In this document: positions 1 through 64,000 of the stretch, piece after piece
Layout: every line of letters begins with the position of its first letter
How positions within the stretch are numbered: position 1 is the stretch's first letter
Assembly: GCA_012329065.1 (NCBI GenBank)
Contig: JAAXPZ010000006.1
Span: 12,877 to 76,876 of the forward strand
From: Sulfurovum sp.
GTDB taxonomy: Bacteria; Campylobacterota; Campylobacteria; Campylobacterales; Sulfurovaceae
Direction: 5' to 3'
DNA length: 64,000 nt
Made by a program: the position numbers and the translations under genes
The notes under the pieces: model-generated
Database searches by the model: none
Seen by the model: only the letters and a program-made list of their open reading frames with translations
Told to the model about the DNA's origin: nothing

Positions 1-2
1 TC

Positions 3-161
3 ACCATAAAATATTTAGAAAAACATAACATACCACTACCAAAAGTAATTGGTTTTGGTTTACTCATTAATGCAATCATCGCACTTATATTTGTTCCCGA
101 ATCTGGGTTTTGGCTTTTATTGCCGCCTAGTATTTTTATACTATATGGAAGAAATAAATGA
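3..161 (+). CDS. 3' end of a gene cut by the window edge; hydrophobic C-terminal fragment (..GFGLLINAIIALIFVPESGFWLLLPPSIFILYGRNK*)
   Basis: Frame 3 is open from the window start to TGA at 159-161. The translation looks like a membrane helix. No family recognised. Confidence 0.3.
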   Translation, partial: TIKYLEKHNIPLPKVIGFGLLINAIIALIFVPESGFWLLLPPSIFILYGRNK

Positions 162-206
162 AAACATTTAATGGTATAATAAAAAATAGTAGGAAAGGAT
201 AGAAAA

Positions 207-1691
207 ATGGAAAAAATTATTGCATTGATACTTGGATTGGTTGTATTGCTTGCCATCCTGATAGGTTTTTTTATCATCGTGAGATGGCTATATGGAAGAA
301 TTAGTGAAATAGGTGAAAAGACAGAAATTCAAAATTATGAGGAGAAAAAAATGATAAACATGAGTAGTTTTAAAAACAGTATAGGTGTGAGATTTGTTAT
401 TATAGGGATTATTGCACTTGTTATGATGATTCCTTTGGCAAAAGTAAGTCAAATGGTTTATGAAAGAAGTACATTACACCAAGGAGTACTTAATAGTATT
501 GCCTTTCAATGGGGGAAACCGCAAGTAGTTATGGGACCTGCCTTGATTTTACCAATCGTTGAAAAATATAATATTACTGAAAAAGTTGCAGATAGCAAAG
601 GGAATGAAAAGATAGAATCAAGGGTGGTTTATAGAAACAAAAATATCGTTATATTGCCTAAAGTTTTAAATAAAAACATAGGACTTCAAGAGCATTATAG
701 ATATAGGGGGATTTATAGATCTTTGGTTTATACTTCAGATGTGGAAGTGGATGGGAAGTTTATTTTGCCCGATATTTCCAAACTTTCTGACAATATAGAT
801 AAGGTACGATATGATAAAGCTTATATGCTTATGGGGCTTAGTGATACAAAGGCTATCGAGCATGTCTCCTCTCTGAGTTTTGGTTCAAACTCTTACAGTT
901 TCGACCCAGGAACAAGATTGAATCTAAAAGGCATCCTTAGTGGCTTCCATGCTCCACTAGAACTCAGTGAAGCACAAAAAGAATATACATTTAAGTTTAA
1001 TCTAAAGGCAAATGGAAGCTCATATATTCGCTTTTCTGCATTTGGAGAACAAACTATAGTAAAAATACATTCATCTTGGAAGCACCCTAGTTTTCAAGGA
1101 GCTATTTTACCAATGGATAGAAACATAAGTGAACAAGGATTTGTAGCTACATGGAAAATTCCCTCTTTGGCACGCAACTTCCCTCAATCATGGATTAGTG
1201 AAGATAATGTATATGCTGTAAATAAACTTTTGGCAGGTGTCGACCTATATGAACCAATAGCCCTCTACTCTCTTGTCGAGCGTTCCGTAAAATATGGAGC
1301 TCTTTTTATATTGTTGACTTTTTTAACATTTTTGATTTTTGAGATGACTCAAAAAAGTAAACTACATTATGTGCAATATATACTGATTGGCTCTTCTCTA
1401 GGTCTATTTTTCTTGATATTGCTTTCACTATCAGAGCATATATTATTTTTTAAAGCCTACATTTCAGCCTCTGCTTTAACTATATTATCAATTAGTACTT
1501 ATGCATGGTTTTCCAATAAAAGTGCTAAGCAGTTTTTTACTATATTGACCTTATTGGCAGCACTTTATGCTCTTTTATACTCTATATTACAACTAGAAGA
1601 CTATGCTCTACTGATGGGCACAGGACTGTTGATCGTAACGCTCTTTGTGCTTATGTGGGTTACACGGAACTTAAAAGTGAGTGAAGAATAA
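207..1691 (+). CDS. creD: Inner membrane protein CreD (cell envelope integrity)
   Basis: Translation matches CreD blocks (HPSFQGAILP, SEQGF.ATW, KYGALFILLTFLTFLIFE, YILIGSSLGLFFLILLSLSEH). A good SD precedes 207. An in-frame ATG at 351 with GGAG upstream aligns better with the usual CreD N-terminus. Confidence 0.85.
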   Translation: MEKIIALILGLVVLLAILIGFFIIVRWLYGRISEIGEKTEIQNYEEKKMINMSSFKNSIGVRFVIIGIIALVMMIPLAKVSQMVYERSTLHQGVLNSIAFQWGKPQVVMGPALILPIVEKYNITEKVADSKGNEKIESRVVYRNKNIVILPKVLNKNIGLQEHYRYRGIYRSLVYTSDVEVDGKFILPDISKLSDNIDKVRYDKAYMLMGLSDTKAIEHVSSLSFGSNSYSFDPGTRLNLKGILSGFHAPLELSEAQKEYTFKFNLKANGSSYIRFSAFGEQTIVKIHSSWKHPSFQGAILPMDRNISEQGFVATWKIPSLARNFPQSWISEDNVYAVNKLLAGVDLYEPIALYSLVERSVKYGALFILLTFLTFLIFEMTQKSKLHYVQYILIGSSLGLFFLILLSLSEHILFFKAYISASALTILSISTYAWFSNKSAKQFFTILTLLAALYALLYSILQLEDYALLMGTGLLIVTLFVLMWVTRNLKVSEE

Positions 1692-1710
1692 AAAGGTTTT
1701 GGAATAGATA

Positions 1711-2697
1711 TTAGATTTTATTCCACTCCTTTTTCATTGCCTCGGCATATAGGGCAATAGTAACTGCATATCTAGCCGAGGCATTGTATCTAGTGATGAT
1801 GCGATAATTTGGTGTGCCTAGATATAGCTCATCATAATCTTTGCCTTTTAGCTTGATGAGATAAGCGCTTTTGTATGCAAATGAAGCTTTTTGCTTGATT
1901 CCATGAGCCTTGATAATACTCATAGGATATCTGCTTTTGTATCCAGTCTTGAGACCTCTAAATCTCTTACCGCTATATGAAGCTCGCACTACTGCTGAGA
2001 TACGATTATTCCATTTTCGCTTATGTAGAAATGATGCGATAGATCCTATGCAATCTGCCATAGAATTTGGGTTTCTCTTACCATTGCCATCTAGGTCAAC
2101 GCCGTGGCGAAGATACATAGACGGAACCTGCTGTACACATCCCATAGCTCCAGCGAATGAGCCTCGTAGTTTCAGAGGATTTATCCTCTCTCTTCTAGCA
2201 AGTATTAGCACCTTTTCAAGTTCACTACGAAAAAACTTCTGTTTTCTATTTTTGTTAAATGCCAATGTTACCAGTGAATCCCACACAGAATATTCACTAC
2301 CATACATCCCAAACTTACTCTCCACTCTGATAAATGCAGTGATGATAGAGGGGTGGATACTATATTTTTTTTGTGCCTTAAGTAGCCATTTTTTATTTTT
2401 CTTCATAAACTCTCTGCCCAGAACTATACTTTCTGGAATGAGTATCTTGGACTTGTATCTATGCCAGCTAAAGTCAGTACTTCCGACTTTGTATCTGCCC
2501 TGGTATCGAGATAGAGTTTTCTTCTGGTGCTTTGCTTTTTTAAGTAATTTGGCAGTGTATTTTTTATCAAATTTATATTTTTTGTACATTTTTTCTATAA
2601 AGACTTTGGCTTTTGGGTGCTTACTGTAATCTGTCTGAGCCAACAGCATATAGGGAAATGATAGTGTTAACAACATGATATTTATTTTTTTTGTCAT
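1711..2697 (-). CDS. Lytic murein transglycosylase (MltB-like)
   Basis: Signal peptide, catalytic-region ESKFG, and GAMGCVQQVPSMY...DLDGNG typical of the MltB/SLT_2 family. Confidence 0.85.
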   Translation of the reverse strand: MTKKINIMLLTLSFPYMLLAQTDYSKHPKAKVFIEKMYKKYKFDKKYTAKLLKKAKHQKKTLSRYQGRYKVGSTDFSWHRYKSKILIPESIVLGREFMKKNKKWLLKAQKKYSIHPSIITAFIRVESKFGMYGSEYSVWDSLVTLAFNKNRKQKFFRSELEKVLILARRERINPLKLRGSFAGAMGCVQQVPSMYLRHGVDLDGNGKRNPNSMADCIGSIASFLHKRKWNNRISAVVRASYSGKRFRGLKTGYKSRYPMSIIKAHGIKQKASFAYKSAYLIKLKGKDYDELYLGTPNYRIITRYNASARYAVTIALYAEAMKKEWNKI

Positions 2698-2746
2698 AAT
2701 TTAGATCTCCTCTTAGTAGTAGATTATATCGATATTTTGATATAAT

Positions 2747-3583
2747 TTGATTATGAAAAAAGTAGCTTATATCCAAAATCTATCATTTGCCTATGATTCC
2801 CAAACGATACTAGATAGTATTGATTTGACAATAGAGCAGGGAGATTTTCTGGCAATTATTGGCCCTAATGGTGGTGGCAAGTCTACACTTCTTAAGCTTA
2901 TGCTTGGACTTAAAGAGCCTCGAGCAGGAAATATAGAGATATTAGGAGGCAAGCCCTCCTCAAAACGCCAGTTTTTAGGATATGTCCCACAAAATACCAA
3001 TGTCAATATAGACTTTCCTATCAAAACTATAGAAGTGGTGCTGATGGGGCATGTAAATGATAAAAGACTTTTGTTTGGATATGGCAAAGACGAGACAAGC
3101 TGTGCCATGGGTGCACTCAAGGAGGTAGGCATGCAAGAGTATGCCAATCGTAAAATAGGTGATCTCTCAGGAGGGCAAAGGCAAAGAGTAATGATAGCTA
3201 GAGCACTGTGCGCACACCCAAAGATACTCCTACTGGATGAGCCTACAGCCAACATCGATGCTCAGGGTCAAAAAGAAGTCTATGACTTACTCAAAAAGCT
3301 AAATGAACACATTACTATTATTGTGGTAAGTCATGATATATCGGTGATACTAGAGTATGCTGACAAAGTGGCACATATCAACAAGATACTCTCGTTTCAC
3401 GATATAAGCAATAAGGATGATAGGTTTCATACACATGGCAAAGAGGAGCATTTTTGTGAAGTGGAGTTGCTACAGATGCTTGGCTCAAAAGGCTGCAAGG
3501 AGTGTACTTCGACAAGCTCTGCACAAGATGCTTCTAAAAATTCGATAGAGGGCAATGTGACAAAAAGTGACAATAATGTTTGA
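2747..3583 (+). CDS. znuC: Metal (Zn/Mn-type) ABC transporter ATP-binding protein, ZnuC-like
   Basis: Walker A GPNGGGKST, signature LSGGQRQR, Walker B LLLDEP. His/Cys-rich C-terminal tail. Overlaps the permease gene by 17 nt. Confidence 0.8.
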   Translation: MIMKKVAYIQNLSFAYDSQTILDSIDLTIEQGDFLAIIGPNGGGKSTLLKLMLGLKEPRAGNIEILGGKPSSKRQFLGYVPQNTNVNIDFPIKTIEVVLMGHVNDKRLLFGYGKDETSCAMGALKEVGMQEYANRKIGDLSGGQRQRVMIARALCAHPKILLLDEPTANIDAQGQKEVYDLLKKLNEHITIIVVSHDISVILEYADKVAHINKILSFHDISNKDDRFHTHGKEEHFCEVELLQMLGSKGCKECTSTSSAQDASKNSIEGNVTKSDNNV

Positions 3584-4379
3584 GGCACTTTCATATACAT
3601 TTATACAAAATGCATTGATAGCTGGAGTATTGGTAAGTCTGGCTACTGGAATCATCGGTTCACTGGTAGTTGTCAATCGCATGGTATTTCTTGCAGGTGG
3701 CATGGCTCATGCTTCTTACGGCGGGATAGGTCTTGCGGTCTATTTGGGTTTTCCGATTTTTTTAGGTGCATCATTGTTTGCAGTAGCATCAGCTCTGCTT
3801 ATAGCCTATCTCACGCTACATGACCGTCATCGTATCGATACATTTATTGGGCTTATATGGGCGGTGGGCATGGCTATTGGTGTAATCCTTATAGACCTTA
3901 CCCCTGGATATAATGTTGACCTGATGAGTTATCTTTTTGGCTCTATTTTGGCTGTCAGCAGTGGAGACCTTTGGTTTATGGGAGGACTTCTGACAGCGAT
4001 TATCTTGGTAGTAAGTATATGGTATCGTGATATCTTGGCAGTGTCTTACGATAGCGAGTATGCTTTATTGCGTGGTGTGAATGTTAAGTTTTTCTACTCA
4101 TTGATACTGGTTCTGTCTGCTTTGACTGTAGTAATGGCGATCAAAGTAGTGGGTCTGATTTTAGTCATTGCCATGCTCACCATTCCTGTCTATATCGCTG
4201 AGAGACTCTCAAATAGCCTTGCTACAATGATGGCTATTTCTGGAGTGATAGCGACACTTTTTACTTTGACTGGGCTATGGTTTTCATACACCTATGACTT
4301 GACTTCAGGTGCGTCTATTATTATAGTCTCAGCTTGTGGACTGGGTCTATTTCTACTCTTTAGTACTAAAAGAAAGTGA
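3567..4379 (+). CDS. znuB: Metal ABC transporter permease (ABC-3 family, ZnuB-like)
   Basis: Polytopic hydrophobic protein about 270 aa long with ABC-3 style motifs. Translationally overlapped with the upstream ATPase gene. Confidence 0.8.
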   Translation: MTIMFEALSYTFIQNALIAGVLVSLATGIIGSLVVVNRMVFLAGGMAHASYGGIGLAVYLGFPIFLGASLFAVASALLIAYLTLHDRHRIDTFIGLIWAVGMAIGVILIDLTPGYNVDLMSYLFGSILAVSSGDLWFMGGLLTAIILVVSIWYRDILAVSYDSEYALLRGVNVKFFYSLILVLSALTVVMAIKVVGLILVIAMLTIPVYIAERLSNSLATMMAISGVIATLFTLTGLWFSYTYDLTSGASIIIVSACGLGLFLLFSTKRK

Positions 4380-4388
4380 TCTAAAACA

Positions 4389-5216
4389 ATGGATAGACTA
4401 ATACTTAGTGATCTTGACTTTACACTGCTTAGAAGCGACCTAAGCATAAACAGCTTTACGCGAGAGACATGGAACAACTGTACAAGTAAGGCAAAATTAT
4501 CTATCGCAACTGCCAGAAGTTATACGGGAATCAAAGATCTACTCAAAGGGTTGATTTTAAAAGAACCACTTATATTACTAGATGGTACAATCATAGCTTC
4601 ACCTGATGGAGATATTTTGCATATGTCTGCCATAGACAAAAGTCTAGGTGATGAAGTTTTGTACATTGCACAAAAAAGTGTAGGGCTTTATCCGCTCATT
4701 GTGGCGTGGGAAAGCGAAGAAGAGCAATTTTTCTATCCAAAAGATCCAAGCTTTTACCAACAAGAGTTACTCAAAGGCATACACAATAAGAAAAGAATTT
4801 TTGCAAACAAAGAACTTAGAGCCAAAAACAATAATCTAAAGATTGTATTTCTGTCTAGCCAAGAGGAGGCACACATCTTAGTGCGTGCTTTAGACTCAGC
4901 ACTTGGTCAGCAGATAGAGATCAAAAGTGCACAAGATCCGTACATGGACTGCTACTTTACCACTATCTTGCACCCAATGGGAGACAAAGCACATGCACTT
5001 GCAAAACTGGAAGAGCTCGAGGGCATCGATATAGCCCACACCACAGTTTTTGGTGACAATCACAACGATATAGGCATGTTCAAACTTGCTGGCACTAAAA
5101 TTGCCGTAGCTAACGCGATAGATGGGCTAAAAGAGCTAGCTGATATCATTTTGCCTCATACCAATGATGAAGATGCAGTAGCCAGATACCTAAATGATAA
5201 AGTCTGCCGAGCTTAG
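4389..5216 (+). CDS. HAD-IIB (Cof-type) phosphatase family protein
   Basis: Motif I LSDLDFTLL near the N-terminus. Motif IV GDNHNDIGMF near the C-terminus. Confidence 0.75.
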   Translation: MDRLILSDLDFTLLRSDLSINSFTRETWNNCTSKAKLSIATARSYTGIKDLLKGLILKEPLILLDGTIIASPDGDILHMSAIDKSLGDEVLYIAQKSVGLYPLIVAWESEEEQFFYPKDPSFYQQELLKGIHNKKRIFANKELRAKNNNLKIVFLSSQEEAHILVRALDSALGQQIEIKSAQDPYMDCYFTTILHPMGDKAHALAKLEELEGIDIAHTTVFGDNHNDIGMFKLAGTKIAVANAIDGLKELADIILPHTNDEDAVARYLNDKVCRA

Positions 5217-5219
5217 ACT

Positions 5220-5867
5220 TTATGCCTTTGCAAATATATCCTCAAAGTCCGCATTTGCCAAAAATAGAATCTCTCCATTAAATCTATCTATACGACTGTC
5301 ACCCTTTTTTAATCTTTTTTTGAGTTGCTTTTTGATCTTCTTCTGCTTTTTCTCTTTTGTGATGCCATGCAACGCAAAGAAGTCATGCAGCTCCATCCAC
5401 TCTTCTGGATTTTCTTCACTGCTGTCAACACTGTCAACCTCTATGGTCTGCTCATTGTCATCTGCTTGTTTTTTATGCTCAAGCTGTAGACCATAAAGCA
5501 TCTTCATTTCGCTAAATGCCTCTTTTAGCAACTCCACTTCTCCTCTGAGCGTAGAGCTGATCATCTTGTTTGTCTCTTTTAAGTCACTAATTGTTTCTCT
5601 TAATATGGCAATTGTCTCTTCTTTTGCTTCAAGCAATTTTTCTTGATTCTCAATATTTACCTCATTATCTGATTTTGCCTTATTGGCAACAATATCCACA
5701 ACAGATACTTTGTTATAATCTGACTCTTTGCTGTTGTCAAGCACAATGAGTATCTTCCCGCCTATGTTGCGTGATGACAATATTCCTTTTTTTATCTTTG
5801 CATAAACAGCCTGTCTAGAAATACCCATTTTAATGGCATAGTCTGCTGGTTTTATCAAGTTTCCCAT
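5220..5867 (-). CDS. HTH (excisionase/MerR-like) DNA-binding protein with coiled-coil, acidic and Lys-rich C-terminal parts
   Basis: The N-terminus KPADYAIKMGISRQAVYAKIKKGIL looks like a helix-turn-helix. The central part shows a heptad-like pattern. No family recognised for the remainder. Confidence 0.45.
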   Translation of the reverse strand: MGNLIKPADYAIKMGISRQAVYAKIKKGILSSRNIGGKILIVLDNSKESDYNKVSVVDIVANKAKSDNEVNIENQEKLLEAKEETIAILRETISDLKETNKMISSTLRGEVELLKEAFSEMKMLYGLQLEHKKQADDNEQTIEVDSVDSSEENPEEWMELHDFFALHGITKEKKQKKIKKQLKKRLKKGDSRIDRFNGEILFLANADFEDIFAKA

Positions 5868-5930
5868 GATGATGATCCCTATAAATGATTTACAATTGTG
5901 TCAATCATAACATAATGTTGATAAAACTTA

Positions 5931-6563
5931 TTATCTTTTGGTACCAGAAAGCATTGGCACGAATAGGCATGGCTCTATTGCTTCAGAAGTTATTCGTCCT
6001 GACTTCTTATAGTATCTAGTAATAATTTGGAGTCCGTCTTGGTTGATAGGTGCTATCAATATACCCCCATCTGCTAATTGCTCAAAAAGTGTTTCTGGTA
6101 TGTTATCAGTTGTTGCAGAGAATATGATCCTCTCATAAGGAGCATATTCTTTCCAGCCCCTCTGTCCATCATCGTAGCGAGTAAATATATTATCCATCTC
6201 AAGTGTCTTAAAGCGTTCTTTTGCCTCTCTTAGTAGGGGCTCTATTCGTTCTATAGTAAATACTCTTCTGACTATTTTAGATAGTATCGCAGCTTGATAG
6301 CCACTACCACAACCTACTTCCAATGCACTGTCAACACCCTTTAGCTCCAGATGTTGTGTCATCTTGGCAACTGTCAGAGGTGAGGATATCCACTGTTCTG
6401 AATGCATAGGAAGTGCGTCTAGCTTGTACGCTAGATGCTTAAAGCCACTTGTCACAAAAACTTCTCTGTCAACTTTTAAAAATGCACTCTTGACATATGA
6501 CTCTAAAGGAAACTTATTCCCTATCTCTTCAACCATTCTCTCTAAATGAAACTTTTTTACCAT
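5931..6563 (-). CDS. pcm: Protein-L-isoaspartate O-methyltransferase
   Basis: SAM motif LEVGCGSGYQAAILS. Size and overall pattern match Pcm. Confidence 0.9.
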   Translation of the reverse strand: MVKKFHLERMVEEIGNKFPLESYVKSAFLKVDREVFVTSGFKHLAYKLDALPMHSEQWISSPLTVAKMTQHLELKGVDSALEVGCGSGYQAAILSKIVRRVFTIERIEPLLREAKERFKTLEMDNIFTRYDDGQRGWKEYAPYERIIFSATTDNIPETLFEQLADGGILIAPINQDGLQIITRYYKKSGRITSEAIEPCLFVPMLSGTKR

Positions 6564-6713
6564 GCCCTACTTTTCAACAGATAATCTAAACAATTATCGG
6601 CATTCTACCAAAAATAGTGTAAAAGTCTGTATGTGTTGCTTATTGATACCAATCAACTCTTTTTATCAATACAGTTGCTATACTTGTAGTCATAATCATA
6701 AAAAGGATTAATT

Positions 6714-7085
6714 ATGCAATTTAGCTCATCAAAAACAGACAAACCAGAAACAGCTCATTTTTACCAAGATCTTGAATTCTCTGACAAGTCAGTAGTCATC
6801 ACACCTATGCTAGATAGTGGATTTGGCAAAGAAATTCGTATCGCTTTCAAAGAAGGTCAAGTAATGAAAGAGCACAAAACCAAGTTTCCTATTACCGTTA
6901 TGGCGCTTAGAGGCAACATAGAATTCTCTGTCGGGGAAGATATTTTTATTCTGGAAGCTGGGGCTCTTATCTCTCTTGAGGGTGGTGTAATGCACGCACT
7001 CAAAGCTACCGAAGAGTCAGTGATAAGGCTATCTCTACACAAAAGCGATACAGCAGATAGGGTCAAGGGAGTACTTGAGCTCTAA
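6714..7085 (+). CDS. Cupin domain protein
   Basis: Small beta-rich protein with cupin-like G.V..EH and G..H blocks. Confidence 0.6.
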   Translation: MQFSSSKTDKPETAHFYQDLEFSDKSVVITPMLDSGFGKEIRIAFKEGQVMKEHKTKFPITVMALRGNIEFSVGEDIFILEAGALISLEGGVMHALKATEESVIRLSLHKSDTADRVKGVLEL

Positions 7086-7113
7086 AGATTGAATCTACTA
7101 TAGCCTTTGCCCT

Positions 7114-7485
7114 CTATTCAAGATCCAATGCATACTGCTTCAGCGTCTCAAGATCTATCAACTCTAGCATCTTGATATGAGTAGAGTGTAGGAAAATTCT
7201 TGGTGCCATACCATCATGTATCGCCTTGACAAAAGAATGACCACCCAAGCACCAGCTCTCCCCAGGCTTGACTCCTGCAAAGCTGTACTGAGGCATAGGT
7301 GTCGACAAGTCATTACCTACGCTCTTGGAGTACTCCAAAAACTCCTTTGTTGCATATATACATACTGCATGGAGGGCTGGATTACTGTTGCCTGTATTGC
7401 AATGACCGTCACGATAGTATCCAGTCAATGGTCGATGGCTACAGGGCTCCATCGGCTCACCAAAAACATTTATAGATTCATGCAT
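7114..7485 (-). CDS. DUF2237 family protein
   Basis: NVFGEPMEPCS..PLTGYYRDGHCNTG...GNDLSTP...GVKPGESWCL matches my recollection of the DUF2237 pattern. Start moved to ATG at 7485, which has AAAGGA 6 nt upstream; the tracked ORF extends to 7521. Confidence 0.8.
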   Translation of the reverse strand: MHESINVFGEPMEPCSHRPLTGYYRDGHCNTGNSNPALHAVCIYATKEFLEYSKSVGNDLSTPMPQYSFAGVKPGESWCLGGHSFVKAIHDGMAPRIFLHSTHIKMLELIDLETLKQYALDLE

Positions 7486-7674
7486 ATAAAATCCTTTTGG
7501 ATGATTATAGCAAAAATACATATTCTCACTATTGTCAATGAATATTTATCTTGATGGTTTAAAAAAAGTAGCTTAGGATATGATATGCTTAGAGAAATAA
7601 ATATATGAGAAAAGTTGTCTTGAATTATCAAGGCATTATAGTGCTTAGCAAAAGGTCTCTGTATCACACCCGTC

Positions 7675-8211
7675 TTAGTCCTTACTATATGCTTTTAAAA
7701 CTTTAGAAAATCTAAACAAAAATGCTCCATGGTCTACGGCATCAAATATGTCAGCATCAGACCAGTCTAAGATTTTCAACGCATCTATGGCTTCTACTGT
7801 AAAAAGTTCAGGTGTGTAAAGTGCAAGCATCACGGCATCAAAAAGTGCTTGATGTCTTTCATCTAGTGCTAACATTTTTTGTGTACCTTCTAGTTTTTGC
7901 AACTGCTCTAAAGTATATCCTTTGGCTAAAAGAAATTTCCTATTGAGTTCAATACAATACATAAAGCCATTGTCACTAGCCACTGTGTAGCGCAAGAATG
8001 TAAAAAAGTCAGGGTTTATGTGTGCATGTGTACTAAGGTAGGTTATCTCCTCTACAAACATTTTAAATCGTGTAGGGTTCACTGTGGCAAAGAGTTCAAA
8101 GTGTGGAGGTGTATGACCCAACTTCTGCTTGATACCTCTTAATAAAATTTTCATCTCTTTATTTGGATTTGCTTCTATCATAAACATCGTTTGCACTTTG
8201 GACATGGGCAT
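7675..8211 (-). CDS. Carboxymuconolactone decarboxylase/AhpD-like family protein (tentative)
   Basis: All-helical protein of about 178 aa resembling the CMD/AhpD-like fold. No CxxC motif seen. Confidence 0.4.
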   Translation of the reverse strand: MPMSKVQTMFMIEANPNKEMKILLRGIKQKLGHTPPHFELFATVNPTRFKMFVEEITYLSTHAHINPDFFTFLRYTVASDNGFMYCIELNRKFLLAKGYTLEQLQKLEGTQKMLALDERHQALFDAVMLALYTPELFTVEAIDALKILDWSDADIFDAVDHGAFLFRFSKVLKAYSKD

Positions 8212-8254
8212 CCTTTTTTATTTATTATATACCATTTGGTATATATTGTCAAAC

Positions 8255-8740
8255 TTATTCCAAAAGCATCACCAGTAGTATTGTAGATACTCTAAAATTC
8301 GACTCTTGAAGCAATACAACTATCTCTTTTATTTCTTTTGGACTCAATAGCTTTTTTTGCTTATACAGCAACAAAATACCAATGAGTCCAATCGTATCAA
8401 GTCCTAAGGATTTGGCTACATTCTTTCCTCTTTTTTCGTCAATAACCAACGGTACATTTCTCTCAATAGCCAATGCAATAGACTCAGATTCTCCCAAATC
8501 TAATCGTGTAAATAAAATTTTTACTTGCATGTCATCATCAACTTTTTCTACTCTAATTTTACTTTTCCTCACATAGTCATCTAAAATCTTTTTCGCATCT
8601 ACTCGTATGCTTACTTCACTATAAACGGCTTTTGTGATAATAATCGTATCCGTAAACTTGAAAAGTATTTCAAATTTACGGATATTAATTAAAGTAATGA
8701 GCGTGGTACTGTCAGATACTACAACAGCATTTAGAGCCAC
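8255..8740 (-). CDS. DUF3368 (PIN-like) putative type II toxin
   Basis: N-terminal VVVSDSTTLITL with an acidic residue, LGESESIALA, and C-terminal GLIGILL..K pattern typical of COG2405/DUF3368. Overlaps the upstream antitoxin gene by 10 nt. Confidence 0.75.
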   Translation of the reverse strand: MALNAVVVSDSTTLITLINIRKFEILFKFTDTIIITKAVYSEVSIRVDAKKILDDYVRKSKIRVEKVDDDMQVKILFTRLDLGESESIALAIERNVPLVIDEKRGKNVAKSLGLDTIGLIGILLLYKQKKLLSPKEIKEIVVLLQESNFRVSTILLVMLLE

Positions 8741-9054
8741 TTAGAGACCTCTGATTTTATTACCTCAATATCATCCTCTATCCAATTTAGACCAAGACTA
8801 TTAAGCATTCTCATTGCCTCTTGCTTGTCTATTCCCATAATCTCTGCCATTTTTCCCATAGAGATAAGCCCCTGTTTGAATTGTTCTAATGCCACAGTTT
8901 TTTTGATACCCATTGAGAGCGTGTCGTCATTTAGTGGTATAGTGATACCTATGGGTTTACCATGTTTGGTAACAAAAACGGACTCGTTATTTTCAAGATA
9001 TTTGGTCATATTGGACGGATTGTTTTTTAGGTCTCTTATAGATACAGTTTGCAT
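8731..9054 (-). CDS. Antitoxin with a Phd/YefM-like N-terminal part fused to a UPF0175-like C-terminal part
   Basis: N-terminus TVSIRDLKNNPSNMTKYLENNESVFVTKHGKPIGITIP is Phd/YefM-like. C-terminus ALEQFKQGLISMGKMAEIMGIDKQEAMRMLNSLGL is UPF0175-like. Confidence 0.7.
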   Translation of the reverse strand: MQTVSIRDLKNNPSNMTKYLENNESVFVTKHGKPIGITIPLNDDTLSMGIKKTVALEQFKQGLISMGKMAEIMGIDKQEAMRMLNSLGLNWIEDDIEVIKSEVSKWL

Positions 9055-9282
9055 ATGCGTTCCTTTATTAAATACTACATTTTGTAGGTATAGTATAGCA
9101 CAATGTCTAATCTATTTCAACATCTATATTTTCGGCATCACTTACCAATGTAAGTTTTCAATTTTCATTTATTTGTTCATCACCCCAGACTAATATCTGT
9201 TCGAAGATAGGCATACTCTTTTCCATCATATTTTAGCTTCATTAGGTTCCTTTTGGTATGTATATACCTTTTTGGGTAGTTC

Positions 9283-9311
9283 TTGACATACTAGCATATT
9301 GATGATAAAAT
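9283..9311 (+). promoter_or_regulatory. Sigma70-type promoter for the nitroreductase gene (TTGACA-17 nt-TAAAAT)
   Basis: TTGACA at 9283-9288 and TAAAAT at 9306-9311 with a 17-nt spacer, 29 nt upstream of the ATG at 9340. Confidence 0.5.
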
Positions 9312-9339
9312 TTCAACATCTACATATTAAAGGAAAGTT

Positions 9340-9969
9340 ATGAACAACGACTTTACAAAAGCAATGGATTTTAGGCACGCGTGCAAGGCATTTGATGAGA
9401 ACAAGACTATAGCTGATGAACAGCTGCACTACATTTTGGAGGCAGGAAGTAAATCTCCCTCTTCTTTTGGTATGGAGGGGTGGAAGTTTCTAGTCATCAC
9501 AAACGAAGCACTTAAAGCCAAACTTCGCCCTGCTTGTTGGGATCAAGTGCAGATTACTTCTTGTTCTCACTTAGTAGTCATCTTAACAGCTATAGAAAAT
9601 GTCAAACCAAGTTCAGGAGAAGTAGAAAAAAGGCTTGCCAGACGACCTCTCTCCAAGGAGCAACTCTCAGGCTATGTAGACCTATACTCTAAACATTTGT
9701 CTGAGACACTCAGTAGCGATGAAAACATCTACCACTGGACAGCCAAACAAAGCTATATCGCCTTAGCCAACATGATGACGGCTGCTGCTTTCATAGGTGT
9801 AGACTCTTGTCCCATAGAAGGTTTTGAGAAAGAAAAAGTTGAAGAGATACTGGAGCTCGACACATCTAAGTGGCAGGTCTCAGTGCTTGTTCCTTTTGGG
9901 TATCGTATTAACGAGCAATCGGAACAGCTTAGACTTGGCCTTGATGATGTGGTAGAGTTTATAGACTAG
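9340..9969 (+). CDS. NAD(P)H nitroreductase family protein
   Basis: RHACKAF, SPSSFGMEGW and CPIEGF blocks typical of NfsB/NfnB-like nitroreductases. Confidence 0.85.
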   Translation: MNNDFTKAMDFRHACKAFDENKTIADEQLHYILEAGSKSPSSFGMEGWKFLVITNEALKAKLRPACWDQVQITSCSHLVVILTAIENVKPSSGEVEKRLARRPLSKEQLSGYVDLYSKHLSETLSSDENIYHWTAKQSYIALANMMTAAAFIGVDSCPIEGFEKEKVEEILELDTSKWQVSVLVPFGYRINEQSEQLRLGLDDVVEFID

Positions 9970-9971
9970 AA

Positions 9972-10649
9972 CTATAATGCCCAGTCTATAGACTTTTTAT
10001 TGTGCCTAAGTAAATAACTATTAATTTGGGAAAAAGGTTTAGAGCCCCAAAATCCCCTATAAGCAGAAAGAGGGGACGGATGAGGGTCTTTGATAACTAG
10101 ATGCTTAAACTCATCTATAAGCACTGCCTTCTTCTGAGCATATGTACCCCAAAGCACAAAAACCACATGCTCACACTCAGAATTCACTAGTTCTACAACC
10201 CTATCTGTAAACTTCTCCCAGCCTTTATCTTTATGTGTATTGGCATTGTCTGCCTCTACTGTGAGTACAGCATTGAGTAGCAATACACCTTGCCTCGACC
10301 ATGGTAGCAGGTTTCCCGTATTACTATTATCTACTCTAGCATCTGTAAGTAGCTCTTTGTTGATGTTTTGTAGTGACTTAGGCAAAGGCTTTACATCATC
10401 TAGGACAGAAAAGCACAGACCATGGGCATGACCTTTAGTGGGATATGGGTCTTGTCCTAGTATGACAACTTTGACATCACCCAATGGCATAACATTAAGT
10501 GCTGTAAACCATTGATGTTTAGGTGGAAGTATAGTTTTGTCCTGCTTTTTCTCCTCTTCTAAAAACTGTGACAATTCTAACATATATGATTCTTGCCACT
10601 CATCTTTTAGTGCTTGTCGCCATGTAGGCTGTGTGAGTAGATTTTTCAT
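9972..10649 (-). CDS. ung: Uracil-DNA glycosylase
   Basis: Family-1 UDG motifs GQDPYP and HPSPLSA. Confidence 0.95.
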   Translation of the reverse strand: MKNLLTQPTWRQALKDEWQESYMLELSQFLEEEKKQDKTILPPKHQWFTALNVMPLGDVKVVILGQDPYPTKGHAHGLCFSVLDDVKPLPKSLQNINKELLTDARVDNSNTGNLLPWSRQGVLLLNAVLTVEADNANTHKDKGWEKFTDRVVELVNSECEHVVFVLWGTYAQKKAVLIDEFKHLVIKDPHPSPLSAYRGFWGSKPFSQINSYLLRHNKKSIDWAL

Positions 10650-10670
10650 GAGTTTTCCTCTATATTTAAA

Positions 10671-11231
10671 TCATTTTCTGTGCTCATAAATTCTATACCC
10701 CCAATTCTTACTCCCACCACTCTGCTCTACACACTCCCATCCAAGCTTCTCAAGCTCCTTGCCCACAAGCCAATGCATCCCACCATGCCCCATGAGTGCC
10801 ACGCTTTCATGCTTATTTGCAAAGTCTATGAGATATGCACTAGCCTTTTGAGCCCTTAGTTTCGCCTCTTTATACACCTTAGACTTTTTACCAAAGCCTG
10901 CGAGCATCATAAGTCGTAGTATGATTAGCCATGTTTTAGAAGAAAGCTTTAGCCAAGTGCCTTTTGTCTCTGCTAAGCTTATCTCATCAAAAAGGCTATT
11001 TTTTTCTATAGGCTCTACCCCTATCACCTCTAAAGAATCAGTAGTACGCGAAAGACTGCTTGCCAGTACAACATCAGCACCTTTGATGTACTGGATGACT
11101 TCTTTGCTAGGAGGTGCAGTGTCTATAGATGCATGGTTGTATGCCACTACCCATGCATTCATCTGTGAAGCTGTAATCTTTTGGCTGTTATCTAGTAGGA
11201 CTTTAGCGTGTCGAGTGAGGATGATTTTCAT
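10671..11231 (-). CDS. Histidine phosphatase (PGAM/SixA-like) family protein
   Basis: N-terminal LTRHA (RHG-type motif), SSLSRT, and distal GHGG. Confidence 0.6.
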   Translation of the reverse strand: MKIILTRHAKVLLDNSQKITASQMNAWVVAYNHASIDTAPPSKEVIQYIKGADVVLASSLSRTTDSLEVIGVEPIEKNSLFDEISLAETKGTWLKLSSKTWLIILRLMMLAGFGKKSKVYKEAKLRAQKASAYLIDFANKHESVALMGHGGMHWLVGKELEKLGWECVEQSGGSKNWGYRIYEHRK

Positions 11232-11233
11232 GG

Positions 11234-11956
11234 CTATCTCATCACTATATGTCGTCTCATTTTTTTGATCAAATGAAAATCTATCTCACCCCTGATGACC
11301 TCCAGCATATCGTCCATCGCTACTCCTCCACTGGGTGAACATATAGCTGATGAACTTGCCATCGTTTCCTTGGAGCTATTAGCTACTATTACAAAGCACT
11401 GATTCATGATAGCCAATGCCTGAGACAAAACTTCCAGATGCTTTTTGCGTGGCAATCCCCACTGAGATGGTATCAAAATCACATCTGCCCCTTCTAGTTG
11501 CCTCCATAGTTCTTTAAATCGTACTTCAAAGCATATGAGTAATCCATACTTGATACCATCTATATCAAAAAGCTTAATGTCCTCCTGCTTTCCTGCTTCT
11601 AAGTGCTTGTCCTCTTCTCCAAGCAAAAAAAGTTTGTGCTTTGATTGACGATGAACTACTTTATGATTATGAATGACTATTGCGTCGTTAGTATACTTAT
11701 CTTCGTGTCTGCTAAGAACAGTGAGTACCAATATCTGTCTACCAATTCTTTCCTTCAGCAACTCTTCTGCTTTTTGTGAAAATACTACTGCCTCATCTAT
11801 ATTTTTGTAGTCATAATCCGTCAAGCAGACTTCTGGTGCAACTATAAGATCACTACCATCAAGTGCATCGATATGCTTTAAAAGCATTTGAAGATTTCTC
11901 TCATATTTGGGGATATTTGGAAGCTGTAGTGCTACTGCTTTGATTTTTTTAATCAT
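11234..11956 (-). CDS. Carbon-nitrogen hydrolase (nitrilase superfamily) protein
   Basis: APEV (catalytic Glu region) and LICFE (catalytic Cys region). Confidence 0.75.
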   Translation of the reverse strand: MIKKIKAVALQLPNIPKYERNLQMLLKHIDALDGSDLIVAPEVCLTDYDYKNIDEAVVFSQKAEELLKERIGRQILVLTVLSRHEDKYTNDAIVIHNHKVVHRQSKHKLFLLGEEDKHLEAGKQEDIKLFDIDGIKYGLLICFEVRFKELWRQLEGADVILIPSQWGLPRKKHLEVLSQALAIMNQCFVIVANSSKETMASSSAICSPSGGVAMDDMLEVIRGEIDFHLIKKMRRHIVMR

Positions 11957-12001
11957 TTGATACCTTCAGATCTCTAACATAGATAGTTATTTTACAATTT
12001 T

Positions 12002-12532
12002 TTGATAAACTTAAGCATGAAAGACATAGAAATTGATGAAATAAAAAAATTATTGCCTATTATAAAACAAGCACCGCTTGTAAGAGTAGGACACTTTAGT
12101 GATCATGGAGAAACCCTAAGTTCAGTATTGAGTAGCTTTTGCATAGAAAACGATCATGACTATATCCTCAATTGTACTGATGACGAATATTTTAATAAAA
12201 TACAAAATAAATATATAGAAATGCAAAAATGCCGAATAAAGAATTTCAACCTAAAGAGACCCAACTACATGCTTCAAGGAAAATTCTATGACTATCTATT
12301 CGTTTCCATAGACCTAAACACAGAAGGTCGAGAATCTTTTTTACAAAAATGCCATAAAGTAATCAAAAATGCTGGGCTCATTCTCATATTTGTACCTCAC
12401 AATGATCACATACTGGCATCTAGCTGGAAAATGTTGCTAGACGAAAACTACTATGTTGCAACTAGTACTATTGATGTTGGCAACACATGGGATGTGATTA
12501 TTTCAAAAAAAATGCATGGTTGGGGTGGATAG
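12002..12532 (+). CDS. Hypothetical protein (weak methyltransferase-fold resemblance)
   Basis: The ORF starts at TTG, and an ATG at 12017 is an alternative start. The YDYLFVS...IKNAGLILIF pattern resembles the distal part of class I MTases, but no clear GxGxG. Confidence 0.3.
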   Translation: MINLSMKDIEIDEIKKLLPIIKQAPLVRVGHFSDHGETLSSVLSSFCIENDHDYILNCTDDEYFNKIQNKYIEMQKCRIKNFNLKRPNYMLQGKFYDYLFVSIDLNTEGRESFLQKCHKVIKNAGLILIFVPHNDHILASSWKMLLDENYYVATSTIDVGNTWDVIISKKMHGWGG

Positions 12533-12669
12533 CCTGCCGTGGTGGTTGGAGGGGAGTGTTGGCAGACTATCCCTTAGAGAGCCTTAAATTGGAGGCTTCC
12601 AATTATAAAAATAAAATAAGTTCTATTGGCTCTCTAATGAGAACTATAACAGAGAAATGTGAACCGTTT

Positions 12670-12705
12670 GTGAATGAGTCCTGATGTTTACAGGATTTAG
12701 TTCAC
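12670..12705. terminator. Hairpin just downstream of the nrdA stop (terminator-like, no U tract)
   Basis: GTGAA..TCCTG-N7-CAGGA..TTCAC imperfect hairpin at 12670-12705, 5 nt from the nrdA stop at 12710-12712. Confidence 0.35.
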
Positions 12706-12709
12706 ATAT

Positions 12710-15085
12710 TTACTGACAAGAAACACACTCCATGCTACGATCCTCCACCGTATCATCATCTGCCAATGCCTCTGGTGATTGGCTTCGTAGATAATATGTA
12801 GACTTGAGTCCAAACTTCCATGCTTCCATGTAAATATCATTGAGATACTTGCCGCTAACCTTGTCTAGTGAGATAAAGATATTGAGCGACTGTCCCTGAT
12901 CGATCCACTTCTGTCGGATAGCACCAGCACGAACCAAAAGCCTCTGATCCAATTCATAGCTAGGTATATAGTAGCTCCAATTGGCTGCAGATAGATTTGG
13001 CACTACTACCGGTATGTGACCTGACAGATTCTCCTCAAACCATTTTCTTTTGTAAACTGGCTCGATAGTCTGTGTGGTTCCTGTCAATATAGAAATCGAA
13101 CTAGTAGGTGCTATTGCCATAAGGTAGCCATTGCGCATACCATCTGTCTTGACTTTTTCCTTCAGTGCCATCCAGTCATGAGTATAACCAAACAGCCCAC
13201 CTCTGTCAACAAGTTTACACGCTTCAGGATTTGCCTTGTCTATGGGAAAAATTCCTTTATCCCAATCTGAGCCCTCAAATGTAGGATAAACGCCCTTCTC
13301 TAATGCCAAATCACTTGACGACCTAATCGCATAATAACTGACTGATTCCATTATCTCATCGATCTTTTCAAAATGCTCGCTACTACCCCACTCTATACTT
13401 GCTTCTGCTAGCATCTGAGCTTCTCCCATAACACCCAAGCCAATAGACCTACTCTTCTCGTTGGTCTTTTTAACTTTTGCAAGTGGATAGAAGTTTAAAT
13501 CAATCACATTGTCAAGCATTCGTATCGCTGTAGGGACTACTCTAGCAATATCTTCTGTGCTATGAATCTTGGAGAGGTTTATGGATGCCAGATTGCATAC
13601 TGCAGTGTCACCATCTATCTTCTCCTTGTCAACCATCCAGATTTGTTTACCGTTTATACTGTCGAGTGCTGTAATCTTTTTGGCGAGCTTTGTCATGCCA
13701 CTGTCAACAGTGACTGCCTCATCTTCTTCAAAGATTTCTATACTGCGGTCATCATAAGTAATTCTGATCTTATAATAATCTGGACTCGTATTTTGAAATA
13801 TCTCTGTGCATAGATTTGAGCTTCTGATTATTCCTGTATGCTTGTTAGGGTTTGCCCTATTGGCAGCATCTTTAAATGCCAAAAAAGGATTACCTGTCTC
13901 GAAATAACTTCTAAGTATATCTTTCCATAATCCCTTGGCAGAGATTACTTCTTTATTGATGCCCTCTTTTTGCTCCAGCTCTTCATATCTGACTACAAAA
14001 TCATCTCCGTACAGGTCTATCAATTCCTTGACCTCAAAAGGATCAAAAAGTGTCCACAATTCATCATTTTCTACTCGTTGCATAAAAAAATCATTTAACC
14101 ACATGGCAGGGAAAAGATCATGAGCCCTACGACGCTCTTCACCAGAATTCTTTTTTAGATCCAAGAAGTCCCTAATGTCGATATGCCAAGGCTCCAGATA
14201 TACAGCAATCGCACCTTTTCTGGTGCCTAGCTGATCTACAGCTATTGCTACATCGTTGGCAATTTTTAGGAATGGCACTATACCACCAGCAGCATGTTTG
14301 TGTCCATCAATGTATGATCCCATCCCTCTAACCTGTGTCCAGTCCCAGCCAATACCGCCACCAAACTTACTAAGTAGCGCCATCTCTTTGTAGGCATCAA
14401 AGATACCTTCAATGTTATCAGGTGTAGAGCCTATATAGCAAGAGCTAAGCTGATGCCTGGGTGTTCTGGCATTTGATAGTGTAGGTGTTGCTGCCATCAC
14501 TTCAAATTTACTGAGAATATCATAAAACTTCTTTGCCCAAGTCTGACAATCAAACTCATTTTGAGCCAAAAACATGGCCACTGCCATAAATAGATGCTGT
14601 GGTAACTCTATAGGGCTTCCATCTTTATCTTTGAGCAGATATCTGTCATAGAGTGTTTTGATGCCTAAATATGTAAACTGAAGGTCTCTGGCTGGGTGGA
14701 TATAGTCATTAAGCTCATCGAGATTGTATTTCTCCTTTAGTCCAAGCAGTATCCGACCTTCTGCTTCACCTTTCTCGAAATACTCTTTAAGGTGGGTATA
14801 GCCAGAAAAATGAGAGACTTTATGATAAATGTCGTACAGAAAAAGGCGCGAAGCGACAAATGTCCAATCAGGACGATCTATGTCAATCTTATCTGCGGCC
14901 GTATTAATCAGTGTTTGTTGTATCTCTGCAGAAGTAATCATATCTTTAAAATGTATCTTTGCATCTACTTCCAGTTCACTTTGGCTTACATTTGCAAGCC
15001 CTTCAACTGCAGCTGATGTGTATTTTTGTATTTTGGTGACATCTAGTGTCTCTATTCTACCGCTTCGTTTTACTACTCTTGTCAT
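12710..15085 (-). CDS. nrdA: Ribonucleoside-diphosphate reductase alpha subunit (class I)
   Basis: N-terminal ATP-cone (VVKRSGRIE..D..KI), NLC.EI active-site region, C-terminal Cys pair (CVSCQ). 791 aa. Confidence 0.95.
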   Translation of the reverse strand: MTRVVKRSGRIETLDVTKIQKYTSAAVEGLANVSQSELEVDAKIHFKDMITSAEIQQTLINTAADKIDIDRPDWTFVASRLFLYDIYHKVSHFSGYTHLKEYFEKGEAEGRILLGLKEKYNLDELNDYIHPARDLQFTYLGIKTLYDRYLLKDKDGSPIELPQHLFMAVAMFLAQNEFDCQTWAKKFYDILSKFEVMAATPTLSNARTPRHQLSSCYIGSTPDNIEGIFDAYKEMALLSKFGGGIGWDWTQVRGMGSYIDGHKHAAGGIVPFLKIANDVAIAVDQLGTRKGAIAVYLEPWHIDIRDFLDLKKNSGEERRRAHDLFPAMWLNDFFMQRVENDELWTLFDPFEVKELIDLYGDDFVVRYEELEQKEGINKEVISAKGLWKDILRSYFETGNPFLAFKDAANRANPNKHTGIIRSSNLCTEIFQNTSPDYYKIRITYDDRSIEIFEEDEAVTVDSGMTKLAKKITALDSINGKQIWMVDKEKIDGDTAVCNLASINLSKIHSTEDIARVVPTAIRMLDNVIDLNFYPLAKVKKTNEKSRSIGLGVMGEAQMLAEASIEWGSSEHFEKIDEIMESVSYYAIRSSSDLALEKGVYPTFEGSDWDKGIFPIDKANPEACKLVDRGGLFGYTHDWMALKEKVKTDGMRNGYLMAIAPTSSISILTGTTQTIEPVYKRKWFEENLSGHIPVVVPNLSAANWSYYIPSYELDQRLLVRAGAIRQKWIDQGQSLNIFISLDKVSGKYLNDIYMEAWKFGLKSTYYLRSQSPEALADDDTVEDRSMECVSCQ

Positions 15086-15340
15086 TTTGCCCCCGATGAA
15101 ATATCATACTCTACTACAAATCTATAAATATTGTAGTTATGATTTAAATTATATGGATATAAAATATTACTTTTAATATTTTCTCTAAATTTATACCACT
15201 AAGAAGAAAGATTCTACTAAAATTTTGCTTGATATTTTGTTAAAATAGGCAATGCTTTTTAAGGCTAACAGTTATAACAATTAGTTATAGTTGCCTGAGC
15301 GTCGCTCCTTTGGGAATTGGAGCGAATCTGATGTAAAATA

Positions 15341-16669
15341 CTACTTAAACACTCTAGAAAATATTCTATCTACATTTTTTGTATAATATTCAAAACTAAA
15401 ACACTCTCTAATTTGCTCCTCACTAAGTGCATCCCTAAGCTCCTCGTCGGAGAGAAGATACTGAAGATAAAGAGACTCACCTTTTTCATTGGTCGTTGAC
15501 TTGCCTTGCTGAATCTCTTCCCATACTTTCATTGCATTTCTCTGGACTACCTTATAGGCATCTTCACGGCTTACACCTGCCTTTGGTAGCTCTAGGAGTA
15601 CTCTTTGACTAAACACGAGACCTCCTGTTAGATTGAGATTTTTCATCATATTTTCAGGCATAACAGTGAGATTGGCAATGACATTATTCATGCGATGAAG
15701 CATAAAATCACTAGTGACAAAAGCATCAGGAAGCCAAAACCTCTCTGTGGACGAGTGCGATATATCTCTCTCGTGCCAAAGTGCAACATTTTCCATAGCG
15801 GGCATAGCATATGCTCTTATCATACGGGCTAGTCCTGTTATGTTTTCAGTGAGAATTGGATTTCTTTTGTGTGGCATAGCTGAGCTGCCTTTTTGTCCCT
15901 TGGCAAAAAACTCTTCACACTCATAGACCTCTGTTCTCTGCCAGTGCCTTACTTGCACAGCAAACTTTTCTATAGTTGATGCCAGCAATGCCAATGCCGT
16001 TGCCAGCCTAGCATATCTGTCCCTTTGGATTACTTGATTGGAGGCAGGTGCACTCTTGAGTCCAAGCTCTTCCATGGCATACTCTTCCAGTTCTATAGGA
16101 GCATGAGCGAAGTTCCCCATCGCACCAGATATCTGACCTACTGCTATCACATCCATGGTCTGCTCCAGATTTTCCAAGTGTCTTGCCATCTCATCATACC
16201 AAACTGCAAGTACCAAGCCAAAAGTAATAGGTTCACCATGTATGCCATGGCTCCTGCCTACCATCAGTGTCATCTTGTGTTCTTGGGCTCTTTTTTTGAT
16301 CGACTCCATCATCATCTTGACATCTGCTATTATAATCTCTAGAGAGGCTTTCATCTGTAAGGCAACAGCTGAGTCCACCGTATCAGAACTAGTCATACCA
16401 TAATGAAACCACCTACTCTCTTCACCAAGTGTTTCAGATACAGAAGTAGTAAATGCGATAAGGTCATGCCGCGTAACTGCCTCTATCTCATCAATTCTTT
16501 CTATAGAGAACCCTGCATTATCTATGATCTTTTTAGCATCTTCATCAGGTATGAGTCCTAGTCGATTCCATGCCTTTACTGCTGCTATCTCTACATCTAA
16601 CCATGCCTGATACTTTGCCTGCATTGTCCAGTGCTGTGCCATCTCTTTGCGTGAATATCTCTCTATCAT
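15341..16669 (-). CDS. purB: Adenylosuccinate lyase
   Basis: Fumarate-lyase signature GSSAMPHKRNP plus overall PurB pattern. Confidence 0.95.
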   Translation of the reverse strand: MIERYSRKEMAQHWTMQAKYQAWLDVEIAAVKAWNRLGLIPDEDAKKIIDNAGFSIERIDEIEAVTRHDLIAFTTSVSETLGEESRWFHYGMTSSDTVDSAVALQMKASLEIIIADVKMMMESIKKRAQEHKMTLMVGRSHGIHGEPITFGLVLAVWYDEMARHLENLEQTMDVIAVGQISGAMGNFAHAPIELEEYAMEELGLKSAPASNQVIQRDRYARLATALALLASTIEKFAVQVRHWQRTEVYECEEFFAKGQKGSSAMPHKRNPILTENITGLARMIRAYAMPAMENVALWHERDISHSSTERFWLPDAFVTSDFMLHRMNNVIANLTVMPENMMKNLNLTGGLVFSQRVLLELPKAGVSREDAYKVVQRNAMKVWEEIQQGKSTTNEKGESLYLQYLLSDEELRDALSEEQIRECFSFEYYTKNVDRIFSRVFK

Positions 16670-16781
16670 TGTATGCCAACCTTGTGTGAAATTTTGGTAC
16701 TATTTGCTCCACTAGATATTTAGAGTATCTCCAATTGCCCTTTACTTAGTGAATAATATTTTATCCAAATAGCCGTTAGAG

Positions 16782-17732
16782 GTGGATGACAGGAGAGGTA
16801 GAGGATTGCCATTTATAAAAGAGTCCTTTAAGGTAACAGAAGAGATGCCAGCCTTTTTGTATATCATGAGGACATTCCACTATACACAAGGTCAAGCTCA
16901 GAGACTCATAGGAAAAGGCAGACTGCTTATCGGTGGAAAGTCCCTCATAGACTCTGGAGAGAAGATCTCTGGAGAGATCGAGATTGTTTACTTCAAGCCC
17001 AAGTCAAAAAATAAAAAAGCACTCTTCCAAACTATAGATTTTATGGTATTTGAAAAGCCATCTGGCATACTGGTACACCCTAACACAATGGCTACAGAGT
17101 ATTCTATGCTAGATGAGATTAGAACTATCGCTGGCGAATATGCCAATGCTGTACATCGTATAGACATGGAAACATCTGGACTACTCATAGCGAGCAAACA
17201 CAAAAATGCGGAACGCTTTTTAAAAGGTTCTTTTGAGGCAAGAAAGATCAAAAAAAGTTATTTGGCATGGGTCTCGGGCAAACTATTGAAGTCTTTTTCT
17301 GTAGATGCTCCTATACTGAAAAATAACGACTATTGCCAAACTAAACACAAGGTATTTGTACATACAGAGGGCAAAAAATCCCATACAGACTTCAAGCCCA
17401 TTATTTATGACAAAAAACTTGATGCTACTCTACTTGCCTGCTACCCAATCACAGGCCGAACTCATCAAATAAGGGCACATTTGTTTCACATGAAACATCC
17501 TATACTAGGTGACCCAATTTACGGGACTGCATTTAAGGCTTCTAATGACTATCTAGAGGGAAAGCTATCTGAAAAAGATCGGTTGATCATGACAGGATCG
17601 AGCAGGCTTATGCTACATGCACATAGGCTACAATTTGATTATGGGGCAAAATATTTTATAGAAAGTGCTGTTGATTTTGAGAGCGAAAAAAACCTAATCT
17701 GTGATAAAAAATCAAGAGCCACTAGAGGCTAA
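16782..17732 (+). CDS. RluA-family pseudouridine synthase (RluC/D-like)
   Basis: S4-like N-terminus, catalytic HRIDMETSGLL, and GRTHQIRAH. The start is uncertain: GTG at 16782 or a downstream TTG/ATG. Confidence 0.85.
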   Translation: MDDRRGRGLPFIKESFKVTEEMPAFLYIMRTFHYTQGQAQRLIGKGRLLIGGKSLIDSGEKISGEIEIVYFKPKSKNKKALFQTIDFMVFEKPSGILVHPNTMATEYSMLDEIRTIAGEYANAVHRIDMETSGLLIASKHKNAERFLKGSFEARKIKKSYLAWVSGKLLKSFSVDAPILKNNDYCQTKHKVFVHTEGKKSHTDFKPIIYDKKLDATLLACYPITGRTHQIRAHLFHMKHPILGDPIYGTAFKASNDYLEGKLSEKDRLIMTGSSRLMLHAHRLQFDYGAKYFIESAVDFESEKNLICDKKSRATRG

Positions 17733-17824
17733 TCATCTTTTTTTATAGCAATAATGAAACCCGTTATGCCCACCACTACTACGGTTGTTATTATAGTATA
17801 TAAAACGGCATCCATTGTTGTCAT
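17729..17824 (-). CDS. Candidate 31-aa single-pass membrane peptide ([31 protein letters not shown])
   Basis: Not in the ORF track because it is too short. Its ATG overlaps the rlmN TGA stop as ATGA (17821-17824). Hydrophobic core followed by KKDD. Confidence 0.3.
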
Positions 17825-18891
17825 ATGTTTTCCTTGCTTTGTTCTCTTAGTTGTCCACAGGCGGCAGAGATGTCTAGGCCTTTGGATTCACGAATAGTGC
17901 AAAGCAGACCTCTTTTGAGTAAAAATTCTTGAAATTCAACCATGCCTTTCTCCTCTGGTCTTCTAAATTCTGTGCCACCATAAGGGTTAAAATATATCAA
18001 ATTGACCTTTGCTTTTATTCCATCGAGCAAAGAGAGTAGCTTTTTGGCTGCTGAGATATCATCATTGACACCTTTTATTACTAGGTATTCAAACATCACC
18101 CTCTTTCTACTATTTATAGGGAACTCTTTGACTGCATCGATAATAGACTTGATATTGTATGCTCTATTGATAGGCATAAGTTGCTGTCTAAGCTCATCAT
18201 CTACTGCATGCAAAGATATTGCCAGATTGACACCTAGATCCATATCTCCAAGTTTTTTAATTTTGGAGCTTAGTCCAGAAGTCGAAATAGTTTGGCGGTG
18301 TACTGAGATCGCCATGCCATCAGGATCAGCAAATATCTTAACCGCCCTACTCACTGCATTGAGGTTATCTAGTGGCTCTCCCATACCCATAAATACTAGG
18401 TTTACACGACGATTGGCATCAATATTATTATCCATCTTGACCTGTCTGACTTGCTCTATTATCTCACCAGTAGTAAGATCTCTCATAAATCCACCCTTTG
18501 CTGTCAAACAAAAAGCACAGCCAACCTTACAGCCAACCTGAGACGAGATACAGACTGTGTATCTTTCTTGATGTTTCAATGAGCCATCTTCATGATATAC
18601 CTTATCTCGCATCAAAAGCAAAACTACTTCTACCGTATGTCCGTCATACAACTCAAAAAGATATTTTCTGCTCCCATCTACACTATCTTGTACTGTCAAC
18701 ATCTTAAGAGGCAAAAGTGTAAACTCGTTTTTCAACTCTTCTCGCATTCTTTTTGGTAAGTTTTGCATATTGTCAAAACTATCTGCGTATTTATGGTATA
18801 TCCATGAATAGAGCTGTTTTGCCCTAAAAGACGGCTTTATCATCTCTGATAGCTCTTCTTTGCTGTAGTCCTGCATGATCTTTTTTATCAT
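17821..18891 (-). CDS. rlmN: 23S rRNA/tRNA (adenine-C2)-methyltransferase, radical SAM
   Basis: Radical [17 protein letters not shown], and C-terminal SAACGQL. Confidence 0.95.
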
Positions 18892-18914
18892 ATGTTTCTT
18901 TCTTTTATGTCTGT

Positions 18915-19454
18915 TTATAAATCTACTGTAAACACTTTATCTGTCAATAGCCTTATCGCTTCTTGTCGGTTTTTTATAAAGTCTTTATGTGCACTAACAT
19001 TACAATAATTTGTCACTATAAAAATACCTTTGGCAGGTATGCCAAATCGCTCTGCTACTTTCAATATAGCATAAAACTCCATGTTCTCAATAGCTATATT
19101 TATTTCAAGATATTTTTTTGCAATTTCAGAACTTGTACAAATGTAGTTTGAAGAGTTAACAATTGTTTCATGTGAAACATTACCCTTATCATAATTACAA
19201 GATGATACCGTGTTGTCTGTAGGTGTATAGGCATCTCCTCTTAAGGATGACTGCTCTATGTTGCAAGCCCTCACAGACTCTACAGTACTCATTAGTTCTA
19301 GCCCACCATAACTTCCTGCAGTACCGACAAACAGGATGTATTCTGGCTTCTTGTCTATACAGTATCTGGTCAAGTTGATAGCTGACTCCACCATTCCTAT
19401 ACCTATAGGAGTAGCCCCGTCAATCTGTTCTATTTTACCCGCACAAATAACCAT
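18915..19454 (-). CDS. PNP/UDP-1 nucleoside phosphorylase/nucleosidase family protein (short PunB/MqnB-like form)
   Basis: GIGMVESA and FVGTAGSYG blocks resemble the MTA nucleosidase/PNP fold. Its ATG abuts the hisF stop. Confidence 0.5.
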
Positions 19455-20219
19455 TTACAACCTTACTGGAATATTTTTAGATTTTAGATATCTTTTTAGA
19501 TCCATTATATCTATCTCTTTAAAGTGAAATATTGAAGCTGCCAATGCCGCATCTGCCTGACCAATCGTGAATGCTTCTTCAATATGCTGCATAGTCCCTG
19601 CACCGCCACTAGCTATGACAGGTATAGGAGCTACTTCTCCTATTTTTTTATTTAGCGTGTTATCAAAACCTGCTTTGGTACCATCTGCATCCATAGAGGT
19701 TACTAGCAGCTCACCCGCTCCTCTAGTATATGCCTCCTTTGCCCACTCGATGGCATCTATACCTGTGTCATTTCGCCCACCGTGCGTAAAGATATGCCAT
19801 TTTGCATCATTCACTCTTTTGGCATCTAAGGCAACTACAATACACTGAGAGCCAAACCTTTTTGCTGCTTGAGATATAAACTTTGGATTTTTTATAGCTG
19901 CTGAGTTTATGCTAACTTTATCACATCCTGCATTAAGAAGATTATAAATATCATCAAGTTTTCTTATGCCTCCACCGACTGTCAATGGGATAAATACCTC
20001 TTTAGCTACTTCTTGTACGATATGCACGATTGTATCTCTATCCTCATGTGTTGCTGTGATATCAAGAAAGGTAATCTCGTCTGCACCTTCTTTGTTGTAC
20101 CTCTTAGCAACCTCTATTGGATCACCAGCATCTCTAAGCCCTACAAAATTGATCCCTTTTACTACCCTTCCACCTTCTACATCCAAACATGGTATAATTC
20201 TTTTTGCAAAATAATCCAT
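19455..20219 (-). CDS. hisF: Imidazole glycerol phosphate synthase cyclase subunit
   Basis: RIIPCLDV start region and GGGIR, ASGGAG blocks. Start set to ATG at 20219 ([14 protein letters not shown]); the 33 extra codons of the tracked ORF look spurious. Confidence 0.93.
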
Positions 20220-20280
20220 TCTATCCCTAATCAGAGTATATTTTTGGATTATATCGAAAAAATAAGAAAAAAAGTGTATA

Positions 20281-21105
20281 ATGAAAAGCAATGAAGAGCT
20301 AATAGGGCTTGCAAGCAAGAGATATGGTCAAAATTTTTTAAAAAATCATAGCTATATACAAAAAATCATCCAAGCGATGCCCAAAGATAATCTACCTATC
20401 GTAGAGATTGGGCCTGGCTTAGGTGATTTAACTAAAGAGCTCGTAAGAGCTAGAGATGTTACAGCTTTTGAAGTGGATAAGAGATTGTGCGAGCATTTAA
20501 TACATGAATTTGAGTTACCCATCCGTGAGGGTAGGCTGACTCTGAAATGTGCTGATGCTATTGAGCACTGGGAGCAGAAAGGACTACTGGATGAACATTA
20601 TCATTTAGTAGCCAATCTGCCTTATTATATTGCAACAAATCTTATCTTGAGGGCACTGCATGACCCATATTGTCAGTCTATTTTGACTATGGTTCAAAAA
20701 GAGGTAGCTATAAAGTTTTCAGCAAAGCCTACAGAGAGAAATTTCTCTGCACTGGGTGTACTAGCTGATAGCGTAGGGGAGGGGAAAATATGCTTTGAGG
20801 TTGAACCTGAAGCATTTGTTCCTCCGCCCAAAGTTACCTCTGCAGTACTCTCCATTGTCAAGTTTAGTTCACTGGACGACCTAGGATTTGAAGACTTCCT
20901 AAAGGTCGCTTTTTCTCAACCCAGAAAAAAGTTATCCAAAAATCTGAACTTGCGATACCAAAAGGATAGAATTATCAAGATCTTTGCCGATCTTGAGTTA
21001 GAAGATAATATCCGCCCACACGAAGCTGCGACATCTATTTATCATCAAATATATAATGCTTTAAAGCAAAAGGATAACGAAGATGAACGAAAATCAAGAA
21101 AATAA
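20281..21105 (+). CDS. rsmA: 16S rRNA (adenine1518/1519-N6)-dimethyltransferase
   Basis: [15 protein letters not shown] and NLPYYI motifs. Confidence 0.9.
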
Positions 21106-23164
21106 CAATAACAAACCAAAAAGAAACCCCAATCCATATAGACAAAATAGTCAAACGGTACAAAACAACAATCAAAATAGAGATAGCGACTCAAAAGAGC
21201 CAAGAAAAAGCAATGAGAGGCAAAACAACCAAAGCCAAAACAACAACAAGAGACCTCATCCAAATAGAAAACCAAACCCAAGCAGCAATTCTCAGGATGG
21301 GAAACAGCATCCAAGTAGAAAGCCAAACCCAAATGCCAACAATGGAAATCAAAGACCAAACAATAAATCTGGTAATAAAAATAGAGGCAGAAGAAAACCA
21401 ACACCGACAAATGTTTCTGAAGAGATGAAGGCCTGTCTTGCTGAAAATGAAAAAGTCCAACAAGAGAGAATGAGCCCGTGGAAACAAATAGAGATGAATT
21501 CTCGTGGCAAGATCCGCTTCACACCGCTTGGAGGACTGGGAGAAATTGGCGGCAATATCGCTGTCATGGAGAGCGAAAACTCTGCTTTTATCATAGATGT
21601 AGGTATGAGCTTTCCTGATGAGACAATGCACGGTGTTGATATACTTGTGCCTGATTTCAGTTACCTGCATGCGATTAAAGATAAAATCAAGGCTATTATC
21701 ATCACGCATTCACACGAAGACCATATTGGTGCTATGCCGTACCTATTTAAAGAACTAAAGTTCCCAATTTATGGTACTCCTTTAGCACTAGCGATGATAG
21801 AGAACAAATTTAATGAGCATGGACTTTCAGCTGACACCAAGTACTTCAATTTTGTTACCAAACGAAAGCAGTATGAGGTAGGGGATTTTAAAATAGAGTG
21901 GATGCATATGACTCACTCTATTGTCGATTCTTCCTCTTTAGCGATTGAAACACCTGTGGGCACCATTATTCATACAGCTGACTTCAAGATCGATCATACT
22001 CCAATTGATGGATACTCATCTGACCTGCACCGCTTTGCTTACTATGGTAGCAAAGGTGTGCTATGTCTATTCTCAGACTCTACCAATTCACATAACCCTG
22101 GCTCTACCAAAAGCGAAAAAATAGTTGGAAAAACATTCGACTCTCTTTTTGAACTAGCAAAAGGACGCGTCATCATGTCTACTTTCTCATCTAATGTACA
22201 TAGGATTGTACAGGCCATGGACAGAGGAATCAAGCATGGCAGAAAGATATGTGTAATCGGAAGATCAATGGAAAGAAACATTGAAACTACTAGAAAACTT
22301 GGATATGTTAACATTGAAGATAAACACTTCATAGAGCCTCATGAGATCGGAAGATACAAAGAAGAAGAGGTGCTCGTAGTCACCACTGGCTCTCAAGGCG
22401 AAGAGATGGCAGCACTCTCCAGAATGGCAAGTGATAAGCATAGGCACATCAAATTAAAGCCTACTGACACTGTAATCATATCTGCCTCTGCCATACCAGG
22501 CAATGAGGGATCAGTATCCAAACTAATGAATCGACTCATAAAAGCAGGAGTCACTGTCCGCTATAAAGAGTTTAGTGATATTCATGTATCTGGACATGCT
22601 GCACAAGAAGAACAAAAGCTCATAATTAGATTGGTGCAGCCTAAATTTTTCCTACCAGTACACGGAGAATACAATCATATTGCAGCACACGCCAAAACAG
22701 CTGTTGAGTGCGGTGTAGACAAAAGGAATATGCTTCTAATGACTGATGGTGACCAGATAGAAATCACAACAAAGTTTATCAAAAAAGTCAAGACAGTCAA
22801 GACAGGCAAACGCTATATCGACAACATGAACAACAAAGAGATATTTGATGATGTGGTAACTGACAGACAAAAGCTTGCAACTGACGGTATCATCAATGTT
22901 AGTATGCAGATTTCCACCAGTACAGGCAAGGCATCTGGCAAGACAGTTATTTCTACATTTGGTATCATCCCAGACAAAGATGACAAGAAGTTTGAAAAAG
23001 AGATAGAGCACATCATAGAAACCTATCTATTAACAAACAAAGATGATGGCTCAGTCAATGCAAAAAAAGTCGAAGAAGATATCAGAGGACTAGTGCGTAA
23101 GCATGTAGTGCGAATAAAAAAACTCTATCCAGTTATTGCTGTCAATGTATTCTTAGCAAATTAA
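21083..23164 (+). CDS. rnj: Ribonuclease J with a ~110-aa N/Q/K/P-rich N-terminal extension
   Basis: Metallo-beta-lactamase HSHEDH, beta-CASP region, HVSGHA. Overlaps the rsmA end by 23 nt. Confidence 0.9.
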   Translation: MNENQENNNNKPKRNPNPYRQNSQTVQNNNQNRDSDSKEPRKSNERQNNQSQNNNKRPHPNRKPNPSSNSQDGKQHPSRKPNPNANNGNQRPNNKSGNKNRGRRKPTPTNVSEEMKACLAENEKVQQERMSPWKQIEMNSRGKIRFTPLGGLGEIGGNIAVMESENSAFIIDVGMSFPDETMHGVDILVPDFSYLHAIKDKIKAIIITHSHEDHIGAMPYLFKELKFPIYGTPLALAMIENKFNEHGLSADTKYFNFVTKRKQYEVGDFKIEWMHMTHSIVDSSSLAIETPVGTIIHTADFKIDHTPIDGYSSDLHRFAYYGSKGVLCLFSDSTNSHNPGSTKSEKIVGKTFDSLFELAKGRVIMSTFSSNVHRIVQAMDRGIKHGRKICVIGRSMERNIETTRKLGYVNIEDKHFIEPHEIGRYKEEEVLVVTTGSQGEEMAALSRMASDKHRHIKLKPTDTVIISASAIPGNEGSVSKLMNRLIKAGVTVRYKEFSDIHVSGHAAQEEQKLIIRLVQPKFFLPVHGEYNHIAAHAKTAVECGVDKRNMLLMTDGDQIEITTKFIKKVKTVKTGKRYIDNMNNKEIFDDVVTDRQKLATDGIINVSMQISTSTGKASGKTVISTFGIIPDKDDKKFEKEIEHIIETYLLTNKDDGSVNAKKVEEDIRGLVRKHVVRIKKLYPVIAVNVFLAN

Positions 23165-23171
23165 GACTAAA

Positions 23172-23437
23172 GGGCTCCTCTAATAATAGGTAATGCCCAC
23201 AATGGGTTTTGCAAATGTAAGGTTGTGCAAAATATTTATAAGTCCTAGCCATAGCTAAGACGCCTTAAATATTTTGTGCAAGATTGCGTTTGCAAAGTCC
23301 ACCCTGCGGGCATCACTAGCTTTCGCCTATGCGTTGTTACTCTTTCTCACCTTAGCTACGGCTAGGGTATCAAAAGAGTGCCTAGCCTAGACAAAAGCTA
23401 GTGATGTTGTGGGTGTTACCTATTATTAGAGGTGCCC
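23172..23437 (+). ncRNA. Candidate structured RNA and/or MITE-like inverted-repeat element (unclassified)
   Basis: 31-nt terminal inverted repeat (28 WC, 2 G-U, 1 mismatch). Internal hairpin 23204-23300. 13-bp helix 23311-23323/23394-23406 enclosing hairpin 23338-23380 capped by C(UACG)G. Flanked by direct repeat CTAAAGG (23167-23173 and 23437-23443). Confidence 0.5.
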
Positions 23438-23454
23438 TAAAGGAGTAACCATAC

Positions 23455-24228
23455 ATGAGACTCAATAAGTTCATTTCGCACAATAGCAAATACTCTCGTA
23501 GAGAAGCGGACAAGCTAATCGAAGATGGTCTTGTCAAGCTGAACAAAAAAATTATAAATGAATTTGGGTACGAAGTACAAGATTCAGATATGGTTACAGT
23601 CAAAAATCGTGCAATCAAACAGAAAAAACAGGGTGAAGTGACCATGGTCATCTATAACAAGCCCAAAGGAGTGCTCGTCACCAGAAAAGATGATAGGGGC
23701 AGGGCGACAATCTATCATAAGCTTCCTGGTAAATATAGACATTTTATACCCATAGGTAGGCTCGACTATGTTTCAGAAGGACTTCTGCTTCTGACAGATG
23801 CTCCAGAGGTCGCAGAAGTGCTCATGACAAGTGACCTTCCAAGAACATACAACATCAAAATTGATAAATCCCCCTCACTACCCATGATTGATGCAATGAA
23901 AAATGGACTGCATCTGGAGGATGCCAGTACTGGGGCACACGAGTTCAGCAGCATTAAAAGTATGAATTTTGCCCCTTTTTCAAGTTTTGATTTTAGGGGA
24001 CAAACAGGAAAATATACAAAACTTCGCGTCACTATTGCTGAGGGTAAGAATAGGGAACTTAGAAGGTTTTTTGCTCATTTTGATGCGACTATAGTGGATC
24101 TAAAAAGGGTTGCCTTTTGGAATATAGAGCTAAATAATCTACCTACAAATAAAACACGATACTTTTCTCACAAAGAGTACGATCAGCTACACAAACTTCT
24201 CAAAAAAGTGAAGAAAAACGAGAAGTAA
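23455..24228 (+). CDS. rluB: rRNA pseudouridine synthase, RsuA/RluB family
   Basis: S4 domain MRLNKFIS...SRREADKLI and catalytic GRLDYVSEGLLLLT. SD AAGGAG lies 9 nt upstream. Confidence 0.9.
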   Translation: MRLNKFISHNSKYSRREADKLIEDGLVKLNKKIINEFGYEVQDSDMVTVKNRAIKQKKQGEVTMVIYNKPKGVLVTRKDDRGRATIYHKLPGKYRHFIPIGRLDYVSEGLLLLTDAPEVAEVLMTSDLPRTYNIKIDKSPSLPMIDAMKNGLHLEDASTGAHEFSSIKSMNFAPFSSFDFRGQTGKYTKLRVTIAEGKNRELRRFFAHFDATIVDLKRVAFWNIELNNLPTNKTRYFSHKEYDQLHKLLKKVKKNEK

Positions 24229-25425
24229 ATGCATTTTGCTCTCAAGTATCGCCCTTCAACACTTGACCAAATAATTGGACAAAGCCATATATTGGGTAGC
24301 AAAGCAGCTCTGAGGAAACTCATTGAGGCGGATGCCTTGCCTCATGTTTTTCTACATGGTCCTCCAGGATCAGGCAAGACCACCCTTGCAAGGGTCATCG
24401 CATCTGTGCTTGACAGACCATTCTACGAACTCAATGCCACTACGATTAAAGTAGAAACCCTAAGAAGCATATTCAAAGAACATATTAACGCTCTACAAAA
24501 GCCACTAATTTTTATAGATGAAGTTCATCGACTTAGCAAAAACCAACAAGAAGTATTGCTTCCGTTTATGGAAAACTATTCTGCTCTTATCATAGGTGCG
24601 TCTACAGAAAATCCATACTACTCTATGACTGCTGCAATGAGATCAAGATCGCATCTTTTTGAGCTAAATCATATCTCTGATGTCGCCATGTTTGAGTATC
24701 TAGATGTGATAGCGACAAAAGAAAATATCAAACTAGGTAAAGATGCAAGAGAATATCTAGTTGTCTCAAGTGCAGGTGACCTTAGGGCGATGATGAATCT
24801 TCTGGAAAGTGCCTCTGTTGTCGCCAATCCTATCACACTAGAGAACCTCAAGTCTATAAGATCACATGCCGTACAGGCTGGATCGAGTGAAGCTGACAGT
24901 CATTATGATCTCGCATCTGCCATGATAAAAAGCATTAGGGGCAGTGATATAGATGCTGGTATCTATTATCTTGCCAGACTCATTAGTGGCGGAGAGCCGC
25001 CTGAGTTTCTAGCCAGGAGACTAGCAATACTTGCCAGCGAAGATATTGGTAACGCCAACCCTCAGGCACTAAATCTAGCTGCCTCCACTCTAAACATAGT
25101 AAAAAATATAGGTTACCCTGAGGCTAGAATACCGCTGGCTCAGCTTGTAGTCTATTTAGCAAGTTCGCCTAAGTCTAACTCTGTGTATGAAGCCATAAAT
25201 AGTGCTCAAGAGGCAATCAAAGAAGGGGAGATATATGCAGTGCCTGAGCATATCAAAACACATAGTAAAAGCTATCTATACCCACATAGCTATGGAGGAT
25301 GGGTAGAGCAAAAATATCTAGAAAAAGAGTTTAGTTTTTACCACTCCAAGGGAAGTGGGTACGAAAAGATTTTAGACGAATGGATAATAAAGGGCACCCA
25401 GAAGATCAAAAAGTCTTCTACTTGA
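24229..25425 (+). CDS. rarA: Replication-associated recombination protein A (AAA+ ATPase)
   Basis: Walker A GPPGSGKTT, Walker B FIDEVHR, MgsA C-terminal region (YLARL...GEPP). The ATG directly follows the rluB stop. Confidence 0.92.
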   Translation: MHFALKYRPSTLDQIIGQSHILGSKAALRKLIEADALPHVFLHGPPGSGKTTLARVIASVLDRPFYELNATTIKVETLRSIFKEHINALQKPLIFIDEVHRLSKNQQEVLLPFMENYSALIIGASTENPYYSMTAAMRSRSHLFELNHISDVAMFEYLDVIATKENIKLGKDAREYLVVSSAGDLRAMMNLLESASVVANPITLENLKSIRSHAVQAGSSEADSHYDLASAMIKSIRGSDIDAGIYYLARLISGGEPPEFLARRLAILASEDIGNANPQALNLAASTLNIVKNIGYPEARIPLAQLVVYLASSPKSNSVYEAINSAQEAIKEGEIYAVPEHIKTHSKSYLYPHSYGGWVEQKYLEKEFSFYHSKGSGYEKILDEWIIKGTQKIKKSST

Positions 25426-25831
25426 TACCCTCGAGAGCTTTTTTTGTCTGTTCAAGACTAAGTACTCCATCTATATAGCCACCCTCGGTTTTTTTTATAT
25501 GGTCCAAAAGATAGGCTCTAAATTCACTATCATCCAGTTGCCCCTCTGCAATCTGTTTCATGGTATCAAAGTCAGGGAAGTATCCCATTACCCTGTGTTT
25601 GACCGTACTTTCAGCCCATACAGCTTTTGCTTTTGCCAAAGGAGCTCCTGCAAAATTGAGTACATCATCACCATTGACATCTTGCGTATAATACTGTGCG
25701 TGATCTTTTGCTTTTCTTGATTGACTATTTTCAAGACCAGGCGTTGTACTCTCTGCCTGGCCCACGAAATTGGTTACCATATACATAAAACCAAACCCAG
25801 CCAATATCATAATAAAAATTCCCTTACTCAT
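25418..25831 (-). CDS. Hypothetical membrane-anchored or secreted protein
   Basis: Probable start MSKGIFIMILAGFGFMY (ATG at 25831). One N-terminal hydrophobic helix. No family recognised. Confidence 0.35.
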   Translation of the reverse strand: MSKGIFIMILAGFGFMYMVTNFVGQAESTTPGLENSQSRKAKDHAQYYTQDVNGDDVLNFAGAPLAKAKAVWAESTVKHRVMGYFPDFDTMKQIAEGQLDDSEFRAYLLDHIKKTEGGYIDGVLSLEQTKKALEGIK

Positions 25832-25963
25832 TGTGCTATTCCTCTCACCGACATTATATGGCATTATTATACCAAAAAAATTATTTTAATAGAGTGCCTC
25901 ACAATTTGCTCACAATTGTTTGCTATAATTATTCTAAATCTTTTATAATAAGGGAGTCAAGTC

Positions 25964-26692
25964 ATGGACTACGGAATGTTAAAATCACTAGCTGCTTATG
26001 CTCTTGCGGCACTTATATTATCAGGGTGTGCAACAACACAACCTGGTCTAGTAGGAAACAACAATGAAAACACCAAAAAGGGTGGCATTATGGGTGCCGT
26101 CACTGGTGCTTTTATAGGATTAACACAAAGCAGTAGCAAAAACAGAACAAGAAACACCATCTTGGGTGCTGTCGGAGGAGGTGCCGCTGGTGCACTGATA
26201 GGGTACAATCTAGACCAACAAGCCAATGAAGTAGCAAATGCACTAGGCACGCGTGTGGACAATGACCCACTATCTCAAATAGACCCAAATCGTACTTTAA
26301 TTGTATCCAAAGGGGAGGGCTTCGTAAAGATTATGTTCCGAGACAAGATGATGTTCCCCACAGCTTCGGACAGAATGACATCTACTGCCAAATACAAGGT
26401 AAGCAAAGTGGGCGAACTACTCAGAAGGTATCCGCAGACTGTTGTAGGAATAGCAGGCTTTACCGACAACAGGGGTAGCTACGAATACAATCAGAAACTA
26501 TCTAGTAAAAGAGCTCAAGCAGTAGCCAATACCCTACACAAAAAAGGCATACAAAACAACATCAACACACAAGGATGTTCCTATAGTAAGCCTCTAGTGT
26601 CCAATACAACTGCCAGTAACATGGCACTAAACAGACGAGTAGAGATATATCTCTACAGAGGAGACTCTGCAAGAATCAATCCTTGCAGATAA
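25964..26692 (+). CDS. OmpA-family lipoprotein (glycine-zipper plus OmpA C-terminal domain)
   Basis: Lipobox LILSGCA, Gly-zipper GAVTGAFIG/GAVGGGAAGALIG, and OmpA_C blocks GFTDNRGS..YNQKLSSKRA...NRRVEI. Confidence 0.85.
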   Translation: MDYGMLKSLAAYALAALILSGCATTQPGLVGNNNENTKKGGIMGAVTGAFIGLTQSSSKNRTRNTILGAVGGGAAGALIGYNLDQQANEVANALGTRVDNDPLSQIDPNRTLIVSKGEGFVKIMFRDKMMFPTASDRMTSTAKYKVSKVGELLRRYPQTVVGIAGFTDNRGSYEYNQKLSSKRAQAVANTLHKKGIQNNINTQGCSYSKPLVSNTTASNMALNRRVEIYLYRGDSARINPCR

Positions 26693-26825
26693 CTCCACAA
26701 GACCTCTTTGTGGGTCTACCCTTCCACAAAACCAACTCTTATCTTGACATAAAATATTACCGCACTTGGCATAATATAGAGGAAAGGCATTATCTAAATG
26801 CCCTTTTCAATACCCAAAATAGAGT

Positions 26826-27300
26826 CTAGGGTCTGATCTGATATAATGATTTGCCCACAGACAAGTTCTCTATTAGCCTCTTTCCTTCTTCCATAATAGC
26901 AGCAGACCCCACCTCTTCAAATGTAGCAAAATCATCAAGTTTTAGGTCTTTCTCTTGTATTTCGCACCTCATCAGCCTTTCAAAGCTCTCTAGCTTCAGT
27001 CGCAGAGAAAAAAACAGTCCAAAAAACTGCTCTTTGTAAGTACAGACAAAAAAGCATTGGAAGGAACAAGTGCCCACTCTTTGACTATCTCTGTTGTTGT
27101 GCCTGTAGTATTCTTATTGAAGTCTTGATCCATGCTCATATATATCTATCATCTCATCTATCATCTTGGTATCTCAAAGCTGATGCACTACAAGATCGTC
27201 AATACCTATCATTGCTGAGGAGAAATTGAGGATCAGCTCTTTACTTTTACCTGCAAGGTTACGCAAAACTGTATCTTCGGCCTTGATATTTTTGATTTTA
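26826..27300 (-). pseudogene. Possible decayed gene remnants (frame-broken, start-less ORF pieces)
   Basis: Three minus-strand protein-like segments sit in different frames. They are separated by stops and T6-T7 homopolymers. The upstream piece has no start codon after tRNA-Leu. Confidence 0.2.
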
Positions 27301-27360
27301 TTAGTATAGCAAAGTTGTATTGAGAGAGGTGAATTGTGCGAATGGTAATTATTCTATAGA

Positions 27361-27444
27361 TGGTACGGATGAGAGGAGTCGAACCTCCACGCCAAAGGCA
27401 CTAGATCCTAAGTCTAGCGTGTATACCAATTTCACCACATCCGC
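27361..27444 (-). tRNA. tRNA-Leu (anticodon TAG)
   Basis: Manual cloverleaf: 84 nt, long variable arm, anticodon loop CTTAGGA, TTCGACT T-loop, encoded CCA. Confidence 0.9.
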
Positions 27445-27501
27445 ACGATACATTGAAAAGTAACCTGAATTTTAGCTAAAGAAGCTTTAATTCAAATAAG
27501 G

Positions 27502-27578
27502 TGGTACACCCGTCAGGATTCGAACCTGAGACCGCCCGCTTAGAAGGCGGGTGCTCTATCCAGCTGAGCTACGAGTGC
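27502..27578 (-). tRNA. tRNA-Arg (anticodon TCT)
   Basis: 77 nt, anticodon loop CTTCTAA, D-arm GCTCAGCTGGATAGAGC, T-loop TTCGAAT, encoded CCA. Confidence 0.9.
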
Positions 27579-27620
27579 ACAAATACAATAATCAGCAATC
27601 TATATACTAAAGTTAAACCA

Positions 27621-27697
27621 TGGTACGCCAGAGAGGACTCGAACCCCTAACCCTCAGATCCGAAGTCTGATGCTCTATCCAGTTGAGCCACTAGCGC
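27621..27697 (-). tRNA. tRNA-Arg (anticodon TCG)
   Basis: 77 nt, anticodon loop CTTCGGA, T-loop TTCGAGT, encoded CCA. Confidence 0.88.
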
Positions 27698-27731
27698 ATC
27701 TTCTGTCAGGTTATGCTTTACCAAACTTAGA

Positions 27732-27808
27732 TGGGGTGGATGACGGGGCTCGAACCCGCGACATCCTGTGCCACAAACAGGTGCTCTACCAGCTGAACTA
27801 CATCCACC
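27732..27808 (-). tRNA. tRNA-His (anticodon GTG)
   Basis: Anticodon loop TTGTGGC. An extra 5' G(-1) pairs with C73, the hallmark of tRNA-His. Encoded CCA. Confidence 0.93.
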
Positions 27809-27853
27809 ATCAATAACTGCATAATTATTATATTGAAATATTAAATATCTAAA

Positions 27854-27930
27854 TGGTCGGAGTGAAAGGACTCGAACCTTCGACCCCCTGGTCCCAAACC
27901 AGGTGCGCTACCAGACTGCGCTACACTCCG
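27854..27930 (-). tRNA. tRNA-Pro (anticodon TGG)
   Basis: 77 nt, C1-G72 pair, anticodon loop TTTGGGA, encoded CCA. Confidence 0.93.
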
Positions 27931-27972
27931 TTATGCCAAATTTTACTCTATACCGATAAAAATTGGAGTGCA

Positions 27973-28001
27973 ATTATAGTCAAATGAGCTTAAATTGTCA
28001 A
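27973..28001 (-). promoter_or_regulatory. Consensus sigma70 promoter of the tRNA operon (TTGACA-17 nt-TATAAT)
   Basis: On the minus strand, TTGACA is at 28001-27996 and TATAAT at 27978-27973, with exactly 17 nt between. It lies about 43 nt upstream of tRNA-Pro. Confidence 0.7.
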
Positions 28002-28040
28002 TAGATTTTGAGCTTCAAATCAAAAAAAGAGATAATGATC

Positions 28041-29036
28041 TCAAATCATCTCCACCGATCTCTCTCCTGCCTCTAGCTTTCCTATCACATATCCATCTGT
28101 TGCGGCAAGTATTGCATCTACATTTTCAGGCTCTAAAACCCAAACCATGCCCACTCCCATATTGAATGCTCTGAACATTTCGTCTCTCTCTACATGCTCT
28201 CCTATAAACTCAAAAATGGGTAGCACATTTATGGCATCTTCGTTTACAATGGCTTGAACTCCCTCTGGCAACACTCTAGGAAGATTCTCTACTATACCAC
28301 CACCCGTAATGTGTGCAAGAGCTACAATCTTGTCTCTGTTTGCCTTGAATTCCTTGACATAAATTCTAGTTGGTTCTAGGAGTGTATCGATAAGTGGCTT
28401 TCCCCCAAAATCATCATCTAGCTTCATGTCAAGCTTTTCGAAAAATAATTTGCGAACCAAAGAGTATCCGTTGGAGTGTACACCAGAGCTAGGTAGTGCT
28501 ATTAGGGCCTGACCTGGCCTAACCAAGGACACCCTATCCATCTCGCTTCGTTCTGCTATTCCCACTGCAAAGCCCGCTAGGTCAAAATCATCATCACTAT
28601 ACATTCCTGGCATCTCTGCTGTCTCGCCGCCCACCAAAGCACATTCGCTTCTACGACATCCCTCTGCTATGCCTGCAACAACTGCTTGAGCATTTTGAGG
28701 CAGCAGCTTGCCAGTGGCATAATAATCCAAAAAAAACATCGGTGTACCGAAATTACATATGAGGTCATTGACACACATAGCCACAAGATCTATGCCTACA
28801 GTGTTTAGTCTTTCGCTTTCTATTGCAAGCTTTAGCTTGGTTCCTACGCCATCAGTAGCTGAGAGGATTACTGGCTCCTTATATCCCGAGGGCAGAGCAT
28901 ACGCACCAGCAAAAGATCCTATGCCCCCTATGACATTGCTATCAAATGTAGACTTTACATCATTTTTGATCGCCTCTACAAAAGCATTACCTGCATCTAT
29001 ATCTACACCTGAATCTTTATATGAGATTGTTGCCAT
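28041..29036 (-). CDS. purM: Phosphoribosylformylglycinamidine cyclo-ligase (AIR synthetase)
   Basis: SYKDSGVDIDAGN, DGVGTK and GGETAEMPG blocks. Confidence 0.95.
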   Translation of the reverse strand: MATISYKDSGVDIDAGNAFVEAIKNDVKSTFDSNVIGGIGSFAGAYALPSGYKEPVILSATDGVGTKLKLAIESERLNTVGIDLVAMCVNDLICNFGTPMFFLDYYATGKLLPQNAQAVVAGIAEGCRRSECALVGGETAEMPGMYSDDDFDLAGFAVGIAERSEMDRVSLVRPGQALIALPSSGVHSNGYSLVRKLFFEKLDMKLDDDFGGKPLIDTLLEPTRIYVKEFKANRDKIVALAHITGGGIVENLPRVLPEGVQAIVNEDAINVLPIFEFIGEHVERDEMFRAFNMGVGMVWVLEPENVDAILAATDGYVIGKLEAGERSVEMI

Positions 29037-29251
29037 TAATTCTCTTTTTCTATTTTATTTTCATTACACTGTGGCAATATCGCTTTGAGTATCAGTAGCC
29101 CTGGGCAAAAACCAGTAAGCCCAGCGATGAGTAGCATCACCATCATAAAAAGCATTAACAAAAATGCTATTTGAATCATACCTGACCCTGCCACCCCATG
29201 ATAAGACCCAAAATTATAGCCTGGATAATCCTCTGCATTCTCTCTGCACAC
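29036..29251 (-). CDS. Small membrane protein, DUF2892/YgaP-like (tentative)
   Basis: C-terminal LIAGLTGFCPGLLILKA resembles the DUF2892 G.TGFCP motif. The start is uncertain, with an internal Met at 29179. Confidence 0.4.
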   Translation of the reverse strand: MCRENAEDYPGYNFGSYHGVAGSGMIQIAFLLMLFMMVMLLIAGLTGFCPGLLILKAILPQCNENKIEKEN

Positions 29252-29294
29252 ATCATTAGATAACCTTTGTAATGTTTTGCGTATTATATCTAAA

Positions 29295-29609
29295 TTAGCT
29301 GTCGAGTTTGCGACCTAATTTGGCTTCAACAGAGCCTATTTTCTTCTCCAGCCTGCCGACTGGACCATCTCTCCAGTCAATCTTAATAGAGCTATATACT
29401 CGTCCGCAGTCTTTCTGCAATTCTTCATATGCTTCATTAATGACTGCCAAGACCTCTGCTACCGTCTCACCCTCTATAATCGTACCCATAGGCGTAAGCT
29501 GATAAGGCAAGCCACTTTTGTCAACTATATCCAACACTCTTGCTACAAAAGCACTTTTGCTTTGGGTTTGTTCTGTGGGAAACATGGAGAATTCTACTAA
29601 TGCTGACAT
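29295..29609 (-). CDS. MTH1187/YkoF-like (UPF0045) thiamine-binding family protein
   Basis: VEFSMFP...GLPYQLTPMGTIIEGE pattern. Start set to ATG at 29609, which has AAAGGA upstream. Confidence 0.75.
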   Translation of the reverse strand: MSALVEFSMFPTEQTQSKSAFVARVLDIVDKSGLPYQLTPMGTIIEGETVAEVLAVINEAYEELQKDCGRVYSSIKIDWRDGPVGRLEKKIGSVEAKLGRKLDS

Positions 29610-29669
29610 TTTGATCCTTTTGTTAGACAAGTACAAGAGCTTGCCCTGTAATAATTGGTATAATATCGT

Positions 29670-30884
29670 ATGAATGATGAAATGATGATAATCATCGGGG
29701 CGGGAGCTGCTGGTCTTTGTGCTGCTATTGTTAGAGCTAGAGTAGGGCAGTCCGTTACTCTACTAGAACAAAACAACAAAATAGGCAAAAAAATCCTTGT
29801 CTCGGGTAATGGGAAATGCAACATAGACAACAAATATATACATGCAAATCGTTTTCACTCACAAAACCCTCAATTTGTAGAAGACATTTTGGAGGGCTAT
29901 GACTTTGAGATTGTAGAAAAGTTTTTTACCTCCATTGGATTAGAACTCATAGAGGGCAAAGAGGGGAAGATGTTTCCTATGTCTTTACAGGCATCTTCTG
30001 TGGTAGAACTTTTAGAATATGAAGCCAAAAGGGCAGGGGTACAAATACTTCGTAACTGTGCCGTGACAAACATTGACAAAGTTGACAATGTATTTACACT
30101 TGAGACAACACAAGGTAACAAAAAATGCCAACAGCTAGTCATAGCTTCAGGCTCTCCTGCTGCCCCACATTTGGGTGGCTCTAACGCGGGCTATGCTTTT
30201 GCTACCAAGATGGGGCACTCTCTCATACCAAGACACCCAAGCCTTGTACAGCTTTGCTCCGATGAGTCATGGGTAAAAGGCTGTGCAGGTGTAAAAGTAG
30301 CAGGACTTGCCAAACTCTATGCCAATGGTGAATACATCAGCGAAAAAAAGGGTGATTTACTCTTCACCAACTATGGCATAAGTGGACTAGCCATCTTAGA
30401 CCTAAGCCGTGAAGCAAGCACAAGACTAGCAAGTTTTGACTACTGTGAACTAAACCTTGACCTCATGCCCGAACTTAGTAAAGAGAAGCTCACCAACCTA
30501 CTACTAGGCAGAGTACGAGAACACAGCGAAAAGCCCTTAACACTTTGGCTACAAGGTGTGCTAAACAAAAAGCTCATACCCATCATACTAGAGCAGTCCA
30601 AATGCAAAGTACGCACAGAAGATGCCCTAACCAGAAAAGAGATAAACAAACTTGTACACGCCATAAAAAACCTAAAACTAAGCATCTCAGACACCAAAGG
30701 TTTCAAAGGTGCAGAAGTAGCCACAGGAGGTATAGATACAACAGGAGTCAATCCTCACACAATGGAGTCAAAACTTGTACCCAATCTTTACTTTATAGGA
30801 GAGATACTTGATGTCGATGGAGATAGGGGAGGGTTTAATTTTCATTTTGCTTGGGTGACAGGATTAAAGGCAGGAGTTTTGTAG
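29670..30884 (+). CDS. HI0933/BaiN-like NAD(P)/FAD-dependent oxidoreductase
   Basis: Dinucleotide motif IIGAGAAGLCAA, GNGKCN, and C-terminal GGFNF..AW.TG. Confidence 0.85.
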   Translation: MNDEMMIIIGAGAAGLCAAIVRARVGQSVTLLEQNNKIGKKILVSGNGKCNIDNKYIHANRFHSQNPQFVEDILEGYDFEIVEKFFTSIGLELIEGKEGKMFPMSLQASSVVELLEYEAKRAGVQILRNCAVTNIDKVDNVFTLETTQGNKKCQQLVIASGSPAAPHLGGSNAGYAFATKMGHSLIPRHPSLVQLCSDESWVKGCAGVKVAGLAKLYANGEYISEKKGDLLFTNYGISGLAILDLSREASTRLASFDYCELNLDLMPELSKEKLTNLLLGRVREHSEKPLTLWLQGVLNKKLIPIILEQSKCKVRTEDALTRKEINKLVHAIKNLKLSISDTKGFKGAEVATGGIDTTGVNPHTMESKLVPNLYFIGEILDVDGDRGGFNFHFAWVTGLKAGVL

Positions 30885-30908
30885 GGTGTAGTCGTGGACT
30901 ACACCCTA
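30882..30908. terminator. Perfect 12-bp hairpin between convergent genes (bidirectional terminator candidate)
   Basis: TAGGGTGTAGTC-GTG-GACTACACCCTA. It includes the TAG stop of the oxidoreductase gene and ends 5 nt from the typA stop. There is no clear U tract on either side. Confidence 0.55.
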
Positions 30909-30912
30909 CAAG

Positions 30913-32730
30913 TTACTTGGAATTCTTTTTATCTCTTGTTGCTCTTTTTCTAACAACTGGATCTAAGTTCTTCTTGCGAATCCTTACAGACTCTGGGGTG
31001 ATCTCTACCAGCTCATCATCCTCTATCCATTCCATTGCTGACTCCAGAGTGATGGCTCTAGGAGTGACAAGCTTGATAGCATCATCAGCTCCTGAGGTTC
31101 TCATGTTTGTAAGGGCTTTACCCTTTAGAGGGTTTACATCTAGGTCGCCTGGTCTAGCACTCTCGCCGATAACCATACCTGAGTAGACTTTGTCTTGTGG
31201 GCTGATAAAAAGTGCACCTCTTACTTGCAGGTTGAAGATGGAGAAAGCTACTGCTTCGCCATTCTCCGTAGAGACCAAGGCACCAGGTGTTCTGGACTCA
31301 ACTGTTCCAGTGTAAGGCCTATACTCTAGATAAGAGTGGTTCATGATACCTTCACCCTTGGTATCAGTCAAAAACTCCGATCTAAAACCGATAAGTCCCC
31401 GTGCTGGGATCTCGAACTCGAGTCTTACTGTGCCGTCTGGCATAGGTGTAAGCAGGGTCATGTTTGCTTTTCTTTTGCCTAGTTTTTCTATGGCTACCCC
31501 CTGAAACTCCTCTGGTACATCTACCACTAGATGCTCGAATGGCTCCATCTTTACACCATTGTCTTCTTTTGTCACAACTTCTGGGCGAGCGAGCATAAAC
31601 TCAAAACCCTCTCTTCTCATATTCTCCGCCAATATACCAATCTGCAATTCTCCTCTACCTGACACCTTGAAAGACGCATCTCCCATAGGCTCCATACGCA
31701 TCGCTATATTTGTCTCCATCTCTTTTTCAAGACGCTCTTTGATTTTGTTAGAAGTAACATGTTTACCTTCTTGTCCTGCAAGAGGACCATTGTTGACAGA
31801 CATGATAACAGAAAGTGTAGGCTCTTCCACATGCATCGGGTCGAGTGCTACTGGGTTTTGTGCATCACATACAGAATCTCCCACATCTATATCATTAAAT
31901 CCAGCGATTGCAACGATATCTCCAGCTTCTGCTTCTTCGATATCTATACGCTCAAGACCTTTAAATCCTATAAGCTTAGATATGCGAGATTTAGATTTTG
32001 CTCCACATGCTTTGACCAAAAGGTACTCGTCACCTTTTTTTACTTTACCATTGAAAATACGCGTAATTCCTATACGGCCAACAAAATTGTCGCTATCGAG
32101 CGTAAACACCTGTGCTTGAGTATCTGCATCTGCTGAGCCTTGCGGATAAGGTACTTTTTCTAAAATAGCTTCAAATAGCGGTGTCATGTCTTTATTTTCA
32201 TCTTCCATTTCCCACTTCGCATAACCGTCTCGTGCTGCGGCGTAAAGTACTGGAAAATCAAGTTGCTCTTCGTTTGCATCTAAGGCAACAAGCAAGTCAA
32301 ATACTTCGTCCATGACTCTGTCTGGATCTGAACCATCTTTATCAATTTTGTTGATAACCACTACAGGAATAAGCCCAAAAGCAATGGCTTTTTTAAGTAC
32401 AAATTTAGTCTGTGGCATTACACCTTCTTGTGCATCTACCAAAAGAAGTACACCATCTACCATTTTGAGTACCCGCTCAACTTCACCACCGAAATCGGCG
32501 TGACCTGGGGTATCTATGATATTAATCTTGTGATTACCGTAGTGAATGGCTGTATTTTTGGAGAGGATTGTAATGCCTCTCTCTTTTTCAATAGCGTCAG
32601 AGTCCATAGCTCTCTCTTCTATTTGCTGATGTGCTTCAAAAGTTCCAGATTGTTGCAATAGCTCATCTACTAGTGTTGTTTTCCCATGATCGACATGGGC
32701 AATGACGGCAATATTTTTAATTTTTTGCAT
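30913..32730 (-). CDS. typA: Translational GTPase TypA/BipA
   Basis: [17 protein letters not shown] and NKID G-motifs. 605 aa with EF-G-like domain order. Confidence 0.95.
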
Positions 32731-32803
32731 TAGTTGTTTCCTGCTGTGATTAGCTTAGTGGCAAGCTTCTTTGTTATTTCGCGAATTATATCTAAAATTT
32801 CTT

Positions 32804-33907
32804 CTACTTAGAAAACCCATTTAATTCATGATACAGCTTCAGTGCATACCTATCTGTCATAGAGGCGATATAATCAGCCACTACTCGATGCTGTGGTTTT
32901 GCTTGCAGGAGCAACTTATGTCTTGGAGGCAATAAGTCTGCCTCCTCTGTCAGTGCGGTGTAGAGACCTCTGATGCACTGCTTTCCTGCGTACATCTTGC
33001 TAACTATCTGATCATGTCGATATAGCTTGTAAAAAAGAAGCTTTTTGAGTTTTTTGAGTTGGGTGGTTGTGCCTCTAGAAAAGCCAAGAGGAAGAGTCAA
33101 GCTTGCATCTAGCGTATTCACTATAGGCATATCTTTACGGTACTGCTCGGCTCCTTCTTTAGAATATCCTATAAAATCTTCTACTAGTATTTTAATCAGT
33201 CCAGCTACAAAACGATGTCTATAGAGCCTATCATTTCTTGATACTCCCTCTATGAGAACCATTTCATCCACTCTTTGACATAGCTCATCTTCTCTCAAAT
33301 CATCGAAGCTTATTAGCCCGTACTTAACCCCATCATCAATATCATGAGAAGTATATGCTATCTCATCAGCGTGATCAACTACCATTGCCTCCAAAGATGG
33401 ATGCTTTTGAAGATTAAATTTCTCATCAAGTCCACTTAAAAAAGGTTTCTTATAGGGAAAGGAGTGCTTAAGAACGCCCTCTAAAGATGCAAAAGTCAGA
33501 TTTAACCCATCAAAATCTTCATAGCGTTTCTCTAGTTTTGTCAAAACTCTAAAAGATTGGAAATTATGCTCAAAGCCCATATGGTGACCGTCTGCTTTAA
33601 GTAAAATATCTAACTCATCTCCACCAACATGACCGAAAGGAGTATGCCCCAAATCATGCGATAGTGCAATCGTCTCTGCCAAGGTTTCGTTAAGTACAAG
33701 CATACGAGACAGCGTGCGAGCTATCTGACTCACTTCTAAAGAGTGTGTAAGCCTAGTACGAAAATAGTCTCCTTCATGATTTAAAAAAACCTGAGTCTTA
33801 TACTCTAGCCTTCTAAATGAAGAACAATGTAGTACCCTGTCTCTATCCCTAGAGTAAGGATCTCTAAAATCCTCTTTGAAGTCATGAAATCTCTGTTGTG
33901 GTTCCAT
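32804..33907 (-). CDS. dgt: dGTP triphosphohydrolase-like HD-domain protein
   Basis: RTRLTHSLEV and HDLGHTPFGH motifs. Confidence 0.88.
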   Translation of the reverse strand: MEPQQRFHDFKEDFRDPYSRDRDRVLHCSSFRRLEYKTQVFLNHEGDYFRTRLTHSLEVSQIARTLSRMLVLNETLAETIALSHDLGHTPFGHVGGDELDILLKADGHHMGFEHNFQSFRVLTKLEKRYEDFDGLNLTFASLEGVLKHSFPYKKPFLSGLDEKFNLQKHPSLEAMVVDHADEIAYTSHDIDDGVKYGLISFDDLREDELCQRVDEMVLIEGVSRNDRLYRHRFVAGLIKILVEDFIGYSKEGAEQYRKDMPIVNTLDASLTLPLGFSRGTTTQLKKLKKLLFYKLYRHDQIVSKMYAGKQCIRGLYTALTEEADLLPPRHKLLLQAKPQHRVVADYIASMTDRYALKLYHELNGFSK

Positions 33908-33928
33908 TAATGCAGTCCTAGTTTATTT

Positions 33929-33937
33929 TGCTATAAT
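33929..33937 (+). promoter_or_regulatory. Extended -10 promoter element (TGCTATAAT) upstream of thyX
   Basis: TGnTATAAT at 33929-33937, 27 nt before the ATG at 33965. Confidence 0.45.
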
Positions 33938-33964
33938 TGTATCAAAATAAACGGGAATTGTTTC

Positions 33965-34810
33965 ATGGAAATAACGCAAATGTATCATATAAACTATAAA
34001 AAGCCCAAAGTCACACTTCTACAAGAGTCTGGACTTGGAGTTGCTGAAATAGCTGCTAGAACCTGTTATGATAGCTTCGAGAACTCGGAAAATCAGTGCA
34101 TCAAGAATGCTATGGATGACCTAGATGTAAATGCCGTAAACAACATAGATGACTCTGGGCTTTTATCTAGTCTTGCATGGGTACACCACCACCACTCCAT
34201 TATAGAACATGCTACTCTAAGCTTCCTGATACAAGGCACTAGCAGAGGTGTCTTGCAAGAGCATGCCAGACATAGAATTCAGGCTATCTCCGTACGCAGT
34301 ACCCGCTATACTATGTCTGGAGTTCTCAATGCCTTTGTTGCATCTTTTGAGGCAGATGATAGCTTTGGCTTCTTTTTGGAGAAAGTGCTAGATTTTGATA
34401 TGTTTGTAATCACAGACAAAGAGTACCTTACTATCGAAGTGAGAGCAATATACGACAAGCTTATGCTTCAATACAAAAGAGATGATGAGTTTCTCAAAAA
34501 TTCTATAGCCAAATCATCTTTAGTGTCCATAGATGAGTATAAATCAGATGCCCAAGGGCTATTTGAGGCATTGCAGAGTGGCAAAAAGAAAAGAAATGTA
34601 GGGGATGGGTTCAAACATGTTGTCTCTGATAACTGGAAAGTTGATATGGTAGTTACATTTAACATACGAAGCCTAAAAAACTATTTTGATCTTAGAGATA
34701 GCGGTGCTGCATGGTTCCAAATCAAGTGGCTTGCACAAGAGATGAAAAAGGTTACCCCAAGAAAATATCTCAGACTAATAGATAAAAAATACCGAAGAGA
34801 TAAGGACTAA
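33965..34810 (+). CDS. thyX: FAD-dependent thymidylate synthase
   Basis: ThyX motif RHRIQAISVRSTRY plus ARTCYDS and HHSIIEH. Confidence 0.85.
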   Translation: MEITQMYHINYKKPKVTLLQESGLGVAEIAARTCYDSFENSENQCIKNAMDDLDVNAVNNIDDSGLLSSLAWVHHHHSIIEHATLSFLIQGTSRGVLQEHARHRIQAISVRSTRYTMSGVLNAFVASFEADDSFGFFLEKVLDFDMFVITDKEYLTIEVRAIYDKLMLQYKRDDEFLKNSIAKSSLVSIDEYKSDAQGLFEALQSGKKKRNVGDGFKHVVSDNWKVDMVVTFNIRSLKNYFDLRDSGAAWFQIKWLAQEMKKVTPRKYLRLIDKKYRRDKD

Positions 34811-34814
34811 CAAT

Positions 34815-36479
34815 TTGTATTATTTAAAATTCATACTTTTTACAGTGATTCTACTGTTGCCCATATCTGTCAATGCACAGCTACCTATAAAAGATAATAT
34901 CGCTAGCTATATCAAATCTGGTTCTAGAGCCACTGTAAATGCTCTCTATGAGGCAAATAACTATAATCCTCTTTGGATTGGTAGTGAAAATTCAAAACAA
35001 TTTTCTCAGCTTTTAAGGGCCTTGGGCAATCCACTATTTAACTATAAATATAAACAGCTAAATCAAGACAAAATTATCGATCTAGCACTACAAGACGAAA
35101 ACAATGCCAAACTAGACATTCTTGCTACAGAAGCATACCTAAAACTAATCCATTTCATCAGGGCTGGGGATGTAGATTGGGCACTGGTCAAAAGAAAACT
35201 ACATGGACTCAAAACCTCTCAAGATGTACATGCCACATGGGAGATAAGCCCAAAATCTATGCCATCTTCTGACAGCATACTCAGCTCCATACAAAATAAA
35301 AATATAAAGGGATACCTCAGCTCACTTCTTCCGCTTGTAGGTCAGTATAAACCACTAGTCATCATGCTGGAGAGGTATAGAAACATGCCAAGCCTTGGCA
35401 AGATTCAATATGGAAAAATACTCAAAAAAGGCAGGCAAGATAGCAGGATACGGACTATCAAAAAACTTCTACAGTTTACTGGCGATTTTCCAAAAAATGA
35501 AAGTACAGGAACAGGATATACCAAAAGTCTGAGCCGTGCCATAATCAGCTTTAAAAATAGATTCAACCTCGCCAAAGGTGACTATATCGACAACAAAGTA
35601 ATCAACTATCTAAATACTAGCAAACAAGAGTACATCAAAAAAATCACAACAAACCTAGATATGCTCAAGCTCCAGCCACATAGATTTGAGGCAAATCATG
35701 TACAGATTAATGTACCAGAATTCAAGCTCAGATACTATCAGGGTGGTGCAGAGGCTTTCTCTAGTGATATTGTTGTGGGTCGCATAGACAGACCAACACC
35801 GATATTTAATGATAAAATAGAATATTTGGTACTCAATCCTACATGGACTCTAACAGACAATCTTGTGAAAAAAGATCTCATACCTATGCTCAAAGAAAAT
35901 CCAAACTATCTCAAAGAGAACAATATGCGAGTTTTTACATCATACAAAAAAGATGCAAAAGAATCTCCTCTGAATCTGCAAAAACTTTTTAGCTACGAGC
36001 ACAGTAAAAAGCCTGTTCCATATAGATTTGTTCAATACCCAGGCGAAAATAATGCACTAGGTCGTGTAAAATTTATGTTCCCAAACAAATATGCAGTCTA
36101 TCTGCACGATACAGACAACAAGTCATTATTTAAGCACAGATATAGAGTCTTTAGCTCTGGATGCATGAGAGTGAAAAAACCATTTGATTTCATGTATGAA
36201 CTATTTGGAAATGCGGGTAACAGCTACTCAAAGTCAAAAATACAATCCATATTTGCCACCAATGAACCGACCACAATCAGACTCAAAAGAGCCGTGCCTG
36301 TGTATACCCTATATCAAACGGTAAGACGATCTGAGGGCAAAGATCTTTTTTTCTATGATGTATATATGTATGAACAAATCGTCAGAGAGTCAACAGCAGG
36401 CAACAAAAAAGCAACTTTTAGAGTGCCAGAAAAGAGACTTACCAAGATAAAGAGAGTACAAGGGGCTAGTGTACGATAA
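34815..36479 (+). CDS. L,D-transpeptidase family protein (YcbB-like)
   Basis: Signal peptide. YkuD catalytic region YLHDT...FSSGCMRV. TTG start. Confidence 0.8.
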   Translation: MYYLKFILFTVILLLPISVNAQLPIKDNIASYIKSGSRATVNALYEANNYNPLWIGSENSKQFSQLLRALGNPLFNYKYKQLNQDKIIDLALQDENNAKLDILATEAYLKLIHFIRAGDVDWALVKRKLHGLKTSQDVHATWEISPKSMPSSDSILSSIQNKNIKGYLSSLLPLVGQYKPLVIMLERYRNMPSLGKIQYGKILKKGRQDSRIRTIKKLLQFTGDFPKNESTGTGYTKSLSRAIISFKNRFNLAKGDYIDNKVINYLNTSKQEYIKKITTNLDMLKLQPHRFEANHVQINVPEFKLRYYQGGAEAFSSDIVVGRIDRPTPIFNDKIEYLVLNPTWTLTDNLVKKDLIPMLKENPNYLKENNMRVFTSYKKDAKESPLNLQKLFSYEHSKKPVPYRFVQYPGENNALGRVKFMFPNKYAVYLHDTDNKSLFKHRYRVFSSGCMRVKKPFDFMYELFGNAGNSYSKSKIQSIFATNEPTTIRLKRAVPVYTLYQTVRRSEGKDLFFYDVYMYEQIVRESTAGNKKATFRVPEKRLTKIKRVQGASVR

Positions 36480-36956
36480 CTATCTTCTGATTTTTACTCT
36501 TTGTGCATGAGTAATAGCTATTGCCATGGCATCGGTGATATCTAGTGGTTTGATCTCTTTTTTGATCCCCAGCAGCCGTTTGACCATAAAGGCCACCTGT
36601 TCTTTGGCAGCCTTGCCATTTCCTGTGATTGCTTTTTTTACCTGTAGAGGTGTGTACTCATAGAAATAGCCTACCTCTTGCAATACTTTTAAACTCAAAG
36701 CACCCCTTATTTGTGCAAGCTTAAGTACACTTTTTGGATTAAATGCAAAAAAGATATCTTCGATGGCTACCTCATCGATGCTGTTAGAGCCTAAAATAAT
36801 ATCAATACCTTCCATTAGCTCTACAATCTGTTCTTGCAACTGGGTAGTCTTAATCTTGAGCACACCTGCTTCTATCAGTTTATATCCACTTCCGCTAAAA
36901 TCAATAATACAGTAGCCAAGATTTCTACTTCCTGGATCAATGCCTAAAATTTTCAT
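36480..36956 (-). CDS. ruvC: Holliday junction resolvase RuvC
   Basis: [14 protein letters not shown]-terminus and D.ADA-type C-terminus ([12 protein letters not shown]). Confidence 0.95.
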
Positions 36957-37082
36957 TCACACCTTTGTTCACATAATCAAAAATATTTTTAGTGCTATTT
37001 CCCCCATTTTAGCACAATTGCGATAAAATCATAAAAGTTATTCACATATCTAATAGATAAAATACTATATAAATGTGAATAG
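36953..37082. promoter_or_regulatory. DnaA-box cluster in the ruvC-dnaA spacer
   Basis: TCATTCACA 36953-36961, TTGTTCACA 36965-36973, TTATTCACA 37038-37046, and TGTGAATAG 37074-37082 (reverse orientation). Confidence 0.6.
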
Positions 37083-37105
37083 ATTACTATATTATTGGAG
37101 AGACG

Positions 37106-38434
37106 ATGAGCATTGGAAAGTCTGTACTTTCAGAACTAAAAAAAGAACTCAATCAAAACGAATACGATAAATATCTAAAAAATATACATTATGATGAGAT
37201 AAATTCAAGAAGTGACATTGCTATCTTTACTGCTGCCAACATAATCATTGCAAAATGGATAAAAACAAAATACAGAGATAAAATTGCACATCTTTTTGAG
37301 ATACAAAGTGGCATCAAGCCCCAAGTGGACATCGTTGTTGGAAAAATAGACAAAAAGACAAAAAAACGCATTTCTGTCAAAGAACATAAAACTGGTACAA
37401 AAAGTACTCATCTCAATCCTTCATTTACTTTTGAAAGCTTTATAGTAGGTGGATCCAACCAGTTTGCTTATACCACAGCAAAATCTGTAGCAGAAAAACC
37501 TGGTATGCAGTACAATCCACTCTTTATATATGGAGGTGTGGGTCTTGGAAAAACACACCTTCTTCAGGCTATAGGGAACTTTCAAGTAGCTCAAGGGAAA
37601 AAAATCATATACACAACACTAGAACAGTTTATGAACAAATACATATCACATGTCAAATCACAAACTATGGATAGATTTAGAGATCATTTTAGAGAGTGTG
37701 ACCTTCTTTTAATTGATGATATTCAATTCCTTAGCAGGAAAGAGCAAACTCAAGAAGAATTCTTTCATACATTTAATGAACTTCATCATGCTAAAAAACA
37801 AATTGTCATCACTTCAGATAGACAGCCAAATAAAATTGCGGGTCTTGTAGATAGGCTTAAGAGCCGATTTGAATGGGGACTTATGGCTGATATACAGCCG
37901 CCAGAACTAGAAACCAAAATTGCCATTATAGAGAAAAAATGTGATCTTGACGGAATAAAACTCAACAATGAAATCATCAATTATATAGCTACAAATATGG
38001 GTGACAATATTCGCGAGATAGAAGGTACACTTATAAAATTAAATGCTATGAGCAGTATGTTAAACCAAGATATCACACTCGAGTTTACGAAAACTGCAAT
38101 AAAAGATCAACTAAAAGAAAAACAAGAAAATGTTAGCATTGATCATATAGTAAAGATAATATCAAAAGAGATGAATGTAAAGCCGTCAGATATTAGATCA
38201 AAAAAAAGAACTCGTAATGTAGTTAACGCAAGACGAATTGTCATCTATTTAGCACGCAATCTTACGCCAAACTCAATGCCTCAAATTGCCCAATATGTAG
38301 GAATGAAAGATCATACAGCCATATCTCATGCTATGAAAAAAATCAACGAAATTATTGAAAGTGATGAAAACTTCAAAGTACTACTTGAAGAGTTTTCAAA
38401 TAAAATAGGAACAACACCAAAGAAAAATGAATAA
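37106..38434 (+). CDS. dnaA: Chromosomal replication initiator DnaA
   Basis: AAA+ GGVGLGKTHL, LLIDDIQF, and domain IV (ARRIVIYLAR...G.KDHTAISHA). Confidence 0.97.
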   Translation: MSIGKSVLSELKKELNQNEYDKYLKNIHYDEINSRSDIAIFTAANIIIAKWIKTKYRDKIAHLFEIQSGIKPQVDIVVGKIDKKTKKRISVKEHKTGTKSTHLNPSFTFESFIVGGSNQFAYTTAKSVAEKPGMQYNPLFIYGGVGLGKTHLLQAIGNFQVAQGKKIIYTTLEQFMNKYISHVKSQTMDRFRDHFRECDLLLIDDIQFLSRKEQTQEEFFHTFNELHHAKKQIVITSDRQPNKIAGLVDRLKSRFEWGLMADIQPPELETKIAIIEKKCDLDGIKLNNEIINYIATNMGDNIREIEGTLIKLNAMSSMLNQDITLEFTKTAIKDQLKEKQENVSIDHIVKIISKEMNVKPSDIRSKKRTRNVVNARRIVIYLARNLTPNSMPQIAQYVGMKDHTAISHAMKKINEIIESDENFKVLLEEFSNKIGTTPKKNE

Positions 38435-38587
38435 AAAAAAGATATAATCTTATATGTGAAAAAGTGTGAATAAGTTAAAAATATATTATGGGTAAAATTA
38501 TTCATAATCTAGGTAGCTAGTTAGGTTTTTCACATTTTCACCAAGACCTACTACTACTACTAAATTTATTTAAAATAAGAGGGAAAA
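38435..38587. other. Probable oriC core (DnaA boxes, DnaA-trio-like repeat, AT-rich unwinding tract)
   Basis: TGTGAAAAA 38455-38463, TGTGAATAA 38465-38473, TTATTCATA 38498-38506, TTTTTCACA 38526-38534, TTTTCACCA 38535-38543, (CTA)5 38548-38562, and an AT-rich tract 38563-38580. Confidence 0.7.
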
Positions 38588-39655
38588 ATGAAGATAAAAG
38601 CTGATAAACAAATTATAGAGTCTATATTAATTAATCTACAACCTTTTTTAGAAAAAAAAGATGCTAGTCAAATTACATCACATATCTTTTTTAAAACAGA
38701 AAATAATCGTTGTATTATTAAAGCAACAGATTCTGAAATAGGTTTAGAAATAATTACTGACAATTTCAATATAGAACATGAAGGATCATTTACCGCTAAT
38801 GGTAAAAAGCTTTTAGATATTGTTAGAATACTCAAAGATGAAGAAATAATATTAGAGGTACTTGAAAATACTCTCTTAATTAAACAAAAAAACTCAAAAT
38901 TTAAATTGCCCACCTTTGATGCTAATACTTTTCCAACTTTTCCTGACATAGATGATAAACCTGAAATAAAATTAGATTCTTTTAATTTAATTAAAAACTT
39001 AAAAAAGATTTCTCCAGCTATTGATACTAATAATCCAAAATTTGAACTAAATGGTGCATTAATAAGCATAACAGAGTCAAATACTGATTTGGTAGGTACT
39101 GATACTCGACGACTAGCTATAGCTTCTATCCCTGGAACAGTGGGGAAAGAATTATCTCTCATACTTCCTAAAAAAGCGATTTTAGAAATCCAAAAGCTGT
39201 TTCTAGATGAAATCACTATCTACTATGATGAAACTACGCTAATTGTTTCTAATGAAAATTATTTCTTTTTCACGAGATTGATAAATGGAAAATTTCCAGA
39301 CTATCAAAGAATTATTCCAAGCAGTATTAAACATCAAATCAAATTACCTAAAAGAGAGATGCTTGAAGCAATCAAAATGATTACAACTATATCTGATGAT
39401 ATTAAAATATCTTTTCGAAGTGATACTATACTTTTTAATTCTCTATCTTCTGATAATGTTGAAGCAAAAACTGAAATTGAATTAGATACAGGACTTTCTG
39501 AAGTATTTGAAGTTTCGCTAAATAGTAAATATATTCTTGATTTTCTTTTTCAAGTTGACGGCGATACATTTGAAATTGGTTTTAATGAACCAACACTACC
39601 ATTTTTAGTCAAAGATGATAATTTTATGACTATTATTATGCCAATCGTTGCATAA
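38588..39655 (+). CDS. dnaN: DNA polymerase III beta sliding clamp
   Basis: Position after dnaA, 355 aa, three-domain clamp pattern (..DTRRLA.., ..[10 protein letters not shown]). Confidence 0.95.
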
Positions 39656-39668
39656 AATAGTGGATAAA

Positions 39669-41312
39669 ATGAATGAAGAAATTAAAACTAAATATATATT
39701 TGTAACAGGTGGAGTACTAAGCTCACTTGGTAAAGGTATCACTGCTGCTAGTATAGGAACACTTTTAAAATCATCAGGACATCGTATAGTGGTATTGAAA
39801 CTTGATCCATATATCAATGTAGATCCAGGGACTATGTCGCCCTTGGAACATGGGGAAGTGTTCGTTACCAAAGACGGTGCTGAGACAGATTTAGATCTAG
39901 GTCATTATGAAAGATTTTTGGATACTTCACTAACACAAAACAATAATTTCACTACAGGTCAAGTATACAAAACAGTAATAGAAAATGAGAGAAAAGGAAA
40001 ATATCTTGGTAAAACAATCCAAGTGGTTCCACATATTGTCAATGAGATAAAAGAACGGATATTTCTTGCAGGAAAGGAAAAAGATATATTAATTGTAGAG
40101 CTTGGGGGTACAACCGGAGATATTGAGGGATTGCCATTTCTTGAAACAATTAGACAGATTAAACATGAGTTAGGCAAAACAAGCGTTATGAATATCCATG
40201 TGACACTTTTGCCGTATATCAAAGCAGCAGGTGAACTTAAAACAAAACCAACTCAACATTCAGTACAAGAACTTCGCCGTATTGGAATAGCTCCACATAT
40301 GCTAGTACTCCGTGCGGAGGTACCAGTGACTAAGGAGATTAAAGACAAAATAGCCTTTTCTTGTGATGTAGATGAGGATTCTGTTATTGTCGCTGAAGAT
40401 GCTTCTACCATCTATCAGGTACCACTTAATTTTCTTAGGCAGGATATTCTTACTCCTATTTGTAAACAATTGGAGTTGGAGAATTGTCAACCAAAAATGG
40501 ATGAGTGGACTGGCTTGGTACATAAAATCATACAGCCATCTGCTGAAATTAAAATCGCTTTTGTAGGTAAGTATTTGGATCTCAAAGAGTCTTATAAGTC
40601 ACTGACAGAAGCCTTTATCCATGCAGGTGCACATACAGATACTAGAGTATCTATCAAGTGGGTTGATAGTGAAAAGATTGAAGAAAATGAGGCAAAAAAA
40701 TATTTAATTGATGTAGATGGTATTTTGGTAGCTGGTGGATTTGGATCTCGTGGAGTTGAAGGTAAAATTAGAGCTATTCAATATGCTAGAGAAAATAAAG
40801 TACCATTTTTAGGGATTTGTCTTGGTATGCAGCTTTCTATGATAGAGTTTGCTAGAAATGTCATAGGGCTTGAAGGTGTAAACTCTGTAGAGTTTGACAA
40901 AAAACCAAAAAATCCTATTATATATCTTATAGACGAGTTTATAGATGCCAGCGGTTCTAAACAGGTTAGAACCACAAAATCTCCATTGGGTGGAACCATG
41001 AGACTGGGTGAGTATGAGTGTGAGACCAAGGAGGGATCAGTACTCAGAGAAGCCTATGGCTCTAAAGTAATTTATGAAAGACACAGACACAGATATGAAG
41101 CAAATCCAGTATACCGTGATGCACTAGAAGCTGCTGGCATGGAGATCACAGGTGAATCTAATGGTCTTATAGAGGCAGTTGAGGTAAAAGATCATCCATG
41201 GTTTTTAGGCGTTCAATTTCATCCAGAGTTTACTTCAAGACTACAGCATGTCAATGAGTGCATATTGGCATTTATAGAAGCCTCTCAAAAGCATGCAAAA
41301 GAGAATGACTAA
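39669..41312 (+). CDS. pyrG: CTP synthase
   Basis: [15 protein letters not shown], and the GATase domain with GICLGMQ and HRHRYE. Start set to ATG at 39669; the tracked ORF begins at 39648. Confidence 0.95.
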
Positions 41313-42888
41313 TTCTTATTCAACACTTAACCCAGAAGTAATTATCCAGATTTTGAGTAAACGCTTTGACGATACTTTTCTTTCACTAAAAGATCTTCCA
41401 TCTCCTTCTAAGTTCAAAGATATGGATATAGCAGTAGAGCGAATAACAGAAGCGATACAAAAAAAAGAGAAGATAATACTGATAGGTGACTATGATGTAG
41501 ATGGTGTGATATCAACCTCTGTTATGAAGCTTTTTTTTGATGATATTGATTACCCTTTGGAGTGGATTATACCAAACCGCTTTAGAGATGGATATGGACT
41601 ATCCACTACGCTGATTCCTAGAGTTGCAGAGTATGATTTGGTCATAACAGTTGATAATGGCATATCAGCAATAGAAGCAGCAAAAGAGTGTAAAAAGCTA
41701 GGCATAGACCTAATCATAACAGATCATCATATAGTACCAGAAGTCAAACCTGAGGCCTATGCGATAGTAAATCAAAAGCAGAAAGAGTGTGATTTTCCTT
41801 ATGATGAGATATGCGGTGCACAAATCGCATGGTATCTCTGTTCTGCACTAAACAAAGCACTTGGCAGTAAACTAGACATGAAATCCTACTTGGCATTGAC
41901 GGCAATAGCCATAATAGCCGATATTATGCCTTTGTTACACATCAACCGTGCTATGGTGCAAGCTGGCATAAAACTACTCGATAAAAACCAATATGCATTT
42001 ATAAAAGCCTACAAGGAACAAAGCAATAAAACATTAATATCATCAGAAGATATTGCCTTTGGTCTTGCACCTATATTAAACTCTGCTGGTAGGCTTGCTG
42101 ATGCTTCATTGGCTGTAGAGTTTGTCTGTAGTTCAAATATATATGATGCCAGAGGTAAATTAGAGAAACTACTTGAATTAAACAATCAAAGAAAGGTACT
42201 AGAGCAGCAAATAACGACTGAGGCTATAGAGAGTGCAGATACAGATCAAAAAGTTATTGTAGTTTCATCTAAGGGCTGGCATGAGGGTGTTGTGGGTATA
42301 GTAGCTGCAAGAGTTGCTAGAGCTTTTGAGAGACCTGCTATAGTCTTGAGTCAAAGCGATAATATTTGCAAAGGAAGCGGAAGAAGTTTCAATGGCTGTA
42401 ATCTATTTGAGTTAGTAGAGACGCAAAGAGATATACTAGATAAATTTGGTGGTCATAGTGCAGCAATTGGTATGAGCATTGCAAACAGGAGATTGGAAGA
42501 GTTTAAACAGAATTTGCAGAAAGAGGCACTTGCTATTTGCACACAAGAGGAGTTTATAGATCCTGATATTTTAGGAGAGCTGGAGTTCGCATCTATAGAT
42601 TTTAGTTTGATTGATATGATATCCCAATTTGAACCTTTTGGAGAGTCTAACCCTAAACCAAAATTTATAACTTCAGGAGTAGAGATATTGGCAGTACAGA
42701 CGATGGGAAAAGATGGTAATCATCTAAGGTTCACATTTGCACACAATGATAATATCTGTCAAGCAGTACAATTCAAAACATATGAAACATATGAAGTAGG
42801 ACAACATGTTGATATCGTATATACGCTAAACAAAAATCATTTCAGAGGAGAAACAACTTTGCAGTTGATGGTGGATAGTGTTTTATAG
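41293..42888 (+). CDS. recJ: Single-stranded-DNA-specific exonuclease RecJ
   Basis: DHH family motifs (GDYDVDG, ITVDNG, ITDHH) and DHHA1 GGH. Overlaps the pyrG end by 20 nt. Confidence 0.9.
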
Positions 42889-42959
42889 ATTTATATTTTA
42901 TTAGGTTTCATTAAGATTTATCTATTAAGATTTGGTATAAACTATAAAAAAGAGTAGAA

Positions 42960-43613
42960 ATGGTTCAAATCTTAATGATAGAAGATGATATAGAATTTGC
43001 TACACTTTTGACAAATTACCTGAATGGATATAACATAAATGTTACTAACTATGCAGATCCTTATCTAGGGCTTAGTGCGGGTATAGAAAAATATGATTTG
43101 CTCATCTTGGATCTTACACTACCAGGAATAGATGGACTAGATGTGTGTCAAGAGGTTTGTGAAAAATACGATATTCCTATTATTATCTCTTCAGCTAGAT
43201 CAGACTTGAGTGACAAGGTGCTTGGCCTAAAGCTTGGAGCTGATGACTATCTACCAAAACCTTATGAGCCACAAGAGCTATATGCCCGTATCCAGTCTCT
43301 TTTGCGACGATACAATAAATTAAATACAGAGCCTAAGAATTCTATTGATAAATTAGAAATAGATAAATCAAGGCAGGTTATTTTATGGCAAAAAGAGGAT
43401 ATGAATCTAACTCCTGCTGAATATGAAGTGCTTCAGCTTTTGATTAAGAATAGAGGCAATACAATATCAAAAGAGCAGATATTATATGATTCAGATATCT
43501 TTCAAGAAAGCAATGATAATTCACTTTTCGTAATCATGAGCAGATTGAGAAAAAAATTAGACTCTAGTATTACTATTAAGAGTGTACGAGGCATTGGATA
43601 CAGGCTTTCATGA
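42960..43613 (+). CDS. OmpR-family response regulator
   Basis: Receiver domain (DL.LPG.DG, KP) and winged-helix output (LTP.E...L, GYR). Confidence 0.9.
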   Translation: MVQILMIEDDIEFATLLTNYLNGYNINVTNYADPYLGLSAGIEKYDLLILDLTLPGIDGLDVCQEVCEKYDIPIIISSARSDLSDKVLGLKLGADDYLPKPYEPQELYARIQSLLRRYNKLNTEPKNSIDKLEIDKSRQVILWQKEDMNLTPAEYEVLQLLIKNRGNTISKEQILYDSDIFQESNDNSLFVIMSRLRKKLDSSITIKSVRGIGYRLS

Positions 43614-44839
43614 AACTATATAGAAAAATACAGATTATATTTCTCATAGCTTCTTTTTTTATAGTGGCATTCTTTATTGCTTATTTTTATGTACAAAAAA
43701 AAGATGATATTACAAAGAAGCAGGAAAGATACTACCAGATAGGCTTTTTAATAGACAATACGCATAAGGTATCAGACTTGAATATGAGCAACCCAACAAT
43801 GCAAAAGATATTAAGTGAAAGTAGGTTTGTTAATATAGAACAAAAAGAAAAAATCCAAGATATACTCGATAAAGGCATAGTGGAGTATAAAAAAAATATG
43901 CCTTATGCTAGCTTTAAAGTATTGAGAGTCTATGGAGATTTTTATCTGTATATTAAACATAAAAATTATACAGTACTTCTTTATGATACAAAAAAACGAT
44001 ATTTTATTAAAACAACAGTCAGTTTATTTATCACAAGTCTATTATTTTTATTATTTTTATATTTCTGGCTTATGAGGAGCCTTAGTCCCTTTAAAAAACT
44101 TTATAAAAAAATACAAAAAGTCATTGATGGGGACTTGGCAGTATCCCTCAGAAGCAATAAAAAGGATGAGATAGCAGAAGTAGCCAATGCCTTTGATGAC
44201 GCTCTTAGAAAATTAGAAAAATTAATCAAATCAAGGCAATTTTTTCTTCGTACTATTATGCACGAGCTTAAAACCCCTATTGGAAAAGGAAGGTTTTTGA
44301 ATGAATTTTTAGATGATGATACTCTAAGGGATGGTTATGACAGGGTTTTTGATAGACTGCATCTACTTGCAGAAGAGTTTTCAAAAATAGAGAAAATGCT
44401 CTCGGCAAACTACATGCCAAAGATTAGTAAATGTAATCTTTTAGATGTCGTCAACAATGCAGTTGAGTTGATGATACTAGACAAGGAAGAAGAGAAAGAA
44501 TGTATTAGTATCTGCGAAAAAGAAAGTCAAGTAATAGATACGGATTTTGAACTATTATCCTTGGCAATAAAAAATCTGATTGACAATGCTATCAAGTACT
44601 CAATTGACCATAAAGTTGATATCACACTTGCAAAAGATGCTATTTTGATTTCAAGTTATGCCGAAGAGTTACCATATCCTTTGCACTCATATCTAGAGCC
44701 ATTTAATCAGTATAGCAATGGCTTAGGTCTTGGTCTTTATATTGTTGACACTATAGCCTCTTTACTAAATTTGGACTTTGGATATCAGCATAAAAATAAA
44801 AGAAATATATTTTTACTCTCCATGAGGAATGAGGGCTAG
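43610..44839 (+). CDS. Sensor histidine kinase (2 TM, HAMP, HisKA, HATPase)
   Basis: H-box MHELKTP, N-box DNAIKYS, G-box GLGLGLYIV. Overlaps the regulator gene by 4 nt. Confidence 0.85.
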   Translation: MKLYRKIQIIFLIASFFIVAFFIAYFYVQKKDDITKKQERYYQIGFLIDNTHKVSDLNMSNPTMQKILSESRFVNIEQKEKIQDILDKGIVEYKKNMPYASFKVLRVYGDFYLYIKHKNYTVLLYDTKKRYFIKTTVSLFITSLLFLLFLYFWLMRSLSPFKKLYKKIQKVIDGDLAVSLRSNKKDEIAEVANAFDDALRKLEKLIKSRQFFLRTIMHELKTPIGKGRFLNEFLDDDTLRDGYDRVFDRLHLLAEEFSKIEKMLSANYMPKISKCNLLDVVNNAVELMILDKEEEKECISICEKESQVIDTDFELLSLAIKNLIDNAIKYSIDHKVDITLAKDAILISSYAEELPYPLHSYLEPFNQYSNGLGLGLYIVDTIASLLNLDFGYQHKNKRNIFLLSMRNEG

Positions 44840-44921
44840 CCTATTAAGTCCCATTAAGAAAAGAGAAACATTCGTTTAGTTGCTTCTTCCATACTTCGTC
44901 TATAAAAAACGAGGAGAAAAA

Positions 44922-44966
44922 ATGAGAACAGATAGTATCAATTTCTTTAGGAAAAAATCATGCTAG
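44922..44966 (+). CDS. Candidate 14-codon upstream ORF (MRTDSINFFRKKSC)
   Basis: GAGGAG SD 5 nt upstream of ATG at 44922. Its stop TAG (44964-44966) overlaps the ABC ATPase start at 44960. Confidence 0.2.
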   Translation: MRTDSINFFRKKSC

Positions 44967-45649
44967 AGACCGTAGCAAATATTCAAAAGGTGTGTAAAAG
45001 CTATTATCTTGGAAAAGTAGAAATAAAAGCACTCAAGCAAGTAAGCCTACAGGTTCCTTCAGGGAGTTTTACTTTTATAGTGGGCAAATCAGGAAGTGGA
45101 AAAAGTACACTGCTTAATCTGCTAGGTGCGATTGACATCCCTACAAGTGGCTATATAGAAATAAATGGCGTCAAGCTATCTGGATTAAATGATAACAGTC
45201 TTTCTGACTTTAGAGGTGAATCAATCGGTCATATCTTTCAAAATTTTAATCTTATTCCAGTTTTAAATCTATATGAGAATATTGAGTATCCCCTATTGTT
45301 GCAAAATATACCTAAAAAGGAGAGAAAATTTACTGTTAATGAGTTTATCGAAGCAACAGGACTTAGTGGATTAGAGAAGCATTTGCCATCTGAGCTTAGT
45401 GGCGGACAAATGCAGCGAGTCGCCATAGCAAGAGCACTAGTAAAAAAACCCTCGATAGTCTTGGCAGATGAGCCTACTGCAAACTTAGATTCTGTAACGG
45501 GTGGAGAGATTATATCTTTAATGCTGGATATGAAAAAACAGTATAGAACAGCCTTCGTCTTCTCTACTCATGACAAAGAGATACTCAAAGAGGCAGATGA
45601 TATATATACTCTTGTAGATGGAACAATGGAGGATAGTTATGACAAATAG
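44960..45649 (+). CDS. ABC transporter ATP-binding protein (LolD/MacB-type)
   Basis: Walker A GKSGSGKST, signature LSGGQMQR, Walker B VLADEPT. Confidence 0.9.
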   Translation: MLETVANIQKVCKSYYLGKVEIKALKQVSLQVPSGSFTFIVGKSGSGKSTLLNLLGAIDIPTSGYIEINGVKLSGLNDNSLSDFRGESIGHIFQNFNLIPVLNLYENIEYPLLLQNIPKKERKFTVNEFIEATGLSGLEKHLPSELSGGQMQRVAIARALVKKPSIVLADEPTANLDSVTGGEIISLMLDMKKQYRTAFVFSTHDKEILKEADDIYTLVDGTMEDSYDK

Positions 45650-47000
45650 TATAAAGATAGCTTTTAGGAATACATTGAGAAACAAAAGGCGTACGCTGCT
45701 TAGTGTATTGGCTATTGCTATAGGAGGTGTTGCCTCCTTGCTACTGGGGGCATTTGTTTCAAGTATTTATTATGGCATACAGACAGGCATTTCCAAAGAT
45801 AGTGGTCATCTGCATATTCATAAAAATGGATTTTTTAAATATGGTATCGCAAAGGTGGGTCAGTACGATATGGCAAATTATCTAGATATCATACAAGAAA
45901 TCAAAAATAGCGACACAAAAGATGAAATCAGCGTTGTCACTCCAACACTCTCTATTGCCGGTATTGTAAGTAATTCATATAGAGGAACATCTCAGACCTT
46001 CATGGGTATTGGACTTGTGGCAGATGATCAAAAGAAGATGCAAGAGTGGGATGGTTTTGGATTGAATCTAAAGATACAGGATATTCCATTTGATGTAATA
46101 AATGATAAAAAAGGTCTGATGGGCAAGGGATTGGCAATAAATTTGGGTATGTGTGAAGAGCTGGGTCTTGACGGATGTTTGAAAAGTGAAAAGAACTCTA
46201 CACAAGAGGTAGATCCAGAAATAAGTAGCTTTGCTATTGATATCTCATCATTGGATAAATCAGTAGTAGACATTATGGTAGCTCCTGCCCAAGGTGCTCC
46301 AAATATCTCCTCGTTAGCTATAGCAAAAGTGTGGCAAAGCAGACAAAAAACAGTAGATGATAGGTTCATAGCTATGCCATTGGAAGTGGCACAGTCCCTA
46401 TTTTATGGTAGTGATTATAAAAAAGTAAATACTGTTACAGTACAGCTAAAAGATGTGCAAAAGACAGGACAAATAAAGCAAAATCTTCAAAAATTATTTG
46501 AAATTAAAGGATGGAACCTAGAAATCATTACTCTCTCTGAGTTTGCACCACAGTTTAAAAAAGTATTAAGCATGTTTGGCTTTATATTCATATTTGTTTC
46601 ATTGATTATCGCCGTTATTGTTCTTTTTACAGTCTCTAACACAATGACCATGAGCGTGATGGAACGGTATAAAGAGATAGGTACACTTAGGTCTATGGGT
46701 CTAAGAAGATGGGGGGTCAAGAAATACTTTATTATAGAAGGAGCCATTATAGGTGTCTTTGGTGCAACATTAGGTGTGACCATAGCATACATAATAGCAA
46801 CTACCATAAATAATTCTGGACTAACTTGGTCTCCTCCTAGTGGCAGTGATGAGCAACTCTTGATATTACAGTTGACTCAAAATCCGATGCTTATAATAAC
46901 TGTATGGGTTTTGTTGGTAACCGCTAGCGTGATATCATCATTTCTGCCTGCAAAAAAGGCATCAAACATGCCTATTATTGATGCACTAAGATACAATTAA
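45639..47000 (+). CDS. ABC transporter permease, FtsX/MacB-type (4 TM with a large periplasmic domain)
   Basis: N-terminal RNKRRT..TM, long extracytoplasmic segment, C-terminal FtsX region (E.GTLRSMG). Start set to ATG at 45639, with GGAGGA 5 nt upstream. Confidence 0.85.
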   Translation: MTNSIKIAFRNTLRNKRRTLLSVLAIAIGGVASLLLGAFVSSIYYGIQTGISKDSGHLHIHKNGFFKYGIAKVGQYDMANYLDIIQEIKNSDTKDEISVVTPTLSIAGIVSNSYRGTSQTFMGIGLVADDQKKMQEWDGFGLNLKIQDIPFDVINDKKGLMGKGLAINLGMCEELGLDGCLKSEKNSTQEVDPEISSFAIDISSLDKSVVDIMVAPAQGAPNISSLAIAKVWQSRQKTVDDRFIAMPLEVAQSLFYGSDYKKVNTVTVQLKDVQKTGQIKQNLQKLFEIKGWNLEIITLSEFAPQFKKVLSMFGFIFIFVSLIIAVIVLFTVSNTMTMSVMERYKEIGTLRSMGLRRWGVKKYFIIEGAIIGVFGATLGVTIAYIIATTINNSGLTWSPPSGSDEQLLILQLTQNPMLIITVWVLLVTASVISSFLPAKKASNMPIIDALRYN

Positions 47001-47024
47001 AAATTTAGATTAAAGGAGAATAAA

Positions 47025-47792
47025 ATGAAAAAAATAATACTGATACTCATGGTTCTTGTAGTCACTATATCGAGCGATGGAGCTATTTCTGCAAAGAACA
47101 TTGTCTCAAAGAGTGACAAAATACGAAACATAGGAAAGTCTTTTTACCAGAAATGCTATATCACATCATATATTAATGCAAAAAAGAGTGAGTCTATGGA
47201 GGTAAGCATCTACTCAAAGATTTCTCAAAGCTCTGGTCAGTACAGAACATTGGTGCGAATCACTAAACCAAAAAAAGACAAGAACAAGATCATTATGAGG
47301 CAAAATAAAAAGCTTTGGCTTTATGATCCAAATTCAAAAGCAAGCATCCAGATATCTCCAAGACAAAGATTGCTTGGGCAGACATCAAATGGTGATGTAA
47401 TGACTAGTAATTTCTCTCTTGATTACAAAGCAAGGCTGATTAAATCTGAAAAAATCAAAGGTGGTGACAAAAAGATGCACAATTGTTATCTGCTTGAGCT
47501 CAAAGCACATAATAGCGATGTGAGTTACCCTTTTATAGAGTATTGGGTAGAAAAAAAGAGTTTTCGTCCAATTAGGGGTAAATTTTATACAGCAGGCAAG
47601 AAGCTACTTAAAGATGTTTATTATAGAAAATATCGCTCAGTTATGGGAGCTACAAGACCCACAGAAGTACTTATTTTTGATGGATTTAGTAGAAACAAAG
47701 CGACAAAAATGAAATTTTCAGGAGCTAGATCCATGAGTATTCCAGACTTTTGGTTCCGTAGGTCATATTTGCCTAAGTTTAGCGGGAAATAA
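47025..47792 (+). CDS. LolA-like outer membrane lipoprotein-sorting family protein
   Basis: Signal peptide and beta-rich sequence. The KLWLYDPNS....ISP pattern fits my recollection of the LolA_like family. Confidence 0.65.
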   Translation: MKKIILILMVLVVTISSDGAISAKNIVSKSDKIRNIGKSFYQKCYITSYINAKKSESMEVSIYSKISQSSGQYRTLVRITKPKKDKNKIIMRQNKKLWLYDPNSKASIQISPRQRLLGQTSNGDVMTSNFSLDYKARLIKSEKIKGGDKKMHNCYLLELKAHNSDVSYPFIEYWVEKKSFRPIRGKFYTAGKKLLKDVYYRKYRSVMGATRPTEVLIFDGFSRNKATKMKFSGARSMSIPDFWFRRSYLPKFSGK

Positions 47793-47793
47793 A

Positions 47794-49077
47794 ATGAGAG
47801 CTATACTTATAATCCTGTTTTTATCCCTAGTGCTGCATAGTGAAAATTTTGACTTTTTTGATAAGGATGAAGATCAGACAAGAGAAAGTACAACAAAAGA
47901 GCAAAATGCAACACATAAAGAAGATGGCAACTCTCCTTTTAAGACAAATATTGAACTTATTCATAAAAGTGATTTAGAAGGAGAGGACGATAGTCAAAAT
48001 ATCACCTTTAATCAAACCTTCTCTGATGCGAGATTACATATCGACTATGATGTTTCTAGCGATTTGGATGACTACAGGGTTAATATAAAAGAGGCATATA
48101 TCAAAAGCAAGCTCTCTTCCAATATCTTTTTTGATATCGGTCGCATAAATATTAGAGAAGGTATCTCTTTGGGATACAATGCTACGGATTATTTCAAAGG
48201 AGGAGGGATAAACTTTGATTCCCTTGCTACAAGTGACAGGCAGGGAAATAGACTGGGTTCATTGTTGGCACAAGGCACTCTATTTTCTGATAATTATACG
48301 CTCAAACTGATATATTCTCCAAAGATTAATACAGATCCTGATGCATTTTGGTCTGATAAGGAACATATAGGATTGGGATTGGATACTACGAACTATACTC
48401 ATCGGTACGGCATTGATCTTGATGTAAAACTCTTTAAAAGTCTAAGCTCTTCATTTGCCTTACACAACAATGAAGAGGGATGGCACTTTGGAAGCAGACT
48501 AAGCTATGCAGAAGAAGGTTGGATACTTTATAGTGAAAACTCTATCAAAAAATCGTACAGCAGTGTCTCTAAAGCAATCTCCGAGCTAGAGTTTTCGGAT
48601 ACACTTAAAGAGAATTTTGATATCGATAAAAAATATATATACCAAGGGAGTCTGGGTGCAAGCTACACAACAGAAAACAATACAGCGATCTCTTTAGAGT
48701 ATATATACAACAGTGGTGGCTTGGATGAGGATGGGTGGAACAGATATTTTGAGCTATCAAGTATAAGTGCGGGACTAGAGAGACAACTATCGGCTGTAAG
48801 AAAATATCATAAGGTCAATGAGGAGATGATGGGAAAGCATACGCTGTTTGGCCGCATTTCGATAAATGATATATTTTTAAATACAGATTTTAGTTTTTTT
48901 AGTTTTGTAGATCTGTCTGATGGTAGCTCTATGTCTCGTGCAACTGTTAAATATGATTATAACGAAGATATCATTTTTGAAGCTAGCATAACAAAAATGT
49001 TTGGCGAAGACCAAAGCGAGTATGGCTCGCTGGATGATGATACGATAGCAACTGCCAAGGTAACATATCATTTTTAG
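47794..49077 (+). CDS. Putative outer-membrane beta-barrel protein
   Basis: Signal peptide, alternating hydrophobic beta-strand pattern, C-terminal aromatic residue (..VTYHF). Confidence 0.5.
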   Translation: MRAILIILFLSLVLHSENFDFFDKDEDQTRESTTKEQNATHKEDGNSPFKTNIELIHKSDLEGEDDSQNITFNQTFSDARLHIDYDVSSDLDDYRVNIKEAYIKSKLSSNIFFDIGRINIREGISLGYNATDYFKGGGINFDSLATSDRQGNRLGSLLAQGTLFSDNYTLKLIYSPKINTDPDAFWSDKEHIGLGLDTTNYTHRYGIDLDVKLFKSLSSSFALHNNEEGWHFGSRLSYAEEGWILYSENSIKKSYSSVSKAISELEFSDTLKENFDIDKKYIYQGSLGASYTTENNTAISLEYIYNSGGLDEDGWNRYFELSSISAGLERQLSAVRKYHKVNEEMMGKHTLFGRISINDIFLNTDFSFFSFVDLSDGSSMSRATVKYDYNEDIIFEASITKMFGEDQSEYGSLDDDTIATAKVTYHF

Positions 49078-49113
49078 AAGTACCTTTGTGGGTAAAATAT
49101 ATGCTTTGTGGAA

Positions 49114-50067
49114 TTAGATAGGTACCACTCTGATTTTATCATAAAGCTTCTCTTTTAGAGCAGTTTCTATGGCAAACTGTGTGCCCATACTTGCCGTACC
49201 ACAGCCAGCACAGGCTCCTAGCCATCGAAAATATATATCGATATCATCTCCGTTGTCTTTGACATCAAGTATTTCCATGTCTCCCCCATCCATGACCAAG
49301 TACTGCCTGATAGAGTCATCAATAACCTTATTGATAGCGACTACTCGCTGTTCCATATTCATTTCCATAAATGGCATATCAAGAGGAGCCAACTTTGACT
49401 CTTTTTCAGCGTCAATCTCATCACGAGTAGCTTTAAGGATATCAACTAGATACTGAGATCTTTCTTCAAATAGGGGACTAGGTTTTACGGAGGCTTTGTC
49501 ATATAGTCCCGCTTTTGTATAGTGAGTAAGTGTTTCTATGTCTTGGATATCATGCAGTTTGATTGTCTCCTTGATGGCAGATATTTTCATGGGACTATCA
49601 TTGGATACTCGTATGTCGTTGGGATCTTTTGCTTCATCAAGATATGTTTGACTCGCTTCTTTGATGGCATCTAATACAAGAGTAATAGCATAGTTTTCCT
49701 CTTCAGGTAGAGCAGGAGTGCTTGGATTGTCGCGGAGGAAATACTCTAGACCTTTATAGCTAATCTCTGCTGCCTTGTCTACGGTTTTGCTACGGCAAAG
49801 CAGGGCTGCCATATCATTGGCAGCGATAGAGGTTACTGATCCAAAATAGGTAAATCTAGCCAATGCGATAGTATCATCACTCTTATCTATCGCCCAATAA
49901 AGTGTAATCTTTTCCCCAGTCTTTTCACTGCCATACTCATATATAAAGAGATCAGCGTCTAGCTCTTTTATCTCTTCGCTTGAGATGTCGCCACAATTCT
50001 TTGGACTAGTTATCAGCATCTCTACTTTGTTGCCATATTCAGCTGTATCTGTTATTTTGCTACTCAT
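49114..50067 (-). CDS. NifU-like three-domain protein lacking the IscU-domain and central-domain Cys ligands (Nfu CxxC retained)
   Basis: Full-length resemblance to Helicobacter-type NifU (ITLYWAID, ARFTYFG, THYTKAG, YLVDIL, C-terminal YFRWLGACAGCG). The expected ligand Cys positions read T, S, A, S.D and D..S. Confidence 0.8.
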   Translation of the reverse strand: MSSKITDTAEYGNKVEMLITSPKNCGDISSEEIKELDADLFIYEYGSEKTGEKITLYWAIDKSDDTIALARFTYFGSVTSIAANDMAALLCRSKTVDKAAEISYKGLEYFLRDNPSTPALPEEENYAITLVLDAIKEASQTYLDEAKDPNDIRVSNDSPMKISAIKETIKLHDIQDIETLTHYTKAGLYDKASVKPSPLFEERSQYLVDILKATRDEIDAEKESKLAPLDMPFMEMNMEQRVVAINKVIDDSIRQYLVMDGGDMEILDVKDNGDDIDIYFRWLGACAGCGTASMGTQFAIETALKEKLYDKIRVVPI

Positions 50068-50076
50068 CTTTTGTCC

Positions 50077-51180
50077 TTATCTTGCTCTCTCTGTTCTAAT
50101 AATCTCTACTGATTTTTTCAGCTTCTCGATCGTGTAGTCCATCTCTTCTTGGCTAGTATATCTGCTCAAAGCAAACTCCACCAAAGTATGCTTGTAGATA
50201 CTGTCTGAAGCAGTGTTTTCTGTCAATGCTCTACCTTTTTCGCCTGAAACACTGATGCCATATCGATTTAATTCCCACACTAGGGCATCGCTGGAAACAT
50301 CTTTAAACCCGACTAGTAGAGTGTTTGGTGTCCTTAGCGCCCATGGAGTGATGATGAGGTGATCTTCTATCTCTCTGATGCTCTCTTCGAGTGCATCTCT
50401 AAGTTCTCTCGTGTCTTCCATCTCAAAAGCTTGCGAATCTACTGCAAGCTCCAATGCTTTGCCTAAACCAACAATTCCAACTAAATTATTGTTGGGTTGT
50501 ATCAGGTTTGGCAACTCTATACCCTCTTTGATATACAGCATTGCAACACCTGTGGGGCCATGTACTGTTTCAGAAGATAAAGTTAGATAGTCGATATCTA
50601 GCATTTGTACATCAATGGGCAACTTGCCTATGGCATGACTTGCGTCAGAATGTAGAGGCACTCCATGCTCACTGCATATCTGACTTGCTTCATCTATAGC
50701 CATAATGGCACCACTTTGGGCATCTACCATTGTGATAGAGACAAGTGCAGTTTTTGTTGTAATGGTTTGTTTTAGCATATCGGTATCTACAACCCCATCA
50801 CTATTGAGAGGCAGAATGGTAATCCTACAGCCTTGAGATGCAATATACTCTGCTGTTTCTATTACCGTATCACTCTCTGAAGCAGAGAGTATGATTTGAT
50901 TTTTCTGTCCTGTTATGACACTGTTGACATAGATGGATATTAGTAGTCTACAGTGAAGCTCATCGACACTTGATCCTATAGTCACCATATCATTATCTTT
51001 GGCATGTATGGAAGCCTTGATCTTTTCATAGGCTTGAGCAAGAGGGGTTCGGCTTTTTATGGCATCTGCATGTCTTGCTCTGGGATCTGCATAGTGCTCT
51101 ACAAGGCTTTGTTGCATAAGCTCCATTACTTGCACATCAATCTTAGAGGCACGGTTGTTATCGAGGTAAGCTTTCATCAA
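50077..51180 (-). CDS. NifS/IscS-like class V aminotransferase-fold protein lacking the PLP Lys and catalytic Cys
   Basis: YLDNN, HSDASHAIGKLPID and EEMDYTIE blocks align to IscS/NifS. SxHK..GPKG reads SSETVHGPTG, and SSGSAC reads VSGEKG. Confidence 0.8.
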   Translation of the reverse strand: MMKAYLDNNRASKIDVQVMELMQQSLVEHYADPRARHADAIKSRTPLAQAYEKIKASIHAKDNDMVTIGSSVDELHCRLLISIYVNSVITGQKNQIILSASESDTVIETAEYIASQGCRITILPLNSDGVVDTDMLKQTITTKTALVSITMVDAQSGAIMAIDEASQICSEHGVPLHSDASHAIGKLPIDVQMLDIDYLTLSSETVHGPTGVAMLYIKEGIELPNLIQPNNNLVGIVGLGKALELAVDSQAFEMEDTRELRDALEESIREIEDHLIITPWALRTPNTLLVGFKDVSSDALVWELNRYGISVSGEKGRALTENTASDSIYKHTLVEFALSRYTSQEEMDYTIEKLKKSVEIIRTERAR

Positions 51181-51244
51181 TATCCTTAATTAGGAGTAAT
51201 TTAGGGTGATATTACTTGATGCTAGCTTAATTGAGGATAAATTT

Positions 51245-51997
51245 TCATTTCATATAGGGCGATATGATAGATATGACAGCAGTCAGAAATAGAAAAAACA
51301 TAACGGTTTTTTTGAGCTTAGCTTTGTTAAAGCTATTGCCTATCTTTAGACCGATTAGGGCTCCAACTATTACTATGGGTGTTGCCACAATTCCCCATAC
51401 AAAGCTTTGCAATAATGTATCTCCAAATTTCCAGTATAGTAATGCTATCTGCACAGGCGAGGCAAGTAGAAATACGGCTGTGATAAAGGCTCGTGTACGC
51501 ATGACCGTCCAATCATGTGCCATCAGCCAAAGTACAATTGCAGGTCCTCCCATCCCCAGCACCCCCAGCATCACACCACTGGCACCAAAGGCCAATATAT
51601 CCCAGTATAGAGGAAGAGTTTTTCTTGGCTTAAAGGTTATAAAAAACTGAACAGCCAATATGATTAGTAGCATGATTCCTACAAACTGTTTGATGGTATC
51701 TATGTCAAGATTGTTGACTGTATATAGTAGCCATATGCCTATGGGGAGAGTGATGTAGCGAATAGCCATAGGTATCTTAATATCATCCCAGATGATTTCA
51801 TGGCGGAGTTTCCAAGCATTTGTCACGAGCTGTACAAAAATAGGTATCACCGTCAAAACAATTGATTCAGCCAGAGAAAAGCCCGTCCATATAAGTAGAG
51901 GAATGGCCAGCAGATTAAAAGCAAACCCAATCATTGCTTGCGTCATGCTGGAGAAAAAGAGAATGATAGTGGCTATGATGAGTTGTTCTGTTCCCAT
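51245..51997 (-). CDS. TauE/SafE-family anion (sulfite/organosulfonate-type) permease
   Basis: About 250 aa with 7-8 TM helices and the duplicated hydrophobic pattern with G..GMGGP typical of TauE. Confidence 0.75.
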   Translation of the reverse strand: MGTEQLIIATIILFFSSMTQAMIGFAFNLLAIPLLIWTGFSLAESIVLTVIPIFVQLVTNAWKLRHEIIWDDIKIPMAIRYITLPIGIWLLYTVNNLDIDTIKQFVGIMLLIILAVQFFITFKPRKTLPLYWDILAFGASGVMLGVLGMGGPAIVLWLMAHDWTVMRTRAFITAVFLLASPVQIALLYWKFGDTLLQSFVWGIVATPIVIVGALIGLKIGNSFNKAKLKKTVMFFLFLTAVISIISPYMK

Positions 51998-52083
51998 TTT
52001 CTACTCCACTTAGATATTTTTAGTTATAATATCTGCTATTTTATCATGTTTCTTCATTGTTGGAGAAATACTAAGGGTTTAAA

Positions 52084-53898
52084 TTGAGTGAAAATATTAT
52101 AGGCTATCTGAACAATGATGGCAACATCATCGATACACAGAGTGCAGGGGAGTCCTGTGGAGGTACTGCTATAGAGTTTGACAACAGTAGCAAAGCACTG
52201 GAGCTTATCAGACATTCTACGGCACATTTGATGGCACAGGCAATATCAGAGATTTATGCAGACGCAAAGTTCTTTGTGGGTCCAGTAGTAGACGAGGGCT
52301 TCTACTATGATCTTAGAACCGAAGATAAAATTGGTGAAGAGGATCTAAAAAAGATCGAAAAAAAGATGAAAGAAATCATCAAGAGAAAGTATAAAATTGA
52401 GAAGTATGAGATCAGCAAAGAGGAAGCACTAGAGAAATTTGCCAAGGACGACCTCAAACAAGCGGTACTTTCGCGTATCCCTGACGAGGTTGTCTCAATC
52501 TACAAGCAAGGGGAGTTTGAAGATTTGTGTAGAGGGCCTCATGTACCAAGCCTAAGATTTTTGCATAATTTCAAGCTGACCCGTGTAGCGGGAGCATATC
52601 TAGGCGGTGACGAAAAAGCAGAGATGTTGACTCGTATCTATGGGATAGCATTTGCAGACAAAGAATCAGTCAAAGCATATGTCACTATGATGGAGGAAGC
52701 AAAGAAAAGAGATCACAGAAAGATAGGCACCGAGATGGAGCTTTTTATGTTCAATGAAGAGTCTGGTGCTGGCTTACCATTTTGGATGCCAAGAGGAGCC
52801 AAGCTTCGCCATAAACTAGAGCAGATTCTACATAAAGCTCATCTAATCAGAGGATATGAACCAGTACGAGGCCCTGAGATCCTCAAGGCAGATATGTGGC
52901 GAACAAGCGGCCACTATGCCTGCTATGGTGAAAATATGTATCTTACCACTATTGATGAGCAGGAGTATGGGATTAAACCGATGAACTGTATCGGGCATAT
53001 CCAGATATTTAAGCAGACACAAAAGAGTTATAGGGATTTACCGTTACGATATTATGAGTACGGAGTGGTACATAGACATGAGAAGTCAGGTGTTCTACAT
53101 GGGCTTTTGAGAGTTCGTGAATTTACACAGGACGATGCACATATATTTTGTACACCTGAGCAAATAGCTTCAGAAGTGCTTGATGTGGTTGAGTTTGTAG
53201 ATTCTGTGATGAAGCTCTTTGGTTTTGAGTATACAATGGAGATAGCCACTAAGCCAGAGAAGGCGATTGGTGAAGATGCAGTATGGGATATGGCAACAGA
53301 GGGACTCAAAAATGCACTTGAGGGCAACAATCTACATTATACTATCGATGAGGGCGGTGGAGCTTTTTATGGCCCAAAAATCGATATCAAGATCACAGAT
53401 GCAATAGGGCGTAAGTGGCAGTGCGGAACGATACAGGTGGACTTCAACCTGCCAAAGCGATTTGATGCAGAGTATGTAGCAGAGGACAATACACGAAAAC
53501 AGCCAGTGATGATACATAGGGCTATACTAGGTTCGTTTGAGAGATTTATCGGTATATTGACTGAGCATTATGCTGGAGAGTTTCCGATGTTCTTGGCTCC
53601 AGTGCAGGTGATTTTTGTGCCGATTTCAGCTGTACATGTGGAGTATGCCAAAGAGCTGAAGAAACAGTTATTGCTAGAAGAGATAGATTCAGAAGTTTAT
53701 GATAAGAATGACTCCCTGAATAAAAGAATTAGAATTGCTGAAAAGCAGAGAGTGCCATATGTGGTCATTATAGGTGACGAAGAGGTCGACAAGAGAAGTG
53801 TCGCAATACGCGATAGACGCAAAAAAGAGCAGTATAATTTAAATGAAGATGAATTTATGATACAATTAAAGCAACAAATACAAGAAGGTAGAATTTGA
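52084..53898 (+). CDS. thrS: Threonyl-tRNA synthetase
   Basis: Class II motifs, Zn-site region (CRGPH, HRH), and the anticodon-binding C-terminus. TTG start with AAGGG 6 nt upstream. Confidence 0.95.
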
Positions 53899-54443
53899 GT
53901 AGACACCATAACAACAATAGGGGTAGAAAAAAACCAGATGATACGGTTTTAAACGAGCGTATTAGAGATAGAGAGCTGAGAGTATTGGCAGACGATGGCG
54001 AGCAGTTTGGCATCATCAGTCGTGATGAAGCACTCAAAATTGCAGAAGATAGAGGGCTTGATTTGGTACTAATGTCTCCAGATGCAAAACCTCCTGTTGC
54101 CAAGATTATGGACTACGGCAAACATAAGTATCAGCTTGAGAAGAAGAAAAAAGAGGCAAAAAAGAATCAAAAGAAGATCGATGTCAAAGAGGTCAAATTT
54201 TCTTGTAAAATTGCTGATAATGATATCGCTTACAAGGTCAAACATGCCAGAGAATTTCTCGAAAAAGGCAAACATGTTAAGCTTAGAGTCTTTCTGAGAG
54301 GAAGAGAGATGGCTACTCCAGAGCTTGGCAAGGAGGTCTTAGAGCGTATCTGGCCAATGCTTGAGGATGTAGGTATTTTAGAAAAAGGTGCTCATCAAGA
54401 GGGCAGATATATAAACATGTATGTAACGCCTCTCAAAAAATAA
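53895..54443 (+). CDS. infC: Translation initiation factor IF-3
   Basis: [11 protein letters not shown]..., [11 protein letters not shown] and KEVKF blocks. The only in-frame start is TTG at 53895, overlapping the thrS TGA. Confidence 0.93.
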
Positions 54444-54452
54444 TTAATAAAG

Positions 54453-54899
54453 CTATTTCTGCGAAGCTTTGGTTGTAATGTCATCCAAGGCTTTTACTAT
54501 TTTTCCAATCATCATGCTTCCTTCTAGCTTAAAGTTTTTACTCCATTTTGTAAGGTCTCTATAGACTATCTGCGTTACATTGTTTTTGCTATAAACTAGG
54601 ACTTTTAATGGCAGATCAATAGCAGTCAGTGGGTCTTGCTGTATGAGTTTTGTGCCAATCTTTGGATTTCCGAATAATATGACTTTTGTATCAGCAAGCT
54701 TCAGTTTGACCTTATCTGCACCCTTTTTATGATCTATGATTGTAAAAACTCCTAAGCCACTTTTAGCTTTCGACTCAACGATTTTCTCTATCTTGGATAT
54801 GGTTTCATTGACACCCAGCTCACCAGTCTTGATTATCAAGTCTGATGCACTTAATGCCATTGGTACGACAACAATAAATCCCAATAAAATATTTTTCAT
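54453..54899 (-). CDS. DUF302 domain protein with signal peptide
   Basis: FGNPK.GT.L....L.A.DLPLK.LVY pattern as I recall it for DUF302. Confidence 0.75.
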   Translation of the reverse strand: MKNILLGFIVVVPMALSASDLIIKTGELGVNETISKIEKIVESKAKSGLGVFTIIDHKKGADKVKLKLADTKVILFGNPKIGTKLIQQDPLTAIDLPLKVLVYSKNNVTQIVYRDLTKWSKNFKLEGSMMIGKIVKALDDITTKASQK

Positions 54900-55008
54900 T
54901 TTTTATCCTTCTGTTTTTTTATGGTAACGCATTCTAGCACTACAATATTAATCATACAAAATTAATCTTATTTAGATATGCTAATTTATTAAAACAGGAG
55001 AGTAAATT

Positions 55009-55914
55009 ATGATATCAGATATTACGACAAAATTTAGAAAAAATATACAGAATTTGACAGAATTTGAAAAAGCTGTAATTGTAGACAAGGGGACAGAGAG
55101 AGCATTTACAGGAGAACTTTTAGATATCAAAGAGGATGGAGTGTTTGCCTGTAAGCTCTGCGGTATGGAGCTGTTTCAAGTCAAAGATAAATTTGATTCT
55201 GGTTCAGGATGGCCTAGTTTTGACAATGAGATAGATGGAGCAGTACGCAGAGTGTCTGATGTAGACGGTATGCGAGTAGAAATCGTTTGTGCAAGCTGTG
55301 GCGGTCACTTGGGGCATGTTTTTGAGGGTGAGGGTATGACAGCCAAAAGCACAAGGCATTGTGTCAACTCAGTTTCTTTGGTCTTTAAGGGCTCTGATGC
55401 TAGAAAGAAAGATAAAACAAGTACAAAAAGAGCTTATCTTGCAGGAGGTTGTTTCTGGGGTGTAGAGCATTATCTCCAGCTACTCAGTGGCGTTGAGAGT
55501 GTGATATCTGGTTTTATGGGTGGTCATGTGATGAATCCTGACTATTATGATGTAGTTAAGGGTAGCACAGGGCATCTTGAGACTGTTGAGGTGATATATA
55601 ATGCTAGCAAGATAAGTTATGAAGAGATAGTAAAACATTTTTTTGAGATACATGATCCTGAGCAAAGCAATGGCCAAGGCCCTGATATAGGTAGTCAGTA
55701 TCTATCCGCAGTATTTGTATCCAACGAAGAAGAAGCAAATATAGCAGCAGAACTTATTAAAAAATTGGAAGCCCATGGATACAAAATAGCAACACAGGTA
55801 CTAGCAAAAAAAGAGTTTTTTGCAGCAGACGATGGGCATCAGGACTATTATGAGAGAAAAGGATCATTGCCATACTGCCATGACTTTATTCCTAGGTTCG
55901 ATAGAAGAAAATAG
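55009..55914 (+). CDS. msrAB: Bifunctional peptide-methionine sulfoxide reductase MsrB-MsrA
   Basis: MsrB half: CxxC pairs, GWPSF, RHCVNS. MsrA half: GGCFWGVE. Confidence 0.93.
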   Translation: MISDITTKFRKNIQNLTEFEKAVIVDKGTERAFTGELLDIKEDGVFACKLCGMELFQVKDKFDSGSGWPSFDNEIDGAVRRVSDVDGMRVEIVCASCGGHLGHVFEGEGMTAKSTRHCVNSVSLVFKGSDARKKDKTSTKRAYLAGGCFWGVEHYLQLLSGVESVISGFMGGHVMNPDYYDVVKGSTGHLETVEVIYNASKISYEEIVKHFFEIHDPEQSNGQGPDIGSQYLSAVFVSNEEEANIAAELIKKLEAHGYKIATQVLAKKEFFAADDGHQDYYERKGSLPYCHDFIPRFDRRK

Positions 55915-55968
55915 TGACTAGAGATTTGTAGTGTCTAGCTGTTAAATAGTTTACGCTACCATGCTCAG

Positions 55969-56892
55969 ATGAACTATACAATATCTTCAGAATTTACACC
56001 TATCATCGATGCAGTAGAGATGCACTTAGTTGGCAAAAGAGAGACAATCGCACTATCTCTAGCTACTTTTTTTGCAAGAGGTCATTTGCTCTTGGAGGAT
56101 ATTCCTGGTGTGGGGAAAACAACACTTGCAAAATGTCTTTCTCAGGTGCTTGGTCTTGATTTTGGACGCATACAATTTACTTCCGATATGCTCCCTTCTG
56201 ATATATTGGGTATCAACTACTATAATCAAAAAGAAGGAAGTTTTATTTTTAGAAAAGGGCCTATTTTCAGTCCCTTTTTACTCGCAGATGAGATTAATCG
56301 TTCCATGCCTAAAACGCAGTCGGCCTTGCTTCAAGCCATGGAAGAAGGAATAGTTACTATAGATGCAGTGTCATACGAACTAAATAAACCTTTTTTCATC
56401 ATAGGTACTCAAAATCCCTATGAAGAGATAGGGACCTTCCCTTTACCAAACTCACAACTGGATAGATTTATGTGTTCTTTTGGTATTGGATATCCTGACA
56501 GAGTATCTGAACGAGATATTATCAGAGGCAAAACAGAAAATATCTCTACTCTTGACCAGCCTTTGCTTACACAGGCTCAGATAGAAGCATATATGAAAAA
56601 AGCTTCTCTGGCAACACTGAGTGACACACTTTTAGATTTTTTACAAAATATCATTGAGTTTACTCGCAATAGTGGACGCTTTGAATATGGACTCTCCACT
56701 AGAGGTGCTTTGGCACTTACCGCCATGGCTAAGTCATGGGCTATGTTACAAGGAAGAGATTATGTTATTCCTGATGATTTGCAGATGATTAGCTCTGTGG
56801 TTTGTTCACATAGGTTGGTTTTCAAAGAAGGTACTACAACCACAAAACGCATACATGATGAAATCTTTACGCACATTTTTCCAGACATATAG
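55969..56892 (+). CDS. MoxR-family AAA+ ATPase
   Basis: Walker A PGVGKTT, Walker B LLADEINR, and the QNP.E..GT.PLP..QLDRF block. Confidence 0.9.
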   Translation: MNYTISSEFTPIIDAVEMHLVGKRETIALSLATFFARGHLLLEDIPGVGKTTLAKCLSQVLGLDFGRIQFTSDMLPSDILGINYYNQKEGSFIFRKGPIFSPFLLADEINRSMPKTQSALLQAMEEGIVTIDAVSYELNKPFFIIGTQNPYEEIGTFPLPNSQLDRFMCSFGIGYPDRVSERDIIRGKTENISTLDQPLLTQAQIEAYMKKASLATLSDTLLDFLQNIIEFTRNSGRFEYGLSTRGALALTAMAKSWAMLQGRDYVIPDDLQMISSVVCSHRLVFKEGTTTTKRIHDEIFTHIFPDI

Positions 56893-57727
56893 AAAAATAA
56901 AACAGAAAGCTACAGCTTTTTCAGCTGTTGTTGTAGTATTTCTTTTTGGGCTTTTTGCTCAAGCGTATATGCATGATTTTAACCTTGTGTACATCACACT
57001 CTTTTTTGTTTTTTCTTTCGCTTTTTCGGCAGCTCCTATAGGTATACTTAATCTAGGGCGACTTAGTGCCACTTTTGTGCATTCAGGACGCTTTTTTGCA
57101 AAACAAGATGGAAATATTTCTTTAAAAATTACAAATAACTCTCCAGTAGCTTCATGGGCAATAACAGTTCATGGTATGAGTGTATCAAAACCATTAGCAA
57201 AGCTAAATGCAGGAAATTTTGCGATTGTGCATTTGAACTTTACTCCTAAAAATCGTGGCAGTTTTAGCTACAAGAGCTGTTATATGCAGAGTAAGTATCC
57301 TCTCTCGACCGTTCGACTTACTTTGCCTATAGATGAACACTATGAGGGTATAGCATACCCTGAGCCCAAAGGCAAACGCTTATCCTCATTTCTGAACGAA
57401 CAAGAAGCACAGCATGGAGAAGAAAAAGAGTTTGATGGTCTGCAAACTTATGATGGCACACAAAAAATTTCATACATTCACTGGGCATCTGTAGCAAAAG
57501 GAGAATTATCTGTAAAGCTTTTTAGCAAGGATCTATATGTCCCTAATTTGATTTTCGATTTTCACAAGGCAGCAACAAATGATGAGGCACGCTTGTCACA
57601 ACTTTGTTTATGGGCACTGGAGTGCGAAAAAAAGCACTTGCCTTTTAGTATAAAAATGCCTCGAGGATATTTAAGCTCAGCAAAGGAAAGCATAGATGAA
57701 ATTCTTAGCACTCTTGCAAAACACTAA
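56855..57727 (+). CDS. DUF58 domain protein
   Basis: N-terminal TM pair and an EFDGLQTY..G......IHW block. Overlaps the MoxR gene end. Confidence 0.75.
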   Translation: MMKSLRTFFQTYRKIKQKATAFSAVVVVFLFGLFAQAYMHDFNLVYITLFFVFSFAFSAAPIGILNLGRLSATFVHSGRFFAKQDGNISLKITNNSPVASWAITVHGMSVSKPLAKLNAGNFAIVHLNFTPKNRGSFSYKSCYMQSKYPLSTVRLTLPIDEHYEGIAYPEPKGKRLSSFLNEQEAQHGEEKEFDGLQTYDGTQKISYIHWASVAKGELSVKLFSKDLYVPNLIFDFHKAATNDEARLSQLCLWALECEKKHLPFSIKMPRGYLSSAKESIDEILSTLAKH

Positions 57728-59642
57728 TTGGAAATTAACTAGGATTTTTCCTCTGACTCTTTTGGATATGGCGTATATCACGGTACTTTTACCTATTTTT
57801 ATCATGCTCAAGGCACCCATGATGCTTTTTTCGTTGATAGTTTTAGTTATTCTTTTTTTCAAAAAAAGTCCAGCTAGTAAAAAACTCATATTTTTTATTT
57901 TTATGCTAGGCTCACTTGCTATTTATTTATCCTTGTATGGGGCATTTTCTTTTAGCGGATTATCACGCCTTAAGATTTTCTTGGAGCTACTGATTTATGT
58001 ACTTATAGTTGTTGTATCTATGCAAAGACTAACAAGAGAGATAAATCTTTATCTGATTGTTTCGCCATTTTTATTTTTAGCTCTTTCTTTGTTTTTTTAT
58101 CATGGTATGCTCATGCTTGTTTATGTTGTTTTTGAGGTTTTCTTTTTACTTTGGATGATTTTGGCTCACCGTATGGAAGGGAGCCTTGTAGAGAGTTTTC
58201 GTTCCTCTATGCTTATGTTCATGTATTCTCTTCCTTGGGTTGTTGTTCTGTTTATCTTTTTCCCTCGTATATCTTTTGAGCATGCGAATTATGGTTTTAA
58301 AGGTGAGGTGATCAAACGCATGGGGCATGATGGCACAATGTTTATTGATGGCAATGCCTTACTAGTGCCTTCTGAACGCATTGTGATGGAGGTAGGTTTT
58401 GAGGGAGAGATACCCGCAGAAGATACATTATATTTTCGAGGAAGCATTCTTTATGTTGATAAAAAAGATCACTGGAAGCCATTGCCCGCTTATCCAAAAA
58501 GAGAAACCAGAGTTAATAGACCACTACAAGGCAAAGTAAGCAACTATAAAGTCACACTATACCCTACCCAAAAAAGATGGCTATATCTACTAGATATGCC
58601 TAAAAAAGAAGTCAAAGGTAGCACTTTAGACAGAGATCTTATTACAAGAGTTGATAAAAATATAAAAGAACCCGTGCATTATTTAGCCAGCTCTCTGTTG
58701 AGCCATACTTTTTATGATGTGCTGGACGAAGCAACATATAGGGCATCCACACTTTATTATAAAGATCGGAATCCACAGGCATATATAGTGGCACAGGAGA
58801 TAAAAAATAAGTACCCATTAAAAGAGAAGCGAGCCTCGGCAGTAGTAGATTTTTTTAAAGCACAAGCACTTACTTATACGCTTCAACCAGATGCATTGGA
58901 TATCAATCGTAGTACTGATAGCTTCCTTTTTGATAAACGCCGTGGATATTGTGTGCACTACGCTTCTTCTTTTGTTACTATGGCTCGCATGACTGGCATA
59001 CCATCTAGGATTGTCACTGGGTATAAGTCAGACAAAAGTGAAAGTCTTGATAATTACTTGGTAGTCAAAGAGAAGGATGCACACGCTTGGGCTGAACTTT
59101 ATATAAACAGCCAATGGGTGCGTTTTGAGACTACGACCACAGCACGATATATAGACATGCAAAATCAATTAAACTCTATACAACAGGAAAACCCTACTTT
59201 GCAAAGCATAAATCTGTATCTAATGTATGTCAAGTATCAAGTTGAAACATGGATACTTTATTATTCTCATGCACGACAACTACAGCTTCTGGATTATGCT
59301 AAAAAGAATCCTATGTTTATAGTCGTTTTTGTATTGAGCCTCATAGTATTGCTTATTATTACTTTTGTCATCATTGCATACTTAAGGCGACCTATGTATA
59401 GCTCAGAGGCTCTGTATATTTTGCAACCACTCCTAAAAAGCTTGAAAAAAAGAGGATATACACGAAAAAAAGAAGAAAGCATTCATCAGTTTCTTCTGCA
59501 CTACATATCAGATAATCCACAGCATCTCGAAGTAAAAGAGATCGATATCCTGTATGAGAAAATCTTGTATGCAAGTAATACTTCTAAGCTAGAGCTAGTA
59601 TTGTTGAAAAAATTGATAAAAAAGAGCTTAGCGACGCACTAG
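57696..59642 (+). CDS. Transglutaminase-like domain membrane protein
   Basis: Multi-TM N-terminus. TGase core RRGYCVHYAS...DAHAWAELY (Cys-His). C-terminal TM. Confidence 0.85.
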   Translation: MKFLALLQNTNWKLTRIFPLTLLDMAYITVLLPIFIMLKAPMMLFSLIVLVILFFKKSPASKKLIFFIFMLGSLAIYLSLYGAFSFSGLSRLKIFLELLIYVLIVVVSMQRLTREINLYLIVSPFLFLALSLFFYHGMLMLVYVVFEVFFLLWMILAHRMEGSLVESFRSSMLMFMYSLPWVVVLFIFFPRISFEHANYGFKGEVIKRMGHDGTMFIDGNALLVPSERIVMEVGFEGEIPAEDTLYFRGSILYVDKKDHWKPLPAYPKRETRVNRPLQGKVSNYKVTLYPTQKRWLYLLDMPKKEVKGSTLDRDLITRVDKNIKEPVHYLASSLLSHTFYDVLDEATYRASTLYYKDRNPQAYIVAQEIKNKYPLKEKRASAVVDFFKAQALTYTLQPDALDINRSTDSFLFDKRRGYCVHYASSFVTMARMTGIPSRIVTGYKSDKSESLDNYLVVKEKDAHAWAELYINSQWVRFETTTTARYIDMQNQLNSIQQENPTLQSINLYLMYVKYQVETWILYYSHARQLQLLDYAKKNPMFIVVFVLSLIVLLIITFVIIAYLRRPMYSSEALYILQPLLKSLKKRGYTRKKEESIHQFLLHYISDNPQHLEVKEIDILYEKILYASNTSKLELVLLKKLIKKSLATH

Positions 59643-59893
59643 CTGATATTGCAGCCGCTATTCATGCTAAAACTGTTCTCATAGCCACAATCTGTACAGT
59701 AGAACGAGACTAGTTTTGGGCCACATCCTCCACCTCTCTGGTCGCTAAGTACGATAGATTCTTTTTTGCACTTAGGACAGATGCCCGACTGTATAGCTCT
59801 AAGTTGCTCATTTTTATCTTTGAAGTAGTATGTGGAGACTGCCACAGAACCTAGCAAAACAATGATTAAAAATAGTAAAAGATATATATCCAT
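59639..59893 (-). CDS. Small membrane-anchored zinc-ribbon protein
   Basis: Start taken at MDIYLLLFLIIVLL (ATG at 59893). One TM helix, then CPKC...CTDC. Confidence 0.4.
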   Translation of the reverse strand: MDIYLLLFLIIVLLGSVAVSTYYFKDKNEQLRAIQSGICPKCKKESIVLSDQRGGGCGPKLVSFYCTDCGYENSFSMNSGCNIS

Positions 59894-59928
59894 ATAGTCA
59901 GTATAGCAAAATATGTTAAAATACCCAC

Positions 59929-61317
59929 ATGAATTTACAATCCTATATCGATCTATATCAGCTTTTGCAAAACAAGCAAATATCACATTCGTCTAACAGA
60001 TCATTTGCACTTGAGCATGATTTGTTAAAAAAGAGCCCTCAAGAAAGAGTTCTATTCTGGATAAAGACTTATCGTAATAGCTTAAAGGGGGCATCTCAGA
60101 GCGAAAAGTTTTGCAGGTATTTATATGGAGTTTCGTTGCTACTTGCTGTGATAGCTTTTATTTTGGGCTTTTTGACTGGCGTTGCCCTGCTTAGTTATAG
60201 TGGCAAAGAGCCAGTTAATATTATTTATTTCTTGACAGTGGCAGTGTTTATGCCGATTGTTACTATGGTCTTGGCACTCATATCTATGATAAAAGCAAAT
60301 ACTGCCCAGAGTATGCTTATACATATTTCTCCAGCTTTTTGGATGGAGAAAGTACTTGGGTTTTTGCCAGGCGGAATGCAGGATAAACTTGGAGAATTCA
60401 AAATAAATCCACTATTGCTAAATTGGCTGACTATAAAACGAGCACAGCTACTATCGTTATTATTTGCTGTAGGATTATTGTTAGCACTTCTTAGTGTGGT
60501 GGCAACCAAAGATATAGCTTTTGCATGGAGTACCACACTTCAGGTTTCTCCTGAGCAATTTCATTCTTTTTTACAAGCACTAGCTTTGCCATGGAAAGAG
60601 TTATTTCCCACTGTTGTGCCATCGATAGAATTGATAGAAAAGAGCCAATACTTTAGGCTAGGGGAAAAACTAGACAATATTATGATTGACGATGCTCGCA
60701 TATTGGGTCAGTGGTGGAAATTTCTTGCCTGTGCTACACTTTTTTATGCGATTATATTGCGTTTGTTGGTTTGGCTACTGGCAAAGATTGGATTTGGGAG
60801 GGCACTATCACGATCCCTGATGAATCTTGATAGTGTAGAGAAGTTACTATATCAAATGAATACAGCTGTTGTGAGCACAATGGCACACACAAAAGAACCA
60901 GAGTTTGTTCAGGGAGATAGCAGATATAGCAGGATAGCCCCTATGTTGAAGATATTTTACAAAAGTACGCTTGGCTGGGCAATGAGTAAGGATGATATCA
61001 CTTTACTAAATGACACTTTGCAGCTTAAGGCTGGCTCTGTTTTTATCGTAGGAGGAAGCAATAGTATAGAAGAGGATAGTCGGATTATTGAGAGCATGCG
61101 AGGCGAGGTGCTTCTATATGTAAAGTCTTGGGAGCCTCCCACTATGGATATAGATGACTTTATTGTAGAGCTGGCAGGCAAAGCAGAGCATATAGTGCTT
61201 GTGCCAGTCGGAACTGTAGCTGATAACTATAGAGTCAAATCAGAAGAGTTGGATGTCTGGAGCAGAAAGCTCGTATCCGTAAATAATCCAAAGGTGTGGT
61301 TATGGCAAAAGAACTAG
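59929..61317 (+). CDS. DUF2868-like membrane protein
   Basis: Polytopic membrane N-terminal half and soluble C-terminal half. The assignment rests on my recollection of the DUF2868/DUF3482 gene pairing and on overall architecture. Confidence 0.55.
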   Translation: MNLQSYIDLYQLLQNKQISHSSNRSFALEHDLLKKSPQERVLFWIKTYRNSLKGASQSEKFCRYLYGVSLLLAVIAFILGFLTGVALLSYSGKEPVNIIYFLTVAVFMPIVTMVLALISMIKANTAQSMLIHISPAFWMEKVLGFLPGGMQDKLGEFKINPLLLNWLTIKRAQLLSLLFAVGLLLALLSVVATKDIAFAWSTTLQVSPEQFHSFLQALALPWKELFPTVVPSIELIEKSQYFRLGEKLDNIMIDDARILGQWWKFLACATLFYAIILRLLVWLLAKIGFGRALSRSLMNLDSVEKLLYQMNTAVVSTMAHTKEPEFVQGDSRYSRIAPMLKIFYKSTLGWAMSKDDITLLNDTLQLKAGSVFIVGGSNSIEEDSRIIESMRGEVLLYVKSWEPPTMDIDDFIVELAGKAEHIVLVPVGTVADNYRVKSEELDVWSRKLVSVNNPKVWLWQKN

Positions 61318-62702
61318 CATATCCCAAGTTCGCTGTTGTTGGTCATCCAAATAAGGGCAAAAGTAGTATCGTGGCATCTCTAGCAAACGATGATAGTGTG
61401 CAGATATCTGATACACCAGGCACCACTATCAAAAGTAGAAGTTTCCCTCTAGAAGTGGATGGCAGTATTGTCTATGAGCTTTTTGATACTCCTGGCTTTC
61501 AGAGAGCAAGAAGAGTTTTATCGTGGTTACAGAAACATGAAGTGTCAGCCCACAAAAGAGCAGAAGTGGTAAGGGCATTTATCTTTGAGCACAGAGAGGA
61601 CAAAAGATATAATGATGAAATAGAGCTACTCACTCCCATAATGGACGGAGCGGGGATTATATATGTTGTGGATGGTTCCAAGCCATATGGTGAGGAGTAT
61701 GAGGCAGAGATGGAGATACTGCGTTGGACAGGACAACCCTCTATGGCTCTAATCAACCATATAGGAGAGAGTGACTATACACTAGAGTGGAGAAAGGCAC
61801 TGGAGCAGTATTTTAGGATAGTTAGAGAATATGATCCTATGAGCACAGAGATGTTGCAGCAGATAGCATTGCTTGAGGCAATGGCACAGCTCAAAGAAGA
61901 GTGGACATCCTCCATCAAAGAATCCATTATATTGTTTAAAAAGTATAGAGAGCAGAAGCTATTACAGAGTGCAAAGACCATAGCCTATCTTGTGCAGAGT
62001 GCGATCTCCTACATAGAAAGATTGAGTATAGATGACGAAGAGGTGACACTGAGTCAAAAGCAACAATTACTTGAAAAATATCAAGCACGACTAAGAAGTC
62101 TTGAACAAAAAGCACAGCAGGCTATAGAGCAGATATGGAGCCACAAACATTTACAGAAAGAACAAGAGAGGCTACTTTTTGAAGGTTTTGATCTCTTTTC
62201 CAAAGAGAGTGAATCTATTTTTGGACTCAGTAGAAAAGAGATGATAGTTACTGGTCTAACAGGCGGAGCGATCACAGGAGCAGGAGTTGACCTCTTGTTT
62301 GCGGGGCATACGCTATTGATCGGTGGTGCTGTAGGTGCAGTGGCTGGCGGTATTGGAGCCTATTTTGGTTTTGATAAAATATCAGACAGCAAGGTACTTG
62401 GAAAAAAACTTGGCAAGAGATATCTAGAGATGGGTCCTATGGAAAATAGAAATTTTCCATATATACTGCTTGGTCGCTCTCTCTATCATCTGTCAGTAAT
62501 AATTCAGAGATCCCATGCCAAGAGAGATGCTGTAGATATAGCCATGGATGAATCTTTTAGGCAAGTTTGGTTGGATGATGAGACTAGAAAGTCATTGGAA
62601 AAATTGCACAAGAAATTTCGTTCTGGAAATGAGATACAAGACAATGCTGTCAAGGCATACGAGGAGCTTATATTGCTGTCTGCTAGAAAACTCTCTGAAT
62701 AG
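61296..62702 (+). CDS. GTPase (MMR_HSR1-type G domain) with DUF3482-like coiled-coil and Gly-zipper membrane region
   Basis: G1 GHPNKGKSS, G2 region TPGTT, G3 DTPG. Then a long helical region and GLTGGAITGAGVD..GGAVGAVAGGIGAYFG. Overlaps the upstream gene by 22 nt. Confidence 0.75.
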   Translation: MVMAKELAYPKFAVVGHPNKGKSSIVASLANDDSVQISDTPGTTIKSRSFPLEVDGSIVYELFDTPGFQRARRVLSWLQKHEVSAHKRAEVVRAFIFEHREDKRYNDEIELLTPIMDGAGIIYVVDGSKPYGEEYEAEMEILRWTGQPSMALINHIGESDYTLEWRKALEQYFRIVREYDPMSTEMLQQIALLEAMAQLKEEWTSSIKESIILFKKYREQKLLQSAKTIAYLVQSAISYIERLSIDDEEVTLSQKQQLLEKYQARLRSLEQKAQQAIEQIWSHKHLQKEQERLLFEGFDLFSKESESIFGLSRKEMIVTGLTGGAITGAGVDLLFAGHTLLIGGAVGAVAGGIGAYFGFDKISDSKVLGKKLGKRYLEMGPMENRNFPYILLGRSLYHLSVIIQRSHAKRDAVDIAMDESFRQVWLDDETRKSLEKLHKKFRSGNEIQDNAVKAYEELILLSARKLSE

Positions 62703-62769
62703 ACATATCTTTATTAATAAATAAAAGTTATGATTATACTATTAAATAAACTATACAAGGGAGAGTAGT

Positions 62770-63090
62770 ATGAAAAAGATTATATTGTCTTTGGGATTGG
62801 GTTTTCTTATTTTAAGTTCGCATGTCGTGGCTGGCGAATCATCACAGAAAGTTGTGATTAAAAAAGCAGATCTTCTTACAAGGTCCATAGAGGTAAAGGG
62901 AATGTTTTGCATGGGTTGTGAAGCAATGACCAAAAAAAACCTACTCAATATCAAAGGTGTAGTTGATGCAAAAGCAAGCCATAAAAACGAAGAAGTGGTT
63001 GTTACATATGATAAAACGAAAGTAGACAAAGATATGCTGTTTAGCTCAATTAAGAAGAGCGGGTACGAAGCGATTAAGTTTAAAGAATAG
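62770..63090 (+). CDS. Periplasmic heavy-metal-associated (HMA) domain protein (MerP/CopZ-like)
   Basis: Signal peptide plus the GMFCMGCE metal-binding motif. Confidence 0.8.
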   Translation: MKKIILSLGLGFLILSSHVVAGESSQKVVIKKADLLTRSIEVKGMFCMGCEAMTKKNLLNIKGVVDAKASHKNEEVVVTYDKTKVDKDMLFSSIKKSGYEAIKFKE

Positions 63091-63095
63091 ATGTT

Positions 63096-63722
63096 ATGAC
63101 ACTTTTAGGTTTTGGAGAACAAGTAAATGGCTATGACTACAAAGTAATAAACGAGAGAGAAGCCAGAGCAAGTGCTGGACTAATATTTCTTTTTGGAATA
63201 TCAAGTACATTCAGTATTGTAACAGAAGAAAGCATGTTCTGGTCAGAGCTTTTTACTGTTACTTTCATATTGGAATTTTTCATCAGAATGTTTATCTCTC
63301 CAAGGTATGCCCCGTATATGATACTTGCTTCTTATATTGTTGGGAACCAAGATCCTGAATGGGTTGAAGCAAAACCTAAGATGTTTGCTTGGTATTTAGG
63401 GCTTATATTGGCTGCAATAATGAGTTACTATATACTTCTTGAAATTGTGTCTATGAATAGAATGGTGGTTTGTGGCCTGTGCATGGCTCTTCTGTTTTTA
63501 GAATCGGCATTTGGTATATGTCTAGGGTGTATAGTCTATAAAAAATTAAATGTACAGTTGCAAAATTGCTCTGGCGGAGTTTGCAAGATTAGACAAAAGA
63601 AGGCATTGGACATCAGAAAGATATTGGTTCTTATAGCACTTGCTATGTTCTTTGTGGGTGTCTATAATTATCTAGATCAAACTAGATATAAAAAGCATTA
63701 TGAGGTTATCATTGTAGATTGA
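63096..63722 (+). CDS. DUF4395-like membrane protein (tentative)
   Basis: Four hydrophobic segments and C-terminal Cys pairs (CLGC, CSGGVC). Confidence 0.4.
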   Translation: MTLLGFGEQVNGYDYKVINEREARASAGLIFLFGISSTFSIVTEESMFWSELFTVTFILEFFIRMFISPRYAPYMILASYIVGNQDPEWVEAKPKMFAWYLGLILAAIMSYYILLEIVSMNRMVVCGLCMALLFLESAFGICLGCIVYKKLNVQLQNCSGGVCKIRQKKALDIRKILVLIALAMFFVGVYNYLDQTRYKKHYEVIIVD

Positions 63723-63731
63723 TAAGTGCGA

Positions 63732-64000
63732 CTAGCTGTCAAGGTGTTTTTGCAAAAACGCATTGAGCTGATTGGCAAAGGCATGTGCATCTTTTGTAGT
63801 AAATGCTTTGGGACCACTTGTCGTCTCTCCTGATTCTCGAATACTCTCCATTAGATTTCGTACGGCTAGATATTGTTTGATATTTTCTATAGTGTATAGC
63901 TCACCCCTATGATCTATAGCATGAGCCTGTTTACCAATAATTCGGTCAGCCAAAGGGATATCTGCTGTAATGACCAGATCTCCTTCTCCTGCCATTTCTA
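63732..64000 (-). CDS. YaiI/YqxD (UPF0178) family protein, 5' end beyond the window
   Basis: DLVITADIPLA......A.AIDHRGELYT..NI...LAVRNLM pattern. The frame stays open to the window edge. Confidence 0.8.
   Translation of the reverse strand, partial: EMAGEGDLVITADIPLADRIIGKQAHAIDHRGELYTIENIKQYLAVRNLMESIRESGETTSGPKAFTTKDAHAFANQLNAFLQKHLDS

Follow-up and report, generated by a model that had tools for sequence, protein, structure and literature searches.

The window, i.e., the whole stretch of 64,000 nt of Sulfurovum sp. DNA that was analyzed, contains the gene string rsmA-rnj-rluB-rarA (Table 1), an otherwise tightly packed operon in which rnj and rluB lie 290 nt apart. This gap had been singled out in the original prediction, and its coordinates were confirmed from the ORFs, and the identities of the genes from their Pfam domains. 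The C-terminus deduced from rnj aligns with those of its relatives. The gap contains a 266-nt element whose insertion site is the sequence TAAA, 3 nt past the rnj stop codon and just ahead of the ribosome-binding site of rluB; this AAGGAG motif is essentially unpaired in the predicted fold, yet it abuts the 31-bp helix that closes the element.

Table 1. Genes, element and flanking sites at the rnj-rluB locus (positions in the window).
Feature	Position	Strand	Remarks
rsmA	20281-21105		Overlaps rnj; Pfam RrnaAD
rnj (RNase J)	21083-23164	+	Pfam RNase J domains; stop codon intact, 7 nt upstream of the element
Left target-site duplication TAAA	23168-23171	.	From family comparison
Element (very probably a MITE)	23172-23437	+	266 nt, termini GGGC...GCCC; bounds from the alignment of 40 copies
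Left terminal inverted repeat	23172-23202	+	5' strand of the outer stem
Hairpin A	23203-23301	+	About 45 bp; from the minimum-free-energy fold and the family consensus
Mini hairpin CCC-TGC-GGG	23302-23310	+	9 nt, at the junction of the branches
Hairpin B	23311-23406	+	Perfect 13-bp helix (23311-23323/23394-23406) around a hairpin tipped by C(UACG)G, 23356-23361; helices 5-8 of the family consensus
Right terminal inverted repeat	23407-23437	+	3' partner of the outer stem
Right target-site duplication TAAA	23438-23441	.	From family comparison
rluB ribosome-binding site AAGGAG	23440-23445	+	Directly 3' of the outer stem, 9 nt ahead of the ATG; read from the sequence
rluB-type pseudouridine synthase gene	23455-24228	+	Pfam S4 and PseudoU_synth_2; start 17 nt past the element
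rarA	24229-25425		Abuts rluB; Pfam MgsA_C/AAA (MgsA/RarA)

In the element, a long terminal stem closes off two hairpins plus a mini hairpin of 9 nt, and we designate as plus the orientation in which hairpin A precedes hairpin B. The copy in the window matches the family profile over positions 1-266 in nhmmer searches. Its terminal inverted repeats are 31 nt long (GGGCACCTCTAATAATAGGTAATACCCACAA) and are kept across the 40 copies that were aligned; in the window copy, arms of 31-32 nt are 91% complementary, and the outer stem that they form comprises 28 Watson-Crick and 2 G-T pairs, with a single mismatch. Additionally, each arm of hairpin A carries the motif TTGTGCAA, and its two occurrences, at positions 23223 and 23274, are direct repeats of each other.

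Minimum-free-energy folding reproduced all the helices that had been drawn in the original prediction, namely the outer stem, hairpin A, the 13-bp helix and the inner hairpin with its C(UACG)G tip. A fold of this stability is far from what chance would yield on either strand: using RNA parameters, the plus strand reached -146.5 kcal/mol (z = -13.7) and the minus strand -132.6 kcal/mol (z = -12.5), and none of 200 shuffles folded as well as the element, while DNA parameters resulted in z values of -14.1 and -11.7 for the two strands. Among the 110 pairs predicted for the window copy, 100 are Watson-Crick, 10 are G-T and none is A-C, which confirms for this copy the one-sided G-T bias noticed previously. 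The element has no ORF of 60 aa or more, and the sole ORF overlapping it (23382-23651, minus strand) extends into rluB. Likewise, we found no promoter-like site inside the element on either strand and no intrinsic terminator on its plus strand, with a single weak terminator-like site on the minus strand. Rfam searches of the window and of five copy-bearing loci retrieved only tRNAs at gathering scores; a weak match of the element to RT-2 at a permissive threshold (12.7 bits versus a gathering score of 40, E = 1.1) was considered noise.

There is no second copy in the 64-kb window. Nevertheless, a single-pass scan with the terminal-repeat pattern CCTCTAATAATAGGTAAYRCCC, using one genome per species, retrieved 65 matching loci in 27 MAGs, with up to 15 loci per MAG; these MAGs are labeled as Sulfurovum, Nitratifractor, Sulfurimonas, Sulfurovaceae, Campylobacterales and similar. 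BLAST and nhmmer comparisons of the loci identified 39 full-length copies of 265-266 nt, present on both strands and 72-94% identical to the window copy, together with copies cut off by the end of a contig, a shorter subfamily (around 170 nt) without hairpin A, and solo ends of 27 nt. The family is thus spread over many Sulfurovaceae-like genomes from hydrothermal vents. All copies are intergenic and their flanks are unrelated to one another, with similarity among copies ending sharply at GGGCACC/GGTGCCC. Full copies from the same MAG were 94.5% (11 copies) or 98.0% (5 copies) identical, and copies from different species-level MAGs were up to 98.5% identical; these values would fit recent bursts, plus close relatedness or horizontal exchange. 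Every contig encoding an RluB identical to that of the window carries the element, and the four independent metagenome contigs of this kind all end inside it (at window positions 23350, 23385, twice, and 23413), as would be expected of a repeat or a long palindrome during assembly. The samples containing the identical rluB are SRR10294826, ERZ23487779 and SRR27899014/15.

No match to the element was found in phage genomes or viral contigs, and the search of plasmids retrieved one diverged copy, on a megaplasmid of Sulfurovum mangrovi. This copy is 71% identical; its interior and its extreme ends, GG(G/A)CAC...GCCC, are retained, while its terminal stem has a different sequence that is still complementary; we found no insertion sequence with the same ends on that megaplasmid. 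An exact 19-nt match to the end of the element in 33 Lactococcus plasmids was rejected as due to chance; the spacer in which it lies is unannotated and some 330 nt away from a gene for an IS6 transposase.

The comparisons also uncovered a second repeat family, fully palindromic and of approximately 265 nt, which opens with the same ten bases, GGGCACCTCC, and often adjoins the first one; the shared termini and the frequent adjacency suggest that both families are mobilized by the same transposase. Parts of the element were also found in other arrangements, as units resembling hairpin A form a 107-nt tandem array in locus L011 and a unit resembling hairpin B appears in another context in locus L017.

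The 4 nt on either side of the element were identical in 21 of 36 copies, versus 6.9 expected when the left flank of one copy is paired with the right flank of another, and none was identical at 5 nt. The duplicated sites were TTAA, TAAA, TATA, TTTA and AATA, with the consensus TWWA. The non-palindromic ones (TAAA, TTTA, and AATA) are repeated directly and not inverted, which indicates that they are true target-site duplications of exactly 4 bp, and the derivatives of about 170 nt and the solo ends carry duplications of their own. At the rnj-rluB locus, the element had been described as bracketed by the 7-nt direct repeat CTAAAGG (23167-23173 and 23437-23443). This repeat is literally present, but the family comparison restricts the duplication to its central TAAA: C23437 and GG23172-23173 are the termini of the element, and C23167 and GG23442-23443 are flanking bases that match them by chance. 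Taking out the element and one TAAA leaves TAA-GAC-TAAA-GGAG-TAACCATAC-ATG, and the predicted empty rnj-rluB junction is AAATTAAGACTAAAGGAGTAACCATACATG; the compact junction envisaged beforehand is therefore borne out, with the removal of one TAAA.

A protein-guided scan of metagenome contigs with RluB yielded 77 loci. In the eight closest rnj-rluB junctions (L070-L077; RluB 71-85% identical), rnj is directly upstream of rluB, with spacers of 30-87 nt that lack the element, are unrelated in sequence and often contain a small hairpin; more distant relatives have a further gene interposed between rnj and rluB. An exact empty site for the rnj-rluB junction was not found among these relatives, which are other species with diverged spacers, and no record of the exact RNase J protein was found. 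Empty sites were, however, recovered for other copies. The joined flanks of the copy in L052 match a continuous stretch of L034, from a different MAG, with an alignment that spans the junction at 77% identity, and the joined flanks of the copy in L029 align uninterruptedly to five copies of the second repeat family, the L029 copy being nested in the central loop of a repeat of this family. Empty sites thus exist for these two copies, and for the window copy the evidence is partial, consisting of its absence from the eight closest junctions.

With inverted repeats at its ends, a duplication of 4 bp, numerous copies, empty sites and no protein-coding potential, the element displays the defining features of MITEs (PMC10969869). 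The region 23172-23437 of the window is, therefore, very probably one copy of a non-autonomous DNA transposon of this type, without coding capacity. The MITE-like insertion was one of the two readings offered in the original prediction, and it is the one sustained by the dispersed copies with different flanks and their own duplications, the absence of the element from the same junction in relatives, and the empty sites. Our literature search found no MITE from Sulfurovum or from epsilonproteobacterial or vent Campylobacterota, and Campylobacter and Epsilonproteobacteria are absent from a 2024 review of these elements (PMC10969869); the family appears to be undescribed so far.

The element would be mobilized in trans by a DDE transposase that recognizes the GGGCACCTC termini and makes a 4-bp staggered cut at TWWA. 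We found no autonomous transposase or longer element with matching ends in 779 kb of retrieved loci, viral contigs or plasmids, nor paired terminal repeats 1-2 kb apart in any retrieved locus. Lone GGGCACCTCTAA ends occur in loci L018, L036, L047, and L050, and were discarded as parts of an autonomous partner because they adjoin ordinary genes and not transposases. A literature search on TTAA-specific bacterial insertion sequences returned only papers on eukaryotic, piggyBac-type elements.

Comparison of the copies indicated that the fold is maintained across the family. RNAalifold predicted, from 41 copies, a structure of 103 pairs, with 98.2% of the pair cells canonical and with compensatory double changes in 40 pairs (15 of 32 in helix 2, from hairpin A). 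This is far above the 17.6 compensated pairs obtained in shuffles (none of 500 as high), a control that overstates the support because the copies share ancestry, and above the 10 at most that resulted from sliding the partners by 1-3 columns. The DNA-level dynamics of palindromes also produce apparent compensation, and the loops, the mini hairpin and the wobble pairs argue against taking the maintained fold as evidence of an RNA function. The mini hairpin (CCC-NNN-GGG) has the loop TTT in 13 copies, TTC in 10, GAA in 8 and AAA in 6, i.e., two pairs of reverse complements, and all four occur in one MAG. Such flips cannot arise at the RNA level and point to an origin in DNA; strand switching within quasi-palindromes during replication is known to generate them, and also copies changes from one arm to the other, leading to compensation without selection. 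Likewise, the tip loop of hairpin B is variable, since only 14 of the 41 copies have UACG and 12 have a CCA triloop; the UNCG tetraloop is not a feature of the family, which weakens it as the RNA hallmark cited previously.

The wobble pairs and the strand asymmetry tell a similar story. Summed over copies, there are 280 G-T versus 71 A-C pairs; as the copies share ancestry, however, the independent signal is only that of the family consensus, with six conserved G-U pairs, kept in 36-41 of the 41 copies, versus one conserved A-C pair, and the family-level bias is only marginal. Derived one-sided changes are approximately symmetric between G-U and A-C. Folding energies favor the plus strand in 34 of 41 copies, with a mean difference of 7.8 kcal/mol, and in the most distant copy it is the minus strand that folds better, with the G-U bias reversed. 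Additionally, two of the conserved wobbles lie in TTGTGCAA, which the two arms of hairpin A retain as a direct repeat (in 33 of 41 copies for one arm and in 36 for the other); a motif required in duplex DNA on both arms would force wobble pairing. The G-U bias proposed as a sign of RNA structure is, hence, real in the window copy, but falls to 6:1 in the consensus and does not hold in the most distant copy. Regarding orientation, copies located between co-directional genes are in the same orientation as these in seven cases and opposite in nine, which indicates that the family has no preference for the transcribed strand; relative to the upstream gene, the figures are about 14 versus 15, and convergent genes flank six copies and divergent genes two.

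These patterns bear on whether the fold is selected at the RNA level. A mobile structured-RNA module, in which the three-branch fold is selected at the RNA level and transposition merely spreads it, is improbable in our view. The selected transcript would act in RNA metabolism, and candidate roles for it would be a portable site for processing by RNase III or RNase J, for insulation or for protection, an mRNA stabilizer, or a small RNA with its own promoter; in that case, RNase J expression would be subject to feedback from the copy beside rnj. This reading draws on the canonical and compensated pairs, above both controls, on the lower folding energy of the plus strand in most copies, on the excess of conserved G-U pairs, and on the S. 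mangrovi copy, which keeps the interior despite its different terminal stem; moreover, processing by RNases is known for co-transcribed MITEs (PMC10969869). It is difficult to reconcile with the unbiased orientation, by which the plus-strand RNA is not the usual product, with the lack of promoter-like sites inside the element, or with the unconstrained loops. The statistical evidence in its favor is also open to other causes, since the flip-flop of the loops reveals palindrome dynamics that yield apparent compensation, the shuffle control is inflated by the common ancestry of the copies, the derived one-sided changes are nearly symmetric, and two of the wobbles are explained by TTGTGCAA. Under the MITE reading, the conserved fold would be kept mainly at the DNA level, through strand switching that copies changes between arms and flips short loops, and master copies would also be selected for their competence for transposition. 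For a MITE, the interior is unusual in how structured and conserved it is; given its compensatory changes, the six kept G-U wobbles and the interior of the S. mangrovi copy, the fold might also be under selection for reasons other than transposition.

Two further explanations seem to us extremely unlikely. The other reading of the original prediction, a dedicated cis-acting RNA of the rsmA-rnj-rluB-rarA operon serving as an autoregulatory target of RNase J or as an insulator, would suit a very stable fold placed within a tightly packed operon for RNA metabolism, and small hairpins are found in the rnj-rluB spacers of relatives as well. It is contradicted by the occurrence of the same sequence, in either orientation, at dozens of unrelated intergenic sites and by its lack of synteny, being absent from the orthologous junction in the eight closest relatives, with unrelated spacers; the target-site duplication and the lack of Rfam matches also argue against it. 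We give no more credit to mobilization of the palindrome in single-stranded form by a Y1 (HUH) transposase, which would make it REP/BIME-like with RAYT, or derived from IS200/IS605, and not a DDE-type MITE. Such systems make no target-site duplication, whereas a variable 4-bp duplication flanks most copies here, and the long terminal inverted repeats, the ends without the GTAG/CGTC heads given for REPs (PMC3733652), and a length far exceeding that of REPs are foreign to them, even though either strand folds strongly with DNA parameters, the wobble pairs show a mild strand asymmetry, and the architecture is modular, as evidenced by the rearranged hairpin units in L011 and L017.

The MITE at the rnj-rluB junction could still affect its neighbors. 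With no promoter-like site and no plus-strand terminator-like site inside it, the element should be transcribed within the rnj-rluB mRNA, where it would form a very stable, branched double-stranded structure; as it lacks a U-tract, this structure is no intrinsic terminator. If Correia and ERIC elements are a guide (PMC10969869), RNase III might cleave the transcript, or the insertion might change how stable the rnj and rluB cistrons are and how they are coupled. Any such effect on the mRNA would be a side effect of the insertion and not its purpose, and cleavage of the co-transcribed copy by RNase III, if it occurs, would uncouple the expression of rnj and rluB in this lineage.

For annotation, our results imply that the striking fold beside the RNase J gene is a transposon copy, to be masked as a repeat and not annotated as an RNA gene. 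For vent Campylobacterota, they provide a repeat family whose ends are exactly defined and whose target is the 4-bp TWWA; it has deletion derivatives, as well as a sister family that shares its termini. The family breaks metagenome assemblies, and it could be a marker of recent transposition or horizontal exchange, given the high identity of copies across species-level MAGs. Palindrome flip-flop is well illustrated by the loop variants that are reverse complements of each other, and they warn that compensatory changes in the hairpins of repeats need not mean selection at the RNA level.

The sequence, length and duplication of the element rule out its identity with Correia, ERIC, RUP, BOX or REP sequences, and its likeness to known systems is partial in each case. 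The IS5 group of the IS5 family generates 4-bp duplications at YTAR, unlike the TWWA target found here. In the IS701 family, the duplication is highly conserved at exactly 4 bp, and the terminal consensus is ---YACT (PMC2266710); the length of the duplication thus matches, and the ends GGGCACC fit Y-A-C but not T, i.e., three of the four specified positions. Both groups are leads to a transposase that may mobilize the element, and not an assignment of the element to either of them. REPs are sequences of 20-40 nt without target duplication and linked to RAYT transposases (PMC3733652). The Sulfurovum element resembles REPs and BIMEs in being an intergenic palindromic repeat that forms mosaics with other repeats, and differs from them in its 266 nt, its inverted repeats and its 4-bp duplication. 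To our knowledge, ERIC sequences have no clearly defined duplication and no known transposase; they are unrelated in sequence to the Sulfurovum element, which is twice as long. ERIC/IRU elements from Enterobacteriaceae and Vibrionaceae are imperfect palindromes found in either orientation in transcribed intergenic regions; insertions or deletions in their interior have created size variants, and in Yersinia they influence the decay of mRNA (PMC10969869).

The closest resemblance is to prokaryotic MITEs at large, which are likewise short, non-coding, multi-copy and intergenic, with inverted repeats, a duplicated AT-rich target and transcripts predicted to form stable stem-loops (PMC10969869). 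Nevertheless, usually only the ends of MITEs pair, whereas nearly the whole of the Sulfurovum element is paired, in three branches and with compensatory changes. Among MITEs, Correia elements are about 100-155 bp long and duplicate TA; no sequence similarity to them or to any other described family was found for the Sulfurovum element, of 266 bp and with a 4-bp TWWA duplication, and they reside in a different host phylum. However, the Correia elements of Neisseria are often co-transcribed with their neighbors, and RNase III cleaves the paired inverted repeats of the mRNAs that contain them (PMC10969869), making them the best model, by analogy, for the possible effect of the copy described here on the rnj-rluB mRNA.

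The contigs encoding a RluB identical to that of the window (loci L001-L004) come from independent metagenome assemblies, and all four end within the MITE, upstream of rluB and at distances of 42, 70, 70 and 105 nt from it; the right repeat of the element carries a C-to-G variant in one of them. In the closest relatives (L070-L076) the rnj-rluB spacer spans 50-87 nt and contains short hairpins, which vary from relative to relative; L073, for instance, has ccagacagcctctggctgtct. Subtracting the MITE would leave the window lineage with a spacer of just 20 nt.

Within the family, the triloop of the mini hairpin between hairpins A and B was TTT in 13 copies, TTC in 10, GAA in 8 and AAA in 6 (alignment A2 of the MITE copies). 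These triloops form two reverse-complement pairs, and a single MAG holds all four; the variants represent a small palindrome that flip-flops at the DNA level.

A plasmid of Sulfurovum mangrovi contains a single, diverged copy, 71% identical, in which the interior and extreme ends are preserved and the terminal stem has another sequence with complementarity retained; its opposite strand gives a slightly better fold. The 27-nt solo remnants, each flanked by a 4-bp duplication of its own, either TTTA or TAAA, look like elements from which the palindrome was almost wholly deleted. The remnant in L044 adjoins a tRNA-like sequence. A lone 12-nt MITE terminus, TATA-GGGCACCTCTAA, was also seen in a Nitratifractor MAG (L047, 5200-5260), around 58 nt upstream of another RluB/RsuA-like gene, with an S4 domain; this proximity is probably a coincidence.

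Table. Location of the repeats and other features described in the text (L numbers, loci from metagenome contigs, MAGs or plasmids).
Feature	Location	Strand
Mini hairpin, CCC-NNN-GGG	Window, 23302-23310; alignment A2, columns 132-140	
Diverged MITE copy	L147, 3960-4228 (S. mangrovi plasmid NZ_CP087125.1, 95,690-95,960)	
27-nt solo remnants (GGGYATTACCTATTATTAGAGGTNCCC)	L044, 5766-5796; L057, 363-393; L063, 4121-4152	
Second palindromic family, copies	L005, ~4950-5215; L019, ~1380-1640; L030, ~1640-1900	
Second palindromic family, further loci	L018, L024, L029, L055, L056, L065	
Five-tRNA gene cluster	Window, 27364-27930	Minus

Two MITE copies from different species-level MAGs, labeled Campylobacteraceae (L030, 5711-5975) and Nitratifractor (L011, 6351-6615), are 98.5% identical, a similarity that could stem from horizontal spread or from a very close relationship between the hosts.

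A second repeat family of around 265 nt, palindromic throughout, frequently adjoins copies of the MITE family. The 10-nt termini, GGGCACCTCC, are common to both families; in the second family they are followed by ATTGCCATTAAGTTAAG. In L029, a MITE copy is nested inside the central loop of one of these repeats.

Units resembling hairpin A occur in tandem in L011 (103-490; period of 107 nt, 3.6 copies, 85% matches), from the same Nitratifractor MAG that is rich in full MITE copies. L017 (~5003-5110) contains a diverged hairpin B-like unit plus the mini hairpin (CCCGAAGGG) within a different surrounding sequence, and the presence of this unit in another context suggests that the MITE is built from reusable palindromic modules.

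Follow-up and report, generated by a model that had tools for sequence, protein, structure and literature searches.

We found in Sulfurovum and other Campylobacterota a NifS-NifU pair, referred to here as NifS* and NifU*, that has lost the residues on which desulfuration and scaffold-site cluster assembly depend and has kept the CxxC motif of its Nfu domain. The pair examined here lies in a 64 kb stretch of Sulfurovum sp. DNA (the window) and appears to be non-catalytic and to descend from the NifS-NifU machinery of Campylobacterota through one old duplication. Our tentative interpretation, to which we give a probability of roughly 0.45, is that the two proteins form an Nfu-type Fe-S carrier that uses the dead IscU domain and the dead NifS partner for protein interactions, in the manner of NfuA. 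A carrier of this type was among the roles suggested in the initial annotation, and it is also the one that we rank first. No paper describing a dead NifS-NifU pair was found in the literature.

The pair is encoded by two of three co-directional genes separated by short gaps, an arrangement described at the outset and borne out by a check of the open reading frames; all features given here are on the minus strand. The first gene of this putative operon (51245..51997) encodes a polytopic, 250-amino-acid TauE/SafE (TSUP) family permease that matches Pfam PF01925 over residues 11-241 (66.2 bits, cut-off 32.6; E = 4.5e-18) and none of the NCBIfam models. It is followed after 64 nt by the gene for NifS*, a type-I cysteine-desulfurase homologue of 366 amino acids counted from an ATG (50077..51177), and after a further 9 nt by the NifU-like gene, whose product NifU* has 317 amino acids (49114..50067). 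All three frames are uninterrupted, and no terminator-like site was found between them. The NifS* frame extends to a TTG codon (50077-51180; 367 amino acids), but the ATG at 51177 is the likelier start because an AGGA ribosome-binding site lies 5 nt before it and gene callers chose the 366-amino-acid form. Upstream of TauE, in the region that it shares with the divergent thrS gene, is a promoter-like sequence, TTGCCA-17-TATAAT (52096..52124), called by consensus match only (11 of 12 positions); overall, the region has as many such sites as shuffling would predict. The Pfam search assigned NifS* to the class-V aminotransferase fold (Aminotran_5, PF00266; 5e-43) and NifU* to NifU_N and NifU (about 1e-16 each), and it detected no regulator-type domain or DNA-binding module in either protein.

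The loss from NifS* of the PLP lysine, the histidine, the loop and the cysteine had been read by eye, and the strings quoted from NifS* (YLDNN, HSDASHAIGKLPID, EEMDYTIE, LSSETVHGPTG, SASESDT and VSGEKG) are all present in the translation. HMM alignment, together with phmmer alignment to the solved NifS structures 5zsp and 5wt2, places the substitutions as claimed and leaves the PLP lysine and the loop cysteine truly absent. The defining desulfurase residues were taken from PMC8918507 and were counted in 78 family members and in 55 canonical NifS sequences, all 55 of which keep every residue examined. The PLP-lysine block SAHKFHGPKG reads SSETVHGPTG in the window protein (His to Glu, Lys to Thr). 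Thr205 thus occupies the place of the Schiff-base lysine (Lys206 in E. coli IscS), where lysine occurs in 0/78 family members and 55/55 canonical sequences; His205 is replaced by Glu in 53 of the 78. EVEHP has become SESD, with Ser in place of His104 (His in 1/78), and a 10-residue deletion has removed the GGEHMGGRRSGT loop. The Cys loop STGSACAS has been replaced or deleted with no Cys left; it is 8 residues shorter in the clade of the window, and the nucleophilic Cys328 is present in none of the family members and in every canonical sequence (0/78 against 55/55). Three losses are additional to those listed originally: the substrate-binding Arg354 is Glu (Arg in 0/78), Asn155 is Ala (Asn in 0/78) and the phosphate-binding Thr76 is Asp (Thr in 3/78). 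Thr243 is also lost, being kept in one of the 78. Judged from sequence, NifS* is predicted neither to bind PLP nor to carry out desulfuration, because Lys206, Cys328, Arg354, Asn155, His104, Thr76 and Thr243 have been lost across the 78 members.

The family has conserved residues of its own in NifS*: Val152-Asp153 (MVD) replaces the Ala-Asn (ANN) of the canonical proteins, and Trp280 replaces their Arg. No invariant new Cys or His and no obvious catalytic constellation was found in the 78-member alignment. The best HMM for the protein is TIGR03403 (nifS_epsilon), with which it scores 271.7 bits (cut-off 587.7) and a canonical Sulfurovum NifS 658.2; its best phmmer match in the PDB is 5zsp (E = 3e-75). 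AlphaFold models of both members of the pair are confident (pLDDT 91.7 for NifS* and 89.6 for NifU*). In Foldseek comparisons the NifS* model matched 5zsp and 5wt2 with a TM score of 0.92, and the best PDB matches of the NifU* model were IscU/ISCU chains (target-normalised TM 0.75-0.84). Thus, both proteins are confidently predicted to keep their folds, that of NifS in one case and those of IscU plus Nfu in the other.

NifU* consists of an N-terminal domain with the IscU fold (amino acids 1-147; 49627..50067; Pfam NifU_N, 59 bits), a central remnant of the BFD-like [2Fe-2S] domain that was delimited by alignment (148-235; 49363..49626) and a C-terminal Nfu domain (236-317 plus the stop codon; 49114..49362). 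The initial annotation had proposed that the IscU ligands and the central cysteines were gone and that only the Nfu CxxC survived; the strings on which this was based (KTGE, FGSVTS, NYAI, VSNDS, YDKAS and GACAGCG) are in the translation, and the alignment and a census of 143 family members and 79 canonical NifU sequences agree with it. All residues examined are kept in 79/79 of the canonical proteins. At the IscU site of the window protein, Cys35 is replaced by Thr50, Asp37 by Glu52, Cys62 by Ser77, His105 by Tyr126 and Cys106 by Ala127. The three ligand cysteines are all missing in 142 of the 143 family members, and the other member has only one of them, so that the three are kept in 1, 0 and 0 of 143. 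The four central cysteines are Ser155, Asp157, Asp190 and Ser193 in the window protein, which has no Fer2_BFD match in Pfam; across the 143 the pattern is C-D-D-C (C-x-D...D-x-x-C) in 109, while 18 members have Cys at all four positions and 10 at none of them, and the relatives in clade c retain both the Fer2_BFD match and all four cysteines. In contrast to these sites, the Nfu CxxC (C286 and C289) is invariant (143/143) and is the only Cys pair kept throughout the family. Its domain matches PF01106 (60.8 bits, cut-off 27), and phmmer relates it to the CnfU/Nfu structures 2z51 (the best match), 2jnv and 1xhj. The window protein scores 79.5 bits with TIGR02000 (cut-off 273.3), a threshold that is strict even for the housekeeping protein because a canonical Sulfurovum NifU scores 235.6. 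The name of a working scaffold that the pair carries in public annotation has been wrongly applied.

About 78 NifS* and 143 NifU* cluster representatives, drawn from metagenome-assembled genomes (MAGs) of Sulfurovaceae and of other Campylobacterota, show the same losses, and NifS* and NifU* each form one clade with 100/100 bootstrap support in neighbour-joining trees. The two genes are adjacent in every locus of clades a, c and d and often overlap by 1-4 nt (as in L004, L005, L088 and L089), a coupling that fits a stoichiometric complex. An N-terminal tyrosine (Tyr4) is required for formation of the NifS-NifU complex (PMC13066941), and its position is Tyr or Phe in 53 of the 58 NifU* proteins from clades that have NifS*, compared with Tyr in only 45 of the 81 from clade b, where NifU* has no adjacent NifS*. 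Evolution has been much faster in the pseudo-families than in canonical NifU: their members are 50-70% identical to one another, whereas the best 120 canonical Sulfurovum-type matches are 88-100% identical to the query. The best match in the searched genome collection was 67% identical, and the pair is about 44% identical to canonical Sulfurovum NifS and NifU. No canonical nifSU was found within the 64 kb window. Highly conserved canonical NifS-NifU is widespread in Sulfurovum; one MAG, VCAW01, contains both the pseudo form (NifU*, L010) and canonical NifSU (L061), and the protein names point to the same combination in Sulfurovum lithotrophicum (P0187, NifU*; P0356, canonical).

In the carrier model NifS* would make no persulfide, since it is without the PLP site and the Cys loop, and the ligand-less IscU site of NifU* would build no cluster. 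If NifU* behaves as characterised Nfu proteins do, the two CxxC motifs of a dimer would be bridged by a [4Fe-4S] or [2Fe-2S] cluster. The cluster might come from canonical NifU, or possibly be put together from Fe2+ and sulfide, which is abundant in the habitat, and NifU* would then hand it to apo-proteins. The dead NifS-like dimer probably still binds the dead IscU-like domain, and together they may provide a platform for dimerisation, docking or target selection. Several observations sit uneasily with this model. A small stand-alone Nfu protein, such as that of H. pylori, would suffice for a carrier, and the retention of about 600 additional residues suggests a role beyond it. The central C-x-D...D-x-x-C pattern hints at another metal site that the model does not explain. 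The gene neighbourhoods across the family indicate no Fe-S client, and at least some family members can do without NifS*, since clade b has NifU* with no NifS* next to it.

It is most improbable that the genes are functionless relics, decaying and intact only by chance. The loss of all of the catalytic residues and an evolution faster than that of the canonical copies are what such a reading has in its favour, but the frames are full length in 7/7 loci translated end to end, the ribosome-binding sites are intact, the CxxC is invariant among the many family representatives and the structure predictions are confident. Furthermore, pS greatly exceeds pN in every pair compared, with dN/dS values of 0.145 and 0.28 for the window pair against a 98%-identical strain and of 0.06-0.13 between loci L005 and L087. 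Purifying selection (dN/dS 0.06-0.28) and deep conservation thus uphold the view in the initial annotation that these are not pseudogenes, and the relic reading is effectively refuted. It is quite unlikely, in our estimate, that the pair has turned into a module for ligand binding or for new chemistry without PLP, working with TauE and, in relatives, an Lpd-like flavoprotein, perhaps handling a sulfur or metal species that TauE moves in or out. Among the six loci of the window's subclade with an upstream flank, TauE precedes the pair in five (L001, L005, L006, L087 and L089, but not L088), and in four of these five (L005, L006, L087 and L089) a gene for the Cys-less flavoprotein recurs between TauE and NifS*. 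The MVD and Trp280 residues in place of the old NifS* active site and the central 2Cys+2Asp pattern in 109 of the 143 NifU* proteins are also in keeping with new chemistry. However, no locus of the other four clades (b, c, d and f) has TauE, the window has no flavoprotein gene and carries Ser at the two central positions where Cys otherwise remains, and NifS* offers no invariant new catalytic constellation. The degenerate pair is deeply conserved, and its linkage to the permease is confined to one subclade. That linkage therefore hints only faintly at the sulfur-related role other than Fe-S assembly that had been proposed from it, and the substrate of a TauE/TSUP protein cannot be predicted from the family name.

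Pseudoenzymes often regulate their active paralogues, and NifS* and NifU* might likewise be a decoy or sensor that binds the canonical partners and throttles or redirects sulfur and cluster flux. This could involve NifU*-NifS or NifS*-NifU complexes or mixed NifS/NifS* dimers, and a response to sulfide, oxygen or iron, for example, with the Nfu cluster as the sensing element. The identity of about 44% to the canonical proteins and the kept folds make cross-binding plausible, the NifS-contacting tyrosine is retained, and the two forms are found together in one MAG. We regard this as unlikely: the partners have degenerated jointly and are still translationally coupled, which is better matched by binding to each other, the faster evolution of the pseudo-families would erode an interface with a conserved partner, and the pair has no regulatory or DNA-binding module. 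Sulfurovum lives on reduced sulfur, and in a sulfide-rich niche the pair might assemble clusters de novo at its Nfu site, drawing on free sulfide and iron and needing no desulfurase; some genomes might even rely on this as their main system. The lack of canonical nifSU in the window is compatible with such a system. The IscS of Archaeoglobus fulgidus, a sulfide-rich anaerobe, is also Lys-less and thought to be a scaffold partner (PMC8918507), and sulfide-dependent minimal systems are proposed in a preprint (bioRxiv 10.1101/2024.03.20.586028). We nonetheless consider desulfurase-independent assembly very unlikely, given that the Sulfurovum pair, in contrast to that of A. fulgidus, has also lost its IscU-domain scaffold ligands and the loop Cys of NifS, and that conserved canonical NifS-NifU is widespread in the genus and accompanies NifU* in VCAW01.

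In a second family (L090 and L091; P0385, P0440 and relatives) a NifS-like gene without the Lys and the Cys loop likewise stands immediately before a NifU-like gene. Its NifU-like product, of 254-257 amino acids, has an IscU domain without ligand cysteines and an intact Nfu CxxC, and no central domain. Identity is only 25-31% for NifS and, with the canonical reference P0235 as the standard, 27-28% for NifU. This family probably degenerated independently of the Sulfurovaceae pair because its replacement residues and genomic context differ, and a second lineage of the same design speaks for the carrier interpretation. A bolder proposal, which we rate as doubtful, is that the non-catalytic NifS-like/NifU-like module is a recurrent piece of Fe-S (or metal) machinery with a function of its own that has evolved at least twice. 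If so, both origins, that in Sulfurovaceae and the unrelated one, would have left only the Nfu CxxC, and most Sulfurovaceae members would have a novel 2Cys+2Asp site in the former [2Fe-2S] domain. A candidate function would be a desulfurase-independent, sulfide- or oxygen-tolerant complex for storing clusters or delivering them to particular clients.

Among known systems, the housekeeping NIF pair of Helicobacter pylori and Hydrogenimonas thermophila (5wt2 and 5zsp) is the direct evolutionary parent. It has the same nifS-then-nifU order and the same three-domain NifU layout, and it differs in that its activity-defining residues are all replaced or deleted in the pseudo-pair. The IscS of A. fulgidus, which with its IscU is represented by 4eb5 and 4hvk, resembles NifS* in fold (TM 0.91-0.93) and in the absence of the PLP lysine; it has no desulfurase activity and is thought to be structural, together with its scaffold partner (PMC8918507). 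However, it keeps the loop Cys, a proposed cluster ligand, it binds PMP, and its IscU partner has a full set of ligands. NifS* has lost this Cys as well as the residues that contact the cofactor, and its partner NifU* has lost the scaffold ligands. The plant plastid protein CnfU/NFU2 (2z51) shares with NifU* a CxxC Nfu domain joined to a second, degenerate and Cys-less domain, but in the plant protein this is a second Nfu repeat, with no IscU-like or NifS-like component. NfuA uses a Cys-less, degenerate A-type domain to target apo-proteins and its Nfu domain to carry a [4Fe-4S] cluster (PMC8593673), and this precedent for a dead domain fused to a working Nfu domain led us to adopt the carrier model for NifU*. 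Like the NfuA proteins of E. coli and A. vinelandii, NifU* fuses a degenerate Cys-less domain to an Nfu CxxC domain; unlike theirs, its dead domain is of the IscU type and not the A type (TIGR03341, 21.4 bits against a cut-off of 269), and it adds the remnant central domain and a dead NifS-like partner encoded next door. NifU* is thus NfuA-like in design and outside the NfuA family, a protein for which cluster binding and transfer are predicted.

Three ORFs share the minus strand of the window at 49114-51997, separated by gaps of 64 nt and 9 nt: a TauE-family permease (51245-51997, 250 aa; Pfam TauE), a NifS-like protein (50077-51180 when read from a TTG; Pfam Aminotran_5) and a NifU-like protein (49114-50067, 317 aa; Pfam NifU_N plus NifU). 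For the NifS-like protein an ATG at 51177, preceded by an AGGA site, is a likelier start than the TTG and yields 366 aa. No terminator-like site was seen between the three genes, and one strong promoter-like sequence (TTGCCA-17-TATAAT, 52124-52096), a consensus match only, lies upstream of the TauE gene. A Fur-box-like operator upstream of TauE was considered and found unconvincing, with about 8 of 19 positions matching by eye. The best NCBIfam models are nifS_epsilon for the NifS-like protein (272 bits; cut-off 588) and NifU_proper for the NifU-like protein (79.5 bits; cut-off 273), so that with their Pfam assignments both proteins are clear homologues, yet far from functional equivalogs.

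Aligned by phmmer with the solved NifS structures of Hydrogenimonas thermophila (5zsp; E = 3e-75) and H. pylori (5wt2), the NifS-like protein reads SSETVHGPTG for SAHKFHGPKG and SESD for EVEH; a 10-residue deletion has removed the GGEHMGGRRSGT loop, and the STGSACAS loop is gone. In cysteine desulfurases the active-site Lys, His, Arg and Cys are strictly conserved (PMC8918507). We compared 78 members of the family with 55 canonical sequences at ten residues (E. coli IscS numbering) that are present in 55/55 of the canonical proteins. Lys206, Cys328, Arg354 and Asn155 are kept in 0/78 family members, His104 and Thr243 in one each and Thr76 in three; His205 survives in 14 and is replaced by Glu in 53. 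Asp180 (76/78) and Ser203 (72/78) are retained. We refer to these proteins as pseudo-NifS, and to their partners as pseudo-NifU.

The partner protein has lost its chemistry in a similar fashion. At the positions required in NifU and IscU (PMC13066941), the window protein has Thr50, Glu52, Ser77, Tyr126 and Ala127 in place of Cys35, Asp37, Cys62, His105 and Cys106, respectively, and its Nfu motif, C286-x-x-C289, is intact. All three IscU cysteines are absent from 142/143 family members, and the Nfu CxxC is present in 143/143. The initial annotation had proposed that the NifS-like protein lacks the PLP lysine and the catalytic cysteine, and that the NifU-like protein has substituted ligands and keeps the C-terminal Nfu CxxC alone. 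Both proposals hold: the census bears out the second at the window protein, and in the case of the first, three independent approaches (phmmer-to-PDB alignment, MAFFT family alignments and a structure-based search) found neither a shifted Lys nor a shifted Cys. In 109 of the 143 pseudo-NifU proteins the four cysteines of the central [2Fe-2S] domain have given way to one fixed arrangement, Cys-x-Asp...Asp-x-x-Cys; in the window protein they have become Ser155, Asp157, Asp190 and Ser193 (about 49489-49605), giving Ser-x-Asp...Asp-x-x-Ser. The recurrence of the common pattern suggests a remodelled metal site of two Cys and two Asp and not random loss.

The window's pseudo-NifU is 100% identical to an NCBI entry, 'iron-sulfur cluster assembly scaffold protein NifU [Sulfurovum sp.]', and the relatives for which a source is named belong to Sulfurovum, Nitratifractor and unclassified Campylobacterota MAGs. 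In neighbour-joining trees pseudo-NifU and pseudo-NifS each form one clade (bootstrap 100/100, long branches), nested within canonical sequences of the non-Helicobacter Campylobacterota, which fits a single old duplication of nifSU. When the sequences are compared across subclades, degeneration is seen to be stepwise. Clade c keeps the four central cysteines and has a NifS loop that is full-length yet without its Cys; the C-x-D...D-x-x-C arrangement is conserved in clade d (Nitratifractor) and most of clades a and b; and in the window's branch of clade a the last two central cysteine positions have become Ser. In clades b and f, pseudo-NifU (306-308 aa; one member is named S. lithotrophicum) stands alone, no pseudo-NifS being found within up to 10 kb of it.

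A canonical nifSU pair was not found in the 64-kb window, where tblastn returned the pseudo pair only. Elsewhere, canonical Sulfurovum NifS scores 658 bits, above the nifS_epsilon cut-off; canonical NifU is strongly conserved, the best 120 matches being 88-100% identical to the query; and at the 56 canonical loci examined, whenever the contig extends far enough upstream, a NifS with its His, Lys and Cys adjoins a fully liganded NifU. A genome-contig scan, in a collection that excludes the window's own genome, returned at least 599 stretches. Among the best 80 of 581 confirmed relatives, one assembly (VCAW01) has both forms, a clade-b pseudo-NifU (L010) and a canonical pair (L061). By protein names, S. 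lithotrophicum also has a canonical NifU on a 2.2 Mb genome (P0356) and a pseudo-NifU (P0187). We infer that the pseudo pair is a paralogue of a canonical NifSU in the window's genome.

The usual gene order in clade a, to which the window belongs, is a divergent infC-thrS followed by TauE, a flavoprotein, pseudo-NifS and pseudo-NifU (L005, L006, L087, L089). The flavoprotein (490-492 aa; L005:7377-8855, L006:4102-5580, L087:4437-5915, L089:2262-3734) resembles dihydrolipoyl dehydrogenase (319 bits against TIGR01350; cut-off 409) and lacks the redox-active CxxxxC disulfide, the site reading GGAGIVNGALSSK, with no Cys, in L005 and L006; tblastn found no match to it in the window. We considered whether the flavoprotein and the central-domain cysteines were lost together, an idea that fails at two loci: L089 has the flavoprotein, yet the adjoining pseudo-NifU (P0149, aligned sequence) has no central Cys, and L088 lacks both flavoprotein and TauE, yet P0144, tentatively its pseudo-NifU, keeps one. 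The permease had been taken as a hint of a sulfur-related role. It does lie upstream of the pair in the window's subclade, L088 excepted, but no TauE gene was found near the pair in any other clade, so the link is lineage-specific and is weak evidence of function. Apart from the adjacency of pseudo-NifS and pseudo-NifU, the neighbours that recur in several subclades are recJ, pyrG, dnaN and dnaA, which indicate positional orthology and not function; as clues to client proteins these genes are uninformative, and TauE and the flavoprotein are subclade-bound.

Downstream of pseudo-NifU lies a 6.2 kb block (42903-49113) that is missing from the 98%-identical L085, in which the pseudo-NifU stop abuts that of recJ. 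It encodes a two-component system (response regulator and histidine kinase), an ABC ATPase with an FtsX permease, a LolA-like protein and a 427-aa protein with no Pfam match, and its GC content is 0.33-0.35 as against 0.39-0.41 in the operon region (48-54 kb); the block seems either to have been inserted recently or to have been deleted from L085. The lowest GC in the window (0.289; about 0.38 overall) is at 38001-40000, and five tRNA genes (Leu-TAG, Arg-TCT, Arg-TCG, His-GTG, Pro-TGG) lie on the minus strand at 27361-27930. Just beyond infC-thrS, 54453-55914 encodes a DUF302 protein, found in the window and L001 only, and a fused MsrB-MsrA methionine sulfoxide reductase (SelR plus PMSR, 301 aa) that is a conserved clade-a neighbour (window, L001, L005, L087); a similar fusion of 322 aa lies near the pair at L088.

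The Nfu CxxC is the only conserved candidate cofactor site of the pair. Nfu domains hold a bridging [4Fe-4S] or [2Fe-2S] cluster, which they deliver to apo-proteins. In NfuA, targets are recognised by a Cys-less 'degenerated' domain (PMC8593673). Because of this sole conserved site and the NfuA precedent we rank first, at a probability of roughly 0.45, the reading that the pair is an Nfu-type carrier: the CxxC of pseudo-NifU would bind a cluster and carry it to apo-proteins, and the dead IscU domain and the dead NifS dimer would act as interaction modules. The genes for pseudo-NifS and pseudo-NifU are tightly coupled, their stop and start codons often overlapping, and the Tyr that contacts NifS is kept in 53/58 proteins where pseudo-NifS exists as against 45/81 in clade b. 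This coupling and retention suggest that the old NifS-NifU interface is still in use.

Next in rank, and unlikely in our judgement, is a decoy or sensor acting on the canonical proteins. A neofunctionalised module formed together with TauE and the flavoprotein appears slightly less plausible again, given how narrowly those two genes are distributed, and we regard sulfide-dependent assembly dispensing with a desulfurase as improbable. That the genes are functionless relics is hardly credible. Against the 98%-identical strain L085, dN/dS is 0.145 for pseudo-NifS and 0.28 for pseudo-NifU; between L005 and L087 the ratios are 0.13 and 0.06, respectively; and in each comparison pS is far above pN. 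The AlphaFold models are confident (pseudo-NifS, pLDDT 91.7 and pTM 0.90; pseudo-NifU, pLDDT 89.6) and match NifS structures (TM 0.92), IscU/ISCU chains (target-normalised TM 0.75-0.84) and the Nfu protein 2z51. All of this argues against decay and agrees with the earlier view that the pair are not pseudogenes.

A second, distantly related family has a like design. We searched 1.84 billion representatives exhaustively with phmmer and then checked the key residues: departures at His, Lys, Cys or Arg occur in 32 of the 149 nearest type-I desulfurase-like representatives. At L090:4257-6142 and L091:6001-7943 (P0440, P0385; also P0405, P0450, P0457, P0490) a NifS-like gene lies directly upstream of a gene for a NifU-like protein of 254-257 aa. 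The former product has neither the Lys nor the Cys loop, has a 'GGG' loop, and has Asp/Glu for His and Ser for Arg; the latter lacks a central domain, its IscU domain is Cys-less and its Nfu CxxC is intact. The neighbours encode a pseudouridine synthase, His_Phos_1, a biotin/lipoate ligase, FtsW/RodA, S10 and EF-G, in an order that, we presume, resembles that of Chlamydiales. Since this family is separate, the pseudo NifS-NifU design has apparently evolved at least twice. Four further proteins (P0422, P0446, P0455, P0500) have Asp, Thr, Thr and Met, respectively, for the PLP Lys and keep the His and the loop Cys, which is the state of A. fulgidus IscS; Lys-less NifS/IscS homologues seem to be more frequent than published work would suggest.

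Fe-S biogenesis is essential and much studied. What is new is that both partners of a core machine have been stripped of all chemistry and yet remain coupled and under selection across a bacterial family, and the look-alike pair in a second lineage suggests that the NifS-NifU interaction itself has a structural or trafficking role not yet described. Such pairs are natural 'separation-of-function' variants in which NifS-NifU binding stands apart from sulfur transfer. Source annotations call pseudo-NifU (P0121, P0149, P0187 and others) 'iron-sulfur cluster assembly scaffold protein NifU' and pseudo-NifS (P0005, P0016 and others) 'cysteine desulfurase'; judged by their residues, these names are misleading, neither activity being possible. 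Because the pair is named as functional, reconstructions of the metabolism of Sulfurovum and its vent and cave relatives may count an impossible second working NIF system.

No description of the pseudo-family turned up in the literature on NifS, NifU, cysteine desulfurases or pseudoenzymes of Sulfurovum or Epsilonproteobacteria, and in the papers that could be searched we saw no case in which both NIF partners have degenerated jointly and the Nfu site alone is kept. Two known systems come nearest, A. fulgidus IscS and NfuA. The first, like pseudo-NifS, is without the Lys, but its loop Cys is retained, it binds PMP and it has a normal IscU partner; it is an inactive desulfurase that still gives a Cys ligand, whereas pseudo-NifS has none to give. 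In NfuA a degenerate A-type domain is fused to the Nfu domain, and in pseudo-NifU the degenerate domain is that of IscU.
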